Shown: positions 1 to 64,000 of the stretch, in pieces
How the letters are laid out: the number at the start of each line of letters is the position of its first letter
How positions within the stretch are numbered: position 1 is the first letter of the stretch
Source of the DNA: Bacteroidales bacterium
GTDB lineage: Bacteria; Bacteroidota; Bacteroidia; Bacteroidales; UBA932
DNA length: 64,000 bases
Direction: 5' to 3'
Assembly: GCA_017546585.1 (NCBI GenBank)
Contig: JAFYWC010000098.1
Coordinates: 360 to 64,359, forward strand
The notes under the pieces: model-generated
Seen by the model: the letters and a program-made list of their open reading frames with translations, nothing else
Told to the model about the DNA's origin: nothing
Database searches by the model: none
Translations under genes and position numbers: made by a program

Positions 1-101
1 CGGTCGCCCAAACCGCCTTAAAGCGCGGTTCTCTGCCACCGTTCGGGTGAATTACCCTCCATTTCCGCCCGAACTGTCTGCCGTGCAGATAACCGATAGA
101 G

Positions 102-195
102 TTTCCGGGACAAGAGCCCGTATCCCTCTGCCTTCGGACTCCACACCTTGTGCGAGTTTCCGTGCAAAGTGGCACAAGGTGTCCTGCAAAATGCC
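102..195. repeat. Direct repeat copy A (~94 bp) containing a 40-bp palindrome (143-182)
   Basis: TTTCCGGGACAA...TATCCCTCTGCCTTC...ACACCTTGTGC-N18-GCACAAGGTGT-CCTGCAAAA aligns by eye with 2242-2334; weaker similarity extends left to about 85 and 2225. Confidence 0.9.
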
Positions 196-225
196 TTTTA
201 AGTTATTATTAGGGGTAACAAAATA

Positions 226-2142
226 TTACAAAATCTCTACATCTTCCCAACCAGGAATCGCAGTGTTAGAGATGGTCTTGGTATTTGTTCCTCCGAAGAT
301 TCTGCTGAATTCACTAAGGTATACATCTGCAATCCTTCTGTTTGAATTGCCGGTTTCATCACTAGATGGGTGAACATCATCTGTGCAGAATGTGCTCCAA
401 TCTCCTATGTCGCCAATCGTATTATAGACATTCACGATATCTAAGTCCCAGATGTTTGCAACAGCTTGATTGTAGTACAATAATGTGGCTGTGAGATTAA
501 AGTCAGATCGATACAGACCAGTGCTAGACATTGCCTGACGTACCCAAGGACTATCAAGAGCGAAATAATTACCAATTATTATTTTGGCATTTGGATTAGC
601 CTTATTTATAGCATTAATTATCCTTTCCATACACATCAAATAACTTCCTTCTTCTGAAAGTCCTTGAGTGTTTGTGATTGTTGGGACATATGATGAGTTG
701 TAATTTTCTTTATTTAGAGCTAAAAGGTTTGTTGCTCCATATATACCAATTTCAAAATCATAGGATGTAGAAATGTAATATCCTGCTTCCCAAAGCATAC
801 CGAAAACTCCATTTACACCCCATAAGTCATTAAATCCGTGGTCTATAACGATGGTTTGACAATTGTCAAGTGTGCCGTCAATATAGGGTATAATTAATGA
901 CTCATATGACAAGGACTGAACTGCTGAAATCTGTTCATTTACCCATTGTTCGCCCTTCCCATCTTCATCTTTGTATCTTGTCATTAGTCGCTCTCTGTAG
1001 ATTTGCTCTGCTTCTTGTTTTGTCTGTGATAGGCCTCCGCCTTTTTTATAATCCCAATTCTGAATCAGCCAATCCATCGCATCATATCCACCAGGAAATG
1101 GCTCGGGAATTCTAAGCACTTGTGTGGCTGCAATAGAATTATTAACAACTTCAAGTCCAGTTGCGTTAGATATCATCTGCGGATAGTTGTTTGTTTGGGA
1201 ACCGGCAGGGATAGATGTGCCCACCCATAAGATCTTGCCACCGGGGACGTTTTTCGTCCAGGCGTTTTCGGTGGAAAGGCTTGACGCAGCGACGCCGTCC
1301 GCAGATACTTTGATTTTCAGCTTGTAGCGCTTGCCGCCTTTGAATGTTATTCCATTGCTCGCGAAATATAGCGGTTCGAATGTCTTCGGGGTGCCGTTCA
1401 CGTTCGCGGTGACAACGAGGCTTGGCCTATTGCTGCTTGTCGATGTATACGGATGGAAAATTGCCTCTGCTGTATTGATTCCATACTGGACGCCCGCATT
1501 CATATACATATCAATCTGCTCATTGTTCGGAGCGGCTGCGCTTATGTGTGACATCGTCTCATAGCTGAATACGCCGCCCATCGAGACATTCTTCAGCTTG
1601 ATGGATGTCACGGAAACATTCTCCCCGGCTTCATAAATCACCTGGATCTTGGCCATCAGATGGCTGAAGCACACGTCTATGTGGTCGCCCTGGATGGTTA
1701 TGCCATTGTCTGTGCTTGCGCCAAGTATATCGTTGCTGATGAATTTCTCATCGGTTGTCTGGTCGCTTGAGATAATGATGGCTAATTCATTGTTCTTGTC
1801 GAGTGCGGTTCCGGCAGGAACTGTCAATGCTTTTACCTGCACATTGCTGTGGTCGTTGCTGGCCCAGCGGATTTCTCTGATGTCTGTTTTGTATGTATTG
1901 CTGTCGTCAGCTTTAGTCATTGTCAGCAATGAATAATTGAAGTTCTCGTCGCCCTGATTGATGTCCATTACGAACTCGGCAGGTAGGGTAGCGGCATCAT
2001 ATCCGGCCTTGATCTGGGAGCCCACCTGAGAACTCACAGTGATGCAACCAGCCCCTTCAGGCTGTTCTGGGAGCATCTTCTCGTTGCAGGAAACGATTGA
2101 GAATATTGTGATCAGTGCAGTAAAAGTCTTGAGTAGTTTCAT
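226..2142 (-). CDS. Lipoprotein: N-terminal fimbrillin (type V pilin-like) domain fused to a C-terminal SGNH/GDSL hydrolase
   Basis: Lipobox IVSC; pilin-like N-half (ITVSSQV...IKAGY; FSHLMAKIQV; FKGGKRYKLKI); SGNH blocks ILWVGTSIP, DHGFND and DDVHP all present. Confidence 0.8.
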   Translation of the reverse strand: MKLLKTFTALITIFSIVSCNEKMLPEQPEGAGCITVSSQVGSQIKAGYDAATLPAEFVMDINQGDENFNYSLLTMTKADDSNTYKTDIREIRWASNDHSNVQVKALTVPAGTALDKNNELAIIISSDQTTDEKFISNDILGASTDNGITIQGDHIDVCFSHLMAKIQVIYEAGENVSVTSIKLKNVSMGGVFSYETMSHISAAAPNNEQIDMYMNAGVQYGINTAEAIFHPYTSTSSNRPSLVVTANVNGTPKTFEPLYFASNGITFKGGKRYKLKIKVSADGVAASSLSTENAWTKNVPGGKILWVGTSIPAGSQTNNYPQMISNATGLEVVNNSIAATQVLRIPEPFPGGYDAMDWLIQNWDYKKGGGLSQTKQEAEQIYRERLMTRYKDEDGKGEQWVNEQISAVQSLSYESLIIPYIDGTLDNCQTIVIDHGFNDLWGVNGVFGMLWEAGYYISTSYDFEIGIYGATNLLALNKENYNSSYVPTITNTQGLSEEGSYLMCMERIINAINKANPNAKIIIGNYFALDSPWVRQAMSSTGLYRSDFNLTATLLYYNQAVANIWDLDIVNVYNTIGDIGDWSTFCTDDVHPSSDETGNSNRRIADVYLSEFSRIFGGTNTKTISNTAIPGWEDVEIL

Positions 2143-2164
2143 ATTTTGCGAATCAATATCCGCA

Positions 2165-2172
2165 CAAATTTA
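2165..2172 (-). promoter_or_regulatory. Bacteroidota -7 promoter element for the pilin-SGNH gene
   Basis: TAAATTTG on the minus strand matches TAnnTTTG, ending 22 nt before the ATG. Confidence 0.6.
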
Positions 2173-2241
2173 GTGGTTTTTGGTGAATTTACCGTGTGAG
2201 AGTTGGAGGTGGATAGGATAGGAAGCGGATACCCGGCAGAC

Positions 2242-2334
2242 TTTCCGGGACAAACCCCGTATCCCTCTGCCTTCAGGTTCCACACCTTGTGCGAGTATTC
2301 CTGCATATAGGCACAAGCTGTCCTGCAAAACGCC
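2242..2334. repeat. Direct repeat copy B containing a 40-bp palindrome (2282-2321)
   Basis: Same orientation as 102-195; arms ACACCTTGTGC / GCACAAGCTGT (one mismatch) around an 18-nt spacer. Confidence 0.9.
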
Positions 2335-2355
2335 GTTTTGATGTAGTTTTACACT

Positions 2356-2395
2356 ACACCTTTGGCGACTTTTGCCCTATAGGCGCCAAAGGTGT
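2356..2395. repeat. Third 40-bp ACACCTT...AAGGTGT palindrome
   Basis: Perfect 12-bp arms ACACCTTTGGCG / CGCCAAAGGTGT with a 16-nt loop; same total length and terminal heptamer as the other two. Confidence 0.85.
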
Positions 2396-2442
2396 TCGCT
2401 ACTGCTGTTCGGCCTCTTCCCAGCCGAGGCTGTATGCATAAC

Positions 2443-2485
2443 ACAAAAGACCCCTGCGACAGAATGTGGATTCTTGTCACAGGGT
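2443..2485 (-). terminator. Intrinsic terminator downstream of rubredoxin
   Basis: On the minus strand, hairpin ACCCTGTGACA...TGTCGCAGGGGT followed by CTTTTGT. Confidence 0.65.
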
Positions 2486-2529
2486 ATGTGCGATATGAAA
2501 TTAAGCAAATAGCGGCTACGCCGCCTGTT

Positions 2530-2694
2530 TTATCCGTTCCACTTCTCGAAGTGCTCCTTTCCGACGCCGCAGGCCGGGCAGGTCCAGTCTTCGGGGATGT
2601 CTTCGAATGCCGTTCCCGGAGCAATGCCACTTTCCGGATCTCCCTCTGCCGGATCATAGATGTATCCGCAGACGATGCAAATGTACTTTTCCAT
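2530..2694 (-). CDS. Rubredoxin (54 aa, not in the ORF track)
   Basis: Hand translation [54 protein letters not shown]; canonical CxxCG...WxCPxCG rubredoxin pattern. Confidence 0.97.
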
Positions 2695-2966
2695 ATAACA
2701 ATGTGTCTATAAGTCGTTCGGGGATTGGGTATCAATATTTGTACCGACGGATGGATTGCGTAAATAATAAAATATTTGCCAATGCTACTTTATTATTGGA
2801 CACTATATACAAGTTTGTACTTAATGTAGCATCTTAGGCTTTAAATGGTATAGGTGTAAACTAGACTAGGGTATGTGAGAAGCGCTCATTTGTGAGATGT
2901 AAATCCTATATACCTTGAGCGACTTTAAGTCAAACCTAAGGTGTGAACTGATATATCATTCCATTA

Positions 2967-3413
2967 CTATCTTGGTGTAGTTAAATGAATTCTTATATTT
3001 TTAAGCAGTTCATCCAAAGATAATATTGGCAGATTAAGTCCTTGAATAGGTGTATTTTTTTCATATACATATAGAGCTCCTCTCATGAAACCAACAGCGA
3101 TATCTAGCATGTACTTTACTTCCTCCTCTTTAGCGACCTCTTGTGGAGTCAAAGATTCAACTTTCTGCCCCCAACTATCAATTTTAAAAGCCAAGGTGAC
3201 ATCGTAAGAAAGTACTTGATCTTCTTTTGATTTTATTATAAGATAGAACTTTACTTGAACTATATCTAGTCCTTTTGCATAAAACAATTCCGAGCGGACT
3301 CCTAGAGATAAATCTTTCTTAATCTCAGTAGATTGTATATCTATGGTCCTATTGTAGGTAAAAGGACTTTCAATAGCATTTATGAAGATTATTTTGTCCA
3401 TAATATTATCCAA
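2967..3413 (-). CDS. SecB-like chaperone (putative CmdC-type TAC chaperone)
   Basis: 148 aa; beta-rich middle and C-terminal GFMRGAL...TPIQGLNLPILSLDELL, resembling the SecB-fold terminal helix + LP motif; last gene of a coupled trio. Confidence 0.65.
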   Translation of the reverse strand: MDNIMDKIIFINAIESPFTYNRTIDIQSTEIKKDLSLGVRSELFYAKGLDIVQVKFYLIIKSKEDQVLSYDVTLAFKIDSWGQKVESLTPQEVAKEEEVKYMLDIAVGFMRGALYVYEKNTPIQGLNLPILSLDELLKNIRIHLTTPR

Positions 3414-3786
3414 TTTGGTTTATATAGTACATAAGTGACGATTGCTGGATGCAAAATTCAGAATCAAACATGTCGTCATCTAAGTCAATATGCTCTGTTA
3501 AATCGCATCTTCCTAAACATGTTATAGTCCCATCCATACCTTTTTTTCTATGCCACAAGAACCTTTCTGAAGAAATTTGAGAAAGATATCTTAAACCAAC
3601 ACTTTGTTGCATATAGTTCAAAACCATGTCTTTAGTAACTCTCAGTAATAAGGAACTAAAGTAATGCGGTTCGGAACACTCTTGCTGTATTGCAATATAA
3701 AGGATACTGCTTGCATCATCTACATATAGTGATGCATATGGACTACCATAGTCTTGTAGTACCCCTAAAAGTTTAAGGTGCATCAT
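3406..3786 (-). CDS. Putative antitoxin (CmdA / DUF6575-like)
   Basis: 126 aa; middle gene overlapping its neighbours by 14 and 8 bp; DYGSPYASLY start and acidic C-terminal tail. Assignment is mainly positional. Confidence 0.45.
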   Translation of the reverse strand: MMHLKLLGVLQDYGSPYASLYVDDASSILYIAIQQECSEPHYFSSLLLRVTKDMVLNYMQQSVGLRYLSQISSERFLWHRKKGMDGTITCLGRCDLTEHIDLDDDMFDSEFCIQQSSLMYYINQIG

Positions 3787-4372
3787 AACTGTCGATTTTT
3801 ATTGGTATATAATCCTTGTCAATTAGAGAAACAACATCTACACCAGAGTAAATATATACTTGCTTATGTACCGCATCCTCCGATGGCCCTATCAATCCAC
3901 AGTCTTTGGTGTAATTTATTTTAGCGATATAATCTCCCTTTGACGTAATCCATTTATTAATAGCCCCTTGTCTTTTTTCAGGTGACTTTGCCTTCGATAA
4001 ATTCTTATTTAAATTACGATGCCATTCATTAATTGCATCTTGCTCAGTTATAAAATGTGAAAGTGTAAACCATTTAGTATATTCATCTATAACTTCTTTT
4101 GGAGCACCTTCCTGAGGTCTCTTCAAGGTATCTGGACTATTGGGATTGCTTTCTTGAAATATTTGTGGCTTAAAATCATCTTCAATATAAGGTTGATGTA
4201 CCCATCTGTACAGAGATATATCTTGTGGTTTATTATCACTTTCTATAGCAGATAAGAAGGGCTCAAGATAATCATGATAAGCTAGCACTAGTCCATTCTT
4301 ATTTTGTTTCTTTCTCTTAGCCTTTCTTTTAAGTTTTGCCTTTCGTATCTTTTGTCGTTTCTTCTTAATCAT
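3773..4372 (-). CDS. Putative ADP-ribosyltransferase-fold toxin (CmdT-like)
   Basis: Motifs LYRWV...DFKP...TLSHF(I)TEQDA resemble ART strands 1/2; first gene of a toxin-antitoxin-SecB order; highly basic N-terminus. Confidence 0.5.
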   Translation of the reverse strand: MIKKKRQKIRKAKLKRKAKRKKQNKNGLVLAYHDYLEPFLSAIESDNKPQDISLYRWVHQPYIEDDFKPQIFQESNPNSPDTLKRPQEGAPKEVIDEYTKWFTLSHFITEQDAINEWHRNLNKNLSKAKSPEKRQGAINKWITSKGDYIAKINYTKDCGLIGPSEDAVHKQVYIYSGVDVVSLIDKDYIPIKIDSYDAP

Positions 4373-4393
4373 TATATCTTTCTTAAGAATTTA

Positions 4394-4401
4394 CAAAAAT
4401 A
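4394..4401 (-). promoter_or_regulatory. -7 promoter element for the TAC-like operon
   Basis: TATTTTTG on the minus strand, ending 21 nt before the toxin ATG. Confidence 0.5.
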
Positions 4402-4530
4402 GTAAAATTTTGACAGTTTCATTAACTATTGTCATCTTCTTTTTGATCAGTTCTATGATCCATTGTATAACATCATGCATCAAAACGTTCAGAGATTCAA
4501 AGGTTACTCGGTATTTTGCATATATTTCAC

Positions 4531-5852
4531 CACTAGTGTCCAATAAAATTTAAAACTTAAACTCAAATTGAAGTTGAACAGTCTCATCATCCGCATCCTC
4601 GATAGTTTCAGAGCCTTTGAAAAGGTCTCTGATGGAGGTCTTGTCGGTCAGGACTCTGCTCAGTACTCGGAGGACATTGAACGTTGTTCTTCCAAGCTGG
4701 CAGTCGTGCTCGACGATGGCCACGAGGCAGTATGTGATGACTGCAACATATATCTGTATTCTCACAGCGTTCTCGCTGGTTCCCCAAAAGGAGAGCACAC
4801 GAAGATGCTGTTTTATCCACCTGAAGAACAGTTCCACCTGCCATCTCTGCTTGTAGAGCATTGCAATATCCTTAGCCTTGATCGTAAAGTCATTAGTAAG
4901 GAATGTGAACGTCCTCTTCAGTTCAGGAGCATAGTAAACTATCCTCCTCAGCTCGGATGGGTATTTGGTTTTTGTCAACTGACCAGTCAGTCTTATGGTC
5001 TGATCAAGCAGCACATTGTCATCCCCATCCAACAGTTCATCTCCAGCCACAACTTCGTACTTGAGATGATCCTTCGCTCGGATGATAAACATAGAACCGA
5101 TGCTCTGGATTCTATACAATCTGGCAAGGTCATAGTATCCTTTGTCAAAGATATAGAACGCATTAGGCTCGTAAGGTATCTCATCCATTGCATTCACGTC
5201 ATGAAGTTTCGCTTCAGTAATGTGAATGTAGGTAGGAATCTGAGTGACCACATCAAACAAGGTGTGCACCTTGATTCCGCTCTTGGTTTTGCGGAAGTAT
5301 GCCCACTCGAACAGACTCATGCAGAGATCTATCGTCGTCGAATTGAACGCGTAGAACTTGCCATTGAGAACGAACGACCTTGTGATTCTCTTGCTCTGAG
5401 CAAGGTTGATCATATGGTAGGCAAACTCCTCAAATATCTTGTAATCTCGGTTGGCGTTAGCATAGGACAGATTGCTCAGCTTTATGTCACCGCTACCGAA
5501 ACCGAGATGGTAGCTCTTACTCTTGATGGCGTCAATGATTGCCGCAACTTCTCTGAGACTGTCACAGCCTGCGAGTTGTCCGAACATCATGACAAGAAGT
5601 TGATTCCAACAGGTGAAATGCTTCACCCACTTATCACCTTCGTATCTCTTTACGATACCATCAAAGACTCTTTTAGGAAGAAAACTAACGAGTTGACTGA
5701 ATATGTATTTGCCTGCATTCATGCTTGTCCGATCTAATGTCGGCAGCAAATATGCGAAATCAATTCAAATCGACACGCGGTGTTTTCTGTTGTATTTAAT
5801 TATATATTAATAAGTTACAAAGGTTTGTCAAAAAATCTTTTGGACACTAGTG
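4531..5852 (-). mobile_element. IS4-family insertion sequence
   Basis: Perfect 13-bp terminal inverted repeats CACTAGTGTCCAA (4531-4543) / TTGGACACTAGTG (5840-5852) enclosing the transposase; no target duplication visible. Confidence 0.9.
4550..5722 (-). CDS. IS4-family DDE transposase (DUF4372 N-terminus), first catalytic Asp replaced by Asn
   Basis: Likely start MNAGKYIFSQL (ATG 5722); motifs YAFNSTTIDL (family usually DSTTI), FDKGY and YKQRWQVELFF. Confidence 0.9.
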   Translation of the reverse strand: MNAGKYIFSQLVSFLPKRVFDGIVKRYEGDKWVKHFTCWNQLLVMMFGQLAGCDSLREVAAIIDAIKSKSYHLGFGSGDIKLSNLSYANANRDYKIFEEFAYHMINLAQSKRITRSFVLNGKFYAFNSTTIDLCMSLFEWAYFRKTKSGIKVHTLFDVVTQIPTYIHITEAKLHDVNAMDEIPYEPNAFYIFDKGYYDLARLYRIQSIGSMFIIRAKDHLKYEVVAGDELLDGDDNVLLDQTIRLTGQLTKTKYPSELRRIVYYAPELKRTFTFLTNDFTIKAKDIAMLYKQRWQVELFFRWIKQHLRVLSFWGTSENAVRIQIYVAVITYCLVAIVEHDCQLGRTTFNVLRVLSRVLTDKTSIRDLFKGSETIEDADDETVQLQFEFKF

Positions 5853-5898
5853 AAATTTATTATATATTTGCTAAAAGCAACAATTAACGAGATTGCCC

Positions 5899-6120
5899 AT
5901 GAAACCAATTATTCAAAAAGTGTCCTTTTATCCATTCTCGTACTCTCAACTACCTAGGAAAGGATTTTATGCTATCATGCGTTATAATACAGTCCTTCAC
6001 AAATGGGTTATAATAGGAAAACAATATGGTATGGAAATTGACATCATTCAATATGTTCGAGAATTGAATGAGGATGCTGGATTAATCACTGAAGATTTCA
6101 TTGTTGGATACGAAGAGTAG
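5899..6120 (+). CDS. Hypothetical protein (73 aa)
   Basis: ATG at 5899 preceded by TATATTTG (5863-5870); no recognisable family. Confidence 0.45.
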   Translation: MKPIIQKVSFYPFSYSQLPRKGFYAIMRYNTVLHKWVIIGKQYGMEIDIIQYVRELNEDAGLITEDFIVGYEE

Positions 6121-6265
6121 CATTTTTACTGGAAGGGATTATGTCTTCCCCGCATTTTCCACATTCAATACTGAGGTGGTTCAATTCCATTATGTGTAAT
6201 GGAAGTAATTCACCTGTTATAAATTCAAATCCACAATGGGGGCATTTTATAGAAAAACAGTTCAT
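6098..6265 (-). CDS. Small Zn-ribbon protein (55 aa, not in the ORF track)
   Basis: Hand translation MNCFSIKCPHCGFEFITGELLPLHIMELNHLSIECGKCGEDIIPSSKNATLRIQQ*; two CxxC motifs and an AT-rich leader. Confidence 0.6.
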   Translation of the reverse strand: MNCFSIKCPHCGFEFITGELLPLHIMELNHLSIECGKCGEDIIPSSKNATLRIQQ

Positions 6266-6287
6266 AATTTTTAGTCTTTATACATAA

Positions 6288-7315
6288 ATATACCATTAAA
6301 CTAAAATATAGTCAATCTATTACATAATTTAAGCAACTAATTTAACAACCTTTACATCGGTATAAGATACAATACCTATGGACTTACAGAACATATCAGC
6401 GAAGCGAGTGGATTCACTCGCTTTTCTTGTATTATAACGGTACACAGCCTCGTCAATGTACCTCTGAAGGTAGTCCTTGCTAACGAAATGATATGTACCA
6501 AAAACCATACGCTTGAAATGACCCCAAAAACCCTCAATGCTATTGGTTGTGATACCATCCTTGGAGAACTCCTTCTTGCCGTGCTCAATGACACTATGCT
6601 TCATTCCCGCTCCGTCAAGGCAAATGTATGAAGACAACTCGTCTGTGAAGAAATGAGAGTTTTCAGCACAGAACTGCTTGATGATTGGAAGCAAGGTGGA
6701 TGCTTTGGTATCGGTTACCTTGATAGCATGAACGAGACCATCACGCTGAACCATTCCGAAGATTGGAGTCTTAGTTTTGGTTGAACGACCCTGTGTACCC
6801 TCAGTCTTCTTAGACTGATGCTTGTTGGTTTCTCTACCACCAAGGTACATTTCGTCTAACTCAATCTCACCTTCAAGAGCAGGTGTATCGTACTGAGCGA
6901 AAAGGGTACGAACCTTCTGCAAGATGAACCACGCTGTTTTCTGCGTTACATCAAGGTCACGTGATAACTGGTGTGAAGGTATGCCCTTCTTGTGAGAAGA
7001 GATAAGGTACATCGCCATAAACCACTTTTGAAGTGGGAGTTTTGTATTGTGGAAGATTGTACCCACAAGACAAGAGAAACGCTTCTTGCAATCAGCACAT
7101 TTGAACTGATTGTCACCATTGGAGCATGCGTAAGTATGGGTGCATCCACAGAACGGACAAACCACGTTACCACCCCAACGCTGCTCAGTGATGAAATCAC
7201 GGCAACGCTTGTCAGAATTGAAATGATTGACGAGTGAAATGAGTGAATTGAAGTGGTTAAGCGTAAGTTTCATAGTAATCAGTAGGTTATCTATAATTAT
7301 ATACCAATAAACTAA
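6288..7315. repeat. 17-bp direct repeats (16/17) flanking the IS1595 transposase
   Basis: ATATACCATTAAACTAA (6288-6304) and ATATACCAATAAACTAA (7299-7315). Confidence 0.7.
6329..7273 (-). CDS. IS1595-family (ISXO2-like) transposase
   Basis: N-terminal Zn finger CPFC...CADC; IELDEMYLGG, FTDELSSY and TNSIEGFWGHFKR motifs intact. Confidence 0.95.
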   Translation of the reverse strand: MKLTLNHFNSLISLVNHFNSDKRCRDFITEQRWGGNVVCPFCGCTHTYACSNGDNQFKCADCKKRFSCLVGTIFHNTKLPLQKWFMAMYLISSHKKGIPSHQLSRDLDVTQKTAWFILQKVRTLFAQYDTPALEGEIELDEMYLGGRETNKHQSKKTEGTQGRSTKTKTPIFGMVQRDGLVHAIKVTDTKASTLLPIIKQFCAENSHFFTDELSSYICLDGAGMKHSVIEHGKKEFSKDGITTNSIEGFWGHFKRMVFGTYHFVSKDYLQRYIDEAVYRYNTRKASESTRFADMFCKSIGIVSYTDVKVVKLVA

Positions 7316-7330
7316 CCTATTGTTACCAAA

Positions 7331-7356
7331 AAGTCCAGTCTTTTTCGACTGGACTT
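7331..7356. terminator. Hairpin / probable terminator
   Basis: Perfect 10-bp arms AAGTCCAGTC / GACTGGACTT, preceded by an A-run (U-tail on the minus strand). Confidence 0.5.
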
Positions 7357-7413
7357 CAGTTATTTATGATATTTTTAGTGTAAACACGTATATCGTTCCC
7401 AAAGAATAAGTGT

Positions 7414-7824
7414 GTGGTCAATCTGCATGAAAAGCTTGTGGCTGAGCACTATCGCGGACAACGTCTTTTCAACGATGAAGTATGTCTAGATCTGGATAAA
7501 TATGAAAAGCTGGTTCATCAGAATCGGCAGAACTCATCTGTAGACTTTCTGGTCGCCCTGGAAAATGATTGGCTACTTCTTGTTGAGGCAAAACTTAAAG
7601 TTGTTTCCATCACGGCTAAATTGGCAAAGGAGATCATTGAGAAATATGATAACTCCCGCCAGCTTATTCGATGTGATTCATATGTACACGAAATCAATAG
7701 CCTTCCAATACTGCTTCGAGATACAGATTTTCAGCAGAACAGACGAAAGCTAATGACCTATCTGAATGGAAGTCCTGTCTATGCACCGATGAAAGTTAGC
7801 GAATTCAGGGAAAAATATTTTTAG
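7414..7824 (+). CDS. Hypothetical protein with a PD-(D/E)xK nuclease-like motif, possibly 5'-truncated
   Basis: SVDFLV...LLLVEAK motif; the frame is open from 7384 (TRISFPKNKC) but has no ATG, only GTG. Confidence 0.45.
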   Translation: MVNLHEKLVAEHYRGQRLFNDEVCLDLDKYEKLVHQNRQNSSVDFLVALENDWLLLVEAKLKVVSITAKLAKEIIEKYDNSRQLIRCDSYVHEINSLPILLRDTDFQQNRRKLMTYLNGSPVYAPMKVSEFREKYF

Positions 7825-8303
7825 TTTCATGATTTTTTATTCATCAACTGATATTTATATATAAACAGTCGATTATGATTGAAATATATAAAGAAAGATT
7901 CAACTTTGAATACTCTCTACAGTTGATGAATCGTATGAGAGCGTTGAAGCTTATGCCATAGTTTTGGCTGATTTCATCTAAACTATCATTTCTGATAGTG
8001 GTCTGAATAGGTAATATCTGTGAGTACGCATTTTAAAAGCTGTATGTGATATTATGTGCTGAGAATGTCATCGTCCTACCAATGTCAATTGGCAGGACGA
8101 TGAACTATTGAGTGGAGGATTCCTCTAAATAGGGATAGTCATTTGATTCATTCAATCTGAGTTAACCGGCAGACTTTCCCATATTTTCCCGATCAAACTC
8201 ATCACTTTTTATATTATCGGCTCTGGTTTCATGGCCGATTTTTCATTTTACAGTCACGTGTGGAGCCACCACTACCGTAAAGTCACGTTCCACGCGTGGA
8301 ACA

Positions 8304-8708
8304 TTAAGCAGCAAGAGCCAAACTTGGTGTTTCTCTTCGTGTGAGGCTGACCACATTTGCAGTGTGGATGTAGAAGAAGATCAGCATGATCTCTGTTGAC
8401 TTTATCCTCGTGGCTATCTTTCGCCGTCCGTAATGCTCCTTCTTAGTGCCGAACGAGTCTTCAATGGCTGTAGCTCTCACTTTGGCAAGTTCCTTCTTGG
8501 TAGCATTCTTCACCTCGTTCTTGCCTGTCCTACCTTTCTGAATGAAGGAGGTCTCAATACCATTCTCCTTGCAGAAAGTTCTGTTGCCGTTTCCGGAGTA
8601 GCTCTGGTCACCACCGATCTTTTTCGCTGGAACTCCTGTCAGCTTCTCAGGCAGAGATGCCCAATGCTTCAATCTTGTGCCCTCACTGAAGGTGGCAGAG
8701 TTTGGCAT
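8304..8708 (-). pseudogene. C-terminal remnant of an IS5-family transposase
   Basis: EGTRLKH...KKIGGDQSY...RATAIEDSFGTKKEHYG...IFFYIHTAN matches the tail of Bacteroidales IS5-type transposases; the N-terminal two-thirds are absent. Confidence 0.75.
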
Positions 8709-8889
8709 AATGGGTGAAGTTGTATATTTCCTTACAAAGGAAAGAATTAAATCAGTTTCTGCTGTTACTTTTCTGTAGGGCTTAATCTCATTTGCGCTGT
8801 TATGGAGATTCCGATAATATACTGATGCTGAGTGAGTCGCCCTTATGGATGTGTCGGAGAGGTTTTGTTAAAAAAATGATAAATTTTTC

Positions 8890-8921
8890 TTTGGTGTTTT
8901 GGTTTTTTCACTCTACCTTTG
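8890..8921 (+). promoter_or_regulatory. Bacteroidota promoter for the pilin cluster
   Basis: TTTG (8890-8893) - 20 nt - TACCTTTG (8914-8921), matching TTTG-N19-21-TAnnTTTG. Confidence 0.75.
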
Positions 8922-9037
8922 CAAATTGATATGGTTTGTTTAATCGGGCGTTTTAAAAGACAACTTTTTGAGGCGAGAGAATGAAGTCCGTAAACAGATC
9001 ACAGTGTGTTGAAAGAAATAATAAAGGAGATATAAAA

Positions 9038-9253
9038 ATGAAGAAACAGATGAAAAGAACTGTTTATGAAGCACCGGTCACCGAGCGCTTCAGCGTGGAG
9101 CTGGAGGGAGGTTTCATGTCGGCGTCGATAATGGAAGATACTAAGCATAGTAGTGGGGTGGAGACTACATCGCAGGGCTTTGAGGAACTCAGCGGAAATG
9201 CATGGAATGAGAATGGTAGCGCGAATGCAAACTCAAATATCAGTTGGGACTAA
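9038..9253 (+). CDS. Small YxxP-type peptide (71 aa) preceding a pilin gene
   Basis: MKKQMKRTVYEAPVTERFSVELEGGFMSAS...ISWD; ATG at 9038 after an A-rich leader; same pattern as 14808-14951. Confidence 0.7.
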   Translation: MKKQMKRTVYEAPVTERFSVELEGGFMSASIMEDTKHSSGVETTSQGFEELSGNAWNENGSANANSNISWD

Positions 9254-9276
9254 CATATAATCAGGGAAAAGTTATT

Positions 9277-11931
9277 ATGAAGAACATTTATAAATCAATT
9301 GCCCTGATTTGTATGGGGCTCGCAAGTGTTGCATGTGTCGAGGAGAACCTCGAACCGAACAACGGAAGGTATGACACCACTCCGGGTAATGATATTCAGT
9401 TCACTGCAATAGCGCAGATGGATAATATTGACACAAAGACTGTATATGGTGGCACTTCCGATACAGACAAGGATGGTAACTTGGATAAGATTGACATCAA
9501 CTGGGCTCAGGGTGACCGTATCCAGATCGCGTCTCTTGAGGCAGCTGGTGAGCAGAACGCTGAGTATGCAGTAGGCTTTGAAGAAAAGGGTGATAATTAC
9601 ACAGGTTCTCACTCTGCAACTTCGCTTAACAAGACTGGTGACGCCGCACTTCAGTGGTCTTCGTCAAATCACTATGAGTTCTATGCCATGTATCCATCTC
9701 CAGCTTCGTTAACCACAGCGGAGGAGCGTAAAAATACTGCTCTTACCATTACTGAATCTGAAAAGAAGATGACAGCTTGGATACCGGTGACGCAGTATAG
9801 TGAAAATCGCTCTACTCCAGGAACAGGAAGCCAGGTTATTCAGCCAAACATGAACTATGCGATCATGCATGCATATTCTGAGTATGACAAGGTTGATGCA
9901 AATGGCAAGGAGAATACAGAAGGCATATCTCTTCAGTTCGAGGCAGCTGTAACTGCGCTTCAGTTTGATATTACAGCAAATACTATTGAGCAGAATAGTA
10001 CGAATAGTTCGATCACAATCAAATCCCTTACCTTGAAGTCAGGGTCAGGAAGAGATATCGTTGGTAAATTCACCTATGACTTTTCTAATAAGACTTATGC
10101 TGTTGCGAATACTTCTACAGGATATAATCAGGCAACATTGTTTTTCGGTGAGGGCTACACTTTAATAGCAGGTCAAAGTCTTGATGTCACATTCTTTCTG
10201 CTTCCTCAGGACATTCCTGCAGGAGACTTAAGTTTGCAGATATGGTTCTCTATAGGTTCTCAGACGCAATCTGTTGTGCGTACTGCGACCATTAAAAATG
10301 CCATTCAAGCCCGAAAGAAATATCGATATAATGATATGCTGATGCCAGAACTCACTACAGATGTCGAGGGATCAAACTGGGGTTCTGCACTGGATAATCA
10401 GATTTATCTTACCCAGCTTTCTGTCCCTGTCGCTGGAAATGCCTTTTCGTCATATTACACGGGAGACTCTCAACAATATAATAAAGAGCAGGTATTGGAC
10501 TATAAGGCACTTTGGAATATAGGAGTTCGAGGATTTGAGTTTAAGACTGCTCAGGGATATACTCCAGCAAATAATTCATCGAATCGAAACTATAAGCGTG
10601 AGAATACCGTAGCCGAAGAGTACTTTGTTACCAACGGACAGGAAATGACAGGAGGACCGACGTTTGATACGGCGTTTACATATCTTGCATCGCAGCTCTT
10701 GAACCCTGCTTATGCACAGGAGTTTCTGGTTATAATTGCAACCTATCAATCATATACAGGATGTGGTGCGTATTCTCCTCAAGAATATGTGAATGACCTT
10801 GAGGCGTATTTCAGGGATAAAGGAAATATTACATTCACTACAGAAGATGGTAAATCAATAACTAAAAATGTCTGGAATGAGATGATAGTAAAACTATCCT
10901 CAAATTCCATTGTAGGTGACTTGAAGGGTAAGATTGCTGTAATCGTGCGCCCAGGAGATGATGAGTTCCTCGCCTATGCCGATCAAACACTTACATTACC
11001 AACAGATTCGAAGCTAATGTATGTAAACAACTGGGGAACTTCAGTTGACTGCTGGGATAGAAGGTTCCCTGGATACAATCGCCAGATGGTATTTGGTAGA
11101 GGATCTGCTGAAACATATGTCGAGAATGCTTTATATGCCGTTTCTTCTGATGATGAGAATTTGACAACCACATCTTCGAACACTGTTGCGTTTAAAGACA
11201 CATATCCTTCTGATAATTCTCATAATGATGAATTGTTCAAGTTCAATAACGGAACGTATTTTATTCAAGAGTTTGCACGAGTTTCTCCTAAAAATGATAA
11301 GCTCCAGAAAGGATTTTATTCTAATGTAAGTGATTACACAGGTCTCCTTAATCGTACATATCGTTACTTATGGGTGCGATGGCCAGAGTCTTATTCAGAA
11401 AAGACTAAAATGATTGATTATACCTTGGATAAATCAATGTCAACTATTGGTCAGACCACTTCGACTCCGTTGTTTATCAATTCATTAGCTGGTTATTATA
11501 TTACTGAAAAGCACCAATACTCATATTTGCCATATGCAGGCCAATATTCCATAGGAAGTTATGATTTTTCATGTAATAATGCAGGTATGGGTGGTGACAT
11601 TGCAGGACTTGCGGGAGACCTGAACTACTACCTTTATGATAAGCTCCTTAAAGCCGAGCAATATCATCAGCAGGGACCGCTTGGTCTTATTATTATGAAC
11701 TACATTGGTGCATCTGCAGATGATTTTGGAAAGTCAGAGTATTCTCAAGGTGAGACCTGGGCGTCGAATGCAGAGTTAGCTTCGGCGGCACTCCCTTACA
11801 TGATCCTGATGAATAACTTCAAGTTCCCTTTGACTCAGGCTCCTGCAGACCCAACTACTTTGGGTACAGTAACGGTGTCTGACTTCGACAACAGTTACCT
11901 CAACGGAGGTGAGGCGATAAGTTTCGAGTAG
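9277..11931 (+). CDS. Fimbrillin-family lipoprotein with a C-terminal PI-PLC-like TIM-barrel domain
   Basis: Start MKNIYK, lipobox SVAC, pilin motifs TKTVY...INWAQGDRI and YEFYAMYP; then WGSALDNQIYLTQLSVP...GVRGFEFK, resembling the start of the PI-PLC X-domain. Confidence 0.75.
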   Translation: MKNIYKSIALICMGLASVACVEENLEPNNGRYDTTPGNDIQFTAIAQMDNIDTKTVYGGTSDTDKDGNLDKIDINWAQGDRIQIASLEAAGEQNAEYAVGFEEKGDNYTGSHSATSLNKTGDAALQWSSSNHYEFYAMYPSPASLTTAEERKNTALTITESEKKMTAWIPVTQYSENRSTPGTGSQVIQPNMNYAIMHAYSEYDKVDANGKENTEGISLQFEAAVTALQFDITANTIEQNSTNSSITIKSLTLKSGSGRDIVGKFTYDFSNKTYAVANTSTGYNQATLFFGEGYTLIAGQSLDVTFFLLPQDIPAGDLSLQIWFSIGSQTQSVVRTATIKNAIQARKKYRYNDMLMPELTTDVEGSNWGSALDNQIYLTQLSVPVAGNAFSSYYTGDSQQYNKEQVLDYKALWNIGVRGFEFKTAQGYTPANNSSNRNYKRENTVAEEYFVTNGQEMTGGPTFDTAFTYLASQLLNPAYAQEFLVIIATYQSYTGCGAYSPQEYVNDLEAYFRDKGNITFTTEDGKSITKNVWNEMIVKLSSNSIVGDLKGKIAVIVRPGDDEFLAYADQTLTLPTDSKLMYVNNWGTSVDCWDRRFPGYNRQMVFGRGSAETYVENALYAVSSDDENLTTTSSNTVAFKDTYPSDNSHNDELFKFNNGTYFIQEFARVSPKNDKLQKGFYSNVSDYTGLLNRTYRYLWVRWPESYSEKTKMIDYTLDKSMSTIGQTTSTPLFINSLAGYYITEKHQYSYLPYAGQYSIGSYDFSCNNAGMGGDIAGLAGDLNYYLYDKLLKAEQYHQQGPLGLIIMNYIGASADDFGKSEYSQGETWASNAELASAALPYMILMNNFKFPLTQAPADPTTLGTVTVSDFDNSYLNGGEAISFE

Positions 11932-12062
11932 GGTGATTTAAGATAAAAGTGAAACGTAAGTCTTTTGACTTGAGGACTTAAAGAACAAAATTAATTATTG
12001 TGTGTGTTGAAGGATCCTTACATGGCGTGAGGATCCGGATGCACACACTTTGGATTATAAAT

Positions 12063-14786
12063 ATGAAACAGTTTAGATTCTTAATCTTTTTTATGGCGAT
12101 TGCGGCAGGGACTGCTGTGATCGGATGTACGGAGGAGATGGATGATCCGGCTCTGTACACTCAGACCATCAGGGCAGTGCTGAATGACGGGTCATTGGAG
12201 ACCCGTACCTGTGTCGCCGAGGGTGACAGCGGTATGGAAGGCATCATGTGGACATCCGGAGATGCCATTGGCGTATATACCGCTTCAGGTAAGGAGAACG
12301 CACAGTTCAAGACATCCATAACCTCTCCTGCCGGAGATGCCGACTTCACAGGCACCTTTACAGGAACTGCAGCTTACGCCTATTATCCTTACAGCGGCTC
12401 AAATGACGGCAGGAGTACCATCAGCGGCACTCTTCCGCTGACTCAGGAGTATTCATCTACTACCGGAGTTCTGCCATACGATTACAAATTAGGAAAGCCT
12501 AAGAGCGGTGCAAATAACCAATTTGCGTTTGAGCATCTGTTCCCGCTTCTTCGTTTCACCGTTGATGCGGAGGGAACTGCGCTTGAAGGCAAGAAACTGG
12601 AAAGTGTTACAGTGACATTTCCTTCTCAGATAAGCGGAGGTACGTTTTCAGTCCCTGTAAGTGGAGGGAATATTACTTGGAGTGCTACAGAGCAAGGTGA
12701 TGTGCTTACATTGAATTGGAGCGACAAGCCTGTGCTGAAGAAAGGCGAGACAGTTTTCGGATACCTTGCCTGTCCTCCTGTAAACGGTCTTTCCGGTAAG
12801 ACCATCAAGGTGACTGTCGTTACGGAAGAATATCAGGCAGAGTTCAGCGCGGCATTGAAAATCAGTGCTTTCGTCGCTAATACCGCATATACATTCCCTC
12901 TCAAGCTTGCAGCGTGGAAGAATGTGACAGATTCTGGTTATAAGGAAATTGACCGTATTGAGCCAGCAGAGGCTCCGGTTATTACGAAGCTTACATTCAC
13001 CCCTGAGAAGAACACCGGCAAGATCCTTTCAATGGAGCTTCATTATGATGAGAGTGGCGCTGACGGTCTTTATACCAAGACACGTAAGGCTACTGCGCCA
13101 TCATTCACTCCTGCAGACGGCAAGATAACAGGATGCATTCTCTATCTTAACAATCGAAACCTCGTACCGGATCTTGAGTATACCGAAGGTGCAACTGTTT
13201 CATACAGCGTGAACGGTGGTGACTTCGTGAACTGGAACGGTACCTCGACGATTGATTTCATCAAGGGTACGGTACTTCGCGTCACAAAGGGTGGCCTTTC
13301 GACAGACTATGTGTGTGAGTTCACTAATTCTGGACTTCCTGTGGTGGTAATCAACCAGAATGAGGGAAACACTAATTGGGAGCAGGTAGGCTTCAAAGTT
13401 CACTCTAAAGACACAAACTTCGACGACGTAATGAGAGAAGACGGTTTTGCTATATACAATGCAGACGGAACTTCTGCTCTAAAGAATAGTGACGGCGTAT
13501 TCGTTGATGGTCCCGTAAAGGCTGCGGCGCGTCTCCGTGGAAATACGACGCTCAATTACCCTAAGAAGCCGTTTGCCGTGAAGTTCGACAAGAAGCACAG
13601 CTTCAGCATTAATATCAGCAAGGCTGACGGTTCGAAAAGCATATTTGAGATGCCTGCCCACAAGCGCTGGGTCCTTCTTGCCAACTGGAAGGACAAGTCT
13701 CTGATGTGCAACCATGTAGCATTTGGTATAGCCAACACGTTCGTAAGCAAGTTCAAGAACAATCAGAATCCTGGCATGCTATGGAATCCCCATGGCGAGT
13801 TCGTTGAAGTCATCTATAATGGTGTCCATATCGGCAATTACTATCTTTGCGAGCAGATCAAGATCGACGAAGGCAGACTCAACATCAATCCCCCATATGA
13901 CGAGACCTCTGCTCTCACGGAGGAGGCCCTGGCCAAAATCGGAATTCTCATCGAGTGTGACGATGCATATGACGAGGGGGAAAACGGTCAGTTCATATCG
14001 AAGCATTATATTCCGATGATGCTGAAGGATGCCGGAGATGCCGGTAACGTGATCCTTAATCATGTGAAGACAAAGGTCACCAACATAGAGGACAATCTTC
14101 TTAAAAATACAAGCGCGGGATATACTGTAGCATATAAGTATATCGATATCTATTCTTTTGCAGATATGCTTTTGGTATATGAACTTGCAATGAACTCCGA
14201 GATGGCCCATCCGAAGAGTGCATACATGTACATCGACGGAGGCGGAAAGCTCTGCGCGGGCCCTGTATGGGACTTCGACTGGTCTTCGTTCCCGAACAAC
14301 GACCTGATCTACAAGAACTTCGATCGCTCGTGGGACAGGGACTACGCGCAGTCGTTGATGGCAACGAAAAGCCATAAGAATAAGCATTACTATAGCAACA
14401 GTTATCCATCTAAACTTATTTCTGACGTCCCATATTTGTGGTACCCAATGCTTGTAAAAGACCAGACATTCAAGGATGTATTGGCAGAGCGATGGAATGC
14501 GGTAAGCGGAGACCTCAAGACTTATGCGTCAGAAATAACCGCGACAGCAAAGAGGATTGCCGTTTCTTGGGAATATAACAACAGTATATGGCCGGCTTAT
14601 CATTCTACCAACAAACGCTCCGAGGTGAACGGATCATCGATTGCGTTCCGTGGCGACGAGTTGATGTCAAGCTGGCAGAAGGTATATGAAAATCTTTACA
14701 ATATATATATGACCAGACTTGAGAATATGGATACATTTGTAGGACTCGATAAAAACTGGCCTGAATGGACAATTTCCAAGAAATAA
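12063..14786 (+). CDS. Fimbrillin-family lipoprotein fused to a CotH kinase-like domain (paralog 1)
   Basis: Start MKQFRF, lipobox VIGC, ETRT...WTSGDAIGVY, YAYYPY; CotH motifs RGNTT...KKPFAVK, WVLLANWKD, GNYYLCEQIK and GPVWDFD. Confidence 0.85.
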   Translation: MKQFRFLIFFMAIAAGTAVIGCTEEMDDPALYTQTIRAVLNDGSLETRTCVAEGDSGMEGIMWTSGDAIGVYTASGKENAQFKTSITSPAGDADFTGTFTGTAAYAYYPYSGSNDGRSTISGTLPLTQEYSSTTGVLPYDYKLGKPKSGANNQFAFEHLFPLLRFTVDAEGTALEGKKLESVTVTFPSQISGGTFSVPVSGGNITWSATEQGDVLTLNWSDKPVLKKGETVFGYLACPPVNGLSGKTIKVTVVTEEYQAEFSAALKISAFVANTAYTFPLKLAAWKNVTDSGYKEIDRIEPAEAPVITKLTFTPEKNTGKILSMELHYDESGADGLYTKTRKATAPSFTPADGKITGCILYLNNRNLVPDLEYTEGATVSYSVNGGDFVNWNGTSTIDFIKGTVLRVTKGGLSTDYVCEFTNSGLPVVVINQNEGNTNWEQVGFKVHSKDTNFDDVMREDGFAIYNADGTSALKNSDGVFVDGPVKAAARLRGNTTLNYPKKPFAVKFDKKHSFSINISKADGSKSIFEMPAHKRWVLLANWKDKSLMCNHVAFGIANTFVSKFKNNQNPGMLWNPHGEFVEVIYNGVHIGNYYLCEQIKIDEGRLNINPPYDETSALTEEALAKIGILIECDDAYDEGENGQFISKHYIPMMLKDAGDAGNVILNHVKTKVTNIEDNLLKNTSAGYTVAYKYIDIYSFADMLLVYELAMNSEMAHPKSAYMYIDGGGKLCAGPVWDFDWSSFPNNDLIYKNFDRSWDRDYAQSLMATKSHKNKHYYSNSYPSKLISDVPYLWYPMLVKDQTFKDVLAERWNAVSGDLKTYASEITATAKRIAVSWEYNNSIWPAYHSTNKRSEVNGSSIAFRGDELMSSWQKVYENLYNIYMTRLENMDTFVGLDKNWPEWTISKK

Positions 14787-14807
14787 TTGTGTGTAAACTA
14801 TACTAAG

Positions 14808-14951
14808 ATGGAAAGAAATGTTTTTGAAACCCTCGGAGAGGGAATTTATGAAACTCCGTCAGTGAGTGTTGTGGAACTTGATCTTGAAGGCGTGCTTTGC
14901 GCAAGCGGCATCACCGAGGAGTGGGAAGAGGGCGTATTGCCTGAAGATTAA
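14808..14951 (+). CDS. Small YxxP-type peptide (47 aa, not in the ORF track)
   Basis: Hand translation MERNVFETLGEGIYETPSVSVVELDLEGVLCASGITEEWEEGVLPED*; fills the gap between CotH paralogs 1 and 2. Confidence 0.8.
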   Translation: MERNVFETLGEGIYETPSVSVVELDLEGVLCASGITEEWEEGVLPED

Positions 14952-14971
14952 CATTATAACCTGTACGGAAG

Positions 14972-17620
14972 ATGAGAAGGATATACTTGTATGCAACGGC
15001 GGCTGTTGCCGCTATTGCTGCCGTGTCGTGTGCCTTTGATGAGTACGACGACTATCAGAAGGAGGGTGCGACAGTGGTGTTCACTGCGTCCATTGGTGAG
15101 GAGGAAACTAAGGCTGAGCTCGGAACGAGCGAAAGCGGCAAGCCTCAGACTATGTGGACTGACGGTGACAAGATAACAATTCATAACGGTACAAAGGGTT
15201 TTGAGTTTGTGACCGAACTTGAGGAGGCGGCTCCGAGGGCAGATTTCACTTATGTCGGCAATGATTTCAGCGCTGACAATGGTGTGATTGCCGTTTACCC
15301 TTCGGGTGAATACGAGGCTGACCTCGCGGAGAGGACCGTAACTCTGAACATCCCGTCTGTGCAGACAGCGACCGAGGGTACATTCGACCCTGCTGCTGGA
15401 GTGCTTGCTGCTTATACCGAGAGCGGTAGCACTAATATGACCTTCAGGAATGCTGCGGCTCTCATCAAGTTCAGCGTTAAGACCGAGGGTGTCAAGAGCG
15501 TGGTGCTCAGCGGCCTTGGCAAAGAGGCTGTGTGCGGAGAGACCGTTGTGGCATTCGACGAGGATGGCGGCATTGTATCCGTCGCTCCGAAGGCGGATGG
15601 TGCAGCAGGTACTGTCGTTGAGCTCACAGCTGCAGGAAGCGGCAAGCTCGCTACTGGAAAGACTTACTATATGGCTGTTGCTCCTGGTTCGTTCCCGAAA
15701 GGTTTCACAGTATATGTCAAATACAGTGCCGACGGCGAGATGCATATGGTGAAGGGCTATACAAAGCCGTATGATCTTGCAAGGAACTTCATACTTAATC
15801 TTGGTGAGTTCACCGTGCGTGAGCTTCCTGTGATCAGTTCGCTGTCATTCACTGCGGCGGCCAATTCCGGTAAGATTCTTTCAAAGGAGCTTTACTATGA
15901 CCCGAACGGCAGCGGCGGCACGTGGACAAAGTACAAGGATGCTAAGGATCCAGTAATGACCGTCACTGACGGAAAGATCAGCGGCACGATACTATACTTG
16001 AACGACCGCAATCTTGTGCCTTCTGTTACATATACCGAGGGTGCGGTGCTTTCCTACAGTGTTGCGGGAGGGGACTTCACGAAGTGGGACGGTACATCTG
16101 CCATCGACTTCAGCACCGGAACTGTTCTCCGTGTGGCGAAGGACGGTATCTTCAACGACTATGTCTGCGAAATCACCAATTCGGGCCTTCCAGTGGTGGT
16201 CATCAACCAGCCTGGCGGTGACGTGAACTGGGCGCAGGTGGGTACTTCCGTATGGTCAAAGGACACTGACTTTGACAATGTTACTCCGGGAACCTTTGCC
16301 GTCTACAATGCTGACGGAACGTCAGCCCTGACTGACAAGGCCGATGCTCCTACAGGAGCGTCAGTTGCGGCTGCAGCCAGACTTCGTGGAAACACATCGT
16401 TGGACTTCCCTAAGAAGCCTTTCGCTGTGAAGCTTGACAGCAAGTCGGGTGTCCTGGGCATGAAGCCGCACAAGAGATGGGTTCTCCTTGCAAACTGGAA
16501 GGACAAGTCTCTTATGCGTAACCACGTGGCGTTCGGAATCGCTCAGAAGTTTACTGAGAAGTTCAAGAACAATGCTAATCCTGGAATTCCTTGGAATGTT
16601 CACGGTGAGTTTGTTGAACTGGTCTATAATGGTGTTCACGTAGGTAACTATTACCTCTGCGAGCAGATCAAGGTTGATGGAAACAGACTTGACATCAAGG
16701 ATCCTTACGATTCCAAGGACTATCCTGCCATAACAACAGCAGACTTGGACAACTTTGGCTATCTTATCGAGTGTGACGATAACTATGATGAGTCGGAGAA
16801 CGGTCAGTTCCTGTCGAAGCACTTCATCCCTGTGATGCTGAAGGATGCAGGTGACGCCGGAAAGGTGATCCTGAACTACGTGAAGACAAAGGTCACCAAC
16901 ATAGAGGACAATCTCTACAACGGAAACTACTCTGCTGCATACGATGATATTGACATCTATTCGTTCGCGGACATGCTTCTGATCTATGAGTTCGCGATGA
17001 ACTCGGAAATGGGCCATCCGAAGAGCGCATACATGTACATCGACGGAGGCGGTAAGCTCTGCGCGGGCCCTGTGTGGGACTTCGACTGGACTTCGTTCCC
17101 GAACAACACCCTGATCAAGCAGAACTTCGATTCGTCGTGGGACAGGTTGTACACTCAGTCGTTGATGGATACAGACAGCCATGAGAACCTTCATTACAGG
17201 TTCAAGGCAGGATGGCTCAGCAGTGCCACATATCCTTCTTCTGTAAAGAAGAACGATGTGCCGTACCTGTGGTATCCGATGCTGGTGAAGGATGCTACGT
17301 TCAAGAATGTCCTTGCAGAACGCTGGTCTGCAATCAGCGGAGAACTTTCGGATTATGCGAAAGAACTTATCAAGGATACAGCTGAAGAGATCGCTCTCTC
17401 ATGGGAATACAACAACAGCATCTGGCCTGCATACTACAGCTCGAACTGTGACCGTCAGGCGGCATTCAGCGGCGGATTCTGCGGTGACGAGCTGATGACC
17501 GACTTCGAGGATATCTATAAAAATCTCTATGCTGTGTATATGGAAAGGCTGTCGGGAATGAATACGTTCGTGGGCAACAAGACCTGGCCATCGTGGAGCA
17601 TAAAGACTGCAAGCAAATAA
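14972..17620 (+). CDS. Fimbrillin-family lipoprotein fused to a CotH kinase-like domain (paralog 2)
   Basis: Lipobox AVSC, ETKAEL...WTDGDKI; same CotH motifs as paralog 1. Confidence 0.85.
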   Translation: MRRIYLYATAAVAAIAAVSCAFDEYDDYQKEGATVVFTASIGEEETKAELGTSESGKPQTMWTDGDKITIHNGTKGFEFVTELEEAAPRADFTYVGNDFSADNGVIAVYPSGEYEADLAERTVTLNIPSVQTATEGTFDPAAGVLAAYTESGSTNMTFRNAAALIKFSVKTEGVKSVVLSGLGKEAVCGETVVAFDEDGGIVSVAPKADGAAGTVVELTAAGSGKLATGKTYYMAVAPGSFPKGFTVYVKYSADGEMHMVKGYTKPYDLARNFILNLGEFTVRELPVISSLSFTAAANSGKILSKELYYDPNGSGGTWTKYKDAKDPVMTVTDGKISGTILYLNDRNLVPSVTYTEGAVLSYSVAGGDFTKWDGTSAIDFSTGTVLRVAKDGIFNDYVCEITNSGLPVVVINQPGGDVNWAQVGTSVWSKDTDFDNVTPGTFAVYNADGTSALTDKADAPTGASVAAAARLRGNTSLDFPKKPFAVKLDSKSGVLGMKPHKRWVLLANWKDKSLMRNHVAFGIAQKFTEKFKNNANPGIPWNVHGEFVELVYNGVHVGNYYLCEQIKVDGNRLDIKDPYDSKDYPAITTADLDNFGYLIECDDNYDESENGQFLSKHFIPVMLKDAGDAGKVILNYVKTKVTNIEDNLYNGNYSAAYDDIDIYSFADMLLIYEFAMNSEMGHPKSAYMYIDGGGKLCAGPVWDFDWTSFPNNTLIKQNFDSSWDRLYTQSLMDTDSHENLHYRFKAGWLSSATYPSSVKKNDVPYLWYPMLVKDATFKNVLAERWSAISGELSDYAKELIKDTAEEIALSWEYNNSIWPAYYSSNCDRQAAFSGGFCGDELMTDFEDIYKNLYAVYMERLSGMNTFVGNKTWPSWSIKTASK

Positions 17621-17661
17621 AACATAAATAACATAACTACACACACTAATTCTATTTAATT

Positions 17662-20196
17662 ATGAACAAAAAAACTATTCTCGCAGCTCTTGCCGTATTC
17701 AGCTTCGGCATAGCCTGCACCAATTCAGAGCCAGAAGTTGAGGAGACAGTATCACAGAAGATCACTGCTTCGCTGGTGGATAACGGTTCTGCTGCAAAGT
17801 GGGCCAAGACAGATGTGATCGGTGTCTATACTGATAAGTCTGAGAACAATGTGAAGTACACAACTTCTGCAGCGGGTACTTCAGTGGCGTTCACTGCCTC
17901 GACTGAGGTGAAGGGTGCGCCTGCATATGCGTACTATCCTTATAGCAGTGACAATGCTTCAAAGAAAGCTACTGGTCTTGAGGGAGTGCTTGCTCAGGAT
18001 CAGACCGCTGGTGCTGCTGATTACCGTTACGGTACTCAGACAGGTACTGACAGCAACGGTGATGCGACATTCCAGTTCCGTAGTATGTTCTCTGTTGTTG
18101 ATTTCGCTGCAGATCTTTCTGGCAGTGCACTCAATGGACAGAATGTAGTAAGCTACATCTGTAAGGTTACACGCAATGGAGCAGAGGTTCCTGTTGTAGG
18201 TTCGTTTACTTTCAACGCTGCTGACGGCTCTTACAGTGTTAAATCTTCATATAATGAGTTCATCACTGCAGGTCGCGCGGTTGTGTTCCCTACTGTAAAG
18301 GCTGGTGACATTCTTGAGGTTACCGTTTGTACAGCTGAGGCTTCTGCAACTGTTACTCTCCCTGTTGAGGGAGATGTGGCAGCTGGTGGTTACTACCAGG
18401 TCACTGTTCCAGTTGTAGATGCAGAGGTTGATGACGAACCAGTGGTTGTTGGTACTCCAGAACTTACTGCTCTTAGCTTTACTGCAGCTGCTAACCCAGG
18501 AAAGATTCTCGCGAAGGAGCTTTATTATGATGCAAAGGGCAGCAATGGCATATGGACTAAGAATAGAGCAGTAGAGGCTCAGGTGATGACTATTGCCGAT
18601 GGAGAGATCAGCGGATGTATCCCTTACCTTCATAACCGTGCTCTTGTTCCTTCATTCGAGTACACTAAAGGCGCTTCTATCCAGTATAGCTATGACGGCG
18701 GTTCGAACTTCTCTGAATGGGACGGTGTTTCAGCTATCGAGTTCTATGCTGGTACAGTGATCCGTGTTGCAGCAGGCGAGAAGTATTCAGACTATGTCTG
18801 CAACATCACCAACACAGGTCTTCCTGTAGTTGTAATTGATCAGCCAAACGGTGACACTTCTTGGCCACAGGTTGGTGAGTATGTTTGGTCTAAGGATACA
18901 GACTTTGATAATGTTACTCCTGGTGTGATTACAGTGTACAATGCAGATGGTACTGTTAACCTCGCTGCTGCGACAGCGATGACTCGCCTCCGCGGAAATA
19001 CCTCAAAGAACTTCCCTAAGAAGCCTTTCGCTGTTAAGCTTGACAAGAAGGCGTCTGTTTTGGGAATGGCTAAACACAAGAGATGGGTGCTTCTTGCAAA
19101 CTGGAAGGATAAGTCTCTTATGCGTAATCACGTAGCTTTCGGAATCGCTCAGAAGTTTACTGAGAAGTTCAAGAATAACGCTAACCCTGGTATTCCTTGG
19201 AATGTGCACGGTGAGTTCGTGGAACTCGTGTACAATGGTGTTCACGTAGGTAACTACTATCTCTGTGAGCAGATCAAGATTGATGAGAATCGCCTTGACA
19301 TCAAGGATGAGTATGATGGAGGTTCTACTTCTGACCTCAATGCATATGGTTACCTTATGGAGTGCGATGACTACTATGATGAGGCTAGCAAGTTTGTGAC
19401 ACGTCACTATATTCCTTTCCAGTTCAAGGATGATACTGACGCCGGCAATGTTATCGTTAACTATGTGAAGAATAAGGTGCAGGGTATCGAGGATAACCTC
19501 TATAACGGAAAGTACTCTACAGCTTACAATGATTTCGATATCTATTCGTTCGCAGACTATCTCCTCATCAATGAGCTTGCGATGAACTCTGAGATCGGAC
19601 ACCCACGAAGCTTCTATGTGTATATGAACGGTACAGGTAAGCTTTGTGCAGGTCCTGTATGGGATTTCGACTGGCAGGCATTCCCTATCAATGACGGCGT
19701 GAAGAAGCTTGACTCATCTTGGGATAGAAGCTACACTCAGTCACTTATGGCAACTGCGAGCCACAAGAACAAGCATTACAGATACCAGCCACTTTTCGGT
19801 AGCGGTATGCCATCAGCTCCTAAGACAGACGATGTGCCGTATATGTGGTATCCAATGCTCGTGAAGGATGCGACTTTCAAGAATGTACTTGCTGAGCGTT
19901 GGTCTGCAATCAGCGGTGAGCTTTCAGCAATCGCGTATGACCTCGTAGTGGAGACTGGTAAGCAGATCGCTCTCTCGTGGGAGTACAACAATGCGATGTG
20001 GCCAGCATATTACAGCAGCAACTGTGACCGTCAGGCAGCATTCAGCGGCGGATTCTGCGGCGATGAGCTCCTTACTAACTTCGAGGATATCTATGAGGGC
20101 CTTTATGGAGCATACATTGACCGTCTCAACGGAATGGACTCTTTCGTAACTAAGAAGAACTGGCCTTCGTGGTCAATCTCAGTTAAGAGATGGTAA
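17662..20196 (+). CDS. Fimbrillin-family lipoprotein fused to a CotH kinase-like domain (paralog 3)
   Basis: Lipobox GIAC, WAKTDVIGVY, YAYYPY; same CotH motifs; lacks the TK/TR segment. Confidence 0.85.
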   Translation: MNKKTILAALAVFSFGIACTNSEPEVEETVSQKITASLVDNGSAAKWAKTDVIGVYTDKSENNVKYTTSAAGTSVAFTASTEVKGAPAYAYYPYSSDNASKKATGLEGVLAQDQTAGAADYRYGTQTGTDSNGDATFQFRSMFSVVDFAADLSGSALNGQNVVSYICKVTRNGAEVPVVGSFTFNAADGSYSVKSSYNEFITAGRAVVFPTVKAGDILEVTVCTAEASATVTLPVEGDVAAGGYYQVTVPVVDAEVDDEPVVVGTPELTALSFTAAANPGKILAKELYYDAKGSNGIWTKNRAVEAQVMTIADGEISGCIPYLHNRALVPSFEYTKGASIQYSYDGGSNFSEWDGVSAIEFYAGTVIRVAAGEKYSDYVCNITNTGLPVVVIDQPNGDTSWPQVGEYVWSKDTDFDNVTPGVITVYNADGTVNLAAATAMTRLRGNTSKNFPKKPFAVKLDKKASVLGMAKHKRWVLLANWKDKSLMRNHVAFGIAQKFTEKFKNNANPGIPWNVHGEFVELVYNGVHVGNYYLCEQIKIDENRLDIKDEYDGGSTSDLNAYGYLMECDDYYDEASKFVTRHYIPFQFKDDTDAGNVIVNYVKNKVQGIEDNLYNGKYSTAYNDFDIYSFADYLLINELAMNSEIGHPRSFYVYMNGTGKLCAGPVWDFDWQAFPINDGVKKLDSSWDRSYTQSLMATASHKNKHYRYQPLFGSGMPSAPKTDDVPYMWYPMLVKDATFKNVLAERWSAISGELSAIAYDLVVETGKQIALSWEYNNAMWPAYYSSNCDRQAAFSGGFCGDELLTNFEDIYEGLYGAYIDRLNGMDSFVTKKNWPSWSISVKRW

Positions 20197-20237
20197 GACT
20201 TTTCCCGGCTAGCCCGTGGAAATGACGATAATTGTTT

Positions 20238-20271
20238 AGACCTCTGTGACTCTGTCGCAGGGGTCTTTTGT
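20238..20271 (+). terminator. Intrinsic terminator ending the pilin cluster
   Basis: GACCTCTGTGAC-TCT-GTCGCAGGGGTC followed by TTTTG. Confidence 0.7.
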
Positions 20272-20297
20272 TGGTGGATAATTGCTATCTTTGCGGA

Positions 20298-21218
20298 ATG
20301 TTTGGACGTATTGTGACATATGTGATCGCGGGCCTGCTGCTGGTGTCCTGCAACCCTGGGGTTTTCATTGAGCCTCTGGATGTTGCGAGGGCGGAGTATG
20401 ACGTACCGTTCTATGGCGGTACAGTGGAGATCGATGTCACGCACGGCGACTGGGAACTGGATAGGGTAGCGTACGACAATATCGATCTGGGGTTTGTGGA
20501 GGATGCGGACGGTGTGCTGTGGCACGAGGACAATTTCATACGTCTGCATATCTCACGCCCACAGCCTTCTAAGCTGTGGGTCACTATTGACGATTCTGTG
20601 AATCCTGAGGCTGGTCTGATCGAGATTTTCATTAAGAACGATTATGAGGCCGAGGTTGTCACCGTCAATGTGTCTCCTTGCGGTGGCTATGCTTTCTCAC
20701 ATATAGAATATGGTGATGTTCAGATGCTTACACCTTCTGATGCATATGAGGAGGGCTGGCGCAAAAGCGTGAAGAACAGCACTTCTTCGCCGCTGAACCA
20801 GATCTTCGATGTGTTCGAAGGGGGAGCGTCCAGGACAGTGTTTTTCCCTGCTGCGACGGTGGTGTCTGCGGATATGCCGTATGCGGCGTGGTATGATACG
20901 TTGATGCAGTATCTGGACGGTGAGTCCTTTGAGGTGCCGGTGCCGGATGCGCTGCCGGTGGATGGCTCGCTTACCTTCTCTGGCGAGGAGGTGGAGTTCG
21001 GATATTCGGCTATGGAAATCCCTATGCCGGAGCTCGATGAGCAGGCTACGCTGGCTCTTGCACCGGGCGTGAACGAGGTGAGGATGATGTGGGGATATGT
21101 GGAGTATAAGGTGCCGTATGTTCTTACGTTTTCACATTCTGGAGGCGGTCGTGATCTGACTGTCCGCGGTGAGTTCACGAGCAAGGCATACAATGGAAAA
21201 TGGAGGGCTGAACTATGA
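20298..21218 (+). CDS. Hypothetical lipoprotein
   Basis: Start MFGRIV, lipobox LVSC; TATCTTTG at 20286-20293 immediately upstream. Confidence 0.75.
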   Translation: MFGRIVTYVIAGLLLVSCNPGVFIEPLDVARAEYDVPFYGGTVEIDVTHGDWELDRVAYDNIDLGFVEDADGVLWHEDNFIRLHISRPQPSKLWVTIDDSVNPEAGLIEIFIKNDYEAEVVTVNVSPCGGYAFSHIEYGDVQMLTPSDAYEEGWRKSVKNSTSSPLNQIFDVFEGGASRTVFFPAATVVSADMPYAAWYDTLMQYLDGESFEVPVPDALPVDGSLTFSGEEVEFGYSAMEIPMPELDEQATLALAPGVNEVRMMWGYVEYKVPYVLTFSHSGGGRDLTVRGEFTSKAYNGKWRAEL

Positions 21219-22480
21219 TGAGGTTGCGCTGTATCCTTTCCGTTCTGCTTTGCTGTGTGTCTTGTTATGTTGCTAAGGCTCAGGTAGATAGCACGACCGT
21301 CGTACATCGTGTGAGTTTCGATTACAGGCCTGCAGTGCCGACTCAGCATCACGATTTCTTGAGAGGCGGAGACGGCGCTTCAAAGCCGTTGACAGCCTCT
21401 GCGTCTGTGCATCTGCAGTACTCGTTCCAGTTTCCGGAGGGTTCGCGTCTGAGGGAGATGATGCCGACAGCATATCAGGGTATCGGAGGTGCGAAATATA
21501 CGTTTTTCAATCATAAGGATTTCGGAACTCCTGCGGCATTGTATGTGTTCCAGGGTGCTCAGATCGCACAGTTGGCCCGCAATCTGTCGCTTGATTATGA
21601 GTGGAATTTCGGAGTGTCTGCGGGTTGGCATCAGAATCTTGTAGTCAGCACGAAAGTGAATGCGTACATCAATCTCGGACTGATGCTTTCGTGGCGTCCG
21701 GCTATGAGTTGGCGCATTTTCGCCGGTCTGGATATGACGCATTTTTCCAACGGTGATACGACTCTCCCGAATGTGGGAATGAACACCATCGGTGCACGTG
21801 TCGGTGTGCTCAGGATGTTCGAATCTGACGTGCCTTCAAAGCTTGCGGATCTTCCTGATTGGGGCTTCTGCGGCGACCTCGGAAGATATGCTGAGAGGGG
21901 TCTTGGCGGGTCGGTTGAGAGTGGTAATGACAGTGCTCGCCAGAGCGCCGGGATGTCTGGTGCAAAGCCTTGGTATACAGATGTTTGGAATCGAACTGTC
22001 ATTGATGTGATTCTTTGTGGAAACACCAATGCAGAGACTCTGAATTACAAGGATAGGGAGTATAAATTGGATGGAAAATTTGCTGTGGTAGCTTTTCATC
22101 TGAATCCGCTTTATCGTGTCACCCGCAATTTCCTTGTGGGTCCTTCCATCGACGTCCAGTATAACGAGGGAGTGAACTTGGTCTATAACGTGGCCGGTGT
22201 CAATCCTGTCACTGACGTCATCAAGTTCCATAGGCCTCCGCTCGCTCAACAGCTCGCTGCCGGCCTTTCCCTCCGCGCCGAGCTTCAGGCTCCGGTCTTC
22301 GCGGTCAACATCGGTATCGGCCACAATGTCATCTACAAGGGTCCCGAGCTCGGCGGCTTCTATTATCTCGCCGTCCTCAAAACCTTCGTCGCGCACGACC
22401 TCTTCCTCCACGTCGGTCTCAAGATCTGCGACACGGAATCCTCCAACAACCTCCTCCTCGGCCTCGGCTATCGCTTCTAG
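21215..22480 (+). CDS. Acyloxyacyl hydrolase / PagL-like outer-membrane beta-barrel
   Basis: Signal peptide, amphipathic strands, THFSNG...PNVGMN PagL-type motif, terminal GLGYRF. Confidence 0.75.
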   Translation: MMRLRCILSVLLCCVSCYVAKAQVDSTTVVHRVSFDYRPAVPTQHHDFLRGGDGASKPLTASASVHLQYSFQFPEGSRLREMMPTAYQGIGGAKYTFFNHKDFGTPAALYVFQGAQIAQLARNLSLDYEWNFGVSAGWHQNLVVSTKVNAYINLGLMLSWRPAMSWRIFAGLDMTHFSNGDTTLPNVGMNTIGARVGVLRMFESDVPSKLADLPDWGFCGDLGRYAERGLGGSVESGNDSARQSAGMSGAKPWYTDVWNRTVIDVILCGNTNAETLNYKDREYKLDGKFAVVAFHLNPLYRVTRNFLVGPSIDVQYNEGVNLVYNVAGVNPVTDVIKFHRPPLAQQLAAGLSLRAELQAPVFAVNIGIGHNVIYKGPELGGFYYLAVLKTFVAHDLFLHVGLKICDTESSNNLLLGLGYRF

Positions 22481-22591
22481 CATAAAAATGCCGGGAACCG
22501 TAGATCACTCCAGGGCCCCGGCGGCTATGAATTTGATTTTGATGTGTGTGCTATGAGTTTCATCATAACCTGATGCAAAGGTCCAAACAAA

Positions 22592-22620
22592 TATCCGCGT
22601 AACAAAAAAGTACGCGGATA
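22592..22620. terminator. Hairpin between convergent genes
   Basis: Perfect 10-bp arms TATCCGCGTA / TACGCGGATA. Confidence 0.55.
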
Positions 22621-22721
22621 ATTTTCAAAATCTATGTTCTACGCTGCTGTAAGCCCGATTTTTCTTCAAAAATTTGTTCAACTTTTTATAAAAATCAAAC
22701 AAATTTCCAGACGCTTCAGCC

Positions 22722-23411
22722 CTAAAATCTCAGAAGCCGCATCTCAGGAGCGACGCGGTACGGTGTGCTGCGGATGAAAAGGAGCCACTGTGCGAGGAAA
22801 TACGAGAGAAGGACGAGGTAGTGGCGGTATGGGACCGGCTCCACGAACTTGTTCCACGCGAGGATGAAGTCGGAGAAAACGAAGAGGACGGCTCCGAGTG
22901 CATAGAGGCTGCTGCGCTGGAGCAGGGCAGCGACGAGCATTGTGCTGATGACGCAGGCGTAGATGCAGACACCGGTGCTGATGATGCCGGCTTCAGCCAG
23001 AGGCGCGATGCGCGTGAATACGACCAAAAGCAGGGAGATGACGCAGAATGCCACCATCGAAAGGTATCCCTTCGCCTTGAGGCTGAGCTTCCTGTCACGC
23101 TCGACTTTCTTCAGGTAGCGCTCAGCGAAAAACCAGATGTAGAATACGTGGCTGACTGTGAAGAACCCCATCTGTCCCAGGAAGTTACTGCACGATCCCA
23201 TAAAGTCGCCCATTGCCGAGAAAAGGAGCGCGAGCGTGATCTGCCAAGGGCAGAGCCAGAGCGATGCGAGGGTCAGAAGTCCCACAGGAACAGTCACTTT
23301 GTGAGGTAGTTCGATAGGGAGGAAGAAAAGTACCGAAACAGCCAGGAAGAGGCCTGTCGCACCAAGGGCGAAAGGTCCGGTGAGTCTGTCGTTGAGTCTG
23401 AAAACAGCCAT
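22722..23411 (-). CDS. YhhN-family (lysoplasmalogenase-like) membrane protein
   Basis: Multi-TM; LLFSAMGD...GMGFF...HVFY and GAVLFVFSDFILAWNKF motifs. Confidence 0.85.
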   Translation of the reverse strand: MAVFRLNDRLTGPFALGATGLFLAVSVLFFLPIELPHKVTVPVGLLTLASLWLCPWQITLALLFSAMGDFMGSCSNFLGQMGFFTVSHVFYIWFFAERYLKKVERDRKLSLKAKGYLSMVAFCVISLLLVVFTRIAPLAEAGIISTGVCIYACVISTMLVAALLQRSSLYALGAVLFVFSDFILAWNKFVEPVPYRHYLVLLSYFLAQWLLFIRSTPYRVAPEMRLLRF

Positions 23412-23723
23412 ATCCAGTGCAATTTTCGGCTAATATAGCAAATTTCCATTACACCGAATAATCAGCATTCCTGTTTCATTTTGTAAGCACGTCCCCGTGA
23501 AGTATGACGATTTCGCCGATTTTGCACCTGAATATGTGGAAAAATATAGTGTGAAATCCCTGTCTGTCGCTGCTGAAATTTGGATTTTCGGCAAATATTT
23601 ATAAACTTTGTAGTTCGGGTTAGCGTATACTACCCGAAACTATAACCAGTTTAGTGTGTAGTGTAGCATACTAAGAAAGAAAAAATTCAAATTTTATATG
23701 TTTAACAACTAAAAGTAACTACT

Positions 23724-26705
23724 ATGAGAAAAATCAAACTATTTCTCACAGCGTTAGCAGTAATGGTCTCTACTCTGGCCTTTGCCCAGAAGATGACAGT
23801 TACTGGAAATGTGACTGACGCCTCTAATGGCGAGCCGGTTCCTTCCGCTTTTGTTTACGAGAAGGGTACAATGAACGGTGTCACTACTGACGTTAACGGA
23901 CATTACTCTATTTCAGTTCCTAAGAACGGAATCCTTGTATTCTCGTCTATCGGTTACAAGGAAGTAGAGGTTGCTGTTGAAGGCAAGGCTCAGGTGAACT
24001 GTGACCTTCCTGTTGATTCTGAAGTTCTTGAAAGTGCTGTGGCAGTGGGCTACGGTTCTGCAAAGAAGGTAGGAACAATGGTAGGTTCGGTGACAACTGT
24101 GAAGTCTGAGGCGCTCAAGAACGCTCCTTCATCATCTGCTCTCGACGCTCTCCAGGGACAGGTTGCAGGTCTCGCCGTTATGACCACTGGTGGTGTTGCC
24201 GGTGACAACAACGTGTCTATGACCCTCCACGGTGTGGGATCGCTCGGTTCAAGCTCGACTCCTCTCTACATCATCGACGGTGTACAGGCATCAAGCAGCT
24301 CGATTATGTCAATGAACCCTAATGACATCGCTTCGATCTCTATCCTCAAGGATGCGTCTGCAACTTCAATCTACGGTTCACGTGCAGCAAACGGTGTCGT
24401 ATTCGTGACAACAAAGGCTGGTGCTTACAACAGCAGAGCTACTGTTACCGTACGTAGCCAGGCGGGTATCTCTACCCTCGCTGACTTTACAATGTACGAG
24501 AATATGATGTCGGGTCCAGAGCTTACAGACTTCCTCGTAAGATCAGGTCTGATGACTCCTCAGCAGATTTATGAGAAGTATACAAGCAAGGGTTGGACAG
24601 CTGATACAAAGTGGTATAACTACTTCCAGCAGTTCAATAACCCTCAGTTCCAGAACGATATCGCTGTCGAGGGTGGTGGAGAGAAGGTCGCTTATATGAT
24701 CGGTGCTTCACAGTATCACCAGAGAGGTACCGCTTTCGGTAACTTCTATGACAGATACACTGTACGTTCTAACGTCCAGGGTCGTCCAAAGGACTGGTTG
24801 AAGGTCGGAATGAACGTTGCTATCTCAATGGAGCAGACAGCTGGTGCAGGTTTCTGGGGTAACTCAAGCTCTACATCAAACAATACTTATGGTGGTCTTT
24901 CTTACATCAAGAACCCTCTCATCCCAGCAGTAGATGAGGAAGGAAACGTTCCTGAGGTAATGTGGGCTGACGGTAACTACAATACTAAGTACCTCATCGA
25001 TCAGCAGCCTCAGCAGACTGACTACTACAACCTCCTCGGTTCATTCAACGTGGAGATCGAGCCTTTCAAGAACTTCAAGATCGCTTCACGTGCCGGTGTT
25101 GACGCATATACTTCACGTTATGCTTACACTCTTTATCCATCAGCAGATTTCGCTGCCGGTAGCGGATCAAGAACAAGAAGGGCAGGTCTCGGATATTCTG
25201 CAACTATCACCAACACTATCGAGTACTCTTTCAACATCGGAAACGAGCATCATATTTCTGTCCTTGCCGGTCAGGAGGGTGTTACCAACTATGCTGAGCA
25301 GTTCGCTGCAAGTTCTGATGAGCTTTCAGACGATCGTCTCCTTAATCTCCAGAACGGTAAGCAGGAAACATTTGATTTGTCTGAGTCAATGAGCAAGAGC
25401 GTATTCCTTTCATTCTTCGGAAGAATGGATTACTCGCTCCTCGACAAGTACTATTTCGACGCTTCAATCCGTAACGACGCTTGTTCACGTTTCGGTGTGA
25501 ACAACAGAAACGCTACATTCTGGGCTGTCGGCGGTATGTGGAAGATCAAGGCTGAGGATTTCCTTTACTCGGTTTCTGCAGTTAACGACTTGAACTTCAA
25601 GGTGAGCTACGGTACACAGGGTAACGCATCTATCGGTGACTACCAGCACCTCGGTCTCGTTTCAGGTTCAGGTAAGTATATGGATGCAAGTGTGAAGTAT
25701 CTTGCTCGTCCACAGAGTCCAAACCTTACTTGGGAGCAGCAGGCTCTCTTCACTGTAGGTCTTAACGGCCGTCTCTTCAACAGACTCGACTTCAACGTTG
25801 AGTTCTACAACAGAACAACTACTGATATGTTGATGGACGTTCCTTACAACTACACTACTGGTGTAAGCTCATTGAAGGAAAATGTAGGTAGTCTCTCGAA
25901 TACAGGTGTCGACATCACTCTCGGCGTTGATATCCTCCAGGGTAAGGACTACTACTTGAGAGCAAGCACAACTTTCAACTACAATGATGAGAAGGTGACA
26001 TCGCTCTTCAAGGGTCTCGACAGATGGGAAATCACTGGTACAGGTCTCGCATATGTAGTTGGCGAGCCAGTAATGTTCTACGCTCCTATCTACGCAGGTA
26101 TCGATCCAGAGGACGGTGCTCCAATGTGGTACCTCCCAGGTGAGAACGTTGACGTGACTACAATGAATGAGACTACCAAGAAGTGGGATGAGGCAGGACT
26201 TACACAGAATACCGGCAAGAGATATAATCCGCCTGTATACGGTGGATTCAGCATCAACGCTGGTTGGAGAGGTTTCTCACTCCTCGCAGACTTCTCATAT
26301 GTGCTTGGTAAGACTCTCATCAACAACGATGCTTACTTCTATTCAAACCCAGCAATCTTTGCTGAGCAGAACTACCATAAGGAAGTTGCTGACTTCTGGA
26401 CTCCAGAAAACAGAGATGCTAAATTCCCTGACTGGTCAAAGGGTTATCAGATGCAGTTCGATACTCATATGTACGAGAACGCAAACTTCCTCCGTCTGAA
26501 GAACCTCCAGGTTGCATACAGCCTTCCTAAGAGATTCCTCGCAGGTCAGAACGTTCTTAACGGTATCAAGGTATCGTTTACTGGACGTAACCTTCTTACA
26601 GCAACAAAGTACTCGGGTATTGACCCAGAGGTTGACAGCAACGTTTCCCTCGGTCGTCTTGGTAACTCTAAGCAGTACCTCTTCGGTCTTGAGTTGACTT
26701 TCTAA
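23724..26705 (+). CDS. susC: SusC/RagA-family TonB-dependent transporter (1)
   Basis: N-terminal carboxypeptidase-reg-like domain, plug motif LKDASATSIYGSRAANGV, terminal GLELTF. Confidence 0.95.
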   Translation: MRKIKLFLTALAVMVSTLAFAQKMTVTGNVTDASNGEPVPSAFVYEKGTMNGVTTDVNGHYSISVPKNGILVFSSIGYKEVEVAVEGKAQVNCDLPVDSEVLESAVAVGYGSAKKVGTMVGSVTTVKSEALKNAPSSSALDALQGQVAGLAVMTTGGVAGDNNVSMTLHGVGSLGSSSTPLYIIDGVQASSSSIMSMNPNDIASISILKDASATSIYGSRAANGVVFVTTKAGAYNSRATVTVRSQAGISTLADFTMYENMMSGPELTDFLVRSGLMTPQQIYEKYTSKGWTADTKWYNYFQQFNNPQFQNDIAVEGGGEKVAYMIGASQYHQRGTAFGNFYDRYTVRSNVQGRPKDWLKVGMNVAISMEQTAGAGFWGNSSSTSNNTYGGLSYIKNPLIPAVDEEGNVPEVMWADGNYNTKYLIDQQPQQTDYYNLLGSFNVEIEPFKNFKIASRAGVDAYTSRYAYTLYPSADFAAGSGSRTRRAGLGYSATITNTIEYSFNIGNEHHISVLAGQEGVTNYAEQFAASSDELSDDRLLNLQNGKQETFDLSESMSKSVFLSFFGRMDYSLLDKYYFDASIRNDACSRFGVNNRNATFWAVGGMWKIKAEDFLYSVSAVNDLNFKVSYGTQGNASIGDYQHLGLVSGSGKYMDASVKYLARPQSPNLTWEQQALFTVGLNGRLFNRLDFNVEFYNRTTTDMLMDVPYNYTTGVSSLKENVGSLSNTGVDITLGVDILQGKDYYLRASTTFNYNDEKVTSLFKGLDRWEITGTGLAYVVGEPVMFYAPIYAGIDPEDGAPMWYLPGENVDVTTMNETTKKWDEAGLTQNTGKRYNPPVYGGFSINAGWRGFSLLADFSYVLGKTLINNDAYFYSNPAIFAEQNYHKEVADFWTPENRDAKFPDWSKGYQMQFDTHMYENANFLRLKNLQVAYSLPKRFLAGQNVLNGIKVSFTGRNLLTATKYSGIDPEVDSNVSLGRLGNSKQYLFGLELTF

Positions 26706-26731
26706 AAGAAGGGATAAACTTTTAATATGAA

Positions 26732-28321
26732 TTGAATATGAAGAACACATTAAAAAATATCCTTTTAGGTGGAGTAGCAGTGGCAATGCTTGCTTCTTGC
26801 GATCTTAACCTTTTCCCGAGCACATCCATTCCATATGAGGACGGGGACTTCCTTCTCCTTTCTAAGGATGATGTGATTGACTTCAACAACGGTGTGCTCG
26901 CAACATATAGAGGACTTCACTATGGTTCTCATTACCAGACAGTAGATGTTATGACAGAGTGCTTCAATGCATCTGTTGACTTCGGTAACAACTATGGCTT
27001 TGTTCATCGCCTTGGTGATGGTTTCAATGCAAATGACGGCAATGTTGAGGGTATTTGGGCTGCTCATTATGGCGCTATTATGACATATAACGTCGCAATT
27101 GAGCAGGTAGATATGCTTTTTGAACTTGATCCTGAGACTACATTTGCAGCATCTGCAAACTGGCTTAAGGCTACTGCATTGTTCTGCCGTGCATCGTCAT
27201 ATCTGACTCTTGCCAGAGCTTTCTCTGCAGACTATGATCCTGATACTGCAGCGGATGAACTCTCAGTTCCATTGATTCTTGTTTATAACCAGAAGGAGCT
27301 TCCGGTGCGTGAGACTCTTGAGAATGTGTACAAGCAGATTCTTGATGACCTGGATTATGCACAGGAACTTTTCGAGGACCTCATTGAGATTTCACCTGCT
27401 GTAAACCTTAATGGAACATCACTTTACCTCACTGGTGCACCTAAATCATTGGCACCTACTATTGATGCAGTGAAGGCTGTGAAGGCACGTTGCTGCCTCG
27501 ATATGCATTTGTATGATGACGCAGCTGACTATGCGATGGAACTGATCGATTCTGAAAAATATGTACTTGCTTCTTCTGCAGATGATATGTACATTGAGTT
27601 TATGACAGATGACGGTAAGGAGTCTATCGTCAGAATGTTCGCGACTAAGTCAGAAGGTGCGGTCGGATGTACAATCTATACTTCAGTAGGTAAGACTGAG
27701 GATGTCAAGTACTTCTCTCCTCTTTTCTTCCCTTCACAGGTTATCATTGATGCATATTCTAATACAGACCTCCGTAAGCAGCTTTGGTTCCCGGTATCTG
27801 GACAGGGTGACACTTATCCAGTAAGAGTACAGGGCTCATATTACGATGGAGTTCACGTATTTACAAAGTATATCGGTAACCCTGGTCTCCAGTCAGGTAA
27901 GGTTGAGGATGGCGCGCACTATTGCAAGCCTATTATGATTGCTGAGATGTACCTTATCGCTGCTGAGGCTTATGCAGCAGACGGTCAGGATGCTAAGGCT
28001 AAGACTGTTCTTAACAAGCTTAAGTCAGCTCGTAAGTCAGGATCTGCAACTGGTGACATCTGGGATGAAATCAAGGGTGAGTGGCTTAGAGAAACTGTAG
28101 GTGACGGTCAGAGAATCAACTGTATCAAGCGTTGGGGAGATGGTCTTCCAGCAAGACCTGCTCAGCCTGCTACACAGTCTCTTGTGATGACAACTCCACT
28201 TTCTGACTATACAGAGAGAACTGTTGATGCTGACAGTTACACACTCGTATGGCCAATCCCAAGTTACGAGATCAAGATCGCTCCAGGTCTTGTTCAGAAT
28301 CCAGGTTATTCTGCTCAGTAA
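26732..28321 (+). CDS. susD: SusD/RagB-family lipoprotein (1)
   Basis: Lipobox LASC, directly downstream of susC; IMIAEMYLIAAEA, WPIP..EI and QNPGY motifs. Confidence 0.92.
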   Translation: MNMKNTLKNILLGGVAVAMLASCDLNLFPSTSIPYEDGDFLLLSKDDVIDFNNGVLATYRGLHYGSHYQTVDVMTECFNASVDFGNNYGFVHRLGDGFNANDGNVEGIWAAHYGAIMTYNVAIEQVDMLFELDPETTFAASANWLKATALFCRASSYLTLARAFSADYDPDTAADELSVPLILVYNQKELPVRETLENVYKQILDDLDYAQELFEDLIEISPAVNLNGTSLYLTGAPKSLAPTIDAVKAVKARCCLDMHLYDDAADYAMELIDSEKYVLASSADDMYIEFMTDDGKESIVRMFATKSEGAVGCTIYTSVGKTEDVKYFSPLFFPSQVIIDAYSNTDLRKQLWFPVSGQGDTYPVRVQGSYYDGVHVFTKYIGNPGLQSGKVEDGAHYCKPIMIAEMYLIAAEAYAADGQDAKAKTVLNKLKSARKSGSATGDIWDEIKGEWLRETVGDGQRINCIKRWGDGLPARPAQPATQSLVMTTPLSDYTERTVDADSYTLVWPIPSYEIKIAPGLVQNPGYSAQ

Positions 28322-28340
28322 TTTTTAAAACATTACAGAA

Positions 28341-29216
28341 ATGAAAAGAAATCTTATACTCTTAGTCGCAGCGGTGTTTACTCTCCTTGCTGTTTCTTGT
28401 GGCAGAAAGGTGGAGTATGATTACCAGACATTTGCGACTTTATATACTACCTCATATATTACAAATGAGGCTGTTGGTGAAATAGAAATTCCTGTGATTC
28501 TTTATAATGCAACAGGTTCAGAGTCTCAGGTGTCTGTAAAACTCGTAGAAGGAAAGGCTGAGGAAGGCAAAGATATCGAGCTTATTTCACCTGCAAATGG
28601 AATCCTTGTATTTACTGGAGAGACAGATACTTTGAATGTTGTAGTTGGAATCACTTCTTATGTGGGTGAACTCACAGGTGCAAAGGACTTCAAGGTTCAG
28701 CTCACTAGCATTTCACCTGAAACATCTGTAGGTAATGTAAACACTGCAAAGGTGACTATCAATGACCTTGACCACCCACTTTATCCGTACTTCGGTTCTT
28801 GGAGCGGTAGCACACTTGAGGAGGTTTACACTGGAGCAGTTCATACTGTAAAGTTTGATATCGCAGAGTATCCTGATGATTATACAAAACTTCTCCTTAC
28901 TACAATTGACCCGATGATGTCATCAGTTGTTGGCTATACCAATGAGATTCAGCTTTATGCTAACGCTGTTCTCAACGAGGATGGCACAGGTCAGGTTGTA
29001 ATCCCTGCAGGACAGGCGACTGGCTTTGAGTATAGCTACGGCCCTTGGGTGTATATGGGTCTTAATGCTCAGAGTTTTGAAAACGCATCAGATTATACTG
29101 ATATCGTTTTCAACCTCAATGCTGATGGAGCAATAAATGTTCCTAATGCATATGGTATTTTCGATGATAGTTACATTTGGGCTAGCTACGTTGGTGGATT
29201 TAATCTTACTAAATAG
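28341..29216 (+). CDS. SusC/D-associated lipoprotein (Calx-beta/DUF4843-like N-domain)
   Basis: Lipobox AVSC, Ig-like N-half; third gene of the locus. Confidence 0.65.
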   Translation: MKRNLILLVAAVFTLLAVSCGRKVEYDYQTFATLYTTSYITNEAVGEIEIPVILYNATGSESQVSVKLVEGKAEEGKDIELISPANGILVFTGETDTLNVVVGITSYVGELTGAKDFKVQLTSISPETSVGNVNTAKVTINDLDHPLYPYFGSWSGSTLEEVYTGAVHTVKFDIAEYPDDYTKLLLTTIDPMMSSVVGYTNEIQLYANAVLNEDGTGQVVIPAGQATGFEYSYGPWVYMGLNAQSFENASDYTDIVFNLNADGAINVPNAYGIFDDSYIWASYVGGFNLTK

Positions 29217-29240
29217 TGCTGGTTACTTATAATTAATTGA

Positions 29241-29271
29241 GGTGAGCGGTCAATTTGACCGCCCACCTTTT
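29241..29271 (+). terminator. Terminator-like hairpin inside the locus
   Basis: GGTGAGCGGTCAA-T-TTGACCGCCCACC followed by TTTT. Confidence 0.55.
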
Positions 29272-29293
29272 AAACATTTTATAAACTTATTAT

Positions 29294-31885
29294 ATGAAGC
29301 ATTGTCTTGCTGCCCTTATGATGGCAGCTGTTCTGCTCTCTTGTGTTAGAGAGGAGGTTTTAGTGCCTGAACCTGATGCTACAGTCGGATCCAATGTTGA
29401 TCCCGGCTGTAATTATGTGCAAGGTGAGGCCCGTGTTTATCTCAGTGAGGAACTCGCAGGGATGGTTGAAGAGGCTGCTCAGTCAGGTTCAGTCGTTACA
29501 AAGTCTGCCGGCTTGAATGACGCTCTTGCCGAGCTCGGAATTACTGAAATCCATCGTCTTTTCCCATATGCTGGCGAGTATGAGGAACGTACCAGAAGAG
29601 AAGGACTTCACAGATGGTATGTGGTAAGATATTCACAGGACGTAGCTCTTACCAAAGCTCAGGTAAGCCTTGAACACGTGCCAGGTATCGATGTGTTCGA
29701 GCCTGTGATGCAGATCAAGATCAATGACTTCAATGATTTGAATGCAGATTTGTGGGGACTCTATAACCAGTCATATATCGGATTTGATATCAATGTGAAA
29801 CCTGTATGGGAGCAGTATACTACAGGAAACCCTGATGTCATTGTTAGTGTTGTAGACAATGGTGTAGATCTCAAGCACGAAGATCTTGCGGATAACTGTC
29901 TGACTTCCGGTCATTACAATGCTGTGTCAAATACAAGCTATATAAAGGCTGGAGCTCACGGTACTCACGTGGCAGGTATCATTGCTGCTGTGAACAACAA
30001 CGGAAAGGGTGTAGCCAGTGTTGCAGGTGGCGACAAAGCAAACGGAAAGCCTGGCGTCAAGATTATGTCTTGCCAGATCTTTGAGGACCAGCCTGACGGT
30101 ACAACAAATAGTGCCGGTGGTGCAGTTGCCATTAAATGGGGTGCTGATCACGGTGCCGTCATTTCGCAGAATAGCTGGGGATACACTTTCGACTATGATG
30201 GCAATGGTGTACTTGAGGGAGATGAATTGACAAGAGCTCTTAGTGCCACTATCAGTAGTTCAGATAAGGCTGCAGTAGATTACTTTATTAAGTATGCAGG
30301 ATGTGACAATTATGGCAATCAATTGCCAGGATCCCCTATGAAAGGTGGAGTTGTGATCTTTGCAGCAGGTAATGACAATATTGCCAATGGTGCTCCTGCA
30401 GAGTACGATGCTGTCATTGCAGTTGGATCAGTTGCATATAACAGGACAAAGTCTACTTTCTCCAACTATGGTGATTGGGTTGACATTTGTGCTCCAGGTA
30501 CAAACATCAAGAGTACTATCCCAGATAGCAGATATGCTTTAATGAGCGGAACATCAATGGCTTGTCCGCACGTTTCCGGTGTGGCAGCACTGATCGTTTC
30601 ATATTTCGGTGGCCAGGGATTTACCAATGAGATGCTTAAGGAGAAACTTCTCAATAGTGCTAATTACGACGCTATTTCAAAGACCAACAGAATCGGTGGC
30701 TTGGTAGATACCTATGGTGCATTCGTTTATGGAAATGACAAGGCACCTGCAAAGGTTGTTGACCTTAAGGCTACCGGTCGCGGAAACAATATCGATCTTA
30801 TGTTTACTGCAACAGCTGATGAGGATGGAAAGCCAGCTTACGGTTACCTTGCTATCTACGGAACAGACAGAGCAAAGGTTGAAAATGCGACACCTAGTTC
30901 TCTTGTAGGAGTCCAGTCTTTTGCACTTACTTCTGAGGCAGTTGAGGGTGAGCAGGTTACATTTGTTGTTCCTGGTCTTGAATTTGAGGCACAGTATTAT
31001 GTAAAGGTCCTCGCATATTCATATGGACGCAGCTATTCTGATGCTACAGAAGTGATGTCGGCGGTGACAACAGAGAATCACGCTCCAGTTGTGACAATTG
31101 ACTATGAGGGTGAGATCTCTTTGATGTCTTCTCAGACATTGAATATCTCAATGACAATCGCAGATCCTGATGGACACGAAATAGAAGTCGTTCTAAAGGA
31201 AGGATCTGGAGCAGAAACAATTACTTTGCTTCCAGATGGAACTTGGCGTCTGGTTATTAAGGGTACAGATGCAGAAGTTGGTTCTTATGTCCTTAACATT
31301 GTCGTTACAGACCAGTATGGACTTGTTGCGACATATCCGGTCAAATATACTATCAGAGAAAACTCAGCTCCTGAGAAGATCAAGGATATCGAGGATGTGC
31401 TCCTTACTGCCAAGGGCAGAGAGTTCGTTATCGATATGACAGAGTATGTGAGCGATCCTGACGGCGAGTCGCTTAAGTATGACGTTGTTGCTGCCAATGC
31501 AAAGATCGCATACGTCAATGTCAAGGGCGACAAGCTCATCGGAACAGGTCTCGCGTATGGCGCTACAGAAATGACTGTCACTGCAAAGGATGCACGTGGC
31601 GAGAAGGTGGTGTTCACATTCAAGGTGACTGTCAAGGATCCTTCTGATCCGTTGTCGCTCTATCCTAATCCGGTGGTTGATTACCTCTATGTAGGTACAT
31701 TGGATATGGCAGACACTGAGATCGTGATCTCATCTGCTGCCGGCAAGGTGATGTTCAAGGAGACAATGAAGGTAAGTGCTCAGGAGCCTGCAAAGGTGGA
31801 TATGACCGGTTATGCTCCGGGAACTTACTCTGTGAAGGCTACATTTGCTGGAAAGTCTTATACTAAAACGGTAGTTAAACTCTAA
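29294..31885 (+). CDS. S8 subtilase with lipobox, Ig/FN3-like domains and a T9SS type A C-terminal domain
   Basis: LLSC; triad VVDNGVD / HGTHVAG / GTSMACPHVSG; C-terminus LYPNPVVDYLYV...GTYSVKA...KTVVKL. Confidence 0.92.
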   Translation: MKHCLAALMMAAVLLSCVREEVLVPEPDATVGSNVDPGCNYVQGEARVYLSEELAGMVEEAAQSGSVVTKSAGLNDALAELGITEIHRLFPYAGEYEERTRREGLHRWYVVRYSQDVALTKAQVSLEHVPGIDVFEPVMQIKINDFNDLNADLWGLYNQSYIGFDINVKPVWEQYTTGNPDVIVSVVDNGVDLKHEDLADNCLTSGHYNAVSNTSYIKAGAHGTHVAGIIAAVNNNGKGVASVAGGDKANGKPGVKIMSCQIFEDQPDGTTNSAGGAVAIKWGADHGAVISQNSWGYTFDYDGNGVLEGDELTRALSATISSSDKAAVDYFIKYAGCDNYGNQLPGSPMKGGVVIFAAGNDNIANGAPAEYDAVIAVGSVAYNRTKSTFSNYGDWVDICAPGTNIKSTIPDSRYALMSGTSMACPHVSGVAALIVSYFGGQGFTNEMLKEKLLNSANYDAISKTNRIGGLVDTYGAFVYGNDKAPAKVVDLKATGRGNNIDLMFTATADEDGKPAYGYLAIYGTDRAKVENATPSSLVGVQSFALTSEAVEGEQVTFVVPGLEFEAQYYVKVLAYSYGRSYSDATEVMSAVTTENHAPVVTIDYEGEISLMSSQTLNISMTIADPDGHEIEVVLKEGSGAETITLLPDGTWRLVIKGTDAEVGSYVLNIVVTDQYGLVATYPVKYTIRENSAPEKIKDIEDVLLTAKGREFVIDMTEYVSDPDGESLKYDVVAANAKIAYVNVKGDKLIGTGLAYGATEMTVTAKDARGEKVVFTFKVTVKDPSDPLSLYPNPVVDYLYVGTLDMADTEIVISSAAGKVMFKETMKVSAQEPAKVDMTGYAPGTYSVKATFAGKSYTKTVVKL

Positions 31886-32805
31886 TGATTATGAAGAAGT
31901 TAGCATATATCGCAGGAGCTCTTATGCTCCTTTTCCCTGCGCTCGCAGGTGCGCAGGCACTGCCGTTTGTTGCAGCTGAGAGCGACGCTGCAAGCCTTGG
32001 TATGGCAGGTGCAAACCTGACTCAGACCGGCTCTGTTGCGAATGCATCTTTCTATAATGCAGCTGTGATTCCGTTCTCGGAGTCTAAGATGGACTATGCC
32101 GCAGGCTACACTATGTGGCAGCCATCAGCAGCGTCAAGCAACATTCTCAATGTGGCTGGCGCATACAACCTCAATCAGAAGTTCGGTGTGGCTGTAGGAT
32201 TCCAGTACGGAATGAACCAGGCTTATGACATCACTGATGCAAGCGGTTCAGTGAAGGGTCAGTTCAAGCCTTCTGATATGCATATCAACGCAGGTTTCTC
32301 TTACAGATTCCTTCCGTACCTTTCTCTCGGTGCGAATGTAGGCTATGCTACCAGCAAGCTCGCTGAGGGTTATTCATATGGCGCTCTCGCAGCTGACGTG
32401 TTCGCAATGGCGAAGTTCGGCGGCGTGAAGGTTACTGCAGGTGTTGCAAACATCGGTACTTCAGTGACTTCAAAGAGCGGTGCGAAGTTCTGCCTTCCTG
32501 GCTCAGTAGCACTCGGCGCAGGTTATGAGGCTTCATTTGCGGATGTTCACTCTGTGGATGTGGCTCTTGATGCAGATTACTACTTCAGCGGCGGTTTTGC
32601 TGCGGCTCTCGGTGCGGCATATACATTCAATGACCTCGTTTCTGTGAAAGCAGGTTACCGTTACGGCGGCAAGTCTCCTGTAGGCTCCTTCGCATCGGTT
32701 GGCGTAGGCGCGAAGTTTATGGGCATCAAGCTTGATGTAGCATACCTCATCGGCTCAGGTGCATTGAAGAACACTTTGGCCCTTACATTGGGATACGCGT
32801 TCTAG
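31885..32805 (+). CDS. PorV/PorQ-like outer-membrane beta-barrel
   Basis: Signal peptide, ALPFV...DAASLGMAGA...ASFYNAA start typical of the PorV family, amphipathic strands, terminal LGYAF. Confidence 0.75.
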   Translation: MIMKKLAYIAGALMLLFPALAGAQALPFVAAESDAASLGMAGANLTQTGSVANASFYNAAVIPFSESKMDYAAGYTMWQPSAASSNILNVAGAYNLNQKFGVAVGFQYGMNQAYDITDASGSVKGQFKPSDMHINAGFSYRFLPYLSLGANVGYATSKLAEGYSYGALAADVFAMAKFGGVKVTAGVANIGTSVTSKSGAKFCLPGSVALGAGYEASFADVHSVDVALDADYYFSGGFAAALGAAYTFNDLVSVKAGYRYGGKSPVGSFASVGVGAKFMGIKLDVAYLIGSGALKNTLALTLGYAF

Positions 32806-32809
32806 GTCT

Positions 32810-32899
32810 AGCACGGAAAACACGTAAAAGCGTGGCAGATCCGACCTTCGAGGTGGGTATCTGCCACGCTTTCGTTATGTTTCCGTGGAAGATATTTCC
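32810..32899. repeat. REP-like palindromic element, dispersed copy 1
   Basis: Core AAAGCGTGGCAGAT-CCGACC-TTCGA-GGTGGGT-ATCTGCCACGCTTT shared with the copies at 56723, 57788 and 61569. Confidence 0.9.
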
Positions 32900-32977
32900 C
32901 GCCGACGATTTTTATTTGGCAGATTTTTTGGTTTGGCGTGACCAACGTCTGATAAAGAACATATTAAATCGTTGGTT

Positions 32978-35900
32978 ATGATCAGGAAAATCGTAATTAC
33001 GCTGACTGCCGTTTTAGGGTTTCTGTCCCTGGCAGCAGCACAAAACCTGACAGTCTCAGGTACGGTCACGGATTCGGAGGGCTATCCTCTGGATGGCGCG
33101 ACCGTAATAGTTAAAGGAACTACTACGGGAGTTTCTGTGGGTTCCGATGGAAGATATGAACTGAAGGTTACGGCTGATGCAGTTCTTGTGGCTTCGTATC
33201 TCGGTTATCTGACCCAGGAACTGCCGGTGGCAGGTGAACATACGCTGAACTTCGTCCTTTACGAGGATACGGCGTATCTCGATGATGTCATCATAGTCGC
33301 TTATGGCTCGATGTCGAAGTCGGATTTTACCGGTTCGGCTTCGCAGGTCAGCGGTGATGACATCGCACAGGCTTCAAGAGAGTCAGTTGACAAGGCTCTT
33401 GTCGGCAAGATGGCCGGTGTGCGTATCGCTTCGGACAGCGGCGATCCCGGTTCAGCCGGAAATGTACAGATACGAGGTGTGGGTTCGATTTCTGCCGGAA
33501 CCGCACCTCTTTATGTAGTGGATGGTGTGGTGATGTCTTCTTCTACCCAGAGCGATCTCCAGGTGGGCTACAAGAGTACGGGTATCCTCAATACATTGAA
33601 TCCGGAGGACATCGAGTCGGTGACCGTGTTGAAGGATGCTGCTGCGGCTTCTCTTTACGGATCCCGCGCTGCAAATGGAGTGATCCTCATCACTACGAAG
33701 AGAGGAAAACTAGGCAAGACCACTGTCTCATACAGCGGAGAGACAGGAATCTCTGCGATGGCAAATCCGAGGGCGTTCACCTTGATGGATGCTTCGCAAT
33801 TCATTCAGTATCTGAAGGATGCGGGTAACAACGCCTATGCTTTGAATCCTGCTTATTCATACGGCTACACCGGAGAACAGATTGCAGATATGGTTGCGGA
33901 TCCGACAGGCAGAACCAATACGAACTGGAAGAATTATGTGTTCGGATGTGCCTTCCAGCATAATCATCAGGTCAGTATGACCGCGGGTAGTGAAAAGACC
34001 CAGATCTATGTGGGCCTGGGTTATGCAGACACAGACGGTATCGTGACAGGTTCTTATTTCAAACGATATTCCGGCAGAGTGAATGTGGATCATAGGGTCA
34101 GCGACTGGCTTAAGATCGGAGTAAGGCAGATGGTTTCGTTTACGGATTCCAGAGGTCACAGCGACCAGACCAATCAGGCTCAGGGAATGGGTTATGCTAC
34201 TCCGCTCGGAGTGTTGACTCAAAGTGACCCGACAGCAAAGCCTATCAATGATGACGGCACCTGGAACGAGTATGTGAGCTGGAGCGGCCAGACCGGCAAT
34301 CCTCATCTTGTGTTTGCCAGTGATACGGAGTATAACAAGTCGACAATGATGAGGAGTCTTTCGAACTTGGATCTTGAACTGAAGTTCGCTGATTTCCTTA
34401 GCCTTGTGAACACTTTCGGCTATGATTATATTGACAATAAACAGTATCTGTGGTGGGCTCCGTCTTCGATCGACGGCGCGGCGCTGAACGGCTTGAGCGC
34501 CGTGTATGTGTTTCAGACTGATGATCTTGTGAATTCGACTCTGATGAAGTACAGCGGCAGTTACGGTATGAATTCGATCTCTGCGATGGCTGGATTCGAG
34601 GTGGCTGACCATCAGGTGAAATATACATATGCGGGTGCGAACAACTATCCGAACGACAAGCTTAATGCTTTGTCTGTGGGACAGATGAACGGAGTGGGCG
34701 GAGCTACAGACAGGTCGTTTATGATGTCCTTCCTTGCAAATGTCAATTACGATTACGGTAACACGTATTATGCTTCGGCGTCGTATCGACGTGACGGCTC
34801 GTCGCGTCTCGGACCAGACAGCCGCTGGGCGGACTTCTGGTCCGTGTCCGCTGCCTGGCGCCTCAGCAACGAGCCTTTTATGAAGAATGTGTCCAGACTG
34901 TTCTCCGACTTCAAGATAAAGGCTTCATACGGTACCAACGGAAATCTTCCGGCTGAATATTATGCATATAAAGGTCTCTATTCGGCAAGTGGAGGCTACG
35001 GAACAGCGTCGGGAATTTACTGGAGCAATCCGGAAAACGATAACCTTGGCTGGGAGAAGTCCCGCAACTTCAATGTGGGCTTCGACTGGAGCCTGTATCA
35101 CAGGATAGACATAGCCTTGGAGTACTATAACAAGTACACCAGTTCGCTGATTTTCAATATGCCAGCATCTGCTGTGACAGGCTTCAGCAGCTACACTTCC
35201 AATGTCGGAAACCTTCTGAATGACGGTATCGAGTTTGAGTTGAGTTCTCAGAATGTGACTCTTAGAAATTTCACTTGGACGACTGATTTCAACTTCACCT
35301 GGCAACGTTCCATCGTGAAGAATCTGCCTAACGGAGGAGCCGACATACCATACGGCGACGGCAGTATGTACATCCACAGAGAGGGCGCTTCGATGTACTC
35401 GTTCTATCTTCCGGTCTGGAAGGGTGTGAACCCTGAAAACGGCCTTGGAGAGTTCTGGGTCGATCCTGAGGACCACTCGAAGGGTGTCACAAACTACTAT
35501 TCCGAGGCGAACAACACTATAGTCGGTAAGGCTATTCCGGACTTCATCGGAGGTCTCACAAATACGTTCTCGTTCCTGGATGGATTTATGGATCTTTCAT
35601 TCCTGATTTCGTATCAGTTCGGAGGATCGCTCTTCGACTATCCTGGATACTTCACTCACAGTGACGGCTTCCGCGCCGCTTCTATGAATGCGGCAGCAGA
35701 CGCCGCAGATTACTGGACTCCACAGAATACCGATGCGAAATATCCTAAGCCGATTATGAACAACCCGTACAGATGGGACAGATTCTCCAGCAGACTGATA
35801 AAGTCTACAGACAATATCAGAGTGCGCGAAATCGTCTTCGGATTCAACATTCCTGTGGAGATGAACCTTCAGGCTATGAGGGTGTATTTCAAGACCACAA

Positions 35901-36022
35901 ATCCGTTCATCATCTGGTCTGCAACTCCTGACATCGACCCTGATGTGGCTATAAACGGCTACAGGACAGTGGATGTTCCGGTGACCAGGTCCGTGATCTT
36001 CGGCGTTAATATAACATTTTGA
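32978..36022 (+). CDS. susC: SusC/RagA-family TonB-dependent transporter (2)
   Basis: ATG 32978; LKDAAAASLYGSRAANGV; terminal GVNITF. Confidence 0.95.
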   Translation: MIRKIVITLTAVLGFLSLAAAQNLTVSGTVTDSEGYPLDGATVIVKGTTTGVSVGSDGRYELKVTADAVLVASYLGYLTQELPVAGEHTLNFVLYEDTAYLDDVIIVAYGSMSKSDFTGSASQVSGDDIAQASRESVDKALVGKMAGVRIASDSGDPGSAGNVQIRGVGSISAGTAPLYVVDGVVMSSSTQSDLQVGYKSTGILNTLNPEDIESVTVLKDAAAASLYGSRAANGVILITTKRGKLGKTTVSYSGETGISAMANPRAFTLMDASQFIQYLKDAGNNAYALNPAYSYGYTGEQIADMVADPTGRTNTNWKNYVFGCAFQHNHQVSMTAGSEKTQIYVGLGYADTDGIVTGSYFKRYSGRVNVDHRVSDWLKIGVRQMVSFTDSRGHSDQTNQAQGMGYATPLGVLTQSDPTAKPINDDGTWNEYVSWSGQTGNPHLVFASDTEYNKSTMMRSLSNLDLELKFADFLSLVNTFGYDYIDNKQYLWWAPSSIDGAALNGLSAVYVFQTDDLVNSTLMKYSGSYGMNSISAMAGFEVADHQVKYTYAGANNYPNDKLNALSVGQMNGVGGATDRSFMMSFLANVNYDYGNTYYASASYRRDGSSRLGPDSRWADFWSVSAAWRLSNEPFMKNVSRLFSDFKIKASYGTNGNLPAEYYAYKGLYSASGGYGTASGIYWSNPENDNLGWEKSRNFNVGFDWSLYHRIDIALEYYNKYTSSLIFNMPASAVTGFSSYTSNVGNLLNDGIEFELSSQNVTLRNFTWTTDFNFTWQRSIVKNLPNGGADIPYGDGSMYIHREGASMYSFYLPVWKGVNPENGLGEFWVDPEDHSKGVTNYYSEANNTIVGKAIPDFIGGLTNTFSFLDGFMDLSFLISYQFGGSLFDYPGYFTHSDGFRAASMNAAADAADYWTPQNTDAKYPKPIMNNPYRWDRFSSRLIKSTDNIRVREIVFGFNIPVEMNLQAMRVYFKTTNPFIIWSATPDIDPDVAINGYRTVDVPVTRSVIFGVNITF

Positions 36023-36033
36023 TAATTAAAGAT

Positions 36034-37428
36034 ATGAAAGCATTGAGATATATCATACCGGTTTCGCTGATCCTTGCAGCCTGTGAGGCTCTGGATCAGG
36101 AGCCGTCGACATCTGTAACAACGGACACGGCGATAACGAGTGTCGAAGACCTGGCGAATGCGGTCAACGGAGCCTATTATGTAGCGACATACGGTACTAT
36201 ACTGACTGTCGCGTCGGAGATGTCCATCTATGCGGACCTTGTGGGTCCGGATTCTTATCAGCCGGCGTCTTCCGGTCAGAGTGCGACACGACTTGCGCAG
36301 TTCTCTATGACGCCTGCCGACACATACAACATCTACTTCTATCTGTACGCAGCCCTCGCCAGCGTCAACAACGCTCTGGTCCAGGCGCAGCAGCTGGAGG
36401 ATCAGGCTGCAGCTGCCCCATATGTGGCCGAACTGTACGCTATGCGCGGTCTGTTCCATTTCCATCTGGCGACTTATTTCGCTCCACTTCCGACTTCCGG
36501 CAGTACCAATGAAATGGGTATTGTGCTCTCGGATAAAGTGTTTGATATCAATTATATAGGTGAGCGTGCGACTCTCTCGGATACCTATGCGTTCATCATC
36601 AGCGACTTTACGAAGGCGATAGATTCAGGACTGAACCAGGAGAGGAATCCAGGTCATCTGAACTATTGGGCGGCGCTGGCTTTGCGTGCCCGTGCAAACC
36701 TCTATAACGGAGACTGGGAGGCGGCTTTGGATGATGCGGAGGAGGTGATTGAAAATTCTCCTTACACACTCTATACGACAGACAATTACACAAAGGTCTG
36801 GTCGGTGACCGGTGCTGACGAGATGCTGATGGAGTATATCCAGACAGACACCTACAATGCCCAGAGATATGCGCCGGGCTACTACACCTCTCCTCGCGGC
36901 TACTCGGAGTACGGTGTCTCGCCGGCTTTCTATGCCTGGCTGACCCAGAACCCTTCCGATGTGCGCTCCCAGATGGCGGCTGATATGACGGCGGCTCCCG
37001 GCTCCGACCCGGACTTCAACGCGGGTTATTACCCGCTGAAGTATCCGGGCAACGCCGGCGCGTCCGTCCCTGCATATGTGAACAACATCAAAGTCATACG
37101 TCTTTCTGAGATGTACCTCATCGCAGCTGAAGCCGCCTTGAAGGCCGGCGGCTCCGCTGCGCCGTACGTGAACACCCTAAGGCGCAACAGGATAACAGGT
37201 TACGAGGATGTGGAGGCCGTGACTCTGAACGATATTCTTGACGAGAGACGCAAGGAATTCTTCGCGGAGGGTCAGATCGCTTTCGATTTCTGGAGAAACG
37301 GAATGACCGTCTACGGAAATGCGATGACCATCTCTGCGGATGACTACAGGACAGTGCTTCCTCTGCCCGAAGAGGAGATCGATCTGGCTAAAGGAAAACT
37401 CGTTCAGAATCCCGGTTACGGAAATTAA
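36034..37428 (+). CDS. susD: SusD/RagB-family lipoprotein (2)
   Basis: Start MKALRY, lipobox LAAC; IRLSEMYLIAAEA, ERRKEFFAEG and QNPGY motifs. Confidence 0.93.
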   Translation: MKALRYIIPVSLILAACEALDQEPSTSVTTDTAITSVEDLANAVNGAYYVATYGTILTVASEMSIYADLVGPDSYQPASSGQSATRLAQFSMTPADTYNIYFYLYAALASVNNALVQAQQLEDQAAAAPYVAELYAMRGLFHFHLATYFAPLPTSGSTNEMGIVLSDKVFDINYIGERATLSDTYAFIISDFTKAIDSGLNQERNPGHLNYWAALALRARANLYNGDWEAALDDAEEVIENSPYTLYTTDNYTKVWSVTGADEMLMEYIQTDTYNAQRYAPGYYTSPRGYSEYGVSPAFYAWLTQNPSDVRSQMAADMTAAPGSDPDFNAGYYPLKYPGNAGASVPAYVNNIKVIRLSEMYLIAAEAALKAGGSAAPYVNTLRRNRITGYEDVEAVTLNDILDERRKEFFAEGQIAFDFWRNGMTVYGNAMTISADDYRTVLPLPEEEIDLAKGKLVQNPGYGN

Positions 37429-37439
37429 CTGAAGTGCCA

Positions 37440-37525
37440 AAATATTATGCGGTTTATTAGTTATATTAGTGGGAATTACATAACTTTGTTAGATTAACAC
37501 TAGACTAATAAACTGTATAATATTT
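37440..37525 (+). promoter_or_regulatory. TAACTTTG promoter (37481-37488) enclosed by 22-bp inverted repeats
   Basis: AAATATTATGCGGTTTATTAGT (37440-37461) / ACTAATAAACTGTATAATATTT (37504-37525), 20/22 complementary; the right arm abuts the susC3 ATG. Confidence 0.75.
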
Positions 37526-40500
37526 ATGACGAGGCTTAAACTGTTTCTGACAGTATTGGCTCTGGCTATATCCGCAGCGGCATTCGCCCAGGATATCCAG
37601 GTCAGCGGTACTGTGAAGGATTCGTCTACAGGTGAACCGGTGCCTTTCGCTGCAATCCAGCTCAAGGGTACTATGGTTGGTGGAATGACCGATATCGACG
37701 GTATGTATTCCATCAGTGTGCCTGCAGATGGAATCCTTATTTTTTCTTCAGTCGGTTATAAGGATACAGAAGTGGCGGTCGCTGCAAAGGCGCTTCACGA
37801 TGTTCTCCTTCACCCTGACACTGAAATGCTCGAGGAAACCATCGTCGTTGCCTTCGGTACAGCCACAAAGGAGTCCTTCACCGGTTCCGCTACTGTAGTG
37901 AAGTCATCTGACATCCAGAAGACACAGTCATCAGATGTGACCCGTGCTCTCGAGGGAATGGTTGCCGGTGTGCAGATGACGACATCTTCAGGTTCGCTCG
38001 GAAGCTCACCTTCGATTATGATCCGAGGCGTCAGCTCCATCAATGCGGGTACCGCTCCTCTCTATGTGGTGGACGGTGTGCCTTACAGCGGAGATATGAA
38101 CAACCTGAACTCTGCGGATATCGAGTCGATGACCGTCCTCAAGGATGCGGCTTCCAATGCGCTCTACGGTGCACGTGGTGCCAACGGTGTCATTATGATC
38201 ACCACCAAGAAGGCGAAGCTCGGCGAGGCAAAGGTATCCATCGATGCGAAATGGGGTCTCAATACAAAGGCGCTCAAGAGCTATGATTATATCACCGATC
38301 CAGGTCAGTATTACGAGACTCACTACAATGCCCTCTACAACTACTACAGACTCGAGAAGGGAATGAATGCAGAGGAGGCTAACGTCCGTGCTGCAAAGAA
38401 CCTGACCGGTGCTGCCTCTGAGGGAGGTCTCGGATATCTCACATTCACTGTTCCTGACGGACAGAGCCTTATCGGAAGCAACGGAAAGCTCAATCCTTAT
38501 GCGACTCCGGGAAGACTCGTGAACTATATGGGTGAGAAGTTCTGGCTCCAGCCTGACAACTGGATGGACGAGACTTACAAGACTTCGCTCAGACAGGAGT
38601 ACAACGTGAACATCGCAGGAACTACCGGCAACGCACAGATCTTCGCTTCGTTCGGTTATCTGAACAACAATGCGATCGTGGACGGTTCGGATATGCAGCG
38701 TTACACTGCACGTATCAGAACTGACTACCAGGCGAAGGAGTGGCTGAAGATCGGTATGAATATGGGTTATACCAACTTCAACTGGAACAACGGTAACTCT
38801 GACGAGGGATCTGCAGGTTCTGTGGGCAATATCTTCGGTTTCGCGACTATGATCGCTCCGATCTATCCTGTATATCTCAGAAACGGCGACAAGTCCATCA
38901 AGTACGACCAGTACGGCAACAAGAGATACGACTTCGGAGACGGCAGCAACGCCGGTCTTTCACGTCCGATTTCGGGTAATGCCAATGCGCTCCAGACAGT
39001 CACTCTCGATACAAACAACAGCGAGGGTAATGCGGTGAACGGTACAGGTTACGTTGAGGTCAAGTTCCTCAAGGACTTTACGTTTACATTCAATGCCGGT
39101 GTGGGTGTGGATGAGACACGCAGCACCAGCATCAGCAATATGTACTACGGCCAGTTCGCTCCAAACGGCGGTATCATCAGCAAGAGCCACGGACGTTCGT
39201 TCTATCTGAACCTCCAGCAGCTTCTCAACTGGGACAGGACTTTCGCTGACTATCATCACGTTACAGTTCTCCTCGGCCACGAGTGGTACAAGTCTTCAGG
39301 CGTCAGCCTCGGCGCTTCTAAGAGCAAGATGTTCTCGCTTGCGAATACAGAGCTCGGCGGTGCGGTGATCGACGGCCAGTCGGCATCTTCAGGCCGCTCG
39401 GACTACAACAACGAGGGATACTTCCTCAGAGCGCAGTACGATTTCAGAAACAAGATCTTCGCCAGCGCTTCATTCCGTCGTGACGCGTCTTCACGCTTCC
39501 ATCCGGATCACCGCTGGGGTAACTTCTGGTCTGTCGGAGGAGGCTGGCTCCTCAACCAGGAGGACTGGTTCACTCTCCGTTGGGTGGATATGCTCAAGGT
39601 GAAGGCTTCCATCGGTTCACAGGGTAACGACAATATCGCCGACTATCTCTACACTGATATGTACTCGATCACCAACAGTGACGGCGAGATCGGTGTGAAG
39701 AGAGGTTCGATCGGTAACCCTGACATCACTTGGGAGACAAATACCAACTTCAACGCCGGCTTCGACTTCGACCTCTTCAGAGGACGTCTCTCAGGTTCGG
39801 TCGAATACTTCTACAGACTTACATCCGATATGCTCTACTTCGTGTCGATTCCTATCTCTTACGGATTCAGCGGATACTACGACAATATCGGTGATATGAG
39901 AAACTCGGGTATCGAGTTCGCGGTGAACGGTGCGGTGATGGACAGAAAGAACTTCCGTTGGGATGCTTATATGAACTTCACTCACTACACCAACAAGATC
40001 ATTATGCTTCCTGACACTCACAAGAACCGTGAGATCGACGGATACTTCGGATATGCTTCAGGCAACAAGTTCGTGGCTGAGGGCCTTCCTCTCAACACCT
40101 TCCTTATGCCGAAGTACGCCGGTGTAGACAAGACAAACGGTCTTCCTATGTGGTACAAGGAGATCTATGACGACAGCGGAAACTCCATCGGAACTACAAT
40201 GACCACAGAGTATTCTGAGGCTTCCGAGTATCTCTGCGACGATCCGACTCCGAAGCTTTACGGAGGATTCGGAACCTCGTTCAGCTTCCACGGTGTGGAC
40301 ATTTCTGCAAGCTTCACATATTCGCTGGGCGGTCTTACATACGACTCGGGATATGCCAATTATATGAATCCTCCGGGAGGATCTGTTGGATCGAACATCC
40401 ACAAGGATGCACTCAAGGCCTGGACTCCTGAGAACAAGGATTCGGACATTCCTCGTTTCGTATATCAGGACCAGAACATCAGCGCTTCTTCAGACCGTTT

Positions 40501-40738
40501 CCTCGTGCCTGCAAGCTATCTCAACTTCCAGAATGCACAGGTGGGATACACCATCCCTTCTTCTGTGACTTCGAAGATGAAGGTCGACAAGATCAGAGTA
40601 TATGCGGCTTGCGACAACATCTGGTACTGGTCATACCGTCACGGTCTTGACCCTCGAAGCAGTTTCTCTGGAGGTACAAACTACGCAAGCAACTCGCCGG
40701 TAAGAACCATCACAGGCGGTATCAATATCACATTCTAA
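37526..40738 (+). CDS. susC: SusC/RagA-family TonB-dependent transporter (3)
   Basis: LKDAASNALYGARGANGV; terminal GINITF. Confidence 0.95.
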   Translation: MTRLKLFLTVLALAISAAAFAQDIQVSGTVKDSSTGEPVPFAAIQLKGTMVGGMTDIDGMYSISVPADGILIFSSVGYKDTEVAVAAKALHDVLLHPDTEMLEETIVVAFGTATKESFTGSATVVKSSDIQKTQSSDVTRALEGMVAGVQMTTSSGSLGSSPSIMIRGVSSINAGTAPLYVVDGVPYSGDMNNLNSADIESMTVLKDAASNALYGARGANGVIMITTKKAKLGEAKVSIDAKWGLNTKALKSYDYITDPGQYYETHYNALYNYYRLEKGMNAEEANVRAAKNLTGAASEGGLGYLTFTVPDGQSLIGSNGKLNPYATPGRLVNYMGEKFWLQPDNWMDETYKTSLRQEYNVNIAGTTGNAQIFASFGYLNNNAIVDGSDMQRYTARIRTDYQAKEWLKIGMNMGYTNFNWNNGNSDEGSAGSVGNIFGFATMIAPIYPVYLRNGDKSIKYDQYGNKRYDFGDGSNAGLSRPISGNANALQTVTLDTNNSEGNAVNGTGYVEVKFLKDFTFTFNAGVGVDETRSTSISNMYYGQFAPNGGIISKSHGRSFYLNLQQLLNWDRTFADYHHVTVLLGHEWYKSSGVSLGASKSKMFSLANTELGGAVIDGQSASSGRSDYNNEGYFLRAQYDFRNKIFASASFRRDASSRFHPDHRWGNFWSVGGGWLLNQEDWFTLRWVDMLKVKASIGSQGNDNIADYLYTDMYSITNSDGEIGVKRGSIGNPDITWETNTNFNAGFDFDLFRGRLSGSVEYFYRLTSDMLYFVSIPISYGFSGYYDNIGDMRNSGIEFAVNGAVMDRKNFRWDAYMNFTHYTNKIIMLPDTHKNREIDGYFGYASGNKFVAEGLPLNTFLMPKYAGVDKTNGLPMWYKEIYDDSGNSIGTTMTTEYSEASEYLCDDPTPKLYGGFGTSFSFHGVDISASFTYSLGGLTYDSGYANYMNPPGGSVGSNIHKDALKAWTPENKDSDIPRFVYQDQNISASSDRFLVPASYLNFQNAQVGYTIPSSVTSKMKVDKIRVYAACDNIWYWSYRHGLDPRSSFSGGTNYASNSPVRTITGGINITF

Positions 40739-40756
40739 TCGAAGGAGACAGTTAAT

Positions 40757-42439
40757 ATGAAGAATACAATCATAAAAGTATCTGCAATTCTTGCTGCGGC
40801 TGTCCTTTCGGCGGCCTGTATACAGGAGACCGTGCCTGTCGGAGGAACAGTGACACAGGCACAGGTGTCGGCTTCGGATTTCGCCCTGCTGTCGATGATC
40901 AAGGCGATGCCGGCAAGTATGTCGACATCGGGCACAGGCGGCTACGCCGGCTCTTACGGTGACCACACCGACTTCGGTATTCCTGGCATACACCTCCGTA
41001 TGGAGCATATGCTTGAGGATATCGCTACAATGGCGGACAACCCTTATTACAACAGATTCTATGCATATGACCTGAATCAGGCACAGGGCCATCAGTATAC
41101 ATACTGCGCCTATTTCTGGGATATGTACTACACCTGGATCCGTCTTGCCAACGATGTGATCGCATCGATGATCCCTGCGATCGAGGACGGAGCGGACGAG
41201 TCTACAATGACTCAGCTCAAGAACAGCCTCGGCCAGGCATATGCCTACAGGGCTTGGTGCTATCTTGACCTTGCAAGACTGTACGAGCCTAAGGATAACG
41301 TTGAGGCTCCGGTTCCTTCAAACATCTATGAACTGACAGTTCCTATCGTGGATGAGAATACCACCATCGAGGACTGCAAGAAGAACCCTCGCGTGAAGCG
41401 CGATGTGATCTATCAGTTCATCCTTGACGACCTCAAGAGGGCGGAGGAGAATCTGGATCCTTCAGTGACTACATTCTCGCAGCCTACAATGATGATGGTG
41501 TACGGCCTTTATGCGCGTACATATCTCGAACTCGGCTACGAGAGAAACGGCTACAATAAGGAGATGTTCACCAAGGCTGCGGAGTATGCACGCAAAGTCA
41601 TCGACGAGAGCGGAAAGACTCCTCTCACACAGGAACAGTGGACAAACCCTACTACAGGATTCAACAGCGCATCTTCAAACAACGCTTGGATCTGGGGACT
41701 CGCACTCTCGCCAGAGAACCTGAACAACCTCCTTACTTATACATCGCATATGTCTTCGGAGGCAGCCTGGGGATATGCAAGCTATGCACAGTTCGGCGCA
41801 AGCCAGACTCTGTATGACGCCATCCCTGACAGCGACTTCAGAAAGCTTTCTTGGCTCGGTCCTGACAAGGACACTTGGACAAGCGGAAAGTACCGTTTCG
41901 CGGGCTCATCTTCGGACGTGTCGGCTTTTCTTAACGGCCAGGGCCGTCCGGCAGCAAAGCCTTACGTTGCGATCAAGTTCCGTCCTGCGCAGGGCGAATG
42001 CAACGACTTCAACGTCGGCAACGCAATCGACTACTGCCTTATGCGTGTGGAGGAGATGTTCTTCATCGAGATGGAGGCCCAGTATCATCTGAACCCTGCC
42101 AAGGGCGTGGAGATGCTCAAGGACTTTATGCATAAGTACCGCGACTCTTCATACAGCCGCATCAGCACCGGTGTCGATCTCGAGGGCTTCAAGAAGGAAC
42201 TTCTCCTTCAGAAGAGAATCGAGTTCTGGGGTGAGGGTATCCTGATGTTCGACTACAAGCGTCTTGACCAGCCTATCGACAGATCGGCTGCAAACCACGC
42301 CGGTGTGTTCAAACTCAGGACAAAGCGCCGCTCTCCTCAGTGGAACATCGTCATCACCCGCGCCGAGTTCCAGTCTAACACTGCGATCAACGAGAGTCTC
42401 AACAACCCTGATCCGTCAGACAAGATAGAGCTTCTTTAA
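40757..42439 (+). CDS. susD: SusD/RagB-family lipoprotein (3)
   Basis: Lipobox SAAC; LMRVEEMFFIEMEA and QKRIEFWGEG motifs. Confidence 0.92.
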   Translation: MKNTIIKVSAILAAAVLSAACIQETVPVGGTVTQAQVSASDFALLSMIKAMPASMSTSGTGGYAGSYGDHTDFGIPGIHLRMEHMLEDIATMADNPYYNRFYAYDLNQAQGHQYTYCAYFWDMYYTWIRLANDVIASMIPAIEDGADESTMTQLKNSLGQAYAYRAWCYLDLARLYEPKDNVEAPVPSNIYELTVPIVDENTTIEDCKKNPRVKRDVIYQFILDDLKRAEENLDPSVTTFSQPTMMMVYGLYARTYLELGYERNGYNKEMFTKAAEYARKVIDESGKTPLTQEQWTNPTTGFNSASSNNAWIWGLALSPENLNNLLTYTSHMSSEAAWGYASYAQFGASQTLYDAIPDSDFRKLSWLGPDKDTWTSGKYRFAGSSSDVSAFLNGQGRPAAKPYVAIKFRPAQGECNDFNVGNAIDYCLMRVEEMFFIEMEAQYHLNPAKGVEMLKDFMHKYRDSSYSRISTGVDLEGFKKELLLQKRIEFWGEGILMFDYKRLDQPIDRSAANHAGVFKLRTKRRSPQWNIVITRAEFQSNTAINESLNNPDPSDKIELL

Positions 42440-42451
42440 ACAGGTGAGATT

Positions 42452-44848
42452 ATGAAAAGGTATTTACTATATATTCTGACAGCGGTGCTGTCGATGATGG
42501 CTGCATCCTGCGCAAACGAGGAGATCTTTGCGCCGGGTGAGTTTGATGATGAGAACTGCTACGGGGTGTATTTCCCTGCGCAGAAAGGTCTCGGCGACCT
42601 TCAGATCGAGCCTGACGATCCTACTTCTCTGCAGGTGATCGTCCGCAGGACAAAGACAAGAGGCGAGATCCACGTGCCGGTGACCATCAAGGCGAATTAT
42701 CCGATCTTCACTGCAGATGAGATCGTGTTCGAGGACGGTGAGCCTGCTTCTGTGCTTACAGTGCGTTTCCCTTCTGCAAAGATCGCTACTACATACGAGT
42801 GTACCGTGTCGATCGAGGGTGACGAGTTCGTGTCGAAGTATTCTTCGAATCCTTCTCACGTGAGCTTCAGTGTGACACGCGTTAAGTGGAACAATGTCGT
42901 AGGTGCTGACGGTTCGACCACAGGTCTCTGGCGTGACGCCATCTTCGATGAGTGGTTCGCGGTTTCTGTGCCGAATCTCGAGCGCAGCATCGTGCTCCAG
43001 GAGCGTGACGATATGCCGGGATACTACAGGACTTTCGATGTGTACAATGCTGATTATCTGGGAACTATGTTCCAGGCAAATGTGTCGAGCCTTTGCGTTG
43101 AGCAGCATTATACTTATATCGACGCCACAAATCCTGAGAAGGTGTGGATCCCTACTTTCAAGACAGGTGTGATTATGCATCCTTCATATGGAATGATGAG
43201 CATCGCGTCTTATGTGGCTGAGAATTCAGATGATTTCGATCCTTCGATTCCTTCGGTATACGGTACTTTGAAGGATGGTGTCATCACATTCCCATACGGC
43301 TCGATTCAGATGAAGCTTGAGATGCTCGGATGGTATCAGGCCAATTCTTCGGGTCTTCTGCGTGTCATCCTGCCTGGCTACAGGGCGAAGGATTATGGCG
43401 TAGAACTTTCTGCAGGCGTATCTGATGAGGCGGGACAGCTTCCTTTGAGCGTCGATATGGCTATGGACATCGCATCTGTGAAGCTTGCCGCTTTCGAGGG
43501 CACGCTTGCAGAGTCGGTAGTGGCAGAAAAGGGTCAGCTTCTGGCTGACGGCGAAGATGTAGGCTCTATCGGTGAGGTGAAGGTGGTGAACAAGACCGGT
43601 TCGGTCGACTTCTCGTTCGAGAATACCGGTGTCTACACAGTCGTTGCAGCCGGCTTTGATATTTCAGGCAACTACAGGGCCTGCGAGTCTGTTTCGTTCG
43701 GCTACCTCAAGGCTGGCGACGACCGCAACCAGGTGATCCTTACAGCGGGTCTCATCTGCTCGGACAAGTATGCGGCTGAAGGACTTACATCGAAGAACTC
43801 ACTCGAGATCTATATTTCAGGAAAGAACATCCAGAGACTCCACGCAGGACTTTACGAGAAGTCTAAGTGGGAGGAGAATATGGAGTCGCTCAAGGCGGCG
43901 ATCACAGGCAGCCAGATGAACAGGGCAAGCCTTGATCTGGTGAACAGCACAGGTCTCTTCCTCAAGCAGGGTTATCTCGTGCCGGGTACAGAGTATGTGC
44001 TTGTTCTGAAGGCATACAACGGCTACCGTGAGGAGTTCTTCGTTTCCGAGGCCAAGACAGGCGGAGAGTGGGATCCTAGACTTGCCGAGTACGACCTCAA
44101 TGACGTGGATATGAATCTCATCCCATTGAACAAGGACGGCTATTGCGGTGAGTATCACTATTATGCAATGGAAGGCAATATGTACTCGAGGGAATATCTC
44201 GGCAATGTTACAGTGTCTACATCGTTCCCTGCCGACTATGTTCCTTCACTGCAGGGCTATGAGTTCGTGAACATCAAGGGCCTCTTCCCGATGGCGCGCA
44301 ACTTCGGTCTTGAGGATGACTCTTATTCGTTCATCTACTATGACAGCCTCCTCTACAATTTCGAGCAGGCCTTCGAGAGTTTCTACTCTGACGGTGCGCT
44401 CTTCTATCCGGCTGCGTATATGTATGCTGCAAGCGGATCGGCTTACGGCGGACGTATGGGTCTGATGGGAGCATTTGTAGGTGACGGATATCTTGCGATC
44501 ATTGACTCGGGTATGTATGCAAGCTATGGCGAGGTGATCGACGGATTTGCAGTCATTGCTTACCAGGATCCGAACCAGACTTCATATGCAGGTCTGATCG
44601 ATATGGTGACAGGAATGCTTCTCGTGAGACCAGACCTCGATCCGGATCCTATCGTAAGCGGCGGACAGAGTGAAGCTGCATATTCGGCAACTACGACATC
44701 TGCCCTTATGAGTCTGGATATGATCATCCAGCAGGGACCGGACAACTGGGTGGAAACATTCGACGGATTCGTTATGTCGTCTTTCGAGAAGGCGCGTAAG
44801 GAGGTGAAGGTGAAGAATCACCTTGATCTGGAGGCAATCTGCAAGTAA
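42452..44848 (+). CDS. Large SusC/D-associated lipoprotein of unknown function
   Basis: Lipobox AASC; beta-rich multi-domain protein; no catalytic motif recognised. Confidence 0.7.
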   Translation: MKRYLLYILTAVLSMMAASCANEEIFAPGEFDDENCYGVYFPAQKGLGDLQIEPDDPTSLQVIVRRTKTRGEIHVPVTIKANYPIFTADEIVFEDGEPASVLTVRFPSAKIATTYECTVSIEGDEFVSKYSSNPSHVSFSVTRVKWNNVVGADGSTTGLWRDAIFDEWFAVSVPNLERSIVLQERDDMPGYYRTFDVYNADYLGTMFQANVSSLCVEQHYTYIDATNPEKVWIPTFKTGVIMHPSYGMMSIASYVAENSDDFDPSIPSVYGTLKDGVITFPYGSIQMKLEMLGWYQANSSGLLRVILPGYRAKDYGVELSAGVSDEAGQLPLSVDMAMDIASVKLAAFEGTLAESVVAEKGQLLADGEDVGSIGEVKVVNKTGSVDFSFENTGVYTVVAAGFDISGNYRACESVSFGYLKAGDDRNQVILTAGLICSDKYAAEGLTSKNSLEIYISGKNIQRLHAGLYEKSKWEENMESLKAAITGSQMNRASLDLVNSTGLFLKQGYLVPGTEYVLVLKAYNGYREEFFVSEAKTGGEWDPRLAEYDLNDVDMNLIPLNKDGYCGEYHYYAMEGNMYSREYLGNVTVSTSFPADYVPSLQGYEFVNIKGLFPMARNFGLEDDSYSFIYYDSLLYNFEQAFESFYSDGALFYPAAYMYAASGSAYGGRMGLMGAFVGDGYLAIIDSGMYASYGEVIDGFAVIAYQDPNQTSYAGLIDMVTGMLLVRPDLDPDPIVSGGQSEAAYSATTTSALMSLDMIIQQGPDNWVETFDGFVMSSFEKARKEVKVKNHLDLEAICK

Positions 44849-44859
44849 TCTGAATTTAA

Positions 44860-46878
44860 ATGAAGAATCACAATATGATGAGAAGATATATTTCATTACT
44901 CATTCCGGCAGTGCTTTTTGCAGCAGGCTGCGCTGAGCTGGAGGCTCCGGGAACCGGAGCGCTCGAGCTTGAGCAGACTGTGCTTGCCACAAAGAGTGTA
45001 AATACTTCCGACAATGCAGACCAGGGTTCGCTTCTGCTCTTCCTTGATGAGGATGTGGCTCTGGCGCTCGCTCAGGGCGAGGGAAGCCCTGAGTGGGAGG
45101 CTGCCTGCGCTGAACTGGGAGTGGATTCTGTCGAGAAACTTTTCCCGAGGACTGATGACGAGATGTCCCGCAGTTATGGCCTTCACCGTTGGTTTATGGT
45201 GTCTTTCCCTCAGTCGAAGGGGCTGATCCGGGTTGCCGAGGGAATGGCTGAACTGAATCTCGTGAAGGGTGTGCAGTTCAACACCATATATGAAAGGGAT
45301 TTCGCAAGTGAGGCTCCGATAGCCTGGAAGCCTTTCCAGGGCAGAGGATACGGCGAGTTTGACCTTCCTTTCAACGATCCGATGCTTGTGGACCAGTGGC
45401 ATTATATCAATAACAAGGATATGAGTGTCGCTACGACTTCAAGAGAAGGTGCGGATATCAATGTGAAGAATGCCTGGGGGCTTACAGCGGGTGATCCTCG
45501 TATCATCGTGGCTGTCTGCGACGAGGGTGTGAAGTACACTCACCCTGACCTTGCTGCCAATATGTGGGTGAATGCCGGCGAGATTCCGGGCAACGGAATC
45601 GACGACGACGACAATGGATATGTAGACGATATCCACGGCTGGAACTTCCTCCACACAGAGAAGTATCCTAAGGAGATCAGCTGGAATGAGCCTGGTGACG
45701 TGAGCCACGGAACCCACGTTGCCGGTACTGTGGCAGCAGTGAACAACAACGGTATCGGAATCAGCGGAGTTGCCGGAGGTACCGGAAACGGTGACGGCTG
45801 CCGCATTATGTCTTGCCAGGTGTTCTCCGGTTCAAGTTCGGCTACAACAGGTGCTCGTGCAAGAGCATATCACTATGCGGCTCAGATGGGTGCTTCTGTT
45901 CTTCAGTGTTCTTACGGACAGGAGGGCGGATACATCACTTCCGACAATATGTTCGACAATACATATTCGGCTGAACTTGCTGCTTTGAGGTATTTCAGGG
46001 AATTCGGCAACTCTGTGAACGGTTCGCCTGTAGACAAGAACATCATCGTGTTCGCTGCCGGAAATGATGGTACACCTATGTCCGGTTATCCTGCAGCCCA
46101 CAAGGAGTTCATCTCTGTGACTGCTTTCGGCCCGGACTATCTTCCTGCAACATACACCAACTACGGTCCCGGCGCCAATATCGCGGCTCCTGGTGGAGAT
46201 GTTTCCATCAATATGTCCACTACTTCAGAGAGGGCACAGATTCTTTCTACTACAGCTGTAGAGGCTGAGAATTATGACTCCAACTACGGATGGATGCAGG
46301 GTACGTCGATGGCCTGCCCACACGTTTCAGGCGTGGTCGCTCTCGGACTTTCGTATGCATTGAAGATCGGAAAGACTTTCGATTATGATGATTTCATCGG
46401 CATTCTTTATTCTTCTGTGAACGATCTCGACTATTACATCGAGACTTCTTCGAAGACAGCCAACGGCGTCCAGTTCGATCTTACTCCTTATTGGAGACAG
46501 ATGGGAACAGGCGCTCTCGACACCTGGAAGTTCCTTATGAACCTTGAGGGAACGCCAAGTGTTACCGCAAAGATCGGGGAACTCTCGAAAGTGTCTCTCG
46601 TGCCTTGCTTCGGCGGTCCTGCAGCAAATCTCACTTATACTAAGATGGAGATCAGCGATGAGGCACGTCAGGAACTCGGAATCGAAGGGGAACCTTACAT
46701 CAACAACGGAAGACTCTTTGTGAAGTGTAGTAAGTACGGTTCTGCAAAGATCAGGATATATGCCATCGCAGGTGGCGACAAGGAGGCTACAGACGCAGTT
46801 ATGGGTGGAACAGAGTTCTCGAGAGAGGTGTCTCTCCTGGCTCGCGAGTCTGTTGCGGAAAATGGTGGATGGCTCTAA
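44860..46878 (+). CDS. S8 subtilase lipoprotein
   Basis: Lipobox AAGC; triad VCDEGV / HGTHVAG / GTSMACPHVSG; pro-domain LFP...GLHRWF shared with 29294. Confidence 0.92.
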   Translation: MKNHNMMRRYISLLIPAVLFAAGCAELEAPGTGALELEQTVLATKSVNTSDNADQGSLLLFLDEDVALALAQGEGSPEWEAACAELGVDSVEKLFPRTDDEMSRSYGLHRWFMVSFPQSKGLIRVAEGMAELNLVKGVQFNTIYERDFASEAPIAWKPFQGRGYGEFDLPFNDPMLVDQWHYINNKDMSVATTSREGADINVKNAWGLTAGDPRIIVAVCDEGVKYTHPDLAANMWVNAGEIPGNGIDDDDNGYVDDIHGWNFLHTEKYPKEISWNEPGDVSHGTHVAGTVAAVNNNGIGISGVAGGTGNGDGCRIMSCQVFSGSSSATTGARARAYHYAAQMGASVLQCSYGQEGGYITSDNMFDNTYSAELAALRYFREFGNSVNGSPVDKNIIVFAAGNDGTPMSGYPAAHKEFISVTAFGPDYLPATYTNYGPGANIAAPGGDVSINMSTTSERAQILSTTAVEAENYDSNYGWMQGTSMACPHVSGVVALGLSYALKIGKTFDYDDFIGILYSSVNDLDYYIETSSKTANGVQFDLTPYWRQMGTGALDTWKFLMNLEGTPSVTAKIGELSKVSLVPCFGGPAANLTYTKMEISDEARQELGIEGEPYINNGRLFVKCSKYGSAKIRIYAIAGGDKEATDAVMGGTEFSREVSLLARESVAENGGWL

Positions 46879-46890
46879 AAATCAGATGTT

Positions 46891-47331
46891 ATGAAGAATC
46901 TTTTTACAAGAATATTGATCGTTGCAATGGCCGCATTCACATTTGCGGCCTGCACAGATCCTGAATCGAAGATGCTTGACAAGGTAGTGGGAGAGTGGCA
47001 TTATGCTTCTTCGACTGAAGATGTGTACATTGCCTTCTCGGCAGACTATACCTTCGAGATGTACCAGAAGATGGGTGAGGGTCTTCTCCGCTATCGTTAC
47101 ACTGGTACATATGACTTTGACGGTACCACTCTTTCAGGAGTATATTCAGACTACACGCCTTGGGCAGATGACTACACAGTCACATCGTCACGCAATTCGC
47201 TTACGCTCACAGCCGTGTCGAATCCGGAGTATTCGATGACATACAACCGTGAGCAGATTCCAGAGGAAGTGAAGACTCACTTCGTGCCTATAACAAAGGG
47301 CCAGTCCGAAGGACCAGCCCCTGTTCTATAG
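46891..47331 (+). CDS. Lipocalin-like lipoprotein
   Basis: Lipobox FAAC; VVGEWHY...F..DYTF...YTGTY pattern. Confidence 0.65.
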   Translation: MKNLFTRILIVAMAAFTFAACTDPESKMLDKVVGEWHYASSTEDVYIAFSADYTFEMYQKMGEGLLRYRYTGTYDFDGTTLSGVYSDYTPWADDYTVTSSRNSLTLTAVSNPEYSMTYNREQIPEEVKTHFVPITKGQSEGPAPVL

Positions 47332-48687
47332 TGTGTCTTTTCTGAGATTTTCTATGTAGCGGGAGATCTTGTGTATCTCCTGTGGAATGTTGATACTCTG
47401 CGGACAGTGTGACGTGCAGGTGTTGCAACCGATGCAACGGTCGGCCTGACGCAGTTTCGGAACAGCCCTGTCGTAGCTTACAAGGTAAGCGCGACGGGCT
47501 TTTTTGTAGTTCTCGTCCTCCGTTCCTGTCGCTACTTCTCCGGCGTTCACGCACTTGTTGTAGTGAAGCAGAATAGCTGGAATATCGATGCCGTAAGGAC
47601 AAGGCATACAGTACTTACAGTCGTTGCAAGGGATTGTAGGATACTTCTGCATAAGAACCGCTGTCTCCTCGAGGAAAGCCAGATCTTTCTCGTCAAGCAC
47701 GTCGAGAGGGGAGTATGTCTTCACGTTGTCCTGAAGATGCTCCATATAGGTCATACCGCTGAGTACGCAGAGCACTCCTTCCGGCGAGCCGGCGAAGCGG
47801 AACGCCCAGGATGCGACGCTGCCTTCAGGGTTGCGCTCCTTGAGACGGTCTGCGATATGCTGAGGAACCTTTGAGAGTCTTCCTCCGAGGAGTGGCTCCA
47901 TAATGATTGACGGGATGCCCCTCTTGTCGAGTTCCTGCTGGAGGTATTCAGCGTTTGTGTTTCTGCCTCCTGCGTGTTTCCAGTCCATATAGTTGAGCTG
48001 GATCTGTACAAAGTCCCAGTGGTATTTCTCGTGTGTGGCCATCAGTTCGTCCCAGCCTTCCGGACTTCCGTGGAACGAGAATCCGAGGTTGCGGATGCGT
48101 CCGGCCTTGCGCTCTTCGAGGAGGAAGTCGATGATGCCGTTATCCACATATCTGCTTTGGAATGCATCCATTCCGCTGATGCTGTGGAGGAGGTAGTAGT
48201 CGATATAGTCTGTCTGGAGATTCTCGAATGACTTTCTGTACATCTCCAATGAGTTCTCGCGGCTGTAGTTGCTGAAGTTGGACAGCTTTGTGGCGATGAA
48301 ATAGCTTTCGCGAGGATGACGCTTCAGGGCGATGCCTGTCGCTTTCTCGCTCTGGCCCTGGAGATACACAGGAGCCGTGTCGAAATAGTTCACTCCGTGC
48401 TCGATAGCATAGTCCACGAGTCTGTTTGTGGTCTCCTGATCTACGATGTCCTTGCCGTTTTCATCCTTTATCATCGGCCATCTCATACATCCGTATCCGA
48501 GGATGCTGACGTGGTCGCCGTTCTTGTGGTTGATTCGGTATGTCATTCCTTCATTTCCGGCTTCGGTTGTGGCGCTTGCGCCTTTTCCAGCCTGGCCTGT
48601 AGTCTGGCCGCAACCTGCCAGTCCCACAGCAGCCGCAGCCACACCTGCAGTCTTGAAGAACTCTCTTCTGTCGATATTGTGTTTCAT
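47326..48687 (-). CDS. Aldo/keto reductase with C-terminal 4Fe-4S clusters (Tat-like lipoprotein signal)
   Basis: RREFFK...LAGC; LGYGCMR and NYFDTAPVY; CNDCKYCMPCP and CIGCNTCTSHCP. Confidence 0.93.
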   Translation of the reverse strand: MKHNIDRREFFKTAGVAAAAVGLAGCGQTTGQAGKGASATTEAGNEGMTYRINHKNGDHVSILGYGCMRWPMIKDENGKDIVDQETTNRLVDYAIEHGVNYFDTAPVYLQGQSEKATGIALKRHPRESYFIATKLSNFSNYSRENSLEMYRKSFENLQTDYIDYYLLHSISGMDAFQSRYVDNGIIDFLLEERKAGRIRNLGFSFHGSPEGWDELMATHEKYHWDFVQIQLNYMDWKHAGGRNTNAEYLQQELDKRGIPSIIMEPLLGGRLSKVPQHIADRLKERNPEGSVASWAFRFAGSPEGVLCVLSGMTYMEHLQDNVKTYSPLDVLDEKDLAFLEETAVLMQKYPTIPCNDCKYCMPCPYGIDIPAILLHYNKCVNAGEVATGTEDENYKKARRAYLVSYDRAVPKLRQADRCIGCNTCTSHCPQSINIPQEIHKISRYIENLRKDTL

Positions 48688-48698
48688 AGTCTTAGTCT

Positions 48699-50204
48699 CT
48701 AAATGTATTTGTGAACTTCGTGACCTTCAACGTGGATCGCTGTGAACGGTCTTGCAGGACACAGGTTCTCGCAGGCTCCACATCCGATACACTTCTCCTC
48801 GTTTACTGTAGGAATCATCAGTGACTCCTTGTTGTCAGGATCCTTTCTCACCATTCGGATCGCTCCCACAGGGCAGTGGCGTGCGCAGTTGCCGCACTTC
48901 ACCTCATCTGTGTTCACCACGCAGTTTGCGAGATTTACAACAGCGTGACCGATCTGGATCGATGATTTCTCCTCACGTGTGATAGGGCGGATTGCTCCAG
49001 CCGGACATACGTCGGAACACTTGGTACACTCCGGACGGCAATAGCCTCTTTCGTAAGACATCTCCGGCTGCATCAGAGTCATTAGTGAAGTCGATGGCCT
49101 GAGCACCTGGTTAGGACATACGCTCACGCAAAGCTGGCAGGCTGTACAGTGGTCGCTGAAGTTCTTCACACTCAGCGAGCCGGCTGGCACGAGCGGTGTC
49201 TGCCTTTCAGGCTTCTCCGCACGCGCAATCGCCGCCAGACCTCCATCGACCTTCATTTCCTGAGCCTTGACTGTGGCTGCAGTTCCTACGATTGCGCTTG
49301 ATACGATGAACGCTCTGCGGCCCTTGTCCACATTCTCTTCCTTCTTGATATCTTCACACTTTGAAGTACACTTCTTTCCGTATCTTCTGGTATAGCTGAT
49401 TGCTCCTTCCTTGCAGGTGTCGATGCAATCCATACAAGCTACGCAGCGGCTAAGGTCGATCTCGTGCTCCTTCATATTGATGCACGCAGCCTTGCACTGC
49501 TTTCCGCAGAGTCCGCAGTTGCGGCACTTCTCGGTGTTGATCACCGGTGCGAAAAGGCTGAACTTCGCGAAGAATCCGAGCACTGTGCCCACAGGGCAGA
49601 TGGTGTTGCACCAGGTTCTTCCGTTCTTCCAGGCGAGGAAACCTACAACCACCAGAGTTGCAGCCGCCACAGCGAATGTCGCGGTAGACTTGATCCATAC
49701 CTCCACGCTATAGAATGCATAGCTTCCTGCTCTCTCCGCAATCCAAGCGAAGAAGTTGTTGCCCCACTGGTAGATAGGAGCAAGGAGGTTAGAGGCGATG
49801 CGACCATATGCGCTGTAAGGCGCCACGAGTACTGCGACCGAATGTGCTCCGAAGGCAAATGTTATTATAAATGCGATGAGCACTGCGTATCTGAGCCATT
49901 TCTTGGCAGGGGAGTAACTGAATCTGAAACGATTCTTCTTCTTGGTCTTTCCGTGGATCCACGAGATGATGTCCTGCATCACGCCCAACGGGCAGATTAC
50001 CGAACAATAGACTCTGCCGAACAGCAAAGTCAGAATCAGGAGTGCAGCAACCACTCCGAAGTTCAACGCCAGCACGGCAGGAAGGAACTGAACCTTGGCC
50101 ATCCATCCCAGCCACGCGTGAAGCGTACCTGTGAAATCAAGAAACAGCAGCGTGATTCCTACAAAGAACACCGCCGCCAACACAACTCTGATTTTTCGTA
50201 GCAT
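48699..50204 (-). CDS. Membrane-bound 4Fe-4S dicluster protein (NapH/ferredoxin-like)
   Basis: TM helices, YCSVICPLG, WCNTICPVG and multiple CxxCxxCxxxCP motifs. Confidence 0.9.
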   Translation of the reverse strand: MLRKIRVVLAAVFFVGITLLFLDFTGTLHAWLGWMAKVQFLPAVLALNFGVVAALLILTLLFGRVYCSVICPLGVMQDIISWIHGKTKKKNRFRFSYSPAKKWLRYAVLIAFIITFAFGAHSVAVLVAPYSAYGRIASNLLAPIYQWGNNFFAWIAERAGSYAFYSVEVWIKSTATFAVAAATLVVVGFLAWKNGRTWCNTICPVGTVLGFFAKFSLFAPVINTEKCRNCGLCGKQCKAACINMKEHEIDLSRCVACMDCIDTCKEGAISYTRRYGKKCTSKCEDIKKEENVDKGRRAFIVSSAIVGTAATVKAQEMKVDGGLAAIARAEKPERQTPLVPAGSLSVKNFSDHCTACQLCVSVCPNQVLRPSTSLMTLMQPEMSYERGYCRPECTKCSDVCPAGAIRPITREEKSSIQIGHAVVNLANCVVNTDEVKCGNCARHCPVGAIRMVRKDPDNKESLMIPTVNEEKCIGCGACENLCPARPFTAIHVEGHEVHKYI

Positions 50205-50224
50205 ATAGTTTAGTTTTAATGTCT

Positions 50225-50332
50225 GTTGGATATATTATACCTCAAAACCCTGGCCGCCCGTGGCCCGGTGAACGGGAGGGGCCCGCCGCGTAGCGGTGGG
50301 AGGGATTTAGTTTTGAGGTGTAATATACCAAC
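50225..50332. repeat. Long inverted repeat with a GC-rich core in the leader of the 4Fe-4S/AKR operon
   Basis: GTTGGATATATTATACCTCAAAAC (50225-50248) / GTTTTGAGGTGTAATATACCAAC (50310-50332); a minus-strand TATATTTG promoter lies at 50332-50339. Confidence 0.75.
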
Positions 50333-50415
50333 AAATATATTAAAAAAATACAGATTTAGATATTGTTGTCTATGTACAAAAAAAGACTAACCTTGCGGCT
50401 AGTCTTTATATACAT

Positions 50416-51141
50416 TTAATTGAGGATTGCACAATCGAAGTATTCGTTGAACAGTTCCATCGCCCTATCAAGCTGCTCCGGAGTATTGGTCTTCGTATCC
50501 TTCAACTGATACTCCTGCCCCATAGTCTCATACTTGTGGATTCCCAAAGTGTGATATGGGAGAATCTCCACCCTCTGAAGCATCTTGTATCCCTTGAAAT
50601 GCTCTCCAAGCGCCCTGATGTCCTCCTCGAAATCGCTGATTCCCGGCACAAGCACATATCTCAACCAGAACGGCTTCTCATTCTCCTCCAGCCACTGCGC
50701 AGTATTGATGGTCTGCTCGTTGCTGCGGCCTGTCAGATCCTTATGCCTTGCATCATTGAACTGCTTACAGTCCAACATCACGAGGTCTGTCTGTCTGAGC
50801 AACTCCTCGATGTCGCTGTTCCAGGCACCTCCGTTAGTGTCGAGGCAGATGTGGATGCCCTCCTCCTTGAGTCTTGCGTAAAGCGGCAGCAACTCCTTCG
50901 CCTGCATAGTCGGCTCACCTCCGGAGAAAGTGATGCCTCCTCTTCTTCCGAAGAACGGCTTCTGGCTCACCGCCATCCTTACAATATCCTCGATGTCTGT
51001 CATTGTACCTCCCTCAAACGGAATTGTGTCCGGATTGGCGCAGTACAGACATTTGAAAGGACAACCCTGAAGAAATACGACGAGCCTGAGTCCTGGCCCG
51101 TCGTATGTTCCCATAGATTCGTAAGAATGAACCCTTATCAT
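50416..51141 (-). CDS. pflA: Pyruvate formate-lyase activating enzyme (radical SAM)
   Basis: DGPGLR...GCPFKCLYCANPD (CxxxCxxC); adjacent to pflB. Confidence 0.97.
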   Translation of the reverse strand: MIRVHSYESMGTYDGPGLRLVVFLQGCPFKCLYCANPDTIPFEGGTMTDIEDIVRMAVSQKPFFGRRGGITFSGGEPTMQAKELLPLYARLKEEGIHICLDTNGGAWNSDIEELLRQTDLVMLDCKQFNDARHKDLTGRSNEQTINTAQWLEENEKPFWLRYVLVPGISDFEEDIRALGEHFKGYKMLQRVEILPYHTLGIHKYETMGQEYQLKDTKTNTPEQLDRAMELFNEYFDCAILN

Positions 51142-53366
51142 TATCGGATTGATTCGTGGAATGTTCTTGAAATAACCTCAAGCTGGTGCTCGCGGCTGAG
51201 TCTGATGAAGTTTACAGCGTAACCTGAAACGCGGATTGTGAGCTGTGGATACTTCTCAGGGTGCTCCATTGCATCCTCGAGCATCTCCTTGTTGAGAACG
51301 TTCACGTTGAGGTGGTGTGCACCCTTAGTGAAGTAACCGTCCATCATAGTGATGAGGTTGTCGATCTTGTCCTCGTAAGTCGGGCCGAGTGACTTAGGCA
51401 CGATTGAGAATGTATTCGAGATACCGTCCTTTGAATCGTGGTAGTCGAGCTTTGCAACTGATGAGAGTGATGCGATAGCTCCGTGAGTGTCACGGCCGTG
51501 CATTGGGTTTGCACCTGGTGCGAAAGCTACGCCCTTCTCTCTACCGTCTGGAGTAGCACCTGTCTTCTTACCGTACATTACGTTTGAAGTAATAGTAAGG
51601 AGTGAGAGGGTAGGCATTGCATCCTTGTATACCTTGCGTGCGCAGAGCTCAGTGTTGAAGAACTGAACGATGTCGCGTGCGAGTACGTCTACGTTGTCGT
51701 CGTCGTTACCGAACATTGGGAATGCACCCTCGATATCGAAGCCCTCAGTGAGACCCTCAGCGTTGCGGCGTGCAGTTACCTTTGCGTGCTTGATAGCTGA
51801 GAGTGAGTCAGCTACGATTGAAAGACCAGCTACACCGTATGCGAGGTTGATGGTAGGGTTTGTATCGATGAACGCCATCTGAGATCTCTCATAGTCATAC
51901 TTGTCGTGCATAAAGTGGATGATGTTCATCGTGTCGTTGTAAACGCGAGCCACCTCGTGGAGTACCTTCTTGTAGTTCTCCATTACCTCGTCGAAGTCGA
52001 GAACGTCGCTAGTGAGAGGCTTGATACCCTCAACCATAAGTGTACCTGTGTTCTCGCAACGTCCTGCGTTGAGGGCGAGGAGGAGAGCCTTGGCGAGGTT
52101 AGCACGTGCTCCGAAGAACTGGATTGACTTACCGATTGCCTGGTATGATACGCAGCAAGCGATACCGTAGTCGTCGCAGCCTCTTACCTTACGCATAAGT
52201 GAGTCGTTCTCGTACTGAACTGAGCTTGTGTCGATAGAAACCTTAGCGCAGAACTCCTTGAAGCCTACTGGAAGCTCCGGATGCCAGAGAACTGTCATAT
52301 TTGGCTCTGGTGCCGGTCCGAGGTTGTAAAGAGTCTGGAGGAAACGGAATGAAGTCTTTGTCACCTTGCTCTTTCCACCTGTGAAACGGCCTCCGATTGC
52401 CTCAGTGATCCAAGTAGGGTCACCGGCGAAGAGCTCGTTGTAAGCGTTCATACGGAGGTGACGAACCATTCTGAGCTTCATTACGAACTGGTCGATGAGC
52501 TCCTGAGCGTATGTCTCGTCGATGATATTGTGATCGAGGTCGTACTGGATGAAGATATCGAGGAATGATGATACGTTACCGAGTGACATAGCTGCACCGT
52601 CCTGCTCCTTTACAGCAGCGAGGTAAGCCATATAAAGCCACTGAACTGCCTCCTGAGCGTTTGTTGCAGGTCTGCCGAGGTCGAGACCGTAGTAAGTACC
52701 CATCTCCTTGATCTGGTGGAGAGCCTTGATCTGCTCAGCAACCTCCTCGCGGAGAGTGATGCGTGAACGGGTCATAGTACCTGTGAGGTTCTTGAGATCC
52801 TCCTTCTTCGCCTCGATGAGTCTGTCGATACCGTAGAGAGCAAGTCTTCTGTAGTCACCGATGATACGGCCACGTGCGTAGTTGTCAGGAAGACCTGTAA
52901 GGAAGCCGAGTGAACGATACTTGCGGATCTCCTCGGTGTAAACATCGAACACACCGTCGTTGTGTGTCTTTCTATAGTGAGTGAAGATTTCAACTACCTT
53001 TGGATCAAGCTCGATGCCGTTCTCCTGGCAAGCCTTCTTAACTACCTGAAGACCACCGAAAGGCTTGATTGCTCTTCTGAGAAGCTCGTCTGTCTGAAGA
53101 CCTACGATGATTTCGTTTTCTCTGTCGATGTAACCAGCTGCGTGTGAAGTGATGGTAGAAATAGTCTGTGCGTCGATAGAACGTACACCGCCGTTTGCTC
53201 TCTCTTCTGCAAGAGCCTCACAGCACTTCTCCCAAAGCTTCTTGGTACGCTCTGTAGGTCCCTGAAGGAACGATGCGTCACCTTCATAAGGAGTGATGTT
53301 GTTGTAGACGAAGTCTGCAACGTCAATTCTACGGCTCCATCTGCCGTCATTGAATTTCTTTGTCAT
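51141..53366 (-). CDS. pflB: Pyruvate formate-lyase
   Basis: IACCVS catalytic cysteines and the TIRVSGYAV glycyl-radical motif; promoter TACCTTTG at 53393-53400 (minus). Confidence 0.98.
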
Positions 53367-53513
53367 AAAATATACCTCTAAATTTGCGGGCGCAAAGGTA
53401 AGTTAAATTTCGTAGAAATCAATCACCCAAACCAAGGTATTACGACGAAATGCAGAAAAAGATGTATGAAAGCGGCCGGATGACCGCTTTCGTGCACATT
53501 CCTGAAGAGGAGA

Positions 53514-53867
53514 TTATATCTCCTCGGCTTCTTCGTTCAGAATTCTGAGCTTGTTTGCAAGCACTTCATAGAAGAATTTTTCGGTTCCGTCTGCGGCTGT
53601 ATACTTGCTGCTTCTCAGCCTTCCGACCACGTTCACCGGAGTGCCTTTGCTGATAAGGTGGACATTGGGTGTTTCCTTGCCTTCCCAGACTACGATATTG
53701 TGCCAGGTGGTCTCTGAAACCGCACCTCCGTCACGTGTCTTGTAGAGGATGTCGGTCGCGAGCGAAAAGTTCGCCACCCTGCTTCCGTTATGCTCGTTGG
53801 TGCGCACCATTCCGACGCGTCCCTGGAGCTCGATCCTGTTGATGTGTTCCATAAGATTTTCTCTCAT
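53514..53867 (-). CDS. ssb: Single-stranded DNA-binding protein (short, no acidic tail)
   Basis: INRIELQGRVG...FSLAT...TTWHNIVVW...KGTPVNVVGRLRSSKY OB-fold pattern. Confidence 0.9.
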   Translation of the reverse strand: MRENLMEHINRIELQGRVGMVRTNEHNGSRVANFSLATDILYKTRDGGAVSETTWHNIVVWEGKETPNVHLISKGTPVNVVGRLRSSKYTAADGTEKFFYEVLANKLRILNEEAEEI

Positions 53868-54166
53868 TTTAAGTTAAACTTCATCTTCCCCACATCTTAT
53901 GCGCGCTTAGTAGGTTGAGGGCAAAGTAAATGAAAAGATTTTAAAGAAAAACCGCATCTGAACGCTTTCCAGTGCAATATTTTTCTCTTTTTTAAAATTA
54001 TTTCCGAATCTTTAAATCTTAAGATTTTTCTTTAACAGTTAAAGATTTTTTTTAATGTCCCGGGATTTTAAAAAAGAGAAAAACTTTGTTAAAGAAACAG
54101 AAAAATCTGCTTCCGGCTATTGCTGTTTTTCCCGCCAGGATTCATCTTTGAACAAAATTTGTGAAG

Positions 54167-54580
54167 ATGGGATACGTGAAGAAAATGGGGAGGCAGATTC
54201 CGAAATGCCTCCATTGCGGGGAGCAGATAAAATATGGCAGGACCGACAAGCGTTACTGCTGCGACGAGTGCCGGAACAGCCACTACAACGCCCAGGCGAA
54301 GGCCGGGCGTTCGTTCCGGCGCCGCGTGCTGTCGCAGCTTTCATCCAACTATGATCTGCTGGACAGACTTGTCAAGGCGGGAATCGATTCTCTGGACCTG
54401 ATGGATGCGGTTACGATGGGGTTTGTGCCGGGTGTGGTGACCTCGTACAGGAGGGCCGGAAAGCACGACGAATACGGTTGTTTCGATATAAAGTATTATA
54501 TGACAAGAACTAGACTCTTTGCAATATCAAAAATACAAAATGTTTCCTTACCTTTGCAGCCCGATAAACAAAGGCAATAA
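54167..54580 (+). CDS. Zn-ribbon protein (DUF2116-like)
   Basis: CLHCG...GRTDKRYCCDECRNSHYN motif. Confidence 0.7.
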   Translation: MGYVKKMGRQIPKCLHCGEQIKYGRTDKRYCCDECRNSHYNAQAKAGRSFRRRVLSQLSSNYDLLDRLVKAGIDSLDLMDAVTMGFVPGVVTSYRRAGKHDEYGCFDIKYYMTRTRLFAISKIQNVSLPLQPDKQRQ

Positions 54581-54596
54581 CATACAATTATAATAT

Positions 54597-56687
54597 ATGA
54601 AAAGGAAACTTCTTATCGCAGGCCTTGTGCTTGCAGTCATCAGCAGTTGCAAAATGGAAAATCCACTTTTGACGGAGTCAACCGCACCGTTCGGAGCTCC
54701 ACAGTTCGACAAGATCAAGAACGAGCACTATCTTCCTGCATTCGAGCAGGGTATTGCAGAGGCAAAGGCAGAGATCGATGCCATCGTTGCAAATGAAGCA
54801 GAGCCTACATTCGAGAATACAATCGAGGCTATGGAGTATGCAGGCCAGACTTTGAACAAGGTTGCCAGCATCTTCTACGCTGTGATGGAGGCTCATACTA
54901 ACGAGACTATGCAGGAGATCGCAGAGCAGATTTCACCTATGCTCACAGAGTACTCTATGTATGTGTCACTCAACACCGACCTTTTCCAGAGAGTGAAGGC
55001 TGTTTACGAGATGAAGGATGAGCTCGGTCTCGACAAGGACCAGATGACTCTCCTTGAGGACAACTACAAGGGATTCGTTCGTGGTGGTGCAAACCTTTCT
55101 GATGAGGACAAGGCTGTGTACAGCAAACTCTCAGAGGAACTCTCGCTCACTACTCTCCAGTTCAGCAAGAACGTTCTCGCAGCTACAAACGCGTACACTC
55201 TCCACATCGCTGATTCAGCTGACCTCGCAGGTCTTCCTGAGTATGTGAAGACTATGGGTGCCGAGACTGCAAAGGAGAAGGGCCTCGAGGGATGGGCATA
55301 CACTCTTGACTATCCAAGCTATGGACCGTTCCTCAAGTACAGCACTAACCGTGAGCTTCGCGAGCAGCTCTGGATGGCTTACAACACAAGAGCAATCGGC
55401 GGCGAGAATGACAACACTGAGATCGTCAAGAAGATCGTTGATCTCAGAATCAAGATTGCGAACATCCTCGGTTACGAGACTTACGCAGACTACGCTCTCG
55501 AGAACAGAATGGCTAAGGACAAGAAGACTGTAGATGAGTTCATTATGCAGCTTCTCGAGCCTTCTATGCCATACGCAAAGAAAGACGTTGCTGACGTATA
55601 TGCATACGCTAAGAAGAACGGTTTCGAGGACAGCAAGCTTATGCCTTGGGACTTCTCATACTGGTCAGAGAGATATCAGGAGGCAGAGTACTCGCTCAGC
55701 GCTGAGGAGCTCAAGCCTTACTTCCAGATCGAGAGCTGCATCGACGCAGTGTTCGGTCTCGCAACACGTCTCTATGGCATCACATTCGAGGAACTCAACA
55801 ATGTTCCTGTATATCACGAGGATGTGAAGGTATATGAGGTCAAGGACGTTGACGGAAGCCACCTCGCACTCTTCTATGCTGACTTCTTCCCACGCGCAAG
55901 CAAGAGAGGCGGCGCCTGGATGACTGACTTCCGTGGTCAGAGCGTAAGAAACGGTGTAGAGTACAGACCGTTCGTCACAATCGTATGCAACTTCACAAAG
56001 CCTACAGCTGACGCTCCGGCTCTCATCACTCACGATGAGCTCACTACATTCCTCCACGAGTTCGGTCACGCACTCCACGGAATCTTCGCAAAGGGACGTT
56101 ACCCGTCACTCACTGGTACAAGCGTATCTCGTGACTTCGTAGAGCTCCCTTCACAGATTATGGAGAACTGGGCCTTCGAGCCAGAGTACCTCAACTCATT
56201 CGCTAAGCACTACCAGACAGGTGAGCCTATCCCTGCTGAACTCATCGAGAAGATCGTTGCTGCAAAGAACTACCTCGCTGCTTACGGCCAGGTTCGCCAG
56301 CTTCACTTCGGTTACCTTGATATGGCTTGGCATTCACTCACAGAGGTCCCTGCAATCGGCACTGTAGAGTTCGAGCAGAACGTACTCGCTCCATATTCAG
56401 TTATGCCTGCTGCAGAGGGTGCTGCATTCTCATCATCATTCTCGCACATCTTCTCAGGCGGATACTCTGCAGGTTACTACTCATACAAGTGGGCAGAGGT
56501 TCTCGAGGCAGACGCATTCTCACTCTTCAAGGAGAAGGGCATCTTCAACCAGGAGGTTGCAGAGTCATTCCGCAGAAACATCCTTGAGATGGGTGGTGCA
56601 GAGGATGAGGCTGTGATCTATCGCAACTTCCGCGGCCACGATCCTCAGCCAGAGGCCCTTATGAAGAAACTCGGTCTTACAAAGTAA
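54597..56687 (+). CDS. dcp: M3-family metallopeptidase (peptidyl-dipeptidase Dcp), lipoprotein
   Basis: Lipobox ISSC; HEFGH, DFVELPSQ and GYSAGYYSYKW motifs; promoter TACCTTTG at 54549-54556. Confidence 0.95.
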   Translation: MKRKLLIAGLVLAVISSCKMENPLLTESTAPFGAPQFDKIKNEHYLPAFEQGIAEAKAEIDAIVANEAEPTFENTIEAMEYAGQTLNKVASIFYAVMEAHTNETMQEIAEQISPMLTEYSMYVSLNTDLFQRVKAVYEMKDELGLDKDQMTLLEDNYKGFVRGGANLSDEDKAVYSKLSEELSLTTLQFSKNVLAATNAYTLHIADSADLAGLPEYVKTMGAETAKEKGLEGWAYTLDYPSYGPFLKYSTNRELREQLWMAYNTRAIGGENDNTEIVKKIVDLRIKIANILGYETYADYALENRMAKDKKTVDEFIMQLLEPSMPYAKKDVADVYAYAKKNGFEDSKLMPWDFSYWSERYQEAEYSLSAEELKPYFQIESCIDAVFGLATRLYGITFEELNNVPVYHEDVKVYEVKDVDGSHLALFYADFFPRASKRGGAWMTDFRGQSVRNGVEYRPFVTIVCNFTKPTADAPALITHDELTTFLHEFGHALHGIFAKGRYPSLTGTSVSRDFVELPSQIMENWAFEPEYLNSFAKHYQTGEPIPAELIEKIVAAKNYLAAYGQVRQLHFGYLDMAWHSLTEVPAIGTVEFEQNVLAPYSVMPAAEGAAFSSSFSHIFSGGYSAGYYSYKWAEVLEADAFSLFKEKGIFNQEVAESFRRNILEMGGAEDEAVIYRNFRGHDPQPEALMKKLGLTK

Positions 56688-56692
56688 TATTG

Positions 56693-56724
56693 AAGACTCT
56701 TCGGTCCTCCGGAGAGTCTTTTTT
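56693..56724 (+). terminator. Intrinsic terminator of dcp
   Basis: AAGACTCTTCGG-TCCT-CCGGAGAGTCTT followed by TTTT. Confidence 0.8.
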
Positions 56725-56825
56725 GTAAACATCAAGCACGGAAACATATCAAAAGCGTGGCAGATCCGACCATTTAGGTGGGTATCTGCCACGCTTTCCC
56801 TATATATCCGTGCTCAACCTCCGCA
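56723..56825. repeat. REP-like element, left flank of the RAYT gene (103 bp)
   Basis: Differs from 57788-57890 at 5 of 103 positions; contains a 14-bp perfect stem with a conserved inner mismatch. Confidence 0.95.
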
Positions 56826-56932
56826 GTTAAAGAAAAAGAAATAATTTAAAGAAACAGAAAAACCTTTCTGCACCCTATTGCATTCATCCTTAGATGTTTC
56901 CAACTTTGAGACAGGTAAAAACAATTTAAGTT

Positions 56933-57793
56933 ATGAAACAGTACTATCACGTGAGCAGTAAGGCGTTGGAGAAGAATAATATTTTCCATTCGCGAGAGGA
57001 TTTTGTGACGGCGATGAACGATGTGGCGATATGTGTGTTGAGGTACGATGTGGTGATATTGTGCTTTTGCCTGATGAGTAATCACTTTCACTTTGTCCTC
57101 AAAGGGTCATATCAAGAGTGCTATGCCTTTATGAATGAGTTCAAGCGCATCTGTGCAATCCGTATGCGGGACAGGTGTGGGGAGGTCAATGGACTTAAAG
57201 ATGTTGATCTACGCTTTGATCTCCTGGATTCGCAGGAGTATCTGGAGAATGCGATTGCTTATGTCCTTCGCAACCCTCTTGCAGCGCGCATCATTATGAT
57301 GCCATATTTCTATGAGTGGTCGTCAGCTCTTGCATATTTTCGTGGGAAAGGAGAACTGCAAGGGATCCCCCTGAATAGCCTCAGTATCAGAAAACGCAGG
57401 GAAATACTTCGCACTCGTCACGATGTGGTCCCTGATAAATATGTGCTTTGTAACGGTGGCTTTGTGCACCCCGCAAGTTACATTGCCAGTGAAGAAGTCG
57501 AAAGCATTTTCAGACATCCCTCAAGGCTGATGATGGCGCTTGCGAAGAAAGTTGAAAATGAATTCGAAGTGGCGTCCGGAGCCGCTAATCAGATAGTGAT
57601 GCTTGACCCGGAGTTAAAGACTCACATCCTGGAACTGATACGTAATGAATTCGGGGTTGACTCACTCTCCCAGTTGTCTGCTGATGACAGATTGCGACTG
57701 TGCCTTTTGGTGCGACGTAACTTCAACGCGTCTGTGAAACAGATTTCCCGTGTTCTGAGACTCAGCCAGTCATTGGTGGCGTCAGTCTTGTAA
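56933..57793 (+). CDS. REP-associated tyrosine transposase (HUH Y1, TnpA-REP/RAYT) with a C-terminal HTH-like extension
   Basis: YYHV...FCLMSNHFH (HUH), AYVLRNP (catalytic Tyr) and YEWSS; flanked by palindromic repeats. Confidence 0.9.
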   Translation: MKQYYHVSSKALEKNNIFHSREDFVTAMNDVAICVLRYDVVILCFCLMSNHFHFVLKGSYQECYAFMNEFKRICAIRMRDRCGEVNGLKDVDLRFDLLDSQEYLENAIAYVLRNPLAARIIMMPYFYEWSSALAYFRGKGELQGIPLNSLSIRKRREILRTRHDVVPDKYVLCNGGFVHPASYIASEEVESIFRHPSRLMMALAKKVENEFEVASGAANQIVMLDPELKTHILELIRNEFGVDSLSQLSADDRLRLCLLVRRNFNASVKQISRVLRLSQSLVASVL

Positions 57794-57890
57794 ACATCAA
57801 GCACGAAAACATAACGAAAGCGTGGCAGATCCGACCATTTTGGTGGGTATCTGCCACGCTTTTCCTATATATCCGTGCTCAACCTCCGCA
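57788..57890. repeat. REP-like element, right flank of the RAYT gene (103 bp, direct orientation)
   Basis: See the left copy; the transposase stop codon lies inside this repeat. Confidence 0.95.
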
Positions 57891-57906
57891 CAACAGCAGG
57901 GGATGA

Positions 57907-59190
57907 TTATGCGATCTTCTGGTTGATGTCCTTTGGCGCCTTGAAGAGGATCATAAAGAGGAAGGCAACCACGAGAGCGTATGCTGCGAATACATACCAG
58001 GCAGCGCTCCAGTTCGGCTCAGCGGCATTGTAGACGAAGTGATTCACGATCGCCTGTGCGCTGAGTGTACCGATTGTTGCTCCGATACCGTTGGTCATAA
58101 GCATAAAGAGTCCCTGCGCACTGTTCTGGAGCTTCTCGCTTGTACGCATATTGGTGTAGAGTGCTCCTGAGATGTTGAAGAAGTCGAATGCGACTCCGTA
58201 CACGATCATAGAGAGGATGAGCATCCATACGCCTGTACCAGGGTTACCTGCACCGAAGAGACCGAAGCGGAGTACCCACGCGAACATTGCGATGAGCATA
58301 ACTCTCTTGATTCCGAAGAGTCTCATTGCAATAGGAATGAGGAGGATACCGAGTGTCTCTGAAACCTGTGAGATAGAGATGAGGGCGTTTGCATTACGTG
58401 CACCCCAGGTCTCGGCAAATGCAGGAACCTCCTTGAAGTGTGAGATGAATGGGTTCGCGAAGCCGTTTGTGATCTGAAGAGCTACTCCAAGAAGCATTGA
58501 GAAGATGAAGAAGATCGCCATCTGTCTGTCCTTGAAGAGTGAGAATGCATCGAGGCCGAAACGCTGTGCAAGTGTCTGATTCTCACCTGTCGACTGTCTG
58601 CAAGGGCAGTTAGGGAGAGTGAGGCAGTAAGCAAGCATTGCAAGTCCGAGGATGCCGGATACAAAGAACTGGTTGTATGAGTGCTGGTACTGTACGCCTG
58701 CACCGTTGGTCATAAAGTTCACGAAAAGCATTGCGCAGATGAAGCCGACTGTTCCGAATACGCGGATAGGCGGGAAGTCCTTCACCGTGTCGTAGCCGTT
58801 CTGCTCGAGGATGTTGAATGCAACTGCGTTAGAGAGCGCGATGGTAGGCATATAGAACGCCACGCTGAGAGCATAAAGGCTGAAGAGGATGCCGAAAGAC
58901 ACTTCTGTGCCGGCAGTCATTCCGTAGAAACCTGCGCTGACCATTGCGGCACCGGCGATTCCGTGGCAGATGCCGAGAAGCTTCTGGGCAGGGATGAACT
59001 TGTCAGCCACGATACCCATAAGGGTAGGCATAAAGATGGATACGATTCCCTGCATCGCGTAGAAGATACCGATTCTTGTGGCAAGTCCTACATTTGCGAG
59101 GTAGCTACCCATTGAAGTGAGGTAGGCACCCCATACAGCCCACTGGATGAGGTTCATCGCAATGAGTCTGGATTTGATGGATTTGTTCAT
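57907..59190 (-). CDS. nupG: MFS nucleoside:H+ symporter (NupG-like)
   Basis: SRLIAMNLIQWAVWGAYL, FPPIRVFGTVGF and GVAFDFFNISG motifs; promoter TATATTTG at 59278-59285 (minus). Confidence 0.88.
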   Translation of the reverse strand: MNKSIKSRLIAMNLIQWAVWGAYLTSMGSYLANVGLATRIGIFYAMQGIVSIFMPTLMGIVADKFIPAQKLLGICHGIAGAAMVSAGFYGMTAGTEVSFGILFSLYALSVAFYMPTIALSNAVAFNILEQNGYDTVKDFPPIRVFGTVGFICAMLFVNFMTNGAGVQYQHSYNQFFVSGILGLAMLAYCLTLPNCPCRQSTGENQTLAQRFGLDAFSLFKDRQMAIFFIFSMLLGVALQITNGFANPFISHFKEVPAFAETWGARNANALISISQVSETLGILLIPIAMRLFGIKRVMLIAMFAWVLRFGLFGAGNPGTGVWMLILSMIVYGVAFDFFNISGALYTNMRTSEKLQNSAQGLFMLMTNGIGATIGTLSAQAIVNHFVYNAAEPNWSAAWYVFAAYALVVAFLFMILFKAPKDINQKIA

Positions 59191-59333
59191 TGTTATTCTG
59201 TTTTAATATTATTTGTCGTGCATTCCCTTGCCCTGTCACATATGGCCGAGAAAGGGTCAGGATATCTATATAAACAACAAATATACAAGATTTTGACTAA
59301 AAGTTGTTATCTTTGAGGGTTAAAATCATTCGA

Positions 59334-60464
59334 ATGAAATTTGTAAAGACACACAATGACCCTCAGTCCGCTGCGAGATGCGGCGTGATCACTACAGACC
59401 ACGGACAGATCGAGACTCCTATCTTTATGCCTGTCGGCACAGTTGGCTCGGTCAAAGGTATATATCATAGAGACCTCAAGGAGGACATCAAGGCCGAGAT
59501 CATCCTCGGAAACACATATCACCTTTATCTTCGTCCGGGCCTCGATATCCTGAAGGCTGCGGGTGGTCTTCACAAGTTCGAGTCGTGGGACAGACCTATC
59601 CTCACAGACAGCGGCGGATTCCAGGTCTTCTCCCTCAGCCCTATCAGAAAGCTTACAGAGGACGGATGCGTCTTCCGTTCACACATTGACGGATCCAAGC
59701 ATCTGTTCACTCCCGAGAACAATATGGACACCCAGCGTATCATCGGAGCCGACATCGTGATGGCTTTCGACGAGTGCTGCCCGGGTGATGCTACATATGA
59801 ATATGCCAAGAAGTCATTGGCATTGACACAGAGATGGCTTGAGAGATGCTCTAAGCACTTCGATGCTACCGAGCCGCTCTACGGTTATTCACAGGCATTG
59901 TTCCCTATCATCCAGGGATGTGTGTATCCGGATCTGCGACGCGCTGCAGTGGATCACGCCGCTGCCCTCGACCGCGAAGGCTACGCCATCGGCGGTCTCG
60001 CTGTCGGCGAGCCTACAGAGAAGATGTACGAGATGCTTGAAGTAGTATGCCCTATCCTTCCGGAAGACAAGCCGCGCTACCTTATGGGTGTAGGTACACC
60101 TGCAAACATCCTCGAGGGTATCGCCAGAGGAGTGGATATGTTCGACTGCGTTATGCCGACAAGAAACGGCCGCAACGGAATGCTCTTCACCTGGGACGGT
60201 ATCATCAACATCAAGAACAAGAAGTGGGCTGACGATTTCTCGCCGCTCGATCCGAAGGGAACATCGTTTGTGGATCACACATATACAAGAGCATACCTCC
60301 GTCACCTCTTCGTGGCAGGAGAGATCTTCGCAGGTCAGATCGCCAGCGAACACAACCTCGCGTTCTATCTTGACCTTGTCAGGGAGGCTCGCAAGCACAT
60401 CAAGGCAGGCGACTTCAAGGCTTGGAAGGATGAGACCGTCAAGAGGATAACCACAAGACTTTAA
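59334..60464 (+). CDS. tgt: Queuine tRNA-ribosyltransferase
   Basis: ETPIFMPVGT, LTDSGGFQV, GVDMFDCVMPTRNGRNG; promoter TATCTTTG at 59308-59315. Confidence 0.98.
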   Translation: MKFVKTHNDPQSAARCGVITTDHGQIETPIFMPVGTVGSVKGIYHRDLKEDIKAEIILGNTYHLYLRPGLDILKAAGGLHKFESWDRPILTDSGGFQVFSLSPIRKLTEDGCVFRSHIDGSKHLFTPENNMDTQRIIGADIVMAFDECCPGDATYEYAKKSLALTQRWLERCSKHFDATEPLYGYSQALFPIIQGCVYPDLRRAAVDHAAALDREGYAIGGLAVGEPTEKMYEMLEVVCPILPEDKPRYLMGVGTPANILEGIARGVDMFDCVMPTRNGRNGMLFTWDGIINIKNKKWADDFSPLDPKGTSFVDHTYTRAYLRHLFVAGEIFAGQIASEHNLAFYLDLVREARKHIKAGDFKAWKDETVKRITTRL

Positions 60465-60469
60465 AGACT

Positions 60470-61561
60470 ATGGATCTTGCACCAAGAAAGATAGACCTGT
60501 ATATCACAAAGAAGTTTATGAGCACCTTCTTTGTGGCGTTGCTGCTTATCATCGGCATCGTCATCATCTTCGACATCAGTGAGAAGATCGATGACTTCGT
60601 GTCGAAGGAGGCACCGCTCAAGGCTGTCATATTCGATTACTACGTGAACTTCATTCCGTACTTCATCAATATGTTCAGCCCTCTGTTCGTATTCATCACG
60701 GTCATATTCTTCACATCAAAGATGGCTGCCGACTCGGAGATCATCGCCATACTTTCCGGAGGTGTAAGCTTCCACAGGATGATGGTCCCGTATGTGTTCT
60801 CAGCTACTGTCATCGCACTTCTTTCACTGTGGCTGAACCTTTTCGTCATCCCTGACGCCAACAAGACGCGACTGGAATTCGAAAGCCAATATATAAAGAA
60901 CAGGTATAAGAGTGTCGGTAGAAACGTACACTACCAGACTTCGCCAGGTGAGTTCGTATATGCGGAGTCGTTCAGTTCGTGGAACAACACTGCCTACAGA
61001 TTCACCATCGAAAGGATCGAGGACAATCAGCTCGTTTCGAAGATCTCTGCAGAGACAGCTGTTTATGATACATTGAAGGGCACCTGGAGACTCAAGAAGT
61101 ACTTCATCAGAGACTACAACGCTGACCTGACAGACAACATTAGGAGCGGAAGGCAGATAGACACGACTCTCGCATTGTCCGTCAAGGACTTCTACCTGAC
61201 TGAGAAGACAGTGGAGACACTCAACTTCCAGGAACTCAATGATCTGATCGAAACACAGAGAATGCGTGGAGATGCAAACGTGAAGTTCGCCCTCATCGAG
61301 AAGAATACTCGATTTGCGCTTCCGTTCTCGGCATTCATCCTTACGATTATGGGTGTGGCGCTGTCATCAAAGAAGCGCCGTGGAGGTATCGGATGGAACA
61401 TCGGTATCGGTATCGGACTGGCGTTCACCTACATCCTCTTCCTCCGTTTCAGCCAGATGTTCGTGCATACCGGAGTGCTGCCTCCGTTCATCGCCCTTTG
61501 GCTCCCGAACATCATCTTCGCCCTCATCGCCGGTGTCCTTTACCGCATCGCGCCGAAATAG
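60470..61561 (+). CDS. LptF/LptG-family LPS export permease
   Basis: KIDLYITKKF...SEIIAILSGGVSFHR; three TM - periplasmic domain - three TM layout. Confidence 0.92.
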   Translation: MDLAPRKIDLYITKKFMSTFFVALLLIIGIVIIFDISEKIDDFVSKEAPLKAVIFDYYVNFIPYFINMFSPLFVFITVIFFTSKMAADSEIIAILSGGVSFHRMMVPYVFSATVIALLSLWLNLFVIPDANKTRLEFESQYIKNRYKSVGRNVHYQTSPGEFVYAESFSSWNNTAYRFTIERIEDNQLVSKISAETAVYDTLKGTWRLKKYFIRDYNADLTDNIRSGRQIDTTLALSVKDFYLTEKTVETLNFQELNDLIETQRMRGDANVKFALIEKNTRFALPFSAFILTIMGVALSSKKRRGGIGWNIGIGIGLAFTYILFLRFSQMFVHTGVLPPFIALWLPNIIFALIAGVLYRIAPK

Positions 61562-61568
61562 CACTTTG

Positions 61569-61668
61569 TGTGGAAGATATCTTCCACAGTTATATAGGAA
61601 AAGCGTGGCAGATACCCACCTCGAAGGTTGGATCTGCCACGCTTTCGCTATGTTTTCGTGCTTGATGT
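61569..61668. repeat. REP-like element, dispersed copy 4 (inverted relative to the others)
   Basis: AAAGCGTGGCAGAT-ACCCACC-TCGAA-GGTTGG-ATCTGCCACGCTTT between convergent lptF/G and ilvE. Confidence 0.92.
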
Positions 61669-61678
61669 CAGCAGGAAA

Positions 61679-62713
61679 TTACTCTACAAAGTGAACCCAT
61701 CCGAATGGATCCTCGATGTCACCCTTCTGGAGCTGAGTGATGAAGGTGTAGAGTCTGAGTGACTTAGGACCACACTGGCCGTCGCCGAAAGTGTAGACAG
61801 TCTCCTCAGTAGACTCGAGGAACGGCTTGTCAACGAGCTTGTGTACAGGAGTGATTACTACTGCAGTACCGCACTCGCCAACCTCCTCGAATGTGCTGAG
61901 CTCATCAACGAGCACCTCACGTCTCTCAACCTCCATTCCGAGGTGTGCAGCAACAGTCTCGAGAGACTTGTTGGTGATTGAAGGAAGGATAGAGTCAGAC
62001 TTAGGAGTGATGTATCTGTTGTCCTTGATTGCAAAGAAGTTAGATGAGTTGAACTCGTCGATCTTAGTCTTTGTCGATGGATCGAGGTAAAGAACTGCCT
62101 TGTAACCCTGCTCGTGAGCTACGTTGAGAGAGTAGAGTGAGCAAGCGTAGTTACCGCCGACCTTGAATGAACCTGATCCGTTAGGAGCAGCGCGGTCGTA
62201 GTTACGTGCGATTACAACGTCAACTGCGTCGAGTGCGCCACCTACATATGCACCTACCGGTGAGCAGAGAACCATAAATGTGCTCTCCTTGGATGACTGT
62301 ACACCGAGCTGAGGGTTTGAACCGATGAGTGTAGGGCGGAGATAGAGTGATGCTCCTGTAGCCTCGTAAGGTGGGAGGAACTCCTCGTTCTCCTTGATGC
62401 AACGCTCGCACATCTCGATGAAGAGCTCAGTTGAAGGAGCTGCGATTCCGAGGTATGCAGCAGATCTCTGAAGACGCTTTGCATTTTCCTCAGGTCTGAA
62501 CATTCTGATTCTGCCGTCCTTGCCTCTGAAAGCCTTGAGACCCTCGAAGCACTCGATTGCATAGTGGAGTGCACCTGCATATGCGCTGAAGTGCAGATAG
62601 TCCTCAGTCAGGCTGGCGATAGGGGTCCACGCGCCGTTCTTGAACTCGGTCTTGAGAATAGTGTTGGTTTTTGTGTAGGAGAATGTGAGTTTGCTCCAAT
62701 CAATATTAGCCAT
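61679..62713 (-). CDS. ilvE: Branched-chain amino acid aminotransferase
   Basis: ALHYAIECFEGLKA, LYLRP, FKVGGNYA and ILPSITN motifs. Confidence 0.96.
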   Translation of the reverse strand: MANIDWSKLTFSYTKTNTILKTEFKNGAWTPIASLTEDYLHFSAYAGALHYAIECFEGLKAFRGKDGRIRMFRPEENAKRLQRSAAYLGIAAPSTELFIEMCERCIKENEEFLPPYEATGASLYLRPTLIGSNPQLGVQSSKESTFMVLCSPVGAYVGGALDAVDVVIARNYDRAAPNGSGSFKVGGNYACSLYSLNVAHEQGYKAVLYLDPSTKTKIDEFNSSNFFAIKDNRYITPKSDSILPSITNKSLETVAAHLGMEVERREVLVDELSTFEEVGECGTAVVITPVHKLVDKPFLESTEETVYTFGDGQCGPKSLRLYTFITQLQKGDIEDPFGWVHFVE

Positions 62714-62720
62714 AATGTTA

Positions 62721-63980
62721 TCAGATTAGTATTTCGAATAATTTATTGTTCTCGTTGATGTACTCGTATGAGATTCCGTGCTTGTCCATTCTGTCTGTAA
62801 GAGCCTTGAAGTCCTCCTTTGCTGCAAGTTCGATACCGATGAGAGCAGGACCGAAGTTCTTGTTGGTCTTCTTGATGTACTGGATGTGCACGAGGTCGTC
62901 AGTAGGTCCGATCACGTCTCTGATGAATGAGAGGATCTCGCCTGACTTCTGAGGGAAGTTCACGATGAAGTAGTGCTTGAGGCCTTCATAGAGAAGTGAC
63001 TTCTCGCGGATTTCCTCCATACGGGTGATGTCGTTGTTGCTTCCGCTGACGATGCAGGCTACATTCTTGCCCTTGATCTTGTCAGCATAGAAACGGAGTG
63101 CTGCAGCTGCGAGGGCGCCGGCAGGCTCCACTACTATAGCGCTCTTGTTGTACATCTGGATGATTGTTGTGCAGACTGCACCTTCCGGTACAACGATGAT
63201 GTCGTCAAGAACCTCCTTGCAGACCTGGTATGTGAGAGAACCGGCTTTCTGCACAGCGGCTCCATCCACGAACTTGTCGATATGCTCGAGTCTCACTGTC
63301 TCGCCAGCCTCGATCGCTGCCTTCATACAAGGCGCTCCGCCTGGCTCGACTCCGATGATCTTGGTCTCAGGATGCATCTGCTTGAAATATGCACCGAGTC
63401 CTGATGCGAGTCCACCTCCTCCGATAGGAACGAAGATGTAGTCAAGCTTCACTTTCGACTGGCTCAGGATCTCCTTTCCGATTGTTCCCTGACCTTCCAT
63501 TACCTTAGGGTCGTCGAACGGTGGAATGAATGTCTTTCCGGTCTCATTTGCATATGCGATCGCAGCTGAATTGGCTGCGTCGAATGTATCACCTGTGAGA
63601 ACAATCTCGATGAACTCCTTTCCGAACATTCTGACCTGCTCGATCTTCTGCTTAGGTGTGGTTGTAGGCATAAAGATGGAACCCATAATCTGCAGCTTGC
63701 TGCACGAGAATGCGACGCCCTGGGCGTGGTTGCCGGCGCTGGCACATACGATACCCTTGCTGAGGAGCTCAGGCTCGAGAGTTCTTATCTTGTTGAATGC
63801 ACCTCGGATCTTGTAAGATCTTACAACCTGAAGATCTTCTCTCTTGAGGAAAACATTGGCGTCGTAGACGTCAGAGAGGTTGTTGTTCTTCATAAATGGC
63901 GTAGGCTCGAGAATCTCCGTGAGGACCTCTGCTGCCTTTTCAATGGCCTCTACGCTCGGAAAGTACTTTGTTGTGTCCAT
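62721..63980 (-). CDS. ilvA: Threonine ammonia-lyase (biosynthetic, single ACT-like domain)
   Basis: LKREDLQVVRSYKIRGA, SAGNHAQG, PIGGGGL and EPAGAL motifs. Confidence 0.97.
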   Translation of the reverse strand: MDTTKYFPSVEAIEKAAEVLTEILEPTPFMKNNNLSDVYDANVFLKREDLQVVRSYKIRGAFNKIRTLEPELLSKGIVCASAGNHAQGVAFSCSKLQIMGSIFMPTTTPKQKIEQVRMFGKEFIEIVLTGDTFDAANSAAIAYANETGKTFIPPFDDPKVMEGQGTIGKEILSQSKVKLDYIFVPIGGGGLASGLGAYFKQMHPETKIIGVEPGGAPCMKAAIEAGETVRLEHIDKFVDGAAVQKAGSLTYQVCKEVLDDIIVVPEGAVCTTIIQMYNKSAIVVEPAGALAAAALRFYADKIKGKNVACIVSGSNNDITRMEEIREKSLLYEGLKHYFIVNFPQKSGEILSFIRDVIGPTDDLVHIQYIKKTNKNFGPALIGIELAAKEDFKALTDRMDKHGISYEYINENNKLFEILI

Positions 63981-64000
63981 CTCTTAACGATTAAAACCAG

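Follow-up and report, generated by a model that had tools for sequence, protein, structure and literature searches.

A composite palindromic module separates a pilin-esterase gene from its neighbours in a cassette-like variable region of uncultured Bacteroidales

A pilin-esterase (pilin-SGNH) gene of an uncultured Bacteroidales bacterium lies between two copies of a structured intergenic module, in a locus where variation is repeat-driven and cassette-like, and which is not an integron. The repeat-bounded gene is a confirmed observation. As to its origin, we hold with moderate confidence that the module copies are portable homology, and that recombination between them deletes, duplicates and moves the genes that lie between. 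The window, i.e., the whole stretch of DNA analysed, comprises 64,000 nucleotides (G000:C45:360-64359) of the metagenome-assembled genome (MAG) G000, which has 2.49 Mb in 163 contigs and a completeness of 95.6%, with some repeat copies unassembled. Coordinates below are those of the window unless a contig is named, and all features described are on the minus strand.

Two direct copies of a repeat of approximately 115 nt are present in the same orientation at 85-199 and 2225-2338, with 82-86% identity. The repeat search of the window aligned 85-113 with 2225-2253 (83% identity) and 117-199 with 2256-2338 (86% identity), and a search of the whole MAG genome returned the pair at 83% over 114 nt (E 4.4e-28). 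An earlier note on this DNA had placed same-orientation repeats at 102-195 and 2242-2334; these are real, and fall within the intervals given here. The note had also put a promoter and the whole gene between the repeats, and the two copies do enclose the gene (226-2142, minus strand) and a promoter-like box, TAAATTTG, at 2165-2172 (minus strand), which is a Bacteroidetes-type -7 box by consensus match only. The patchy leftward similarity that it reported at 46-56 and 2182-2193 is present as well: GGTGAATT(T)ACC occurs at both places as an 11/12-nt match. Since this match aligns in register (alignment A2), the ancestral repeat probably ran further, into the next hairpin.

In the sense of the gene, the full module consists of palindrome A (40 bp), a spacer of 33 or 34 nt, palindrome B (40 bp), hairpin T (57 nt) and hairpins H1 and H2. 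The upstream copy, M0, comprises A (2356-2395), the 34-nt spacer of a complete doublet (2322-2355), B (2282-2321) and T (2225-2281); its A, spacer and B make up a doublet of 114 bp. The downstream copy, M1, has B as a singlet (40 bp, 143-182) that keeps 17 nt of the doublet spacer, followed by T (85-142; GGATACGGG..CCCGGAAA.TCT..CCGGTTATC, from the repeat search and alignment), H1 (35-78; GTTCGGGCGG..CCCGAAC, repeat family D3), a small hairpin between H1 and H2 (CCGC..GCGG, 13-28, from the sequence and alignments A1 and A2) and H2, which lies mostly to the left of the window (C45:321-364). The retained spacer segment, sp' (183-199; AAAAGGCATTTTGCAGG in gene sense), makes up the final 17 nt of that spacer; in alignments A1 and A2, the repeat ends here on its left side, and junctions recur at this point. 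H1, within which GGTGAATTACC of the earlier note falls, belongs to a tandem pair of copies of approximately 43 nt, with a spacing of 73 nt, located after T and ahead of the Rpn nuclease genes described below. The gene is separated from M1 by a 3' untranslated stretch (200-225) and from M0 by a gene-proximal 5' region (2143-2224) with the -7-like box and GGTGAATTTACC at 2182-2193. Upstream of M0 lie the 3' region of a rubredoxin gene, with terminator-like hairpins (2396-2529), and the rubredoxin gene itself (2530-2694, 54 aa; PF00301, E 1.5e-25), which forms the preceding unit; homology to other strain types stops within this 3' region.

The module region folds far beyond shuffled controls (z = -4.6), and the module has the orientation of the flanking genes at all array positions mapped. 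T, moreover, lies immediately upstream of both the pilin promoter and the Rpn leader. Such an arrangement would suit an expression element that is reused around several genes, as a pair of operators, as a 5' leader or as a stabiliser or terminator at the 3' end, and leaves direct repeats as a by-product. We give this explanation little credence: an Rfam scan of window positions 1-8000 at E<=1 gave no match, a terminator scan called none at B or T, the palindrome arms do not covary, and the A-spacer-B doublet is missing from 398 of the 401 genomes of the genus although the types of gene that flank it are common.

The enclosed gene encodes a protein of 638 aa with a Mfa_like_1 domain at aa 67-285 (PF13149, E 4.3e-14; 53.6 bits against a cut-off of 27) and an N-terminal lipoprotein-type signal ending in FSIVSC. 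With a fimbrillin-like domain and such a signal, it is a predicted member of the type V (Mfa/Fim-like) pilin family. The SGNH-like head carries the motifs GTSIPAG, GFND and DDVHP (putative blocks I, III and V, with the candidate catalytic Ser, Asn and Asp-x-x-His), and PF13472 scores 21.1 bits on it, below the cut-off of 32.9. Near position 1200, nucleotide homology breaks and the GC content falls from approximately 50% to 33-40%. We rejected the idea that the break records a recent joining of pilin to esterase: more than 90 full-length homologues share the same architecture, so that the fusion is old, and the break marks mosaicism among alleles. In the stalk half, identity is 89% for allele P0002 and 40% for allele P0004; in the head half, the values are 44% and 68%, respectively. 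Pilin-SGNH alleles that have diverged are found next to a near-identical 3' flank; in the metagenome contig L160, the 3' stretch 200-225 differs by 1 base, despite a coding sequence that is only approximately 75% identical.

Longer scaffolds were retrieved by exact-protein look-up, and the components were mapped in 8 loci. The strain type of the window (type W; L014-L018 and the MAG) begins with a defence/IS island, followed by rubredoxin, a terminator, A-spacer-B-T, the promoter and pilin-SGNH. Then come sp'-B-T-H1-H2-leader and a first Rpn gene (Rpn1; PDDEXK_2, E 3.5e-41), a terminator with A-spacer-B-T-H1-H2-ins-leader and a second Rpn gene (Rpn2), and finally a terminator with A-spacer-B and the sequence of contig C97. 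The earlier suggestion that an array continues off the left edge of the window is thus borne out: on the same-strain scaffold L014, two tandem Rpn genes are followed by two further copies of the module. The Rpn unit is duplicated in tandem with a period of 1641 bp, and the MAG contig breaks within the duplication; PDDEXK_2 (PF12784) has no match in the MAG because the tandem Rpn genes are unassembled. All 7 contigs with an identical pilin-SGNH protein have one and the same layout around the gene, and exact-protein look-ups of rubredoxin and Rpn1 returned no further layouts.

Related strains have other contents in the module-bounded slots. L165, L166 and L167 share a layout that runs A-spacer-B, rubredoxin, terminator, a segment x, sp'-B-T, promoter, pilin-SGNH and sp'-B-T-H1-H2-ins-leader. 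The unit that follows is an Rpn gene in L165 and a Gp49/HTH toxin-antitoxin pair in L166, where the pair lies between 79% direct repeats made of T, H1 and leader pieces and is succeeded by a truncated Rpn gene. In L013 and L170, a pilin-CotH gene (893 aa) stands between rubredoxin and the module, followed by A-spacer-B-T, the promoter and a pilin-SGNH gene with 97.5% nucleotide identity to that of the window; L013 has Rpn, A-spacer-B and rubredoxin upstream of pilin-CotH. The W, L165 and L013 types all include Rpn genes in the array. L160 carries fimX, a diverged pilin-SGNH (54% aa identity), the near-identical 3' stretch and sp'-B, and then rubredoxin, a terminator, x, sp'-B-T-H1-H2-ins and an IS. 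Between strain types, breaks in homology coincide with module edges. Separately, alternative defence cassettes adjoin the slots, a PD-T4-10-like set in the window's strain and a Fic plus AAA_15 set in L165.

Since repeats can mislead assemblers, we considered whether the differing layouts are metagenome assembly artefacts. The neighbouring copies M1 and M2 are 94-98% alike over approximately 500 nt and did break the MAG contig. The B-T copies around the gene, however, are only approximately 83% alike and shorter than the k-mer of 141 named in the contigs, and should not collapse; moreover, every main layout except that of L160 was found in 2-7 independent samples. An artefact is therefore hardly credible as the general explanation.

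Two states bear on exchange between copies, an empty site with a chimeric single copy and a second chimeric module. L160 is collinear with L165 on both sides (alignment A2): identity is 96% between the rubredoxin stop and B, and 90% from T onwards into H1-H2. Within the interval from rubredoxin to H1/H2, L160 lacks the gene and has a single B-T copy. In the same interval, L165 and type W have the promoter, the gene, the 3' stretch and a second sp'-B-T. At the diagnostic columns, the single L160 copy is of the upstream type to the left of B and mainly of the downstream type from B onwards. It thus resembles an excision product, and would equally resemble a never-occupied site if the insert had brought its own repeat copy. 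The empty site could be the ancestral, never-occupied state, as L160 is one 84-kb metagenome contig from a lineage with strongly diverged pilin genes. A second and independent case appears in L017, where the module after the gene is of the M1 type at the first 32 diagnostic columns and of the M2 type at all remaining columns but one; the pattern is that of an unequal crossover between neighbouring copies, or of gene conversion between them. The crossovers mapped in L160 and L017 switch at different points, the former at the left edge of B and the latter inside T. These differing switch points, with no recombinase and no fixed core, favour homology-driven over site-specific exchange.

These comparisons support the cassette proposal of the earlier note in part. 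The gene with its promoter is one unit among several that same-orientation copies of the module keep apart. A single repeat copy with no gene, the empty site that it had suggested looking for, exists in L160, and slots bounded by the module hold pilin-CotH, Rpn or the Gp49/HTH pair in other strains. The gene cassette stands in that a multi-gene array is separated by the module and has an empty site; it does not stand as a cassette of the integron kind, with neither an integrase on the contigs examined nor an attC-like core. The note had held that a repeat scattered genome-wide beside unrelated genes, together with a gene fixed at this site in all relatives, would refute a cassette. The first half of this applies to the palindromic core, which is indeed dispersed beside unrelated genes.

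The dispersed part of the module is A-spacer-B, a self-contained doublet of 113±1 bp with sharp ends and more than 20 copies, in which A and B are inverted relatives. We searched for it with a pattern allowing <=2 mismatches, for which the reversed-pattern control gave 0 matches everywhere. In G000, the pattern found it on contigs C45, C97, C62, C127 and C140, and a regex scan added C161. Outside the array, G000 doublets lie between unrelated genes (PGK|Lgt and GH20|DUF4988-BACON) and beside a PagL-like gene. Among the 401 genomes of the genus, 3 have the doublet: G000, G236 (MAG 'Bacteroidales bacterium RGIG7503', from water buffalo colon), with at least 6 loci, and G077, with 1 locus. Plasmids, phages and viral contigs yielded no match, and two JGI metagenome scans, one with the doublet pattern and one with an invariant B pattern, gave 0 matches. 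The repeat used as a DNA query against 60 relatives gave no real match. In GTDB species genomes, a strict hairpin-B pattern gave 0 matches; a loose single-palindrome pattern gave at least 117, nearly all of them chance palindromes in unrelated phyla, and was discarded, the RGIG7503 MAG being the only real one among them. The 113-bp palindromic doublet is a previously undescribed family with a very patchy distribution.

With a doublet of this kind, the repeats around the pilin gene could be inert scars: a selfish 113-bp element of the MITE or REP type would have inserted repeatedly, and an ancient insertion or duplication would have left two diverged copies around a gene that is effectively fixed. 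The doublets beside unrelated genes, their sharp ends and constant length and their patchy occurrence all fit this account, as do the 82-83% identity of the two flanking copies and the invariant layout in the 7 contigs of the strain type. Because the flanking copies are only 82-83% identical, the event around this gene is old, and may itself be a fixed scar. We nevertheless regard inert scars as an unlikely explanation of the locus. T, H1 and H2 lie outside the dispersed doublet, are found in the pilin array locus only and not with doublets elsewhere, and yet are repeated together with it there. In addition, the L160 and L017 chimeras and the repeat-flanked toxin-antitoxin pair indicate that exchange between copies occurred more than once.

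A different question is whether a specific protein acts on the palindromes. G000 has 18 half-sites at approximately 7 loci, all inside palindromes, with 0 for the reversed-motif control, and the consensus pooled from 56 half-sites is ACACCTTKKGCGAsTTT. The arms of one palindrome agree at variable positions no more often than the arms of different elements do. The half-site is thus conserved as sequence and not as base pairs, suggesting protein recognition, and we consider the half-sites to be probably recognised by a putative protein. Junctions also recur 13-17 nt before B: the gene 3' stretch is joined to sp'-B at two genomic positions, and x is joined to sp'-B too, leaving room for a recognised boundary. 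No consistent target-site duplication was present in the flanks of 20 doublet copies, and no isolated half-site lies beside a transposase in the MAG, the assembly of which is incomplete for repeats. Seven weak Y1_Tnp-like ORFs in G000 are not close to any palindrome, and an association with RAYT was unsupported: G077 has the doublet and no Y1 match, and G030 has weak matches and no doublet.

A dedicated, integrase-independent cassette system would make the palindromes the targets of a dedicated recombination protein or nuclease that excises gene units from module copies and inserts them there; the adjacent Rpn proteins (PD-(D/E)XK) would be candidates. The half-site conservation without arm covariation, the geometry fixed at 40 + 33 + 40 bp, the recurrent junctions and the presence of Rpn genes within the array would all agree with it, and in E. 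coli, recombination that does not depend on RecA is promoted by Rpn proteins (PMC5350276). Against this, the mapped crossovers lie at differing places, at the left edge of B and inside T, doublets elsewhere in the genome have no nearby Rpn gene, and Rpn proteins are now seen mainly as toxin-antitoxin phage-defence proteins (bioRxiv 10.1101/2023.05.02.539157). On balance we consider such a system quite improbable. Its boldest form, that uncultured ruminant Bacteroidales have an integrase-free cassette system in which a protein, possibly the array Rpn, cuts ACACCTTKKGCGAsTTT and so causes surface-protein and defence genes to be excised, inserted and reshuffled among the module copies, is likewise a long shot.

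We return to the preferred explanation, in which the module copies serve as portable homology. Rubredoxin, pilin-SGNH, Rpn nuclease 1 and Rpn nuclease 2 are each followed, before the next gene, by a copy of one composite structured intergenic module, all copies having one orientation; within the module, A-spacer-B is a dispersed element of the REP-doublet or MITE type. Exchange between two direct copies would remove the intervening segment and leave one chimeric copy, and the reverse process, or an unequal exchange, would insert or duplicate a segment. The outcome would be cassette-like variation in presence, absence and order among strains. What the sequences show directly is the anatomy, the array, the empty site with its chimeric copy, a second chimeric module and the differing slot contents. 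We infer that these states arose through recombination between copies, in all likelihood of the ordinary homologous kind; any direction given to an event is likewise inferred.

The locus illustrates in sequence detail how one uncultured lineage of gut Bacteroidales varies a surface lipoprotein and the neighbouring defence genes, with a small structured module, copied between genes, as the probable source of the homology through which they are lost, gained, duplicated and re-ordered. Should a specific protein act on the doublet, the locus would represent a cassette system of a new kind; if none does, it would be a clear natural example of repeat-mediated plasticity. There is also a practical warning, as the modules break MAG assemblies and can confuse them.

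Among known systems, the closest kinds are REP doublets/REPINs, MITEs and the Neisseria-type intergenic mosaic repeats that serve as recombination substrates. REP doublets, REPINs and BIMEs are repetitive extragenic palindromes mobilised by RAYT transposases (PMC3733652, PMC6006769). Like the present element, they are short imperfect intergenic palindromes (20-40 bp), often in inverted pairs at fixed spacing, with sharp ends, singlets as well as doublets (here the B singlet after the pilin gene) and a patchy occurrence among relatives. Unlike REPs, which number tens to hundreds per genome, the element here occupies approximately 7-10 loci per genome, lacks both a general GTAG/CGTC tag and a RAYT gene with elements on its flanks, and has longer palindromes with 17-bp half-sites and arms that do not covary. 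BrickBuilt, a composite MITE of Porphyromonas gingivalis (PMC4596501; review PMC10969869), is similarly a non-coding, dispersed intergenic element of approximately 100 bp with inverted-repeat ends in Bacteroidales, composite or modular, and both are found at assembly breaks and synteny breaks. The 113-bp doublet has the structural features of a MITE, i.e., terminal inverted repeats, a length within 50-500 bp, no coding capacity and dispersal. It differs from BrickBuilt and MITEs in that no target-site duplication was seen, that no parent IS with matching ends was found in a MAG incomplete for repeats, and that there is no sequence similarity.

Integrons likewise have same-orientation arrays of unrelated genes that are bounded by imperfect palindromes and vary in presence and order among strains. 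An integron cassette array was nonetheless rejected on its defining features, the integrase/attI and the attC cores. The 12 matches to PF00589 in the genome, examined for an IntI-type integrase, include 0 on C45 or C97, and no integrase is present among the called genes of L014, L165, L166 and L170. The palindrome arms (ACACCTTKKGC/GCMMAAGGTGT), compared by core consensus, do not conform to the attC cores RYYYAAC/GTTRRRY, and the H1/H2 arms GTTCGGG/CCCGAAC deviate from the attC core consensus at two positions. In contrast to an integron, there is no IntI or attI nearby, the pilin gene has its own promoter-like box, and crossover points are not fixed.

In Neisseria, NIMEs (dRS3/RS arrays), Correia elements and 'minimal mobile elements' offer a parallel: arrays of short units bounded by inverted repeats lie beside variable surface-protein genes and are recombination substrates, and gene units between conserved flanks are swapped by homologous recombination. 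The present locus belongs to another phylum and has other sequences; here, the same composite module separates each gene of a short array, and Rpn nuclease genes belong to that array. Finally, the locus is like a defence island or hotspot in that its slots hold Rpn nucleases and a HigB/HigA-like pair, with alternative defence cassettes adjacent. It differs in that a surface lipoprotein and rubredoxin occupy slots too, and in that turnover is tied to a specific repeated module.

The pilin-SGNH gene (window 226-2142, minus strand), which joins a pilin stalk to an SGNH-like head, is an allele mosaic with a break near position 1200. One relative matches its stalk half at 89% amino acid identity but its head at only 44%, whereas a second relative matches the head at 68% and the stalk at only 40%. 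GC content falls from about 50% to 33-40% at the same place. These opposite similarities of the two half-genes, together with the GC drop at the break, suggest that stalks and heads are reassorted among pilin-enzyme fusion genes.

To the left of the window lie 2 tandem Rpn/PDDEXK_2 nuclease genes with a period of 1,641 bp, visible on a scaffold of the same strain (L014:12441-14975). Both have collapsed out of the MAG, which is why contig C45 breaks here; beyond them, C45 truly continues as C97. The Rpn leader contains a perfect 37-nt palindrome, AATTTTATTTGATTTTTGTCAAAAATCAAATAAAATT (C45:209-245), whose surroundings have look-alikes of approximately 72% at 3 further genomic sites, one at window about 22592-22707 and the others on contigs C7 and C30. 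A separate piece of the leader finds a match immediately upstream of a Y1_Tnp-like ORF (C124:39649-39681). In a related strain (L166:3733-4787), a toxin-antitoxin pair, Gp49 (HigB-like) plus HTH, occupies the place that the 5' two-thirds of an Rpn gene would take; the pair uses the Rpn leader, and the Rpn 3' end remains in truncated form.

The slot upstream of rubredoxin also holds an island whose content differs by strain: a low-GC, three-gene defence cassette with IS4 and IS1595 transposases in the window (2700-9000), versus a Fic protein, an AAA_15/SMC_N ATPase and 3 small ORFs in the related strain L165 (4494-9037). Upstream of palindrome B, some strains carry a second small repeat family, x, in place of palindrome A and the spacer; it consists of the hairpin CCACGGTATTCC.GCAAA.CCGTG in 2 copies about 70 nt apart (L165:9660-9800, L160:10320-10465 and G000:C90:156-257).

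Doublets (palindrome A, spacer, palindrome B) also occur elsewhere. At L154, in the MAG RGIG7503 (G236:C53:11631 onward), the spacer is repeated after the second palindrome, so this doublet may belong to a longer palindrome-spacer array that would reach past the contig end. In 2 species (G000:C127:19394-19506 and G236:C37:2900-3012), the doublet and the first part of the lipoprotein gene downstream of it are 88% identical, whereas the upstream genes differ, which places the doublet once again at a synteny break.

Follow-up and report, generated by a model that had tools for sequence, protein, structure and literature searches.

The three 40-bp palindromes found between positions 143 and 2395 of the window, i.e., the whole 64,000-nucleotide stretch of DNA analysed here, from a Candidatus Cryptobacteroides MAG, are quite probably REP-like repeats, their 113-bp doublet being the DNA substrate reserved for a single clade of Bacteroidales-specific Y1 HUH enzymes. 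This reading builds on the observed repeat family and its geometry, on the gene associated with it in relatives, on the motifs and modelled fold of the encoded protein, on repeat ends that follow the phylogeny of the enzymes, and on the presence or absence of a doublet at one orthologous locus. The features at the left end of the window are the following:

38..77, no strand: 40-bp unit of a second repeat family, with the ends ACCGTTC...GAAC(T/G)GT; second unit of a doublet
85..199, plus strand: left copy of a ~115-bp direct repeat, holding a degenerate 38-bp palindrome, an ACACCTT unit and the first 17 nt of a doublet spacer
143..182, no strand: palindrome site 1, a lone ACACCTT unit with perfect 11-bp arms
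226..2142, minus strand: gene of 638 aa, an ORF between the two direct-repeat copies; not a transposase
2225..2338, plus strand: right copy of the ~115-bp direct repeat, from the repeat comparison
2282..2395 (114 bp), no strand: complete doublet, made of the unit 2282-2321 (site 2), a 34-nt spacer (2322-2355) and the unit 2356-2395 (site 3)

Three palindromes with the ends ACACCTT...AAG(G/C)TGT had been claimed in a preliminary description of this DNA, and their positions, arms and central dinucleotides (GT in site 1, CT in site 2 and CC in site 3) were all found as claimed. Site 1 (143-182) reads ACACCTTGTGC-N18-GCACAAGGTGT, with arms of 11 bp without mismatch; in site 2 (2282-2321) these arms recur with a single mismatch (AAGCTGT), and site 3 (2356-2395) reads ACACCTTTGGCG-N16-CGCCAAAGGTGT, with arms of 12 bp. 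Together they are far beyond chance expectation: ACACCTT-N24-28-AAGGTGT matched twice in the window versus 0.00 times across 100 shuffles, and in the whole genome ACACCTT-N24-28-AAGSTGT gave 10 forward and 8 reverse matches, every one exactly 40 bp long, with 0 matches for the reversed pattern used as control. When folded as single-stranded DNA, sites 1, 2 and 3 reach -13.0, -5.5 and -15.1 kcal/mol (z-scores of -4.5, -1.3 and -7.3), and the doublet 2282-2395 folds into two separate hairpins (-25.6 kcal/mol, z -5.3). Sites 1 and 2 cannot be counted as independent, since both lie inside the direct repeat, whose copies at 85-199 and 2225-2338 are 83-86% identical. Site 1 is a truncated doublet, its spacer stopping after 17 nt at position 199.

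The true repeat unit is not the single palindrome but a doublet of 113 bp, in which two 40-bp palindromes stand on either side of a 33-bp spacer, 73 bp from start to start. The search for further instances proposed in the preliminary description was productive: the ACACCTT family amounts to 13 units at 7 loci on 6 contigs of this genome, that is, six doublets and one lone unit, all units being exactly 40 bp long and 5 of the 6 doublets having the 73-bp spacing. All copies are intergenic, several of them directly after gene ends. A unit length of 40 and a spacing of 73 came out without being preset, and doublets of the 40-33-40 type number only 18 in the whole genome (2.49 Mb). Within the doublet, both units point the same way in 14 of 18 clear cases of the ACACCT family and in 25 of 33 when all families are counted. 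Across the genus, the ACACCTT doublet pattern was found in 15 of 401 genomes, versus 0 for the reversed control. The exact ACACCTT-N26-AAGGTGT pattern gave, in 40 relatives, only chance-like matches plus one true doublet (G008); thus, the inner arms differ between species and the mismatch-tolerant doublet pattern is the better probe. Between pgk and lgt, a doublet is present in this genome and absent in 6 relatives, an empty site that is not defined to the nucleotide and fits both an insertion here and a loss in the relatives.

The preliminary description had also proposed a check for a co-occurring Y1 transposase, and a gene for a Y1 HUH homologue is indeed linked to the repeats in relatives. 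In four genomes (G316, G228, G069 and G060), ACACCT doublets stand on both sides of a gene of about 305 aa, annotated as 'hypothetical'. The end of the upstream doublet lies 132-137 bp ahead of the ATG, and the upstream and downstream doublets are direct repeats of each other in 24 of 26 clear cases. Among 80 homologue loci, 54 carry a 40-33-40 doublet in their 700-bp flanks, 33 of them on both sides, and none has one inside the gene; the 40/73-bp geometry is constant across these 80 loci. The terminal heptamers vary, being ACACCTT...AAGGTGT in the window and ACCGTTC, CGAGCTG, AGCGTCG and others in other clades, and the repeat ends change in step with the enzyme tree: the end motif requires 27 changes on the protein tree versus a shuffled mean of 43.6, and none of 200 shuffles was as low. 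The enzymes flanked by ACACCT ends all group in a single clade of 12 rows, to which three rows with CCGCTT or CAGCTC ends belong as well. Of the options raised in the preliminary description, that of an HUH-nuclease site is supported, both by the gene that the repeats bracket and by repeat ends that track the enzyme phylogeny.

The bracketed protein carries HUH and tyrosine motifs, with H50, H52, Y107 and N111 invariant in 12 aligned enzyme sequences. Its AlphaFold2 model (pLDDT 83) gave as best Foldseek match 4er8_A, the E. coli RAYT in complex with a REP hairpin (E 2e-4, TM 0.71 of target), and next to it IS608, IS200 and ISDra2 TnpA structures; more than 25 IS200-family TnpA chains rank behind 4er8_A. 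In sequence, the similarity to known Y1 enzymes is marginal and most members stay under the Pfam threshold: Y1_Tnp scored 31.4 bits for one paralogue, the sole pass, and 13-20 bits for four others, and the NCBIfam model REP_Tyr_transpos gave E 0.0095. A profile search of PDB sequences reached at best E 0.22 (ISDra2 TnpA), and a search of PDB sequences with a single enzyme protein found nothing. The homologue protein records have no Pfam domain on record, and many homologues stand alone on contigs of about 1.1-1.3 kb. Following the catalytic fold comes a helical C-terminal domain of about 150 aa, with weak HTH matches. Taken with the model, these features point to a Bacteroidales-specific Y1 HUH family related to RAYT/TnpA-REP and IS200 TnpA, whose catalysis is presumed from its relatives.

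Concerning the covarying stems of the preliminary description, the claim stands between lineages, where 76.5% of cells are paired versus 69.7% in shuffles (none of 500 as high), and fails within single copies, since arm positions 8-17 match at 5.8 of 10 in the same unit versus 6.2 of 10 against other units of the same genome and private compensatory changes were not seen in single copies. This bears on the proposal that the units are structured RNA or transcription terminators, acting in termination or mRNA stabilisation and unrelated to the nuclease. Stable hairpins, an exclusively intergenic location, in several cases just past gene ends, and stems that covary across lineages would all agree with it, and classical REPs are known for side effects of this kind (PMC3733652). 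We regard it as very improbable, considering that Rfam gave 0 matches at gathering thresholds in the 64-kb window, that a terminator scan calls no unit, no T-run follows the units and the rubredoxin gene has its own terminator (2511-2525), and that compensatory changes are lacking in single copies. Furthermore, the phased A/T tracts and the fixed 73-bp spacing are properties of DNA, and an RNA role would leave the tight linkage to an HUH gene unexplained.

Along the doublet, A/T tracts return with a period of 10.4 bp (z about 50), a phasing that the spacers share, and this raises another reading, in which the units are double-stranded sites of a DNA-binding protein acting as a dimer or tetramer, for example a tyrosine or serine recombinase, a regulator or a nucleoid protein. 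Each 40-mer would then consist of two inverted 17-bp half-sites around a 6-bp centre, and the two sites, seven helical turns apart, would be joined by a bent spacer in a wrapped complex. The 17-6-17 layout does resemble lox, FRT or res-type sites, and the phasing together with the fixed 73-bp spacing would suit such a complex. Arms that are no more complementary within a unit than between units are what half-sites would show, the inner 16 bp of one unit are inverted between positions 385-424 of contig C97 and 2356-2395 of the window, and the helical C-terminal domain of the enzyme, with its weak HTH matches, would also suit this reading. Nevertheless, the only consistently linked gene encodes a Y1 HUH homologue, with relatives of known structure that work on hairpins of single-stranded DNA, and no tyrosine or serine recombinase gene was found beside the eight loci inspected, which also speaks against the recombinase site suggested in the preliminary description. 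On balance we consider the double-stranded reading unlikely; it is also compatible with the REP-like one, because the same protein could bind both DNA forms.

CRISPR arrays are marked by near-identical repeats, unrelated spacers and adjacent cas genes, and integron attC sites by an IntI integrase, a cassette array and the core sites RYYYAAC/GTTRRRY. A 40-bp repeat with a 33-bp spacer, which in one relative (locus L127) forms six units in tandem at 73-bp spacing, recalls a CRISPR-like mini-array, and the gene between two copies in the window, together with fixed ends and variable inner stems, recalls attC. Yet the two units within a doublet diverge at many positions, and phased A/T tracts are common to the spacers. 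The ends do not fit GTTRRRY, unit pairs stand in tandem without genes between them, and no run of gene cassettes occurs. The ORFs listed beside eight loci, judged without a Pfam scan, are unlike cas or integrase genes, the linked gene being that of the HUH enzyme. Both assignments, exceedingly improbable on this evidence, were dropped on account of repeat heterogeneity, conserved spacer features and the lack of linked genes.

Under the REP-like reading, and to judge from its relatives of known structure, the enzyme would recognise each unit by the hairpin into which it folds when single-stranded, with the terminal heptamer (here ACACCTT) as the putative clade-specific part of the recognition. 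Near the foot of this hairpin, one strand would be cut and rejoined by means of the catalytic tyrosine and the HxH metal site, and in this way doublets would spread or be maintained between genes. Hairpin recognition, cleavage and mobility are thus predicted from the relatives of the enzyme. Additionally, the 10.4-bp phasing of the A/T tracts suggests bending or wrapping of the doublet in its double-stranded form as well, for which the ~150-aa C-terminal domain may be responsible.

The enzyme predicted to serve the ACACCTT repeats was not found among the eight enzyme paralogues of this assembly. These are 20-66% identical to an ACACCT-clade query, locus L035 (also L093), whose gene lies at CANBDZ010000078.1:7004-7924; their ends differ, and most have flanking palindromes of their own. 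The closest one (C115) falls in the GAGCTG clade, with AGAGCTGTACC doublets around it that are not shared with ACACCTT. Since no ACACCT-clade enzyme was found, the ACACCTT copies here (six doublets and one lone unit) are probably relics, orphaned by an enzyme that was lost or not assembled. One paralogue lies in the window itself:

56755..56794, no strand: 40-bp palindrome GCGTGGCAGATCC...GGGTATCTGCCACGC, upstream of the paralogue, inside a ~100-bp direct repeat flanking the gene
56933..57793, plus strand: Y1/HUH enzyme paralogue of 286 aa, with the motifs MSNHFH and AYVLRNP; Pfam Y1_Tnp 20.3 bits, below threshold
57820..57859, no strand: palindrome of the GCGTGGCAGATCC...GGGTATCTGCCACGC family, downstream of the paralogue

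This paralogue belongs to another repeat family, not to ACACCTT, and its family has more copies at 32830-32869 and 61603-61642 and 8 in the whole genome. The ACCGTTC unit at the left end of the window represents a further family; the first unit of its doublet, at positions 324-363 of contig C45, begins 36 nt ahead of the window, 73 bp from start to start, and this end type flanks enzyme genes in other genomes (loci L149 and L166; genomes G124 and G402). In G402, enzyme fragments at contig ends hint at several copies. The doublet as unit, the longer direct repeat around sites 1 and 2 and the cognate enzyme not found in the genome had been missed in the preliminary description.

Between the two direct-repeat copies, the 638-aa product appears, from its translation, to combine a pilin-like N-terminal part with an SGNH-hydrolase-like C-terminal part. 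No DNA-level homologue of this gene was found in five relatives, and when the empty site of the pilin/SGNH segment was sought in them, the rubredoxin gene alone matched and synteny was not kept; the 38-bp GGATAC...GTATCC palindrome of the direct repeat has no other copies in the genome. A more speculative extension, to which we give little credence, would be that segments between same-orientation doublets are lifted and pasted as single-stranded DNA by the HUH enzyme, with genes such as this one travelling as cassettes, or that the phased A/T tracts belong to a site of protein-DNA wrapping that was domesticated for some chromosomal function. If the cassette version were true, it would represent a hairpin-guided, integron-like gene shuffling in gut Bacteroidales.

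The statement that the palindromes match no recognisable element was too strong, as the system is REP/BIME/REPtron-like. REPtrons consist of a Y1 enzyme gene with short imperfect palindromes of its own on both sides, further copies of which are scattered in intergenic DNA (PMC6006769). As in the REPtron of E. coli (TnpA-REP, 4er8, REP/BIME), a Y1 HUH gene is bracketed, palindromes are dispersed between genes, every enzyme goes with repeats private to it, several families share one genome, and 4er8 itself is the closest structural match of the protein. A gene flanked by its own repeats is found in relatives, and for ACACCTT in this genome no cognate gene was found. Unlike the REPtron, the system lacks GT[AG]G at the 5' hairpin foot and has 40-bp units with a clade-specific terminal heptamer, a fixed 33-bp spacer, mostly direct units, flanking doublets that are direct repeats, and a low copy number. 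The protein also differs, having about 305 aa with a large C-terminal domain, mostly scoring under the Pfam threshold, and carrying no conserved W motif, with LGE where WQ or WE is expected (Table 1 of PMC6006769). The absent GT[AG]G foot, the mostly direct units, the low copy number (7 loci) and the cognate enzyme not found in this genome count against the main reading, as do the marginal sequence similarity to known Y1 enzymes and the lack of private compensatory changes in single copies.

Compared with the REPIN-RAYT systems of Pseudomonas (Bertels and Rainey; PMC3116915, PMC3337134), the doublet is likewise the repeated unit and enzyme and repeats likewise appear to co-evolve, but REPINs are inverted pairs that form one long hairpin and reach hundreds of copies, whereas here the hairpins are separate, the units mostly direct and the loci about 7. 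Two subclasses of TnpA-Y1 (Quentin et al. 2018, PMC6006769) were compared by their published descriptions. Subclass 2.6 also comes from Bacteroidetes and has 'atypical secondary structures' without GTAG, but its median length is 179 aa, with WQ and YIH[QN]NP, versus about 305 aa and Y[ITV]LRN[AP] here; subclass 2.1/TIRYT shares the NHxH motif and an extended C-terminal part with HTH-like features, but is reported without REP-like flanks. As for IS200/IS605 (IS608, ISDra2), the catalytic fold and the hairpins in the same orientation at both gene ends are alike, although the protein (~305 aa) is twice as long as the ~150-aa TnpA, no identical multiple copies of gene plus flanks were seen in this genome, and doublets also occur without a gene. 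The system is thus a new variant within a known enzyme-plus-repeat kind rather than an element of a new kind.

The REP/RAYT systems known so far come mainly from Proteobacteria, and what they do is still a matter of debate. For the window, the palindromes are hereby explained, probably as relics, and at the genome level such repeats break MAG assemblies. The genus, one of uncultured gut Bacteroidales, offers up to eight enzyme-repeat pairs together in one 2.5-Mb genome, in which a fixed geometry (40 bp, 73 bp and A/T tracts every 10.4 bp) is combined with freely changing recognition ends. It therefore provides a natural series for how HUH enzymes read hairpins and how the specificity between enzyme and repeat co-evolves.

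The three palindromes of the window, which the preliminary description had reported, are present as described and lie as follows.

143–182: site 1, ACACCTTGTGC-N18-GCACAAGGTGT; a lone ACACCTT unit with half a spacer after it
2282–2321: site 2, same as site 1 with one arm mismatch
2356–2395: site 3, ACACCTTTGGCG-N16-CGCCAAAGGTGT
2282–2395 (C45:2641 in contig numbering): doublet of sites 2 and 3 with a 34-nt spacer
85–199 and 2225–2338: ~115-bp direct repeat, bracketing the gene at 226–2142
226–2142, minus strand: pilin-like/SGNH-like gene, 638 aa, enclosed by both direct repeats

The pattern ACACCTT-N24-28-AAGGTGT had two matches in the window (0.00 expected from shuffles), and with S allowed at one position it gave 10 forward matches in the 2.49-Mb genome, every one exactly 40 bp, and 0 in the reversed control. 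Both site 1 and site 2 fall within the ~115-bp direct repeat and so are not independent of each other; in each copy of this repeat, a degenerate palindrome is combined with an ACACCTT unit and a portion of the spacer, the left copy ending mid-spacer at 199. The 85–2338 arrangement may have arisen by rearrangement at a doublet or may represent a segment that was mobilised; among five relatives, neither an empty site for the enclosed gene nor a homologous locus deciding between these origins was found. Further along, a 70-bp stretch at 4531–4600 has 99% identity with another genome (G228:C13:70-139), the flanking DNA being unmatched, and is possibly a mobile-element end.

The true repeat unit is a 113-bp doublet, in which two 40-bp units are separated by a 33-nt spacer, their starts being 73 bp apart, a pairing seen by a relaxed genome scan plus inspection of flanks. 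A unit may be viewed as a pair of inverted 17-mers flanking 6 central bases. All ACACCTT copies in the window's genome are intergenic, with further doublets at C62:22899, C97:385, C127:19394, C140:19164 and C161:46433 (contig:position). A second family of identical geometry, with ACCGTTC...GAACGGT ends, occurs at C45:324-436, extending to window 38–77. With 3 mismatches allowed, the doublet pattern picked out the ACACCTT family in 15 of the 401 genus genomes searched, and the reversed control gave no match. The doublets containing C97:385-424 and window 2356–2395 are co-linear except within one unit, whose inner 16 bp lie inverted between the 12-bp inverted arms (ACTTTTGCCCGATAGG versus CCTATAGGGCAAAAGT), likely through a hairpin-mediated loop flip. 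A GC-rich palindromic block, TTTACCCCCAGTCGCC...GGCGACAGCCCC.AGGGGC, conserved 3′ of the pgk terminator in three genomes (C62:22700-22880; G107, G054), is another small repeat-like element.

Inner arms vary among species (TTGGACGTTT, TTGACAAAGAA, TTTGGCGAGTTT) yet remain palindromic. In a set of 89 units from 15 genomes, pairing was seen in 76.5% of cells of the 17-bp stem versus 69.7% in shuffles (0/500 as high), slid partners pairing in 35–50% of stem cells, and the covariation score was 0.246 versus 0.155. The covarying stems that had been proposed thus hold between species, but not within single copies: within a genome, the two arms of one unit were alike at 5.8 of 10 positions versus 6.2 of 10 for arms of different units, a value as high as that observed being reached in 1982 of 2000 within-genome shuffles. 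Recurrent arm variants (TTGGAC versus CTCGGTC) leave many units asymmetric. Therefore, the palindrome is maintained while the family drifts among species, single copies carrying no private compensatory changes.

In several genomes, pairs of doublets stand 1–1.5 kb apart, and in four of them (G316, G228, G069, G060) the gene in between encodes a ~305-aa protein starting with MKKTYHLCLSAGDE. When these proteins were aligned with eight paralogues that the window's genome encodes, H50, H52, Y107 and N111 proved invariant, corresponding to the motifs HxH and Y-x-L-R-N. The Pfam Y1_Tnp model scored above threshold for one paralogue (31.4 bits), reached 13–20 bits for four others and did not match the proteins of the ACACCT clade, which includes the enzymes flanked by ACACCT-ended units; NCBIfam REP_Tyr_transpos gave E 0.0095. 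An AlphaFold2 model (mean pLDDT 83.3) had as its top PDB fold match 4er8_A, the E. coli REP-associated tyrosine transposase with bound REP hairpin (E 2e-4, probability 1.00, TM 0.71 of target, 147 columns), followed by IS608, IS200, ISDra2 and Sulfolobus TnpA chains. Residues ~150–307 are helical in the model and matched no solved structure in the PDB search. A collection of 5.8 billion proteins held 1253 relatives at E <= 1e-5, the best 120 of which have no Pfam domain on record and 'hypothetical protein' as their sole name.

The association between enzyme and doublet is general and specific. A homologue scan with one genome per species gave 80 loci. Nearly all belong to Candidatus Cryptobacteroides, Ca. 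Coprenecus or unnamed Bacteroidales MAGs from the guts of ruminants and other animals. Under strict criteria, a 40-33-40 doublet was found within 700 bp of the gene in 54 of the 80 loci, on both sides in 33 and inside the enzyme gene in none, whereas the whole 2.49-Mb genome contains only 18 such doublets, at least 12 of them from these families. Upstream doublets usually end 115–137 bp before the ATG. With neither length nor spacing preset, strong palindromes in the gene flanks peak at 40 bp, and 39 of the 55 pairs have their starts 73 bp apart. The 24 end types of the flanking units required 27 changes on the protein tree versus 43.6 in shuffles (0/200 as low), which shows clustering rather than proof of co-evolution, since related rows share labels; one supported clade contains all ACACCT-flanked enzymes. 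ACACCT-clade gene fragments occur at contig ends in one genome (G402 C33, C43, C36) and many homologues stand alone on ~1.1–1.3-kb contigs. Metagenome assemblies seem to be interrupted by the element, and some genomes may have more than one copy of it.

In the window's genome, most of the eight paralogues are bordered on at least one side by 40-bp palindromes of their own.

56933–57793 (window): 286-aa Y1/HUH paralogue between ~100-bp direct repeats (56755–57859)
Contigs C115, C133, C117, C124, C62, C123 and C82 of the 2.5-Mb genome: seven further paralogues

One 40-bp palindrome, GCGTGGCAGATCC...GGGTATCTGCCACGC, lies in each ~100-bp repeat, so that the window has a second enzyme-repeat pair. 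This palindrome type has 8 genome copies, also at window 32830–32869 and 61603–61642, as single units, not doublets. Other 40-bp families also occur (e.g. GTGTGCGTAAAGTGAC..., ACGCTCCTGATCCCC..., CAGAAACTGCGTGCTCCC...), some near paralogue genes. The nearest paralogue, C115:84078-84998, has 80% identity to GAGCTG-clade enzymes and carries on its flanks AGAGCTGTACC doublets with the same geometry as the ACACCTT ones; these are present at three other loci too. None of the eight belongs to the ACACCT clade; therefore, in this assembly (95.6% complete, 163 contigs), the ACACCTT family and the neighbouring ACCGTTC doublet appear orphaned.

The two units of a doublet mostly have direct orientation (14 versus 4 clear cases; 25 versus 8 over all families), and where a gene lies between two doublets, these are direct repeats of each other in 24 cases versus 2. 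Tracts of at least three A or T are spaced along the doublet with a period of 10.4 bp (z about 50 versus mononucleotide shuffles), a phasing that points to bending or wrapping of the double-stranded DNA. The pgk-lgt spacer carries a doublet in the window's genome that is absent from six relatives, one of them 89% identical in the adjoining coding sequence, the spacer being too diverged to place the empty site to the base. We infer catalysis and mobility.

Rfam gave no match, and no terminator call or T-run was found at the units. Neither the ends nor the arrangement fit attC sites. A CRISPR array was rejected, the repeats being too heterogeneous and the spacers too alike in design; one locus (L127, SUYM01000026.1) has a tandem run of six ACCGTCACGCAG-type units with a 73-bp period upstream of the enzyme gene, a CRISPR-like look due to the same repeat design. 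In REPtrons, each tnpA-REP gene has its own flanking REP family; subclass 2.6 is mostly from Bacteroidetes with 'atypical secondary structures', and subclass 2.1 has C-terminal HTH domains, no REPs having been found for it (Quentin et al. 2018, PMC6006769). Compared by description, the present enzyme family has features in common with both subclasses, but its length and motifs fit neither. The palindromes are thus real and explained, as a variant of an already known kind of enzyme-repeat system.

Follow-up and report, generated by a model that had tools for sequence, protein, structure and literature searches.

Two peptide genes ahead of pilin-like lipoprotein genes

The window analysed here is a stretch of 64,000 nucleotides from a Bacteroidales bacterium (lineage UBA932; GenBank assembly GCA_017546585.1, contig JAFYWC010000098.1, positions 360 to 64,359 of the forward strand). 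It carries two small genes, pep1 and pep2, within a cassette of large lipoprotein genes. The features of this region are as follows, with positions counted from the start of the window.

8995..9115 (+): 5' UTR plus the first ~26 codons of pep1, conserved at the nucleotide level
9038..9253 (+): pep1, 71 aa, candidate LppA-like precursor peptide
9277..11931 (+): X889, surface-type lipoprotein with a type-V-pilin-like N-terminal half and a head of predicted PI-PLC fold; the conserved partner gene of pep1-type peptides
12060..14786 (+): CotH908, lipoprotein with a fimbrillin-like N-terminus and a CotH kinase-like domain
14808..14951 (+): pep2, 47 aa, short-tailed member of the same peptide family (Y-E-T-P ... 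E-G-V-L-C-A-S-G ... E-E-W)
14972..17620 (+): CotH882, lipoprotein with a pilin-like N-terminus and a CotH domain; the partner gene of pep2
17662..20196 (+): CotH844, lipoprotein with Mfa_like_1 and CotH domains
20298..22480 (+): two genes after the cassette, possibly associated with it, coding for a 306 aa protein without a family and a 421 aa protein with a PagL-like outer-membrane beta-barrel

The observation behind the original prediction, that two small YxxP peptides with acidic Trp-containing tails are each placed directly before a pilin gene, was confirmed with one qualification: the downstream proteins are lipoproteins whose N-terminal half is type-V-pilin-like and is fused to a large enzyme-like head. 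Translation of pep1 is taken from the ATG at 9038 (an in-frame ATG at 8981 would give 90 aa) and that of pep2 from the ATG at 14808. Each gene ends 20-23 nt before the ATG of a lipoprotein gene (9277 and 14972), and neither product has a hydrophobic signal segment. The putative leader of pep1 comprises about aa 1-30 (MKKQMKRTVYEAPVTERFSVELEGGFMSAS), while its tail is acidic, rich in Ser/Thr/Asn/Gly, and ends with W-D. AF2 predicts the peptide to be disordered, as expected for a leader plus core. For pep1, 296 homologs of 60-75 aa were found, and their N-terminal 31 aa are nearly invariant. For pep2, 8 close homologs were found, and the gene is present at the same position in all nine CotH cassettes compared.

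The motif shared by the two sequences alone is weak (8/26 identities, ungapped), but it is real at the family level. Profile-profile comparison of the pep1 and pep2 families gave an E-value of 6.9e-5 and a probability of 63% over 22 columns. A joint profile identified 427 representative clusters (50% identity) at E<=1e-3, all of them small; two long proteins which were also hit are repeat artefacts (T-cell-receptor-like and Calx-like repeats). The family thus delineated is a large, unannotated Bacteroidales family of signal-less peptides of 35-90 aa. All 366 collected members keep Y, P, and E at fixed spacing (Y-x-x-P-x9-E), followed by a small-residue x-A-S motif, with the conserved Ser 6-7 residues after the invariant Glu, and by a variable tail. 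The acidic Trp-containing tail is also a family trait: the tails have 25% D/E and 16% Ser/Thr, and 81% have an aromatic residue in the last three positions, mostly W-E or W-D. In the Prevotella subfamily, however, the tail carries conserved blocks. In pep2, the conserved codons vary synonymously, which shows selection on the protein. Sequence searches with the peptides against Pfam, NCBIfam, PADLOC, and PDB assigned no family. The only hit, obtained with three family members, was to the leader part of the paeninodin-family lasso precursor model (PadeA), at 16 bits and below the 27-bit cut-off.

A DNA alignment of nine loci showed that the 8995..9115 block is conserved across loci whose downstream genes share only 20-40% protein identity. 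Codon identity at same-residue sites is 0.83 in this block, against 0.49 in the pep1 tail, 0.59 in pep2, and 0.41 in the downstream gene X. No significant RNA fold (z -0.6) and no Rfam match were found. The boundary between conserved and divergent sequence falls inside pep1, the tail of which diverges together with the next gene X. Similarly, pep2 identity between loci tracks the identity of CotH882.

In 36 of 44 loci, a pilin-like lipoprotein gene starts within about 60 nt downstream of the peptide gene, and an X889 homolog follows the peptide in all 15 loci examined for it. A lipobox is present in 27 of 28 downstream genes examined (in X889 it is followed by an acidic stretch), and Pfam Mfa_like_1 matched 9 of 30. 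The N-terminal profile, which covers CotH882, hits the pilin-like PDB entries 3t2l, 3sy6, and 3ufi. The AF2 model of X889, compared using Foldseek, matched BF1858, BACUNI_00621, Mfa4, and the FimA prepilin over its N-terminal half and bacterial PI-PLC (TM 0.70) over its C-terminal half; Mfa2 was also matched. The two-domain prepilin fold is thus found for the downstream genes, and a conserved T-K/R-T motif after the first strand is compatible with a cleavage site, although polymerisation by strand exchange remains an inference and no stalk or anchor pilin was identified in the cassette. Pfam CotH matched CotH908 (1.3e-27), CotH882 (5e-25), and CotH844 (1.1e-28). Mfa_like_1 matched CotH844 (1.9e-10) and, in the genome scan, CotH908. 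The 421 aa protein matched Pfam PagL (2.1e-7). The same gene pair lies next to the cassette in another locus (L009), and a weak PagL-like gene lies beside the peptide locus on contig C73.

Linkage and co-occurrence with putative peptide-modification genes

It had been stated that no RiPP enzymes are present, but this is true only for the window. Homologs of a PqqD-type recognition protein (RRE), an HprK-like kinase, and an S24/S26 peptidase sit together on another contig of the same genome, here called C77. They are 33-37% identical to the peptide-linked proteins described below, with E-values down to 5e-53. None of the enzymes is encoded in the window or within 10 kb of any of the nine CotH-type cassettes. 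A nucleotidyltransferase of family PF14907 was not found in this genome (95.6% complete), and the best match to the pump is only 26% identical.

In Prevotella and Phocaeicola relatives, the peptide lies within 1-8 kb of a PqqD-type protein, an HprK-like kinase, an S24/S26 peptidase, a PF14907 nucleotidyltransferase, and an MsbA-like exporter. Five of six loci of this type read GT4 - Bac_transf - PqqD - PF14907 - HprK-like kinase (called in four of the five) - Wza - Wzc - peptide - X homolog - pilin-like - OmpA, followed by an S24 peptidase in three and an ABC pump in three. In one further genome (G553), a family peptide is the first gene of a peptide - kinase - S24 - PqqD - PF14907 - ABC operon, and in another (G605) everything lies within about 10 kb. 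The best solved relatives of the linked PqqD protein are the lasso B1 recognition proteins TbiB1 (3e-4) and TfuB1. The linked pump is MsbA/HlyB-like and has no peptidase domain.

Close orthologs of the kinase occur in about 20 of 371 sampled Bacteroidales genomes (about 5%), but in 9 of 11 peptide-bearing ones, which come from 6 families (Fisher p about 3e-11, uncorrected for kinship). Two peptide-bearing genomes (G556, G588) lack the kinase. Co-occurrence with PqqD was uninformative, as PqqD is found in 30% of the genomes in the phylum sample and one peptide-bearing genome (G227) has no PqqD match. PF14907 showed only weak enrichment (7 of 12 against 34%, p 0.07).

Possible relationship to linear polyphosphorylated peptides

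The gene set found in these relatives matches, in gene content, that of the "linear polyphosphorylated peptide" (LPP) pathway, represented by lppA-K-B-S-D-N of Paenibacillus alginolyticus DSM5050 (Popov et al., Nat Commun 2026, PMC13381572). Both comprise a small precursor with a conserved YxxP leader and a variable C-terminus, a discrete PqqD-type RRE, an HprK-like kinase, a signal-peptidase-I-like leader peptidase, an MsbA-like pump, and a PF14907-type NTP transferase. The family members, at 35-90 aa, lie within the 35-200 aa expected of an LppA-like precursor. Both lack a cyclase, and LPP clusters, too, are often embedded in polysaccharide loci. In Paenibacillus, this gene set has been shown experimentally to phosphorylate and cleave its precursor. 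There are differences, however. LPPs are reported to be restricted to Bacillota, while the system described here is from Bacteroidales. The leader consensus beyond YxxP does not match the published YxxPxVLxHQxIxFETxxS residue for residue. The Bacteroidales precursor genes are fused into operons of type-V-pilin-like lipoproteins, a context not mentioned in that paper (the terms 'pilin', 'fimbri', and 'Bacteroid' do not occur in it). In the genome under study, moreover, the enzymes are unlinked to the peptides.

We thus consider it the most likely reading, with a probability of about 0.55, that pep1 and pep2 are LppA-like precursors of a Bacteroidales version of this cyclase-free, lasso-related pathway, served in trans by the proteins encoded on C77. 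In this view, the N-terminal leader (Lys-rich start, Y-x-x-P, then an amphipathic acidic beta-strand ending in the invariant E) would dock by strand addition onto the PqqD-type protein. The HprK-like kinase would phosphorylate a serine, candidates being the conserved Ser of the x-A-S motif or tail serines. The soluble S24/S26 signal-peptidase-like enzyme would remove the leader near the x-A-S site, and an MsbA-like ABC pump, of uncertain identity in this genome, would export the acidic core. Family membership, gene linkage, and genome co-occurrence rest on the data presented here, while binding, phosphorylation, cleavage, and export are inferred from the Bacillota system. The conserved blocks in the Prevotella tails look less like a freely variable core. 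The coupling to pilin-like, enzyme-headed surface lipoproteins is not explained by this reading; the simplest guess is that the exported phosphopeptide acts together with those surface proteins.

A more far-reaching possibility, which we consider unlikely but not excluded, is that the exported, phosphorylated cores are not free products but are loaded onto, or processed by, the lipoproteins encoded right behind them, whose heads (PI-PLC-like phosphodiesterase, CotH kinase, metallophosphoesterase) all handle phosphate. Peptide and pilin would then form one surface organelle, whose variable part (peptide tail plus partner X) diversifies as a unit behind a recombination-prone conserved 5' block.

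In paeninodin-type phosphorylated lasso peptide clusters (PadeA, B1, B2, C, D, K), the leader is recognised by a PqqD-like B1 protein through strand addition (PMC5067487), as is inferred for the peptides described here, and these clusters share with the linked loci an HprK-like tailoring kinase, a nucleotidyltransferase, and an ABC pump. They differ in having a macrolactam synthetase and a B2 cysteine protease, neither of which appears in any annotated peptide locus, where an S24/S26 peptidase takes their place. Type V pilus (Fim/Mfa) gene clusters of Bacteroidales share the FimA/Mfa prepilin fold, the lipobox, and the T-K/R-T site near the N-terminus of the downstream proteins, and the fim cluster of P. 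gingivalis is headed by a small gene, fimX. The pilin-like domains described here, however, carry large enzyme-like heads. A paper on the phase-variable Mfa/EPS locus of P. vulgatus does not describe these genes. A double-glycine (C39 pump) leader, which would end in GG, GA or GS, was also considered, but only the first Gly is conserved (66%), the next position is variable, and the linked pump has no C39 peptidase domain.

Alternative readings and significance

The original prediction, which proposed strand-donor, chaperone or assembly peptides or else CotH substrates, is partly supported. The peptides are a dedicated, uncharacterised accessory of pilin-like gene sets, and YxxP is very probably a genuine RRE-binding motif, but neither the strand-donor or chaperone idea nor the CotH-substrate idea is supported.

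Among the alternatives, the one which survives best, although unlikely, is a cytoplasmic micro-protein which leads the operon and, without being modified, controls expression or export of the lipoprotein set. By analogy of position only, it would resemble fimX, the loss of which is reported to reduce fimA transcription (PMC3436787), or the small trans-acting regulators at the head of Bacteroides capsule loci. There is one peptide per (sub)operon rather than one per pilin gene, it is always the first gene, 9-57 nt upstream, and the head of pep1 is invariant while the tail diverges with X. This reading does not explain the YxxP motif, the recurrent linkage and co-occurrence with PqqD/kinase/S24/ABC genes, or the peptide-headed operon in G553, and no DNA- or RNA-binding feature is present.

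A strand-donor, groove-capping or chaperone peptide for the pilin-like domain of the next gene is doubtful, and conceivable only if the peptide is exported by the linked ABC pump. It is favoured by the tight adjacency in 36 of 44 loci, by the alternating hydrophobic/acidic strand-like stretch of the leader, and by the assembly of type V pili by strand exchange. However, the peptide is predicted to be disordered, there is no signal peptide, and there is no one-to-one pairing: this genome has 13 Mfa_like_1 matches but 4 peptides, and CotH908 and CotH844 have no peptide of their own. A resemblance of the peptide to the pilins' own N-terminal strand looked suggestive by eye, but profile-profile comparison was null (probability 0.6%). 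In type V pili, every vacated groove is filled by the neighbouring subunit, so no free peptide is needed, and the strand-like stretch lies in the part predicted to be removed as leader.

Similarly doubtful is a role mainly in cis, as upstream reading frames or an RNA/DNA element that sets translation, transcription or recombination of the downstream genes, the peptide product being secondary. The nucleotide conservation of the pep1 head far beyond what the protein requires, the short spacing to the next start, and the conservation boundary inside pep1 speak in its favour. On the other hand, pep2 and the wider family are conserved as protein with free synonymous change, no significant fold or Rfam family was found, and a cis element would not keep Y-x-x-P-x9-E across the class.

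Least likely, despite the Ser/Thr content of the tails, the three adjacent CotH genes, and the YxxP leader shared with lasso precursors, are substrates of the CotH kinases, since the family also occurs before PI-PLC-like, metallophosphoesterase, and Fib_succ-headed lipoproteins and in loci without CotH, and the CotH proteins are exported lipoproteins while the peptides have no signal, and true lasso precursors, since only 27- and 67-residue Asn_synthase fragments match in the genome, no cyclase or B2 protease gene appears in the annotated loci, and there is neither a conserved Thr at -2 nor a consistent register with a core starting G/A/S/C and a ring acceptor (Asp/Glu) at position 7-9.

The LPP pathway was described in 2026 as a Bacillota-only system of unknown biological role. 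The present analysis adds several hundred unannotated small genes to Bacteroidales annotation. If our reading is right, it supplies the missing substrates for a kinase/peptidase/PqqD cassette found in about 5-15% of the sampled Bacteroidales genomes and extends the pathway to a second phylum. It would also tie the pathway to a concrete cell-surface context, pilin-like lipoproteins and polysaccharide export, which would make the question of what these phosphopeptides are for testable in cultivable gut species.

The two small ORFs and their family

The original prediction had described two small peptide genes, each placed directly before a pilin gene, and this observation was confirmed and could be generalised. 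Both ORFs are encoded on the + strand and neither codes for a signal peptide. The relevant features are:
9038-9253 (+): pep1, 71 aa; ends 23 nt before the ATG of the next gene
9277-11931: 884-aa lipoprotein gene, here termed X889 (X for its counterparts in other loci)
14808-14951 (+): pep2, 47 aa; starts 21 nt after the stop of a CotH gene and ends 20 nt before the next one
14972-17620: CotH gene following pep2

On their own, the two peptides are only weakly alike, with 8 identities in 26 ungapped positions, but the resemblance becomes real once relatives are added. For pep1, 296 homologs of 60-75 aa were found, which have a nearly invariant 31-residue head and a variable acidic tail. For pep2, there are 8 close homologs, and more distant ones sit at the same position in related loci. 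The two profiles match each other with an E-value of 6.9e-5. A joint profile finds 427 representative clusters at E<=1e-3 in 1.84 billion proteins, all of which are 35-90 aa apart from two repeat artefacts. In all 366 collected members, Y, P, and E keep the spacing Y-x-x-P-x9-E. This is followed by G (66%), a hydrophobic pair, a small-residue x-A-S motif, and a tail with 25% acidic and 16% Ser/Thr residues, which in most cases ends in an aromatic plus acidic pair. In pep2, the conserved codons differ synonymously between loci, so that selection is on the protein. No Pfam or NCBIfam model covers the family, and every named member is annotated as "hypothetical protein," including those from Phocaeicola coprophilus and Prevotella.

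Gene neighborhoods and the downstream lipoproteins

The genome under study has four family members, each of which lies 19-29 nt upstream of a lipoprotein gene with a fimbrillin-like N-terminus. Nine independent cassettes from ruminant-gut Bacteroidales all have the order pep1, X, one or two CotH or pilin-like genes, pep2, and one to three more, while their flanks are unrelated. When all loci with enough downstream sequence are counted, 36 of 44 peptides are followed within about 60 nt by such a lipoprotein gene.

The N-termini of the downstream proteins are type-V-pilin-like. Of these, 9 of 30 reach Pfam Mfa_like_1, and their profile hits the Bacteroides pilin-like structures 3t2l, 3sy6, and 3ufi. 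The AlphaFold model of X889 matches BF1858, Mfa4, FimA prepilin, and Mfa2 in its first half, and bacterial PI-PLC (TM 0.70) in its second half. X889 is thus predicted to be a two-part lipoprotein with a type-V-pilin-like stalk and a PI-PLC-fold head. However, the family consensus around the usual catalytic "PGTHDS" motif reads "IPGTxNSFS," and this copy reads "VPVAGNAFS"; the head may therefore not be a standard phospholipase. Other heads are CotH, a calcineurin-like phosphoesterase, and a Fib_succ domain, so that the peptides are not tied to CotH. They are also not a general pilin requirement, because this genome has 13 Mfa_like_1 matches and only four peptides. Another enzyme-headed pilin-like lipoprotein in the window (Mfa_like_1 plus a GDSL-lipase-like domain) has no family peptide in front of it.

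Further features surround the pep1 cassette:
226-2142 (-): the lipoprotein with Mfa_like_1 and GDSL-lipase-like domains
4550-5749 (-): transposase gene, DDE_Tnp_1 with DUF4372
6329-7273 (-): transposase gene, 314-aa zinc-finger type
7414-7824 (+): 136-aa ORF
8304-8708 (-): transposase fragment, DDE_Tnp_1_2
20298-22480: genes for a 306-aa protein with no family and a 421-aa PagL-like beta-barrel protein

The two transposase genes and the transposase fragment break the window just upstream of pep1 and probably cut the cassette off from its original upstream genes. The original neighborhood of the cassette may therefore have been lost. The 136-aa ORF has a close homolog upstream of the cassette in an unrelated metagenome locus (L001, 5741-6109) and gives weak hits to two candidate defence-system models (PDC-M04B, HEC-02B). 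The 306-aa and PagL-like proteins, which follow the cassette here, also lie next to it, inverted, in a yak-cecum genome (locus L009, 6634-8828), and a weak PagL-like gene neighbors the peptide locus on contig C73.

The 5' UTR and the first ~26 codons of pep1 (8995-9115) are almost identical in DNA across nine loci whose X proteins share only 20%-40% identity. Codon identity is 0.83 in this block, compared to 0.41-0.59 elsewhere. RNA folding gave no significant fold and an Rfam search gave no match. The block could be a recombination anchor for swapping the module of pep1 tail plus X, or an RNA-level control site. On one goat-cecum contig (JAFQAR010000043.1), two complete cassettes (loci L007 and L010) lie tail to tail about 25 kb apart, and their conserved pep1 heads form long inverted repeats that could allow inversion between them.

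Linked enzymes in relatives and their counterparts in this genome

The window itself contains no peptide-modifying enzyme. The picture is different in pep1-type relatives from Phocaeicola coprophilus, Prevotella, and others. Five of six loci have the order GT4, Bac_transf, PqqD, PF14907 nucleotidyltransferase, HprK/PEPCK-like P-loop protein of about 300 aa (called in four of the five), Wza, Wzc, peptide, X homolog, pilin-like or CotH gene, and OmpA. An S24 peptidase follows in three and an MsbA/HlyB-like ABC pump in three. The sixth locus is cut by an insertion element. The protein after the peptide is a true homolog of X889 (E-value 5e-50), and the pair pep1-X is therefore conserved across the order.

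In one genome (G553), a family peptide is the first gene of an operon with the order peptide, kinase, S24 peptidase, PqqD, PF14907, and ABC pump. This genome carries two family peptides 12 kb apart (contig C105, locus L053, 5055-5201 and 16843-16986), of which one heads the enzyme operon while the other has no intact gene behind it. In another genome (G605), all of these genes lie within about 10 kb of the peptide. The closest solved relatives of the linked PqqD protein are the lasso-peptide recognition proteins TbiB1 and TfuB1.

In the genome under study, homologs of the PqqD protein, the S24/S26 peptidase, and the kinase-like protein sit together on a 7-kb contig (C77, locus L027, 3848-6770). 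They are 33%-37% identical to the linked ones, with E-values down to 5e-53. The three genes are clustered but on mixed strands, with a mannose-1-phosphate guanylyltransferase gene between them, and the contig ends 250 nt after the kinase gene. PF14907, Wza, and Wzc were not found in this genome.

The family is sparse. It was found in 4 of 400 other genomes sampled across the phylum (one of the four hits looks false), in 11 of 400 across the order, and in 2 of 3 of the same genus. Close orthologs of the kinase (E<=1e-30) occur in about 20 of 371 sampled Bacteroidales genomes, but in 9 of the 11 peptide-bearing genomes tested, which come from six families (Fisher p about 3e-11, a value which is inflated by kinship). 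Two peptide-bearing genomes lack the kinase, and one lacks PqqD. The link is therefore strong but not absolute.

Proposed relation to linear polyphosphorylated peptides

Popov et al. (2026) describe "linear polyphosphorylated peptides" in Bacillota. The components are a precursor of 35-200 aa with a conserved YxxP leader and a variable C-terminus, a discrete recognition protein, an HprK-like kinase that polyphosphorylates Ser3 of the core, a signal-peptidase-I-like leader peptidase that needs the recognition protein, an MsbA-like pump, and an NTP transferase. There is no cyclase, and the clusters are often inside capsule loci. This is the gene set found here in the linked loci of relatives. 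The paper calls the family restricted to Bacillota and does not mention pilins or Bacteroidota. We have taken the name and the experimental precedent from that paper.

In the mechanism that we propose, the leader would bind the PqqD protein, the kinase would phosphorylate a serine, the soluble S24/S26 peptidase would remove the leader near the small-residue x-A-S site, and a pump would export the acidic core. Our data establish gene content, linkage, co-occurrence, and the motif and nothing beyond these, so that binding, phosphorylation, leader cleavage, and export are each inferred. The peptide alone is predicted to be disordered, which fits this reading. One observation bears on the coupling to pilin-like lipoproteins. 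Between cassettes whose 3' halves are 80%-96% identical, X and the pep1 tail are both near background identity (about 0.4), while pep2 tracks its own downstream gene. Each peptide therefore travels or diverges with its neighbor.

The functional interpretation in the original prediction was partly right. Its proposal of a donor strand was rejected because there is no pairing rule between peptides and pilins, the peptides show no similarity to the pilin strand, and type V assembly does not need such a strand. Its alternative, that the peptides are CotH substrates, was rejected because the heads vary and the compartments differ. A lasso precursor was rejected because no cyclase was found, and a double-glycine leader because neither the motif nor the pump type fits.

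We thus consider it the best reading, with a probability of about 0.55, that these peptides are LppA-like precursors (i.e., resembling the Bacillota precursor) of a Bacteroidales, pilin-linked variant of a pathway known only from Bacillota. What sets the peptides described here apart is mainly their consistent, as yet unexplained coupling to enzyme-headed pilin-like surface proteins.

Follow-up and report, generated by a model that had tools for sequence, protein, structure and literature searches.

A probable REPtron/TIRtron-type unit in a Candidatus Cryptobacteroides genome: a RAYT-like gene bracketed by two direct hairpin repeats

The genome of a gut Bacteroidales bacterium, a Candidatus Cryptobacteroides, was found to contain a RAYT-like gene bracketed by two direct cognate hairpins of about 100 nt, which together probably form a unit of the REPtron/TIRtron type. 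The window, i.e., the whole stretch of DNA that was analysed, is 64,000 nt long, and the bracket lies in it between a dcp-like gene (M3 peptidase) and a nupG-like gene (nucleoside:H+ symporter). The features of the bracket and of the encoded protein are as follows:

56690-56725, plus strand: short GC-rich hairpin with a T-run directly after the dcp stop codon (56685-56687), from reading of the sequence
56723-56825, plus strand: left REPIN-like hairpin copy, 103 nt, from repeat search, folding, and alignment
56826-56866, plus strand: A-rich tandem motif, TTAAAGAAAAAGAAA twice, with more than 12 genomic copies, each before a different gene
56901-56908, plus strand: CAACTTTG, 25 nt ahead of the ATG and close in sequence to the Bacteroidetes -7 promoter box TAnnTTTG
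56933-57793, plus strand: RAYT-like Y1 HUH nuclease gene, an intact ORF of 286 aa
residues 1 to about 150: catalytic core of the RAYT-like protein, with H51, H53, Y110, and Y127-W-S-S
[quoted passage not shown]
57788-57890, plus strand: right hairpin copy, 95% identical to the left one, with a 5' edge that supplies the gene's final codon and its stop

The first-pass annotation had described an intact HUH/Tyr gene between two same-orientation 103-bp repeats with five differences and with the stop codon in the right copy, and this description was confirmed. The stop codon (TAA, 57791-57793) lies within the right repeat, and the two direct repeats of 103 nt, with five mismatches, can be extended to 110 nt at 93% identity. 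Judging from the sequence, the GC-rich hairpin at 56690-56725 is a likely intrinsic terminator of dcp, outside the repeat; this hairpin and its T-run are absent from genome G063, in which the repeat directly adjoins the stop codon of dcp. The 37-nt A-rich sequence that follows the left repeat was considered as a paralog-specific leader and rejected, being a generic promoter-upstream motif genome-wide. The box CAACTTTG may be the own promoter of the RAYT-like gene, and a layout of this type is repeated in the orthologous elements L044 and L050.

The HuH motif of the protein, S-N-H51-F-H53-F-V, is of the [ND]HxH type, and its tyrosine motif, A-I-A-Y110-V-L-R-N114-P, is of the Y-x-x-x-N-P type; H51, H53, Y110, and N114 were invariant in 27 sequences. 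The TnpA signatures are DH[VI]H and Y[IV]ENQ in class 1 (IS200/IS605) and NHxH / YxxxNP / WSS in class 2 (PMC6006769), and the NHFH, YVLRNP, and YEWSS of the 286-aa protein agree with the class-2 signatures tabulated there. The NCBIfam RAYT model NF047646 matched the window protein at 30.8 bits (E 2.3e-7), short of its curated cut-off of 80 bits, and matched 9 of the 10 paralogs of the genome (best 1.6e-12), all below the cut-off. The NCBIfam IS200 model NF033573 gave no match to the window protein and matched two of the ten paralogs (5e-4). Pfam Y1_Tnp ("Transposase IS200 like") scored 20.3 bits, below its cut-off of 23. A PDB sequence search with the family profile returned weak matches alone (ISDra2, 0.008; 4er8, 0.24), so a fold search was needed. 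For the AF2 model (pLDDT 86.5), the top Foldseek match was E. coli TnpA-REP 4er8 (E 6.2e-4, TMt 0.64, 151 aligned columns), with the IS200, IS608, and ISDra2 TnpA chains behind it (E 5e-3 or worse, TMt ~0.5, ~118 columns). The C-terminal tail had no significant structural or Pfam match; at E<=1, weak single-paralog Pfam matches to HTH_24 and HTH_36 appeared, and the model of the last 60 aa (pLDDT ~90) gave weak HTH-type matches to WhiA, sigma region 4, and DnaA (E > 0.3).

The window protein is probably a divergent, RAYT-like member of the class-2 Y1 HUH nucleases; it has an additional middle region and ends in an HTH-like tail. Its earlier reading as a TnpA-REP-type protein held up: the NHFH/YVLRNP/YEWSS motifs, the preference for the RAYT profile, 4er8 as the best fold, and the divergent single-copy paralogs support its place in the RAYT/TnpA-REP group, and the grouping with IS200/IS605 TnpA, which was looked at through motifs, profiles, and fold, received no support from them. 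Among relatives, dN of the gene was 0.14-0.31 with silent sites saturated, and the gene is therefore under purifying selection; since dS is saturated, 4-fold identities are reported here in place of a dN/dS figure.

The window protein is one of 10 divergent single-copy paralogs in its genome, which are 20-53% identical; no near-identical or identical duplicates of the gene were found there. Most of the 10 are bracketed by their own structured direct repeats of 100-130 nt, with a left-right identity of 71-86% at the other paralogs. Up to 11 paralogs per genome occur in Candidatus Cryptobacteroides, and the full-length protein family was found in this one Bacteroidales genus only (200 genomes of the order searched). 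The metagenome library yielded 744 clusters at 50% identity (E<=1e-30), most without annotation, and no plasmid or phage matches to the RAYT-like element were obtained. The 290-aa proteins of the family fall below the Pfam and NCBIfam thresholds and are mostly nameless or called "hypothetical proteins".

Each repeat is built of four boxes of ~10 nt (ATCnnnCACG / CGTGnnnGAT) of alternating orientation in the order a-a'-a-a' and forms, on either strand, a long imperfect hairpin; the ssDNA fold has an energy of -25 to -28.5 kcal/mol (z from -6 to -8.7), equalled by 0 of 200 shuffles. The asymmetric mismatch CCGACC/GGTGGGT pointed out in the first-pass annotation is present as an asymmetric apex, CCGACC-loop-GGTGGGT, conserved in most of 32 aligned copies and flipped in some solo copies. 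In the long-stem alignment, 87% of the cells pair and 17 of the 34 pairs have changes on both sides; none of 500 shuffles reached the observed paired fraction, the both-sided changes, or the covariation score, and slid controls paired at 34-46%. The compensatory changes support the long stem. An arm-local fold of two small hairpins was rejected in its favour: its good pairing comes from box conservation alone, and covariation does not support it (119 of 500 shuffles, versus 0 of 500 for the long stem). The repeat is thus a REPIN-like doublet, two inverted sub-units folding into one long hairpin with covariation support. The term "unusually long", earlier applied to these units, overstates the case because REPINs reach this size, and ~100 nt is ordinary for a doublet of two inverted boxes-plus-spacer units.

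Between genomes, the hairpin is 57-83% identical versus 21-36% at the 4-fold sites of the adjacent gene, and the hairpins are a cognate repeat family under selection. The left and right copies within genomes are 87-100% identical, i.e., they evolve in concert within each genome. The search of Rfam with the hairpin gave only a sub-threshold match, to a miRNA family, by chance. The minus-strand GGAG ahead of the stem, previously taken for a REP tag, is present in both window copies but has not been kept by the orthologous elements elsewhere, and it was rejected as a tag for this reason. Plus-strand GTAA/GTAG stands at the 5' foot of roughly half of the 32 aligned hairpins (17 by reading), coinciding with stop codons; TGTAA/TGTAG at this foot is better conserved than the minus-strand GGAG and overlaps stop codons.

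The window genome contains two flanking and about six solo copies of the hairpin (~8, the highest count found), and the other genomes found have one to four exact-core copies each. Dispersal in tens to hundreds of extragenic copies, as for REPs, was not observed. The idea of a Bacteroidales REP/RAYT system therefore stands for the RAYT-like protein and the cognate repeats, but not for a proliferated REP family, the maximum being ~8 copies. The hairpin family was detected by BLAST in 3 of 61 genus genomes and by the core pattern in about 8 genomes of 185,579 species. In the 61-genome sample, it was present in the gene carriers G000 and G063 and as one orphan copy in G047; the other orphan-bearing genomes (G077-G079) come from the wider core-pattern scan, outside this sample. 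The following solo copies and the segment next to the bracket are of note:

32798-32900, plus strand: solo hairpin in the intergenic gap after the 3' end of a gene
57794-61668, no strand: 3.8-kb segment with nupG, tgt, and an lptF/G-like gene, between inverted hairpin copies
61572-61674, minus strand: solo hairpin between convergent genes, inverted relative to the right copy and bounding with it the segment inverted in G080

The 3.8-kb segment is inverted in G080 (locus L085) and colinear in L078 to the end of that locus (window position 60235). All solo copies are located either at the 3' end of a gene or in the gap between two convergent genes, a distribution that would suit hairpins acting mainly as host bidirectional terminators or mRNA stabilisers at gene 3' ends, with the gene a domesticated or idle passenger and the rearrangements a product of ordinary homologous recombination. 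Repeats of 103 bp at 95-100% identity are adequate substrates for RecA, which agrees with this explanation, as does the finding that other, unrelated long hairpins fill the equivalent position at the "empty" sites of relatives. It is nevertheless very unlikely. For a terminator, there is no need of 57-83% sequence conservation between species with saturated silent sites, or of an asymmetric apex and four boxes that are conserved as well. Moreover, the hairpin is confined in the 61-genome sample to G000 and G063, both with the cognate gene, and the one orphan in G047, a different repeat flanks each of the 10 paralogs, and the gene has preserved its catalytic residues and evolves under strong purifying selection.

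Hairpins on both sides of the gene were also found in nine further elements of the clade, seven of them at the dcp-nupG site, which is occupied across species by elements with proteins 64% to 100% identical. A dcp-nupG site with a single repeat was looked for in relatives and exists in the sister species G077 and G079 (dcp-[one hairpin]-nupG), whose assemblies lack the cognate gene. Because of these one-repeat sites, the direct-repeat layout can be said to allow the loss of the gene as a unit, as had been proposed, with one hairpin kept. The metagenome scan for the one-hairpin (excised) allele of the commonest relative (L044 type) gave 0 matches, a weak negative because it had no positive-control denominator. 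Several of the comparison genomes are metagenome bins, and their contigs may be chimeric at repeats; in L081, nupG is 99% identical to the gene of another species. The 4-fold identity of the RAYT-like genes among L078, L081, and L016 was 70-79% versus 48-60% for dcp, and the window gene was 30-37% identical to these three at such sites, although its dcp was 51-54% identical to theirs. These comparisons indicate that the history of the cassette differs from that of the flanking genes. Homologs of 72% identity are located at the glmM and folD loci in the same bracket with an ORF6N passenger gene.

Such data can also be read in terms of a low-activity insertion sequence of the IS200/IS605 type that moves as a whole by peel-and-paste single-strand transposition. 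The hairpins would then be the two termini of the element, left and right, and the solo copies would be remnants of it or MITE-like derivatives. The whole bracket with its promoter, and even the ORF6N passenger, occurs at at least three unrelated loci, the cassette history is incongruent with the flanks, and the Pfam match is Y1_Tnp. With the IS200/IS605 elements (IS608, ISDra2), the window element further shares the HUH/Y1 fold, the same-orientation hairpins at both ends, as in IS608, and a possible movement of the whole unit. We consider this reading unlikely, since two near-identical copies were found in no genome and identity among the paralogs is 20-53%. The protein has the motifs NHxH / YxxxNP / WSS and not DH[VI]H / Y[IV]ENQ, the NCBIfam IS200 model misses the protein, and the fold is closer to 4er8. 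The ends are identical 103-nt units instead of distinct LE and RE, one site has been occupied for long (over 64% to 100% protein identity), and plasmid or phage copies were not found.

The REPtron/TIRtron assignment can be set against the known systems. The TnpA-REP of E. coli (RAYT, PDB 4er8) is reported to constitute, together with REP/BIME, the REPtron (Nunvar 2010; Ton-Hoang 2012; Messing 2012). The window unit resembles it in the Y1 HUH nuclease with NHxH/YxxxNP-type signatures and 4er8 as the best structural match, in the single-copy gene flanked by cognate imperfect palindromes, in the extragenic solo copies at gene 3' ends, and in several divergent paralogs per genome, each with its own repeat. 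The differences include a protein about 120 aa longer, with the extra middle region and the HTH-like tail and below the curated RAYT cut-off, L-G/K-E/D in place of the W[EQ] motif, fewer than 10 repeat copies versus tens to hundreds, flanking copies that are complete direct units, the right one holding the stop codon, and the apparent absence of a conserved GTAG. REPIN-RAYT systems are known in Pseudomonas (PMC3116915); the window repeat is likewise a doublet of inverted sub-units in one ~100-nt hairpin, but those systems are described as vertically inherited, whereas the window cassette shows signs of between-species exchange.

TIRtron/TIRYT (Di Nocera 2013, PMC3733652) corresponds to TnpA-Y1 subclass 2.1, or Bertels group 1 (Quentin 2018, PMC6006769; PMC5581495). 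Common to it and the window unit are long RAYT-like proteins in which an NH[YF]H HuH motif is combined with SS downstream of the tyrosine, and flanking repeats that form small families only and may be self-complementary throughout or palindromic twice over; the C-terminal HTH-type domain of TIRYT may have a counterpart in the tail of the window protein; its behaviour, the most IS-like among RAYT groups, is counted as a further likeness. However, the tail of the window protein gave no match to Pfam Bac_DnaA_C, HTH_23, or HTH_28, and the GGGGWSAS TIR motif was not evident on reading the flanking repeats. Subclass 2.1 is reported without nearby REP-like structures and is mostly proteobacterial, whereas the full-length window family was found in a single Bacteroidales genus (200 genomes of the order searched). 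TnpA-Y1 subclass 2.6 (Bertels group 5) comprises Bacteroidetes RAYTs with "atypical secondary structures" (PMC6006769). It shares with the window unit the phylum, the NH[LIV]H-type HuH and SS motifs, and atypical structures that flank the genes and have copies elsewhere in the genome; it is set apart by its description, with a median of 179 aa, no large C-terminal domain, and the Y motif YIH[QN]NP. RAYT-like genes with C-terminal HTH tails (2.1/TIRYT) and, in Bacteroidetes, those with flanking atypical structures (2.6) have already been described (PMC6006769, PMC3733652). The window unit varies a system of enzyme plus repeats that is already known, the REPtron/TIRtron kind, and does so at low copy number. 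New from the comparison of relatives are the concerted left-right evolution, the one-hairpin sites, the flank-discordant cassette, the 72% clade at other loci, and the 3.8-kb inversion.

For such a REPtron/TIRtron-type unit, we infer that the protein cuts the hairpin. The RAYT-like protein would recognise the folded hairpin on single-stranded DNA and nick it at a fixed place near the foot. Cutting and rejoining at equivalent points of the flanking copies, or homologous recombination, would then remove the gene and one hairpin; since the two flanking copies are alike, this proposed step would leave one hairpin. Run backwards at a hairpin already in place, the reaction could insert the cassette, and occasional copying of the hairpin alone might produce the few solo copies, which probably double as bidirectional terminators. 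RecA-type homologous recombination between repeats of ~100 bp could by itself, with no part played by the protein, account for the one-hairpin loss, the homogenisation of left and right copies, the exchange of cassettes, and the inversion.

In a bolder version, which appears quite improbable, the unit would be a hairpin-bounded cassette. Its two direct hairpins would be cut by the HUH enzyme at equivalent positions, in the manner of a rolling-circle initiator at its origin, and a circle of the gene and one hairpin would be released; one hairpin would stay, and re-entry could take place at any resident copy, including those of other species. This model would explain the fixed dcp-nupG site with flank-discordant cassettes, the one-hairpin alleles, and the left-right identity. 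If true, it would mean a self-moving RAYT acting through hairpin-to-hairpin site-specific recombination, functionally more like an integron cassette than like a REPIN system or IS.

Work on RAYT/REP systems has dealt almost exclusively with Proteobacteria, in which the enzyme is regarded as having given up its own movement, with the repeats alone spreading. The genus-specific expansion in Candidatus Cryptobacteroides shows a possible intermediate state of RAYTs, in which complete repeats still bracket the gene, loss to a single repeat and between-species exchange occur, and solo copies are few. These solo copies already reshape the chromosome, with one inversion of 3.8 kb, and occupy terminator positions. 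The natural alleles (bracket, one hairpin, and none) offer a direct handle on the question of whether a RAYT can mobilise itself.

The hairpin-bracketed gene reported in the first-pass annotation was confirmed: two 103-nt direct repeats enclose an ORF of 286 aa, whose TAA stop codon falls just inside the right repeat. The features concerned are as follows (window positions):

54597-56687, + strand: dcp-like M3 oligopeptidase gene, flank
~56690-56725: small terminator-like hairpin with T-run, dcp's own, ahead of the left repeat
56723-56825: left hairpin copy, 103 nt, direct repeat of the right copy with five differences
56826-56866: A-rich tandem motif, 3' of the left repeat
56901-56908: near-consensus Bacteroidetes -7 box CAACTTTG, 3' of the A-rich motif
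56933-57793, + strand: RAYT-like ORF, 286 aa, between both repeats
57788-57890: right hairpin copy, 103 nt
57907-59190, - strand: nupG-like nucleoside:H+ symporter gene, flank
57794-61668: segment inverted in a related genome (G080), with nupG, tgt and an lptF/G-like gene
32798-32900, + strand: solo hairpin copy
61572-61674, - strand: solo hairpin copy
Outside the window: solo hairpin copies on contigs C64, C82 and C80, weaker on C62, C23 and C90

The A-rich motif recurs 5' of many unrelated genes of the same genome and is therefore regarded as a generic promoter-upstream element; given this motif and the -7 box, the RAYT gene appears to own an ordinary promoter. The motif (TTAAAGAAAAAGAAA, spacer, TTAAAGAAAAAGAAAAA) also occurs at ~54068-54108 in the window and elsewhere in its genome (G000) at C24:9363, C110:8966, C154:4297, C133:25577, C64:1465, C120:31919, C139:3254, C115:21929, and C62:43105. 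It lies ~35-55 nt 5' of a TAnnTTTG-like -7 box, wherever such a box is visible, and resembles a UP-like promoter element used genome-wide in Cryptobacteroides.

The 286-aa protein matched Pfam Y1_Tnp (20.3 bits, cut-off 23) and the NCBIfam RAYT equivalog NF047646 (30.8, cut-off 80) below threshold, and the NCBIfam IS200 model did not match it. Among the ten paralogs of the genome, the RAYT model matched nine (best 1.6e-12) and the IS200 model two (5e-4). Residues H51 and H53 (xNHxH), Tyr110 in AIAYxLRNP, and Y127 of the partly conserved YxWSS motif were kept in 10/10 paralogs, as was the C-terminal tail ending ...AS.KQI.R.L.L, with Q270 its sole invariant residue. The signatures NHxH, YxxxNP, and SS are tabulated for class-2 TnpA-Y1 (RAYT) subclasses, and DH[VI]H and Y[IV]ENQ for class-1 IS200 enzymes (PMC6006769). 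The best PDB match of an AlphaFold2 model built from a 27-sequence alignment (mean pLDDT 86.5) was 4er8, the E. coli TnpA-REP in complex with a REP hairpin (E 6e-4, TMt 0.64, 151 columns), followed by the IS200, IS608, and ISDra2 transposases (TMt ~0.5, ~118 columns). The last ~60 residues were modelled as a confident four-helix unit with weak HTH-type matches (WhiA, sigma region 4, and DnaA domain IV; E > 0.3), and the tail is termed HTH-like and nothing further. The dN values against orthologs (0.14-0.31), with silent sites saturated, indicate strong purifying selection. As read from its catalytic residues, the RAYT-like gene is intact, and it is conserved.

Each repeat forms a long imperfect hairpin on either strand (ssDNA folding energy -25 to -28.5 kcal/mol, z -6 to -8.7). 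The alignment of 32 copies of ~103 nt from the window genome and related genomes revealed four ~10-nt boxes, ATCnnnCACG / CGTGnnnGAT, in alternating orientation, with an asymmetric apex (CCGACC-loop-GGTGGGT) between the inner boxes. Scored against the single long hairpin, the alignment has 87% of its cells paired and both-sided changes in 17/34 pairs; 0/500 shuffles reach it in paired fraction, in both-sided changes, or in covariation score, and slid controls pair at 34-46%. Two arm-local hairpins were rejected as the structure, their pairing arising through conservation alone (119/500 shuffles reach it). The predicted fold has REPIN anatomy, two inverted sub-units in one long stem, and ~100 nt is therefore within the range of a known kind (PMC3116915, PMC3337134); contrary to what had been proposed, the repeats are not unusually long. 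Nor do orthologous elements retain the proposed minus-strand GGAG tag; TGTAA/TGTAG on the plus strand of the 5' foot occurs more often, but it coincides with stop codons. Hairpins are 57-83% identical between genomes, against a random level of 21-36% at 4-fold sites in the adjacent gene, which indicates selection on the hairpin sequence.

The genome-wide count gave two flanking and about six solo copies in G000, without REP-type proliferation. All solo copies sit in narrow intergenic spaces at the 3' ends of genes, in several cases where two genes converge, and occupy terminator positions. BLAST against 61 genus genomes detected the hairpin family in G000, G063 (two flanking copies only), and G047 (one solo copy), and in no others. 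Scanning 185,579 species genomes for the exact core located 12 loci in ~8 Cryptobacteroides/Bacteroidales bins. A proliferated REP family was rejected, with ~8 copies in G000 and at most four exact-core copies per genome elsewhere. In some solo copies, the ~18-nt apex is inverted in place with colinear arms (L075:7232-7334 versus L086:101-203; also L083:199-301), a small flip-flop within the palindrome.

The ten paralogs (283-314 aa, mutual identity 20-53%) reside in a genome of 2.49 Mb and 163 contigs. At E<=1e-30, the family comprises 744 clusters of 50% identity, mostly unannotated. The genus is Candidatus Cryptobacteroides, from the guts of ruminants and other animals. Full-length members were present in 19/24 sampled genus genomes and one more (G081), and a set of 200 genomes sampled across the order yielded no full-length match outside the genus. 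The gene was found in none of the plasmid and phage records searched. The closest paralog, on C62 (53%), has the same hairpin geometry with a different stem sequence, and the remaining paralogs have box sets of their own, which fits enzyme-repeat co-evolution. Paralogs at C82:1594-2526, C133:24598-25515, C115:84078-85010, C59:38246-39172, C124:39709-40560, and C62:43257-44114 each have a pair of structured direct repeats of 100-130 nt around them (71-86% identity between left and right), the box sequence differing each time; the C115 repeats have the four-box a-a'-a-a' layout of the window hairpin.

The bracket occupies the dcp-nupG site in G063 (79% protein identity) in the order hairpin-promoter-gene-hairpin, the right copy containing the stop codon, and also in metagenome relatives at 81%, 76%, and 64% and three further bins. 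One relative's protein was found on 23 contigs from many samples, at this site every time. At the same site, G002, G075, and G013 have no such hairpin and carry unrelated long hairpins instead. The predicted site with a single repeat (dcp stop, one hairpin, nupG stop) exists in the sister species G077 (JAZRLI010000030.1) and G079 (JAGBVR010000014.1), and neither assembly contains the cognate gene (best matches 53% and 32%). Their hairpins differ by a flipped ~18-nt apex with colinear arms. This allele could be a landing-pad state; since the dcp tree nests both species among bracket-bearing ones, gene loss between two direct repeats is the simpler reading.

Species without this hairpin family carry unrelated palindromes of 50-130 nt, perfect or nearly so, in the same gaps between convergent genes (L014, L018, and L021:2100-2200; L019:2100-2230; L064:3810-4010). 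Several share ATCCCC(C)G...C(G)GGGGAT feet, and the pattern suggests that different hairpin families replace one another at fixed intergenic positions 3' of genes. In G060 (L066:327-1115), dcp is separated by an exonuclease III-like gene from a RAYT homolog of 66% identity with a different hairpin (18-bp stem) upstream, an arrangement indicating that the dcp neighbourhood was rebuilt more than once.

Left and right copies within an element are 87-100% identical, and hairpins group by genome, not by side, a pattern of concerted evolution. Homologs of 72% identity occur at two other loci, glmM-S8 protease and folD-tolC, in the same bracket with an ORF6N-domain gene inside. This KilA-N-like DNA-binding gene, upstream of RAYT, is full-length at L071:1956-2498 (180 aa) and shortened at L050:3305-3526 (73 aa). 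Among L078, L081, and G063, 4-fold identity is 70-79% for RAYT and 48-60% for dcp genes; between the window and these, it is 30-37% and 51-54%, so the cassette and its flanks have had different histories despite the shared site. G080 has an inversion of the 3.8 kb that separates the right copy from the oppositely oriented solo copy, and its breakpoints fall within the hairpins. All four signs could result from RecA-type recombination between ~100-bp repeats. The comparison genomes are mostly metagenome bins. L081 (JBGVNX010000036.1, 3347-7857) is a mosaic, with dcp nearest L078 and L085, RAYT 98.6% identical to L085, nupG 99.1% identical to G063, and the switch point at the right hairpin; either the hairpin was a true recombination point or the metagenome contig is chimeric.

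The first-pass interpretation holds for the RAYT-like enzyme, the cognate hairpin, and the one-hairpin allele, and fails for the GGAG tag. An enzyme-repeat unit of REPtron/TIRtron type is, on balance, the probable general reading. On this reading, the enzyme would recognise the folded hairpin on single-stranded DNA and nick it at a fixed place; cutting and rejoining at equivalent points of two identical direct copies would release the gene with one hairpin and leave one behind. The reverse reaction at a resident hairpin would insert the cassette, and copying the hairpin alone would yield solo copies. The specific model of a self-mobilising cassette is improbable.

Judging from sequence, the enzyme-repeat unit would work as REPtrons (REPIN-RAYT) do. 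With TIRtrons/TIRYTs (subclass 2.1), it shares long proteins, an HTH tail (here HTH-like), and flanking repeats that form small families and are sometimes doubly palindromic (PMC3733652, PMC6006769). It is also reminiscent of the Bacteroidetes subclass 2.6, in which atypical structures flank the genes. It differs from classical RAYTs in falling below the curated score cut-off and lacking a high-copy REP population, and it lacks the defining features of IS200/IS605. What it adds is a series of natural alleles at a single site, with the bracket, with one hairpin, or with none, together with concerted evolution of both copies, cassette-flank incongruence, and a hairpin-bounded inversion.
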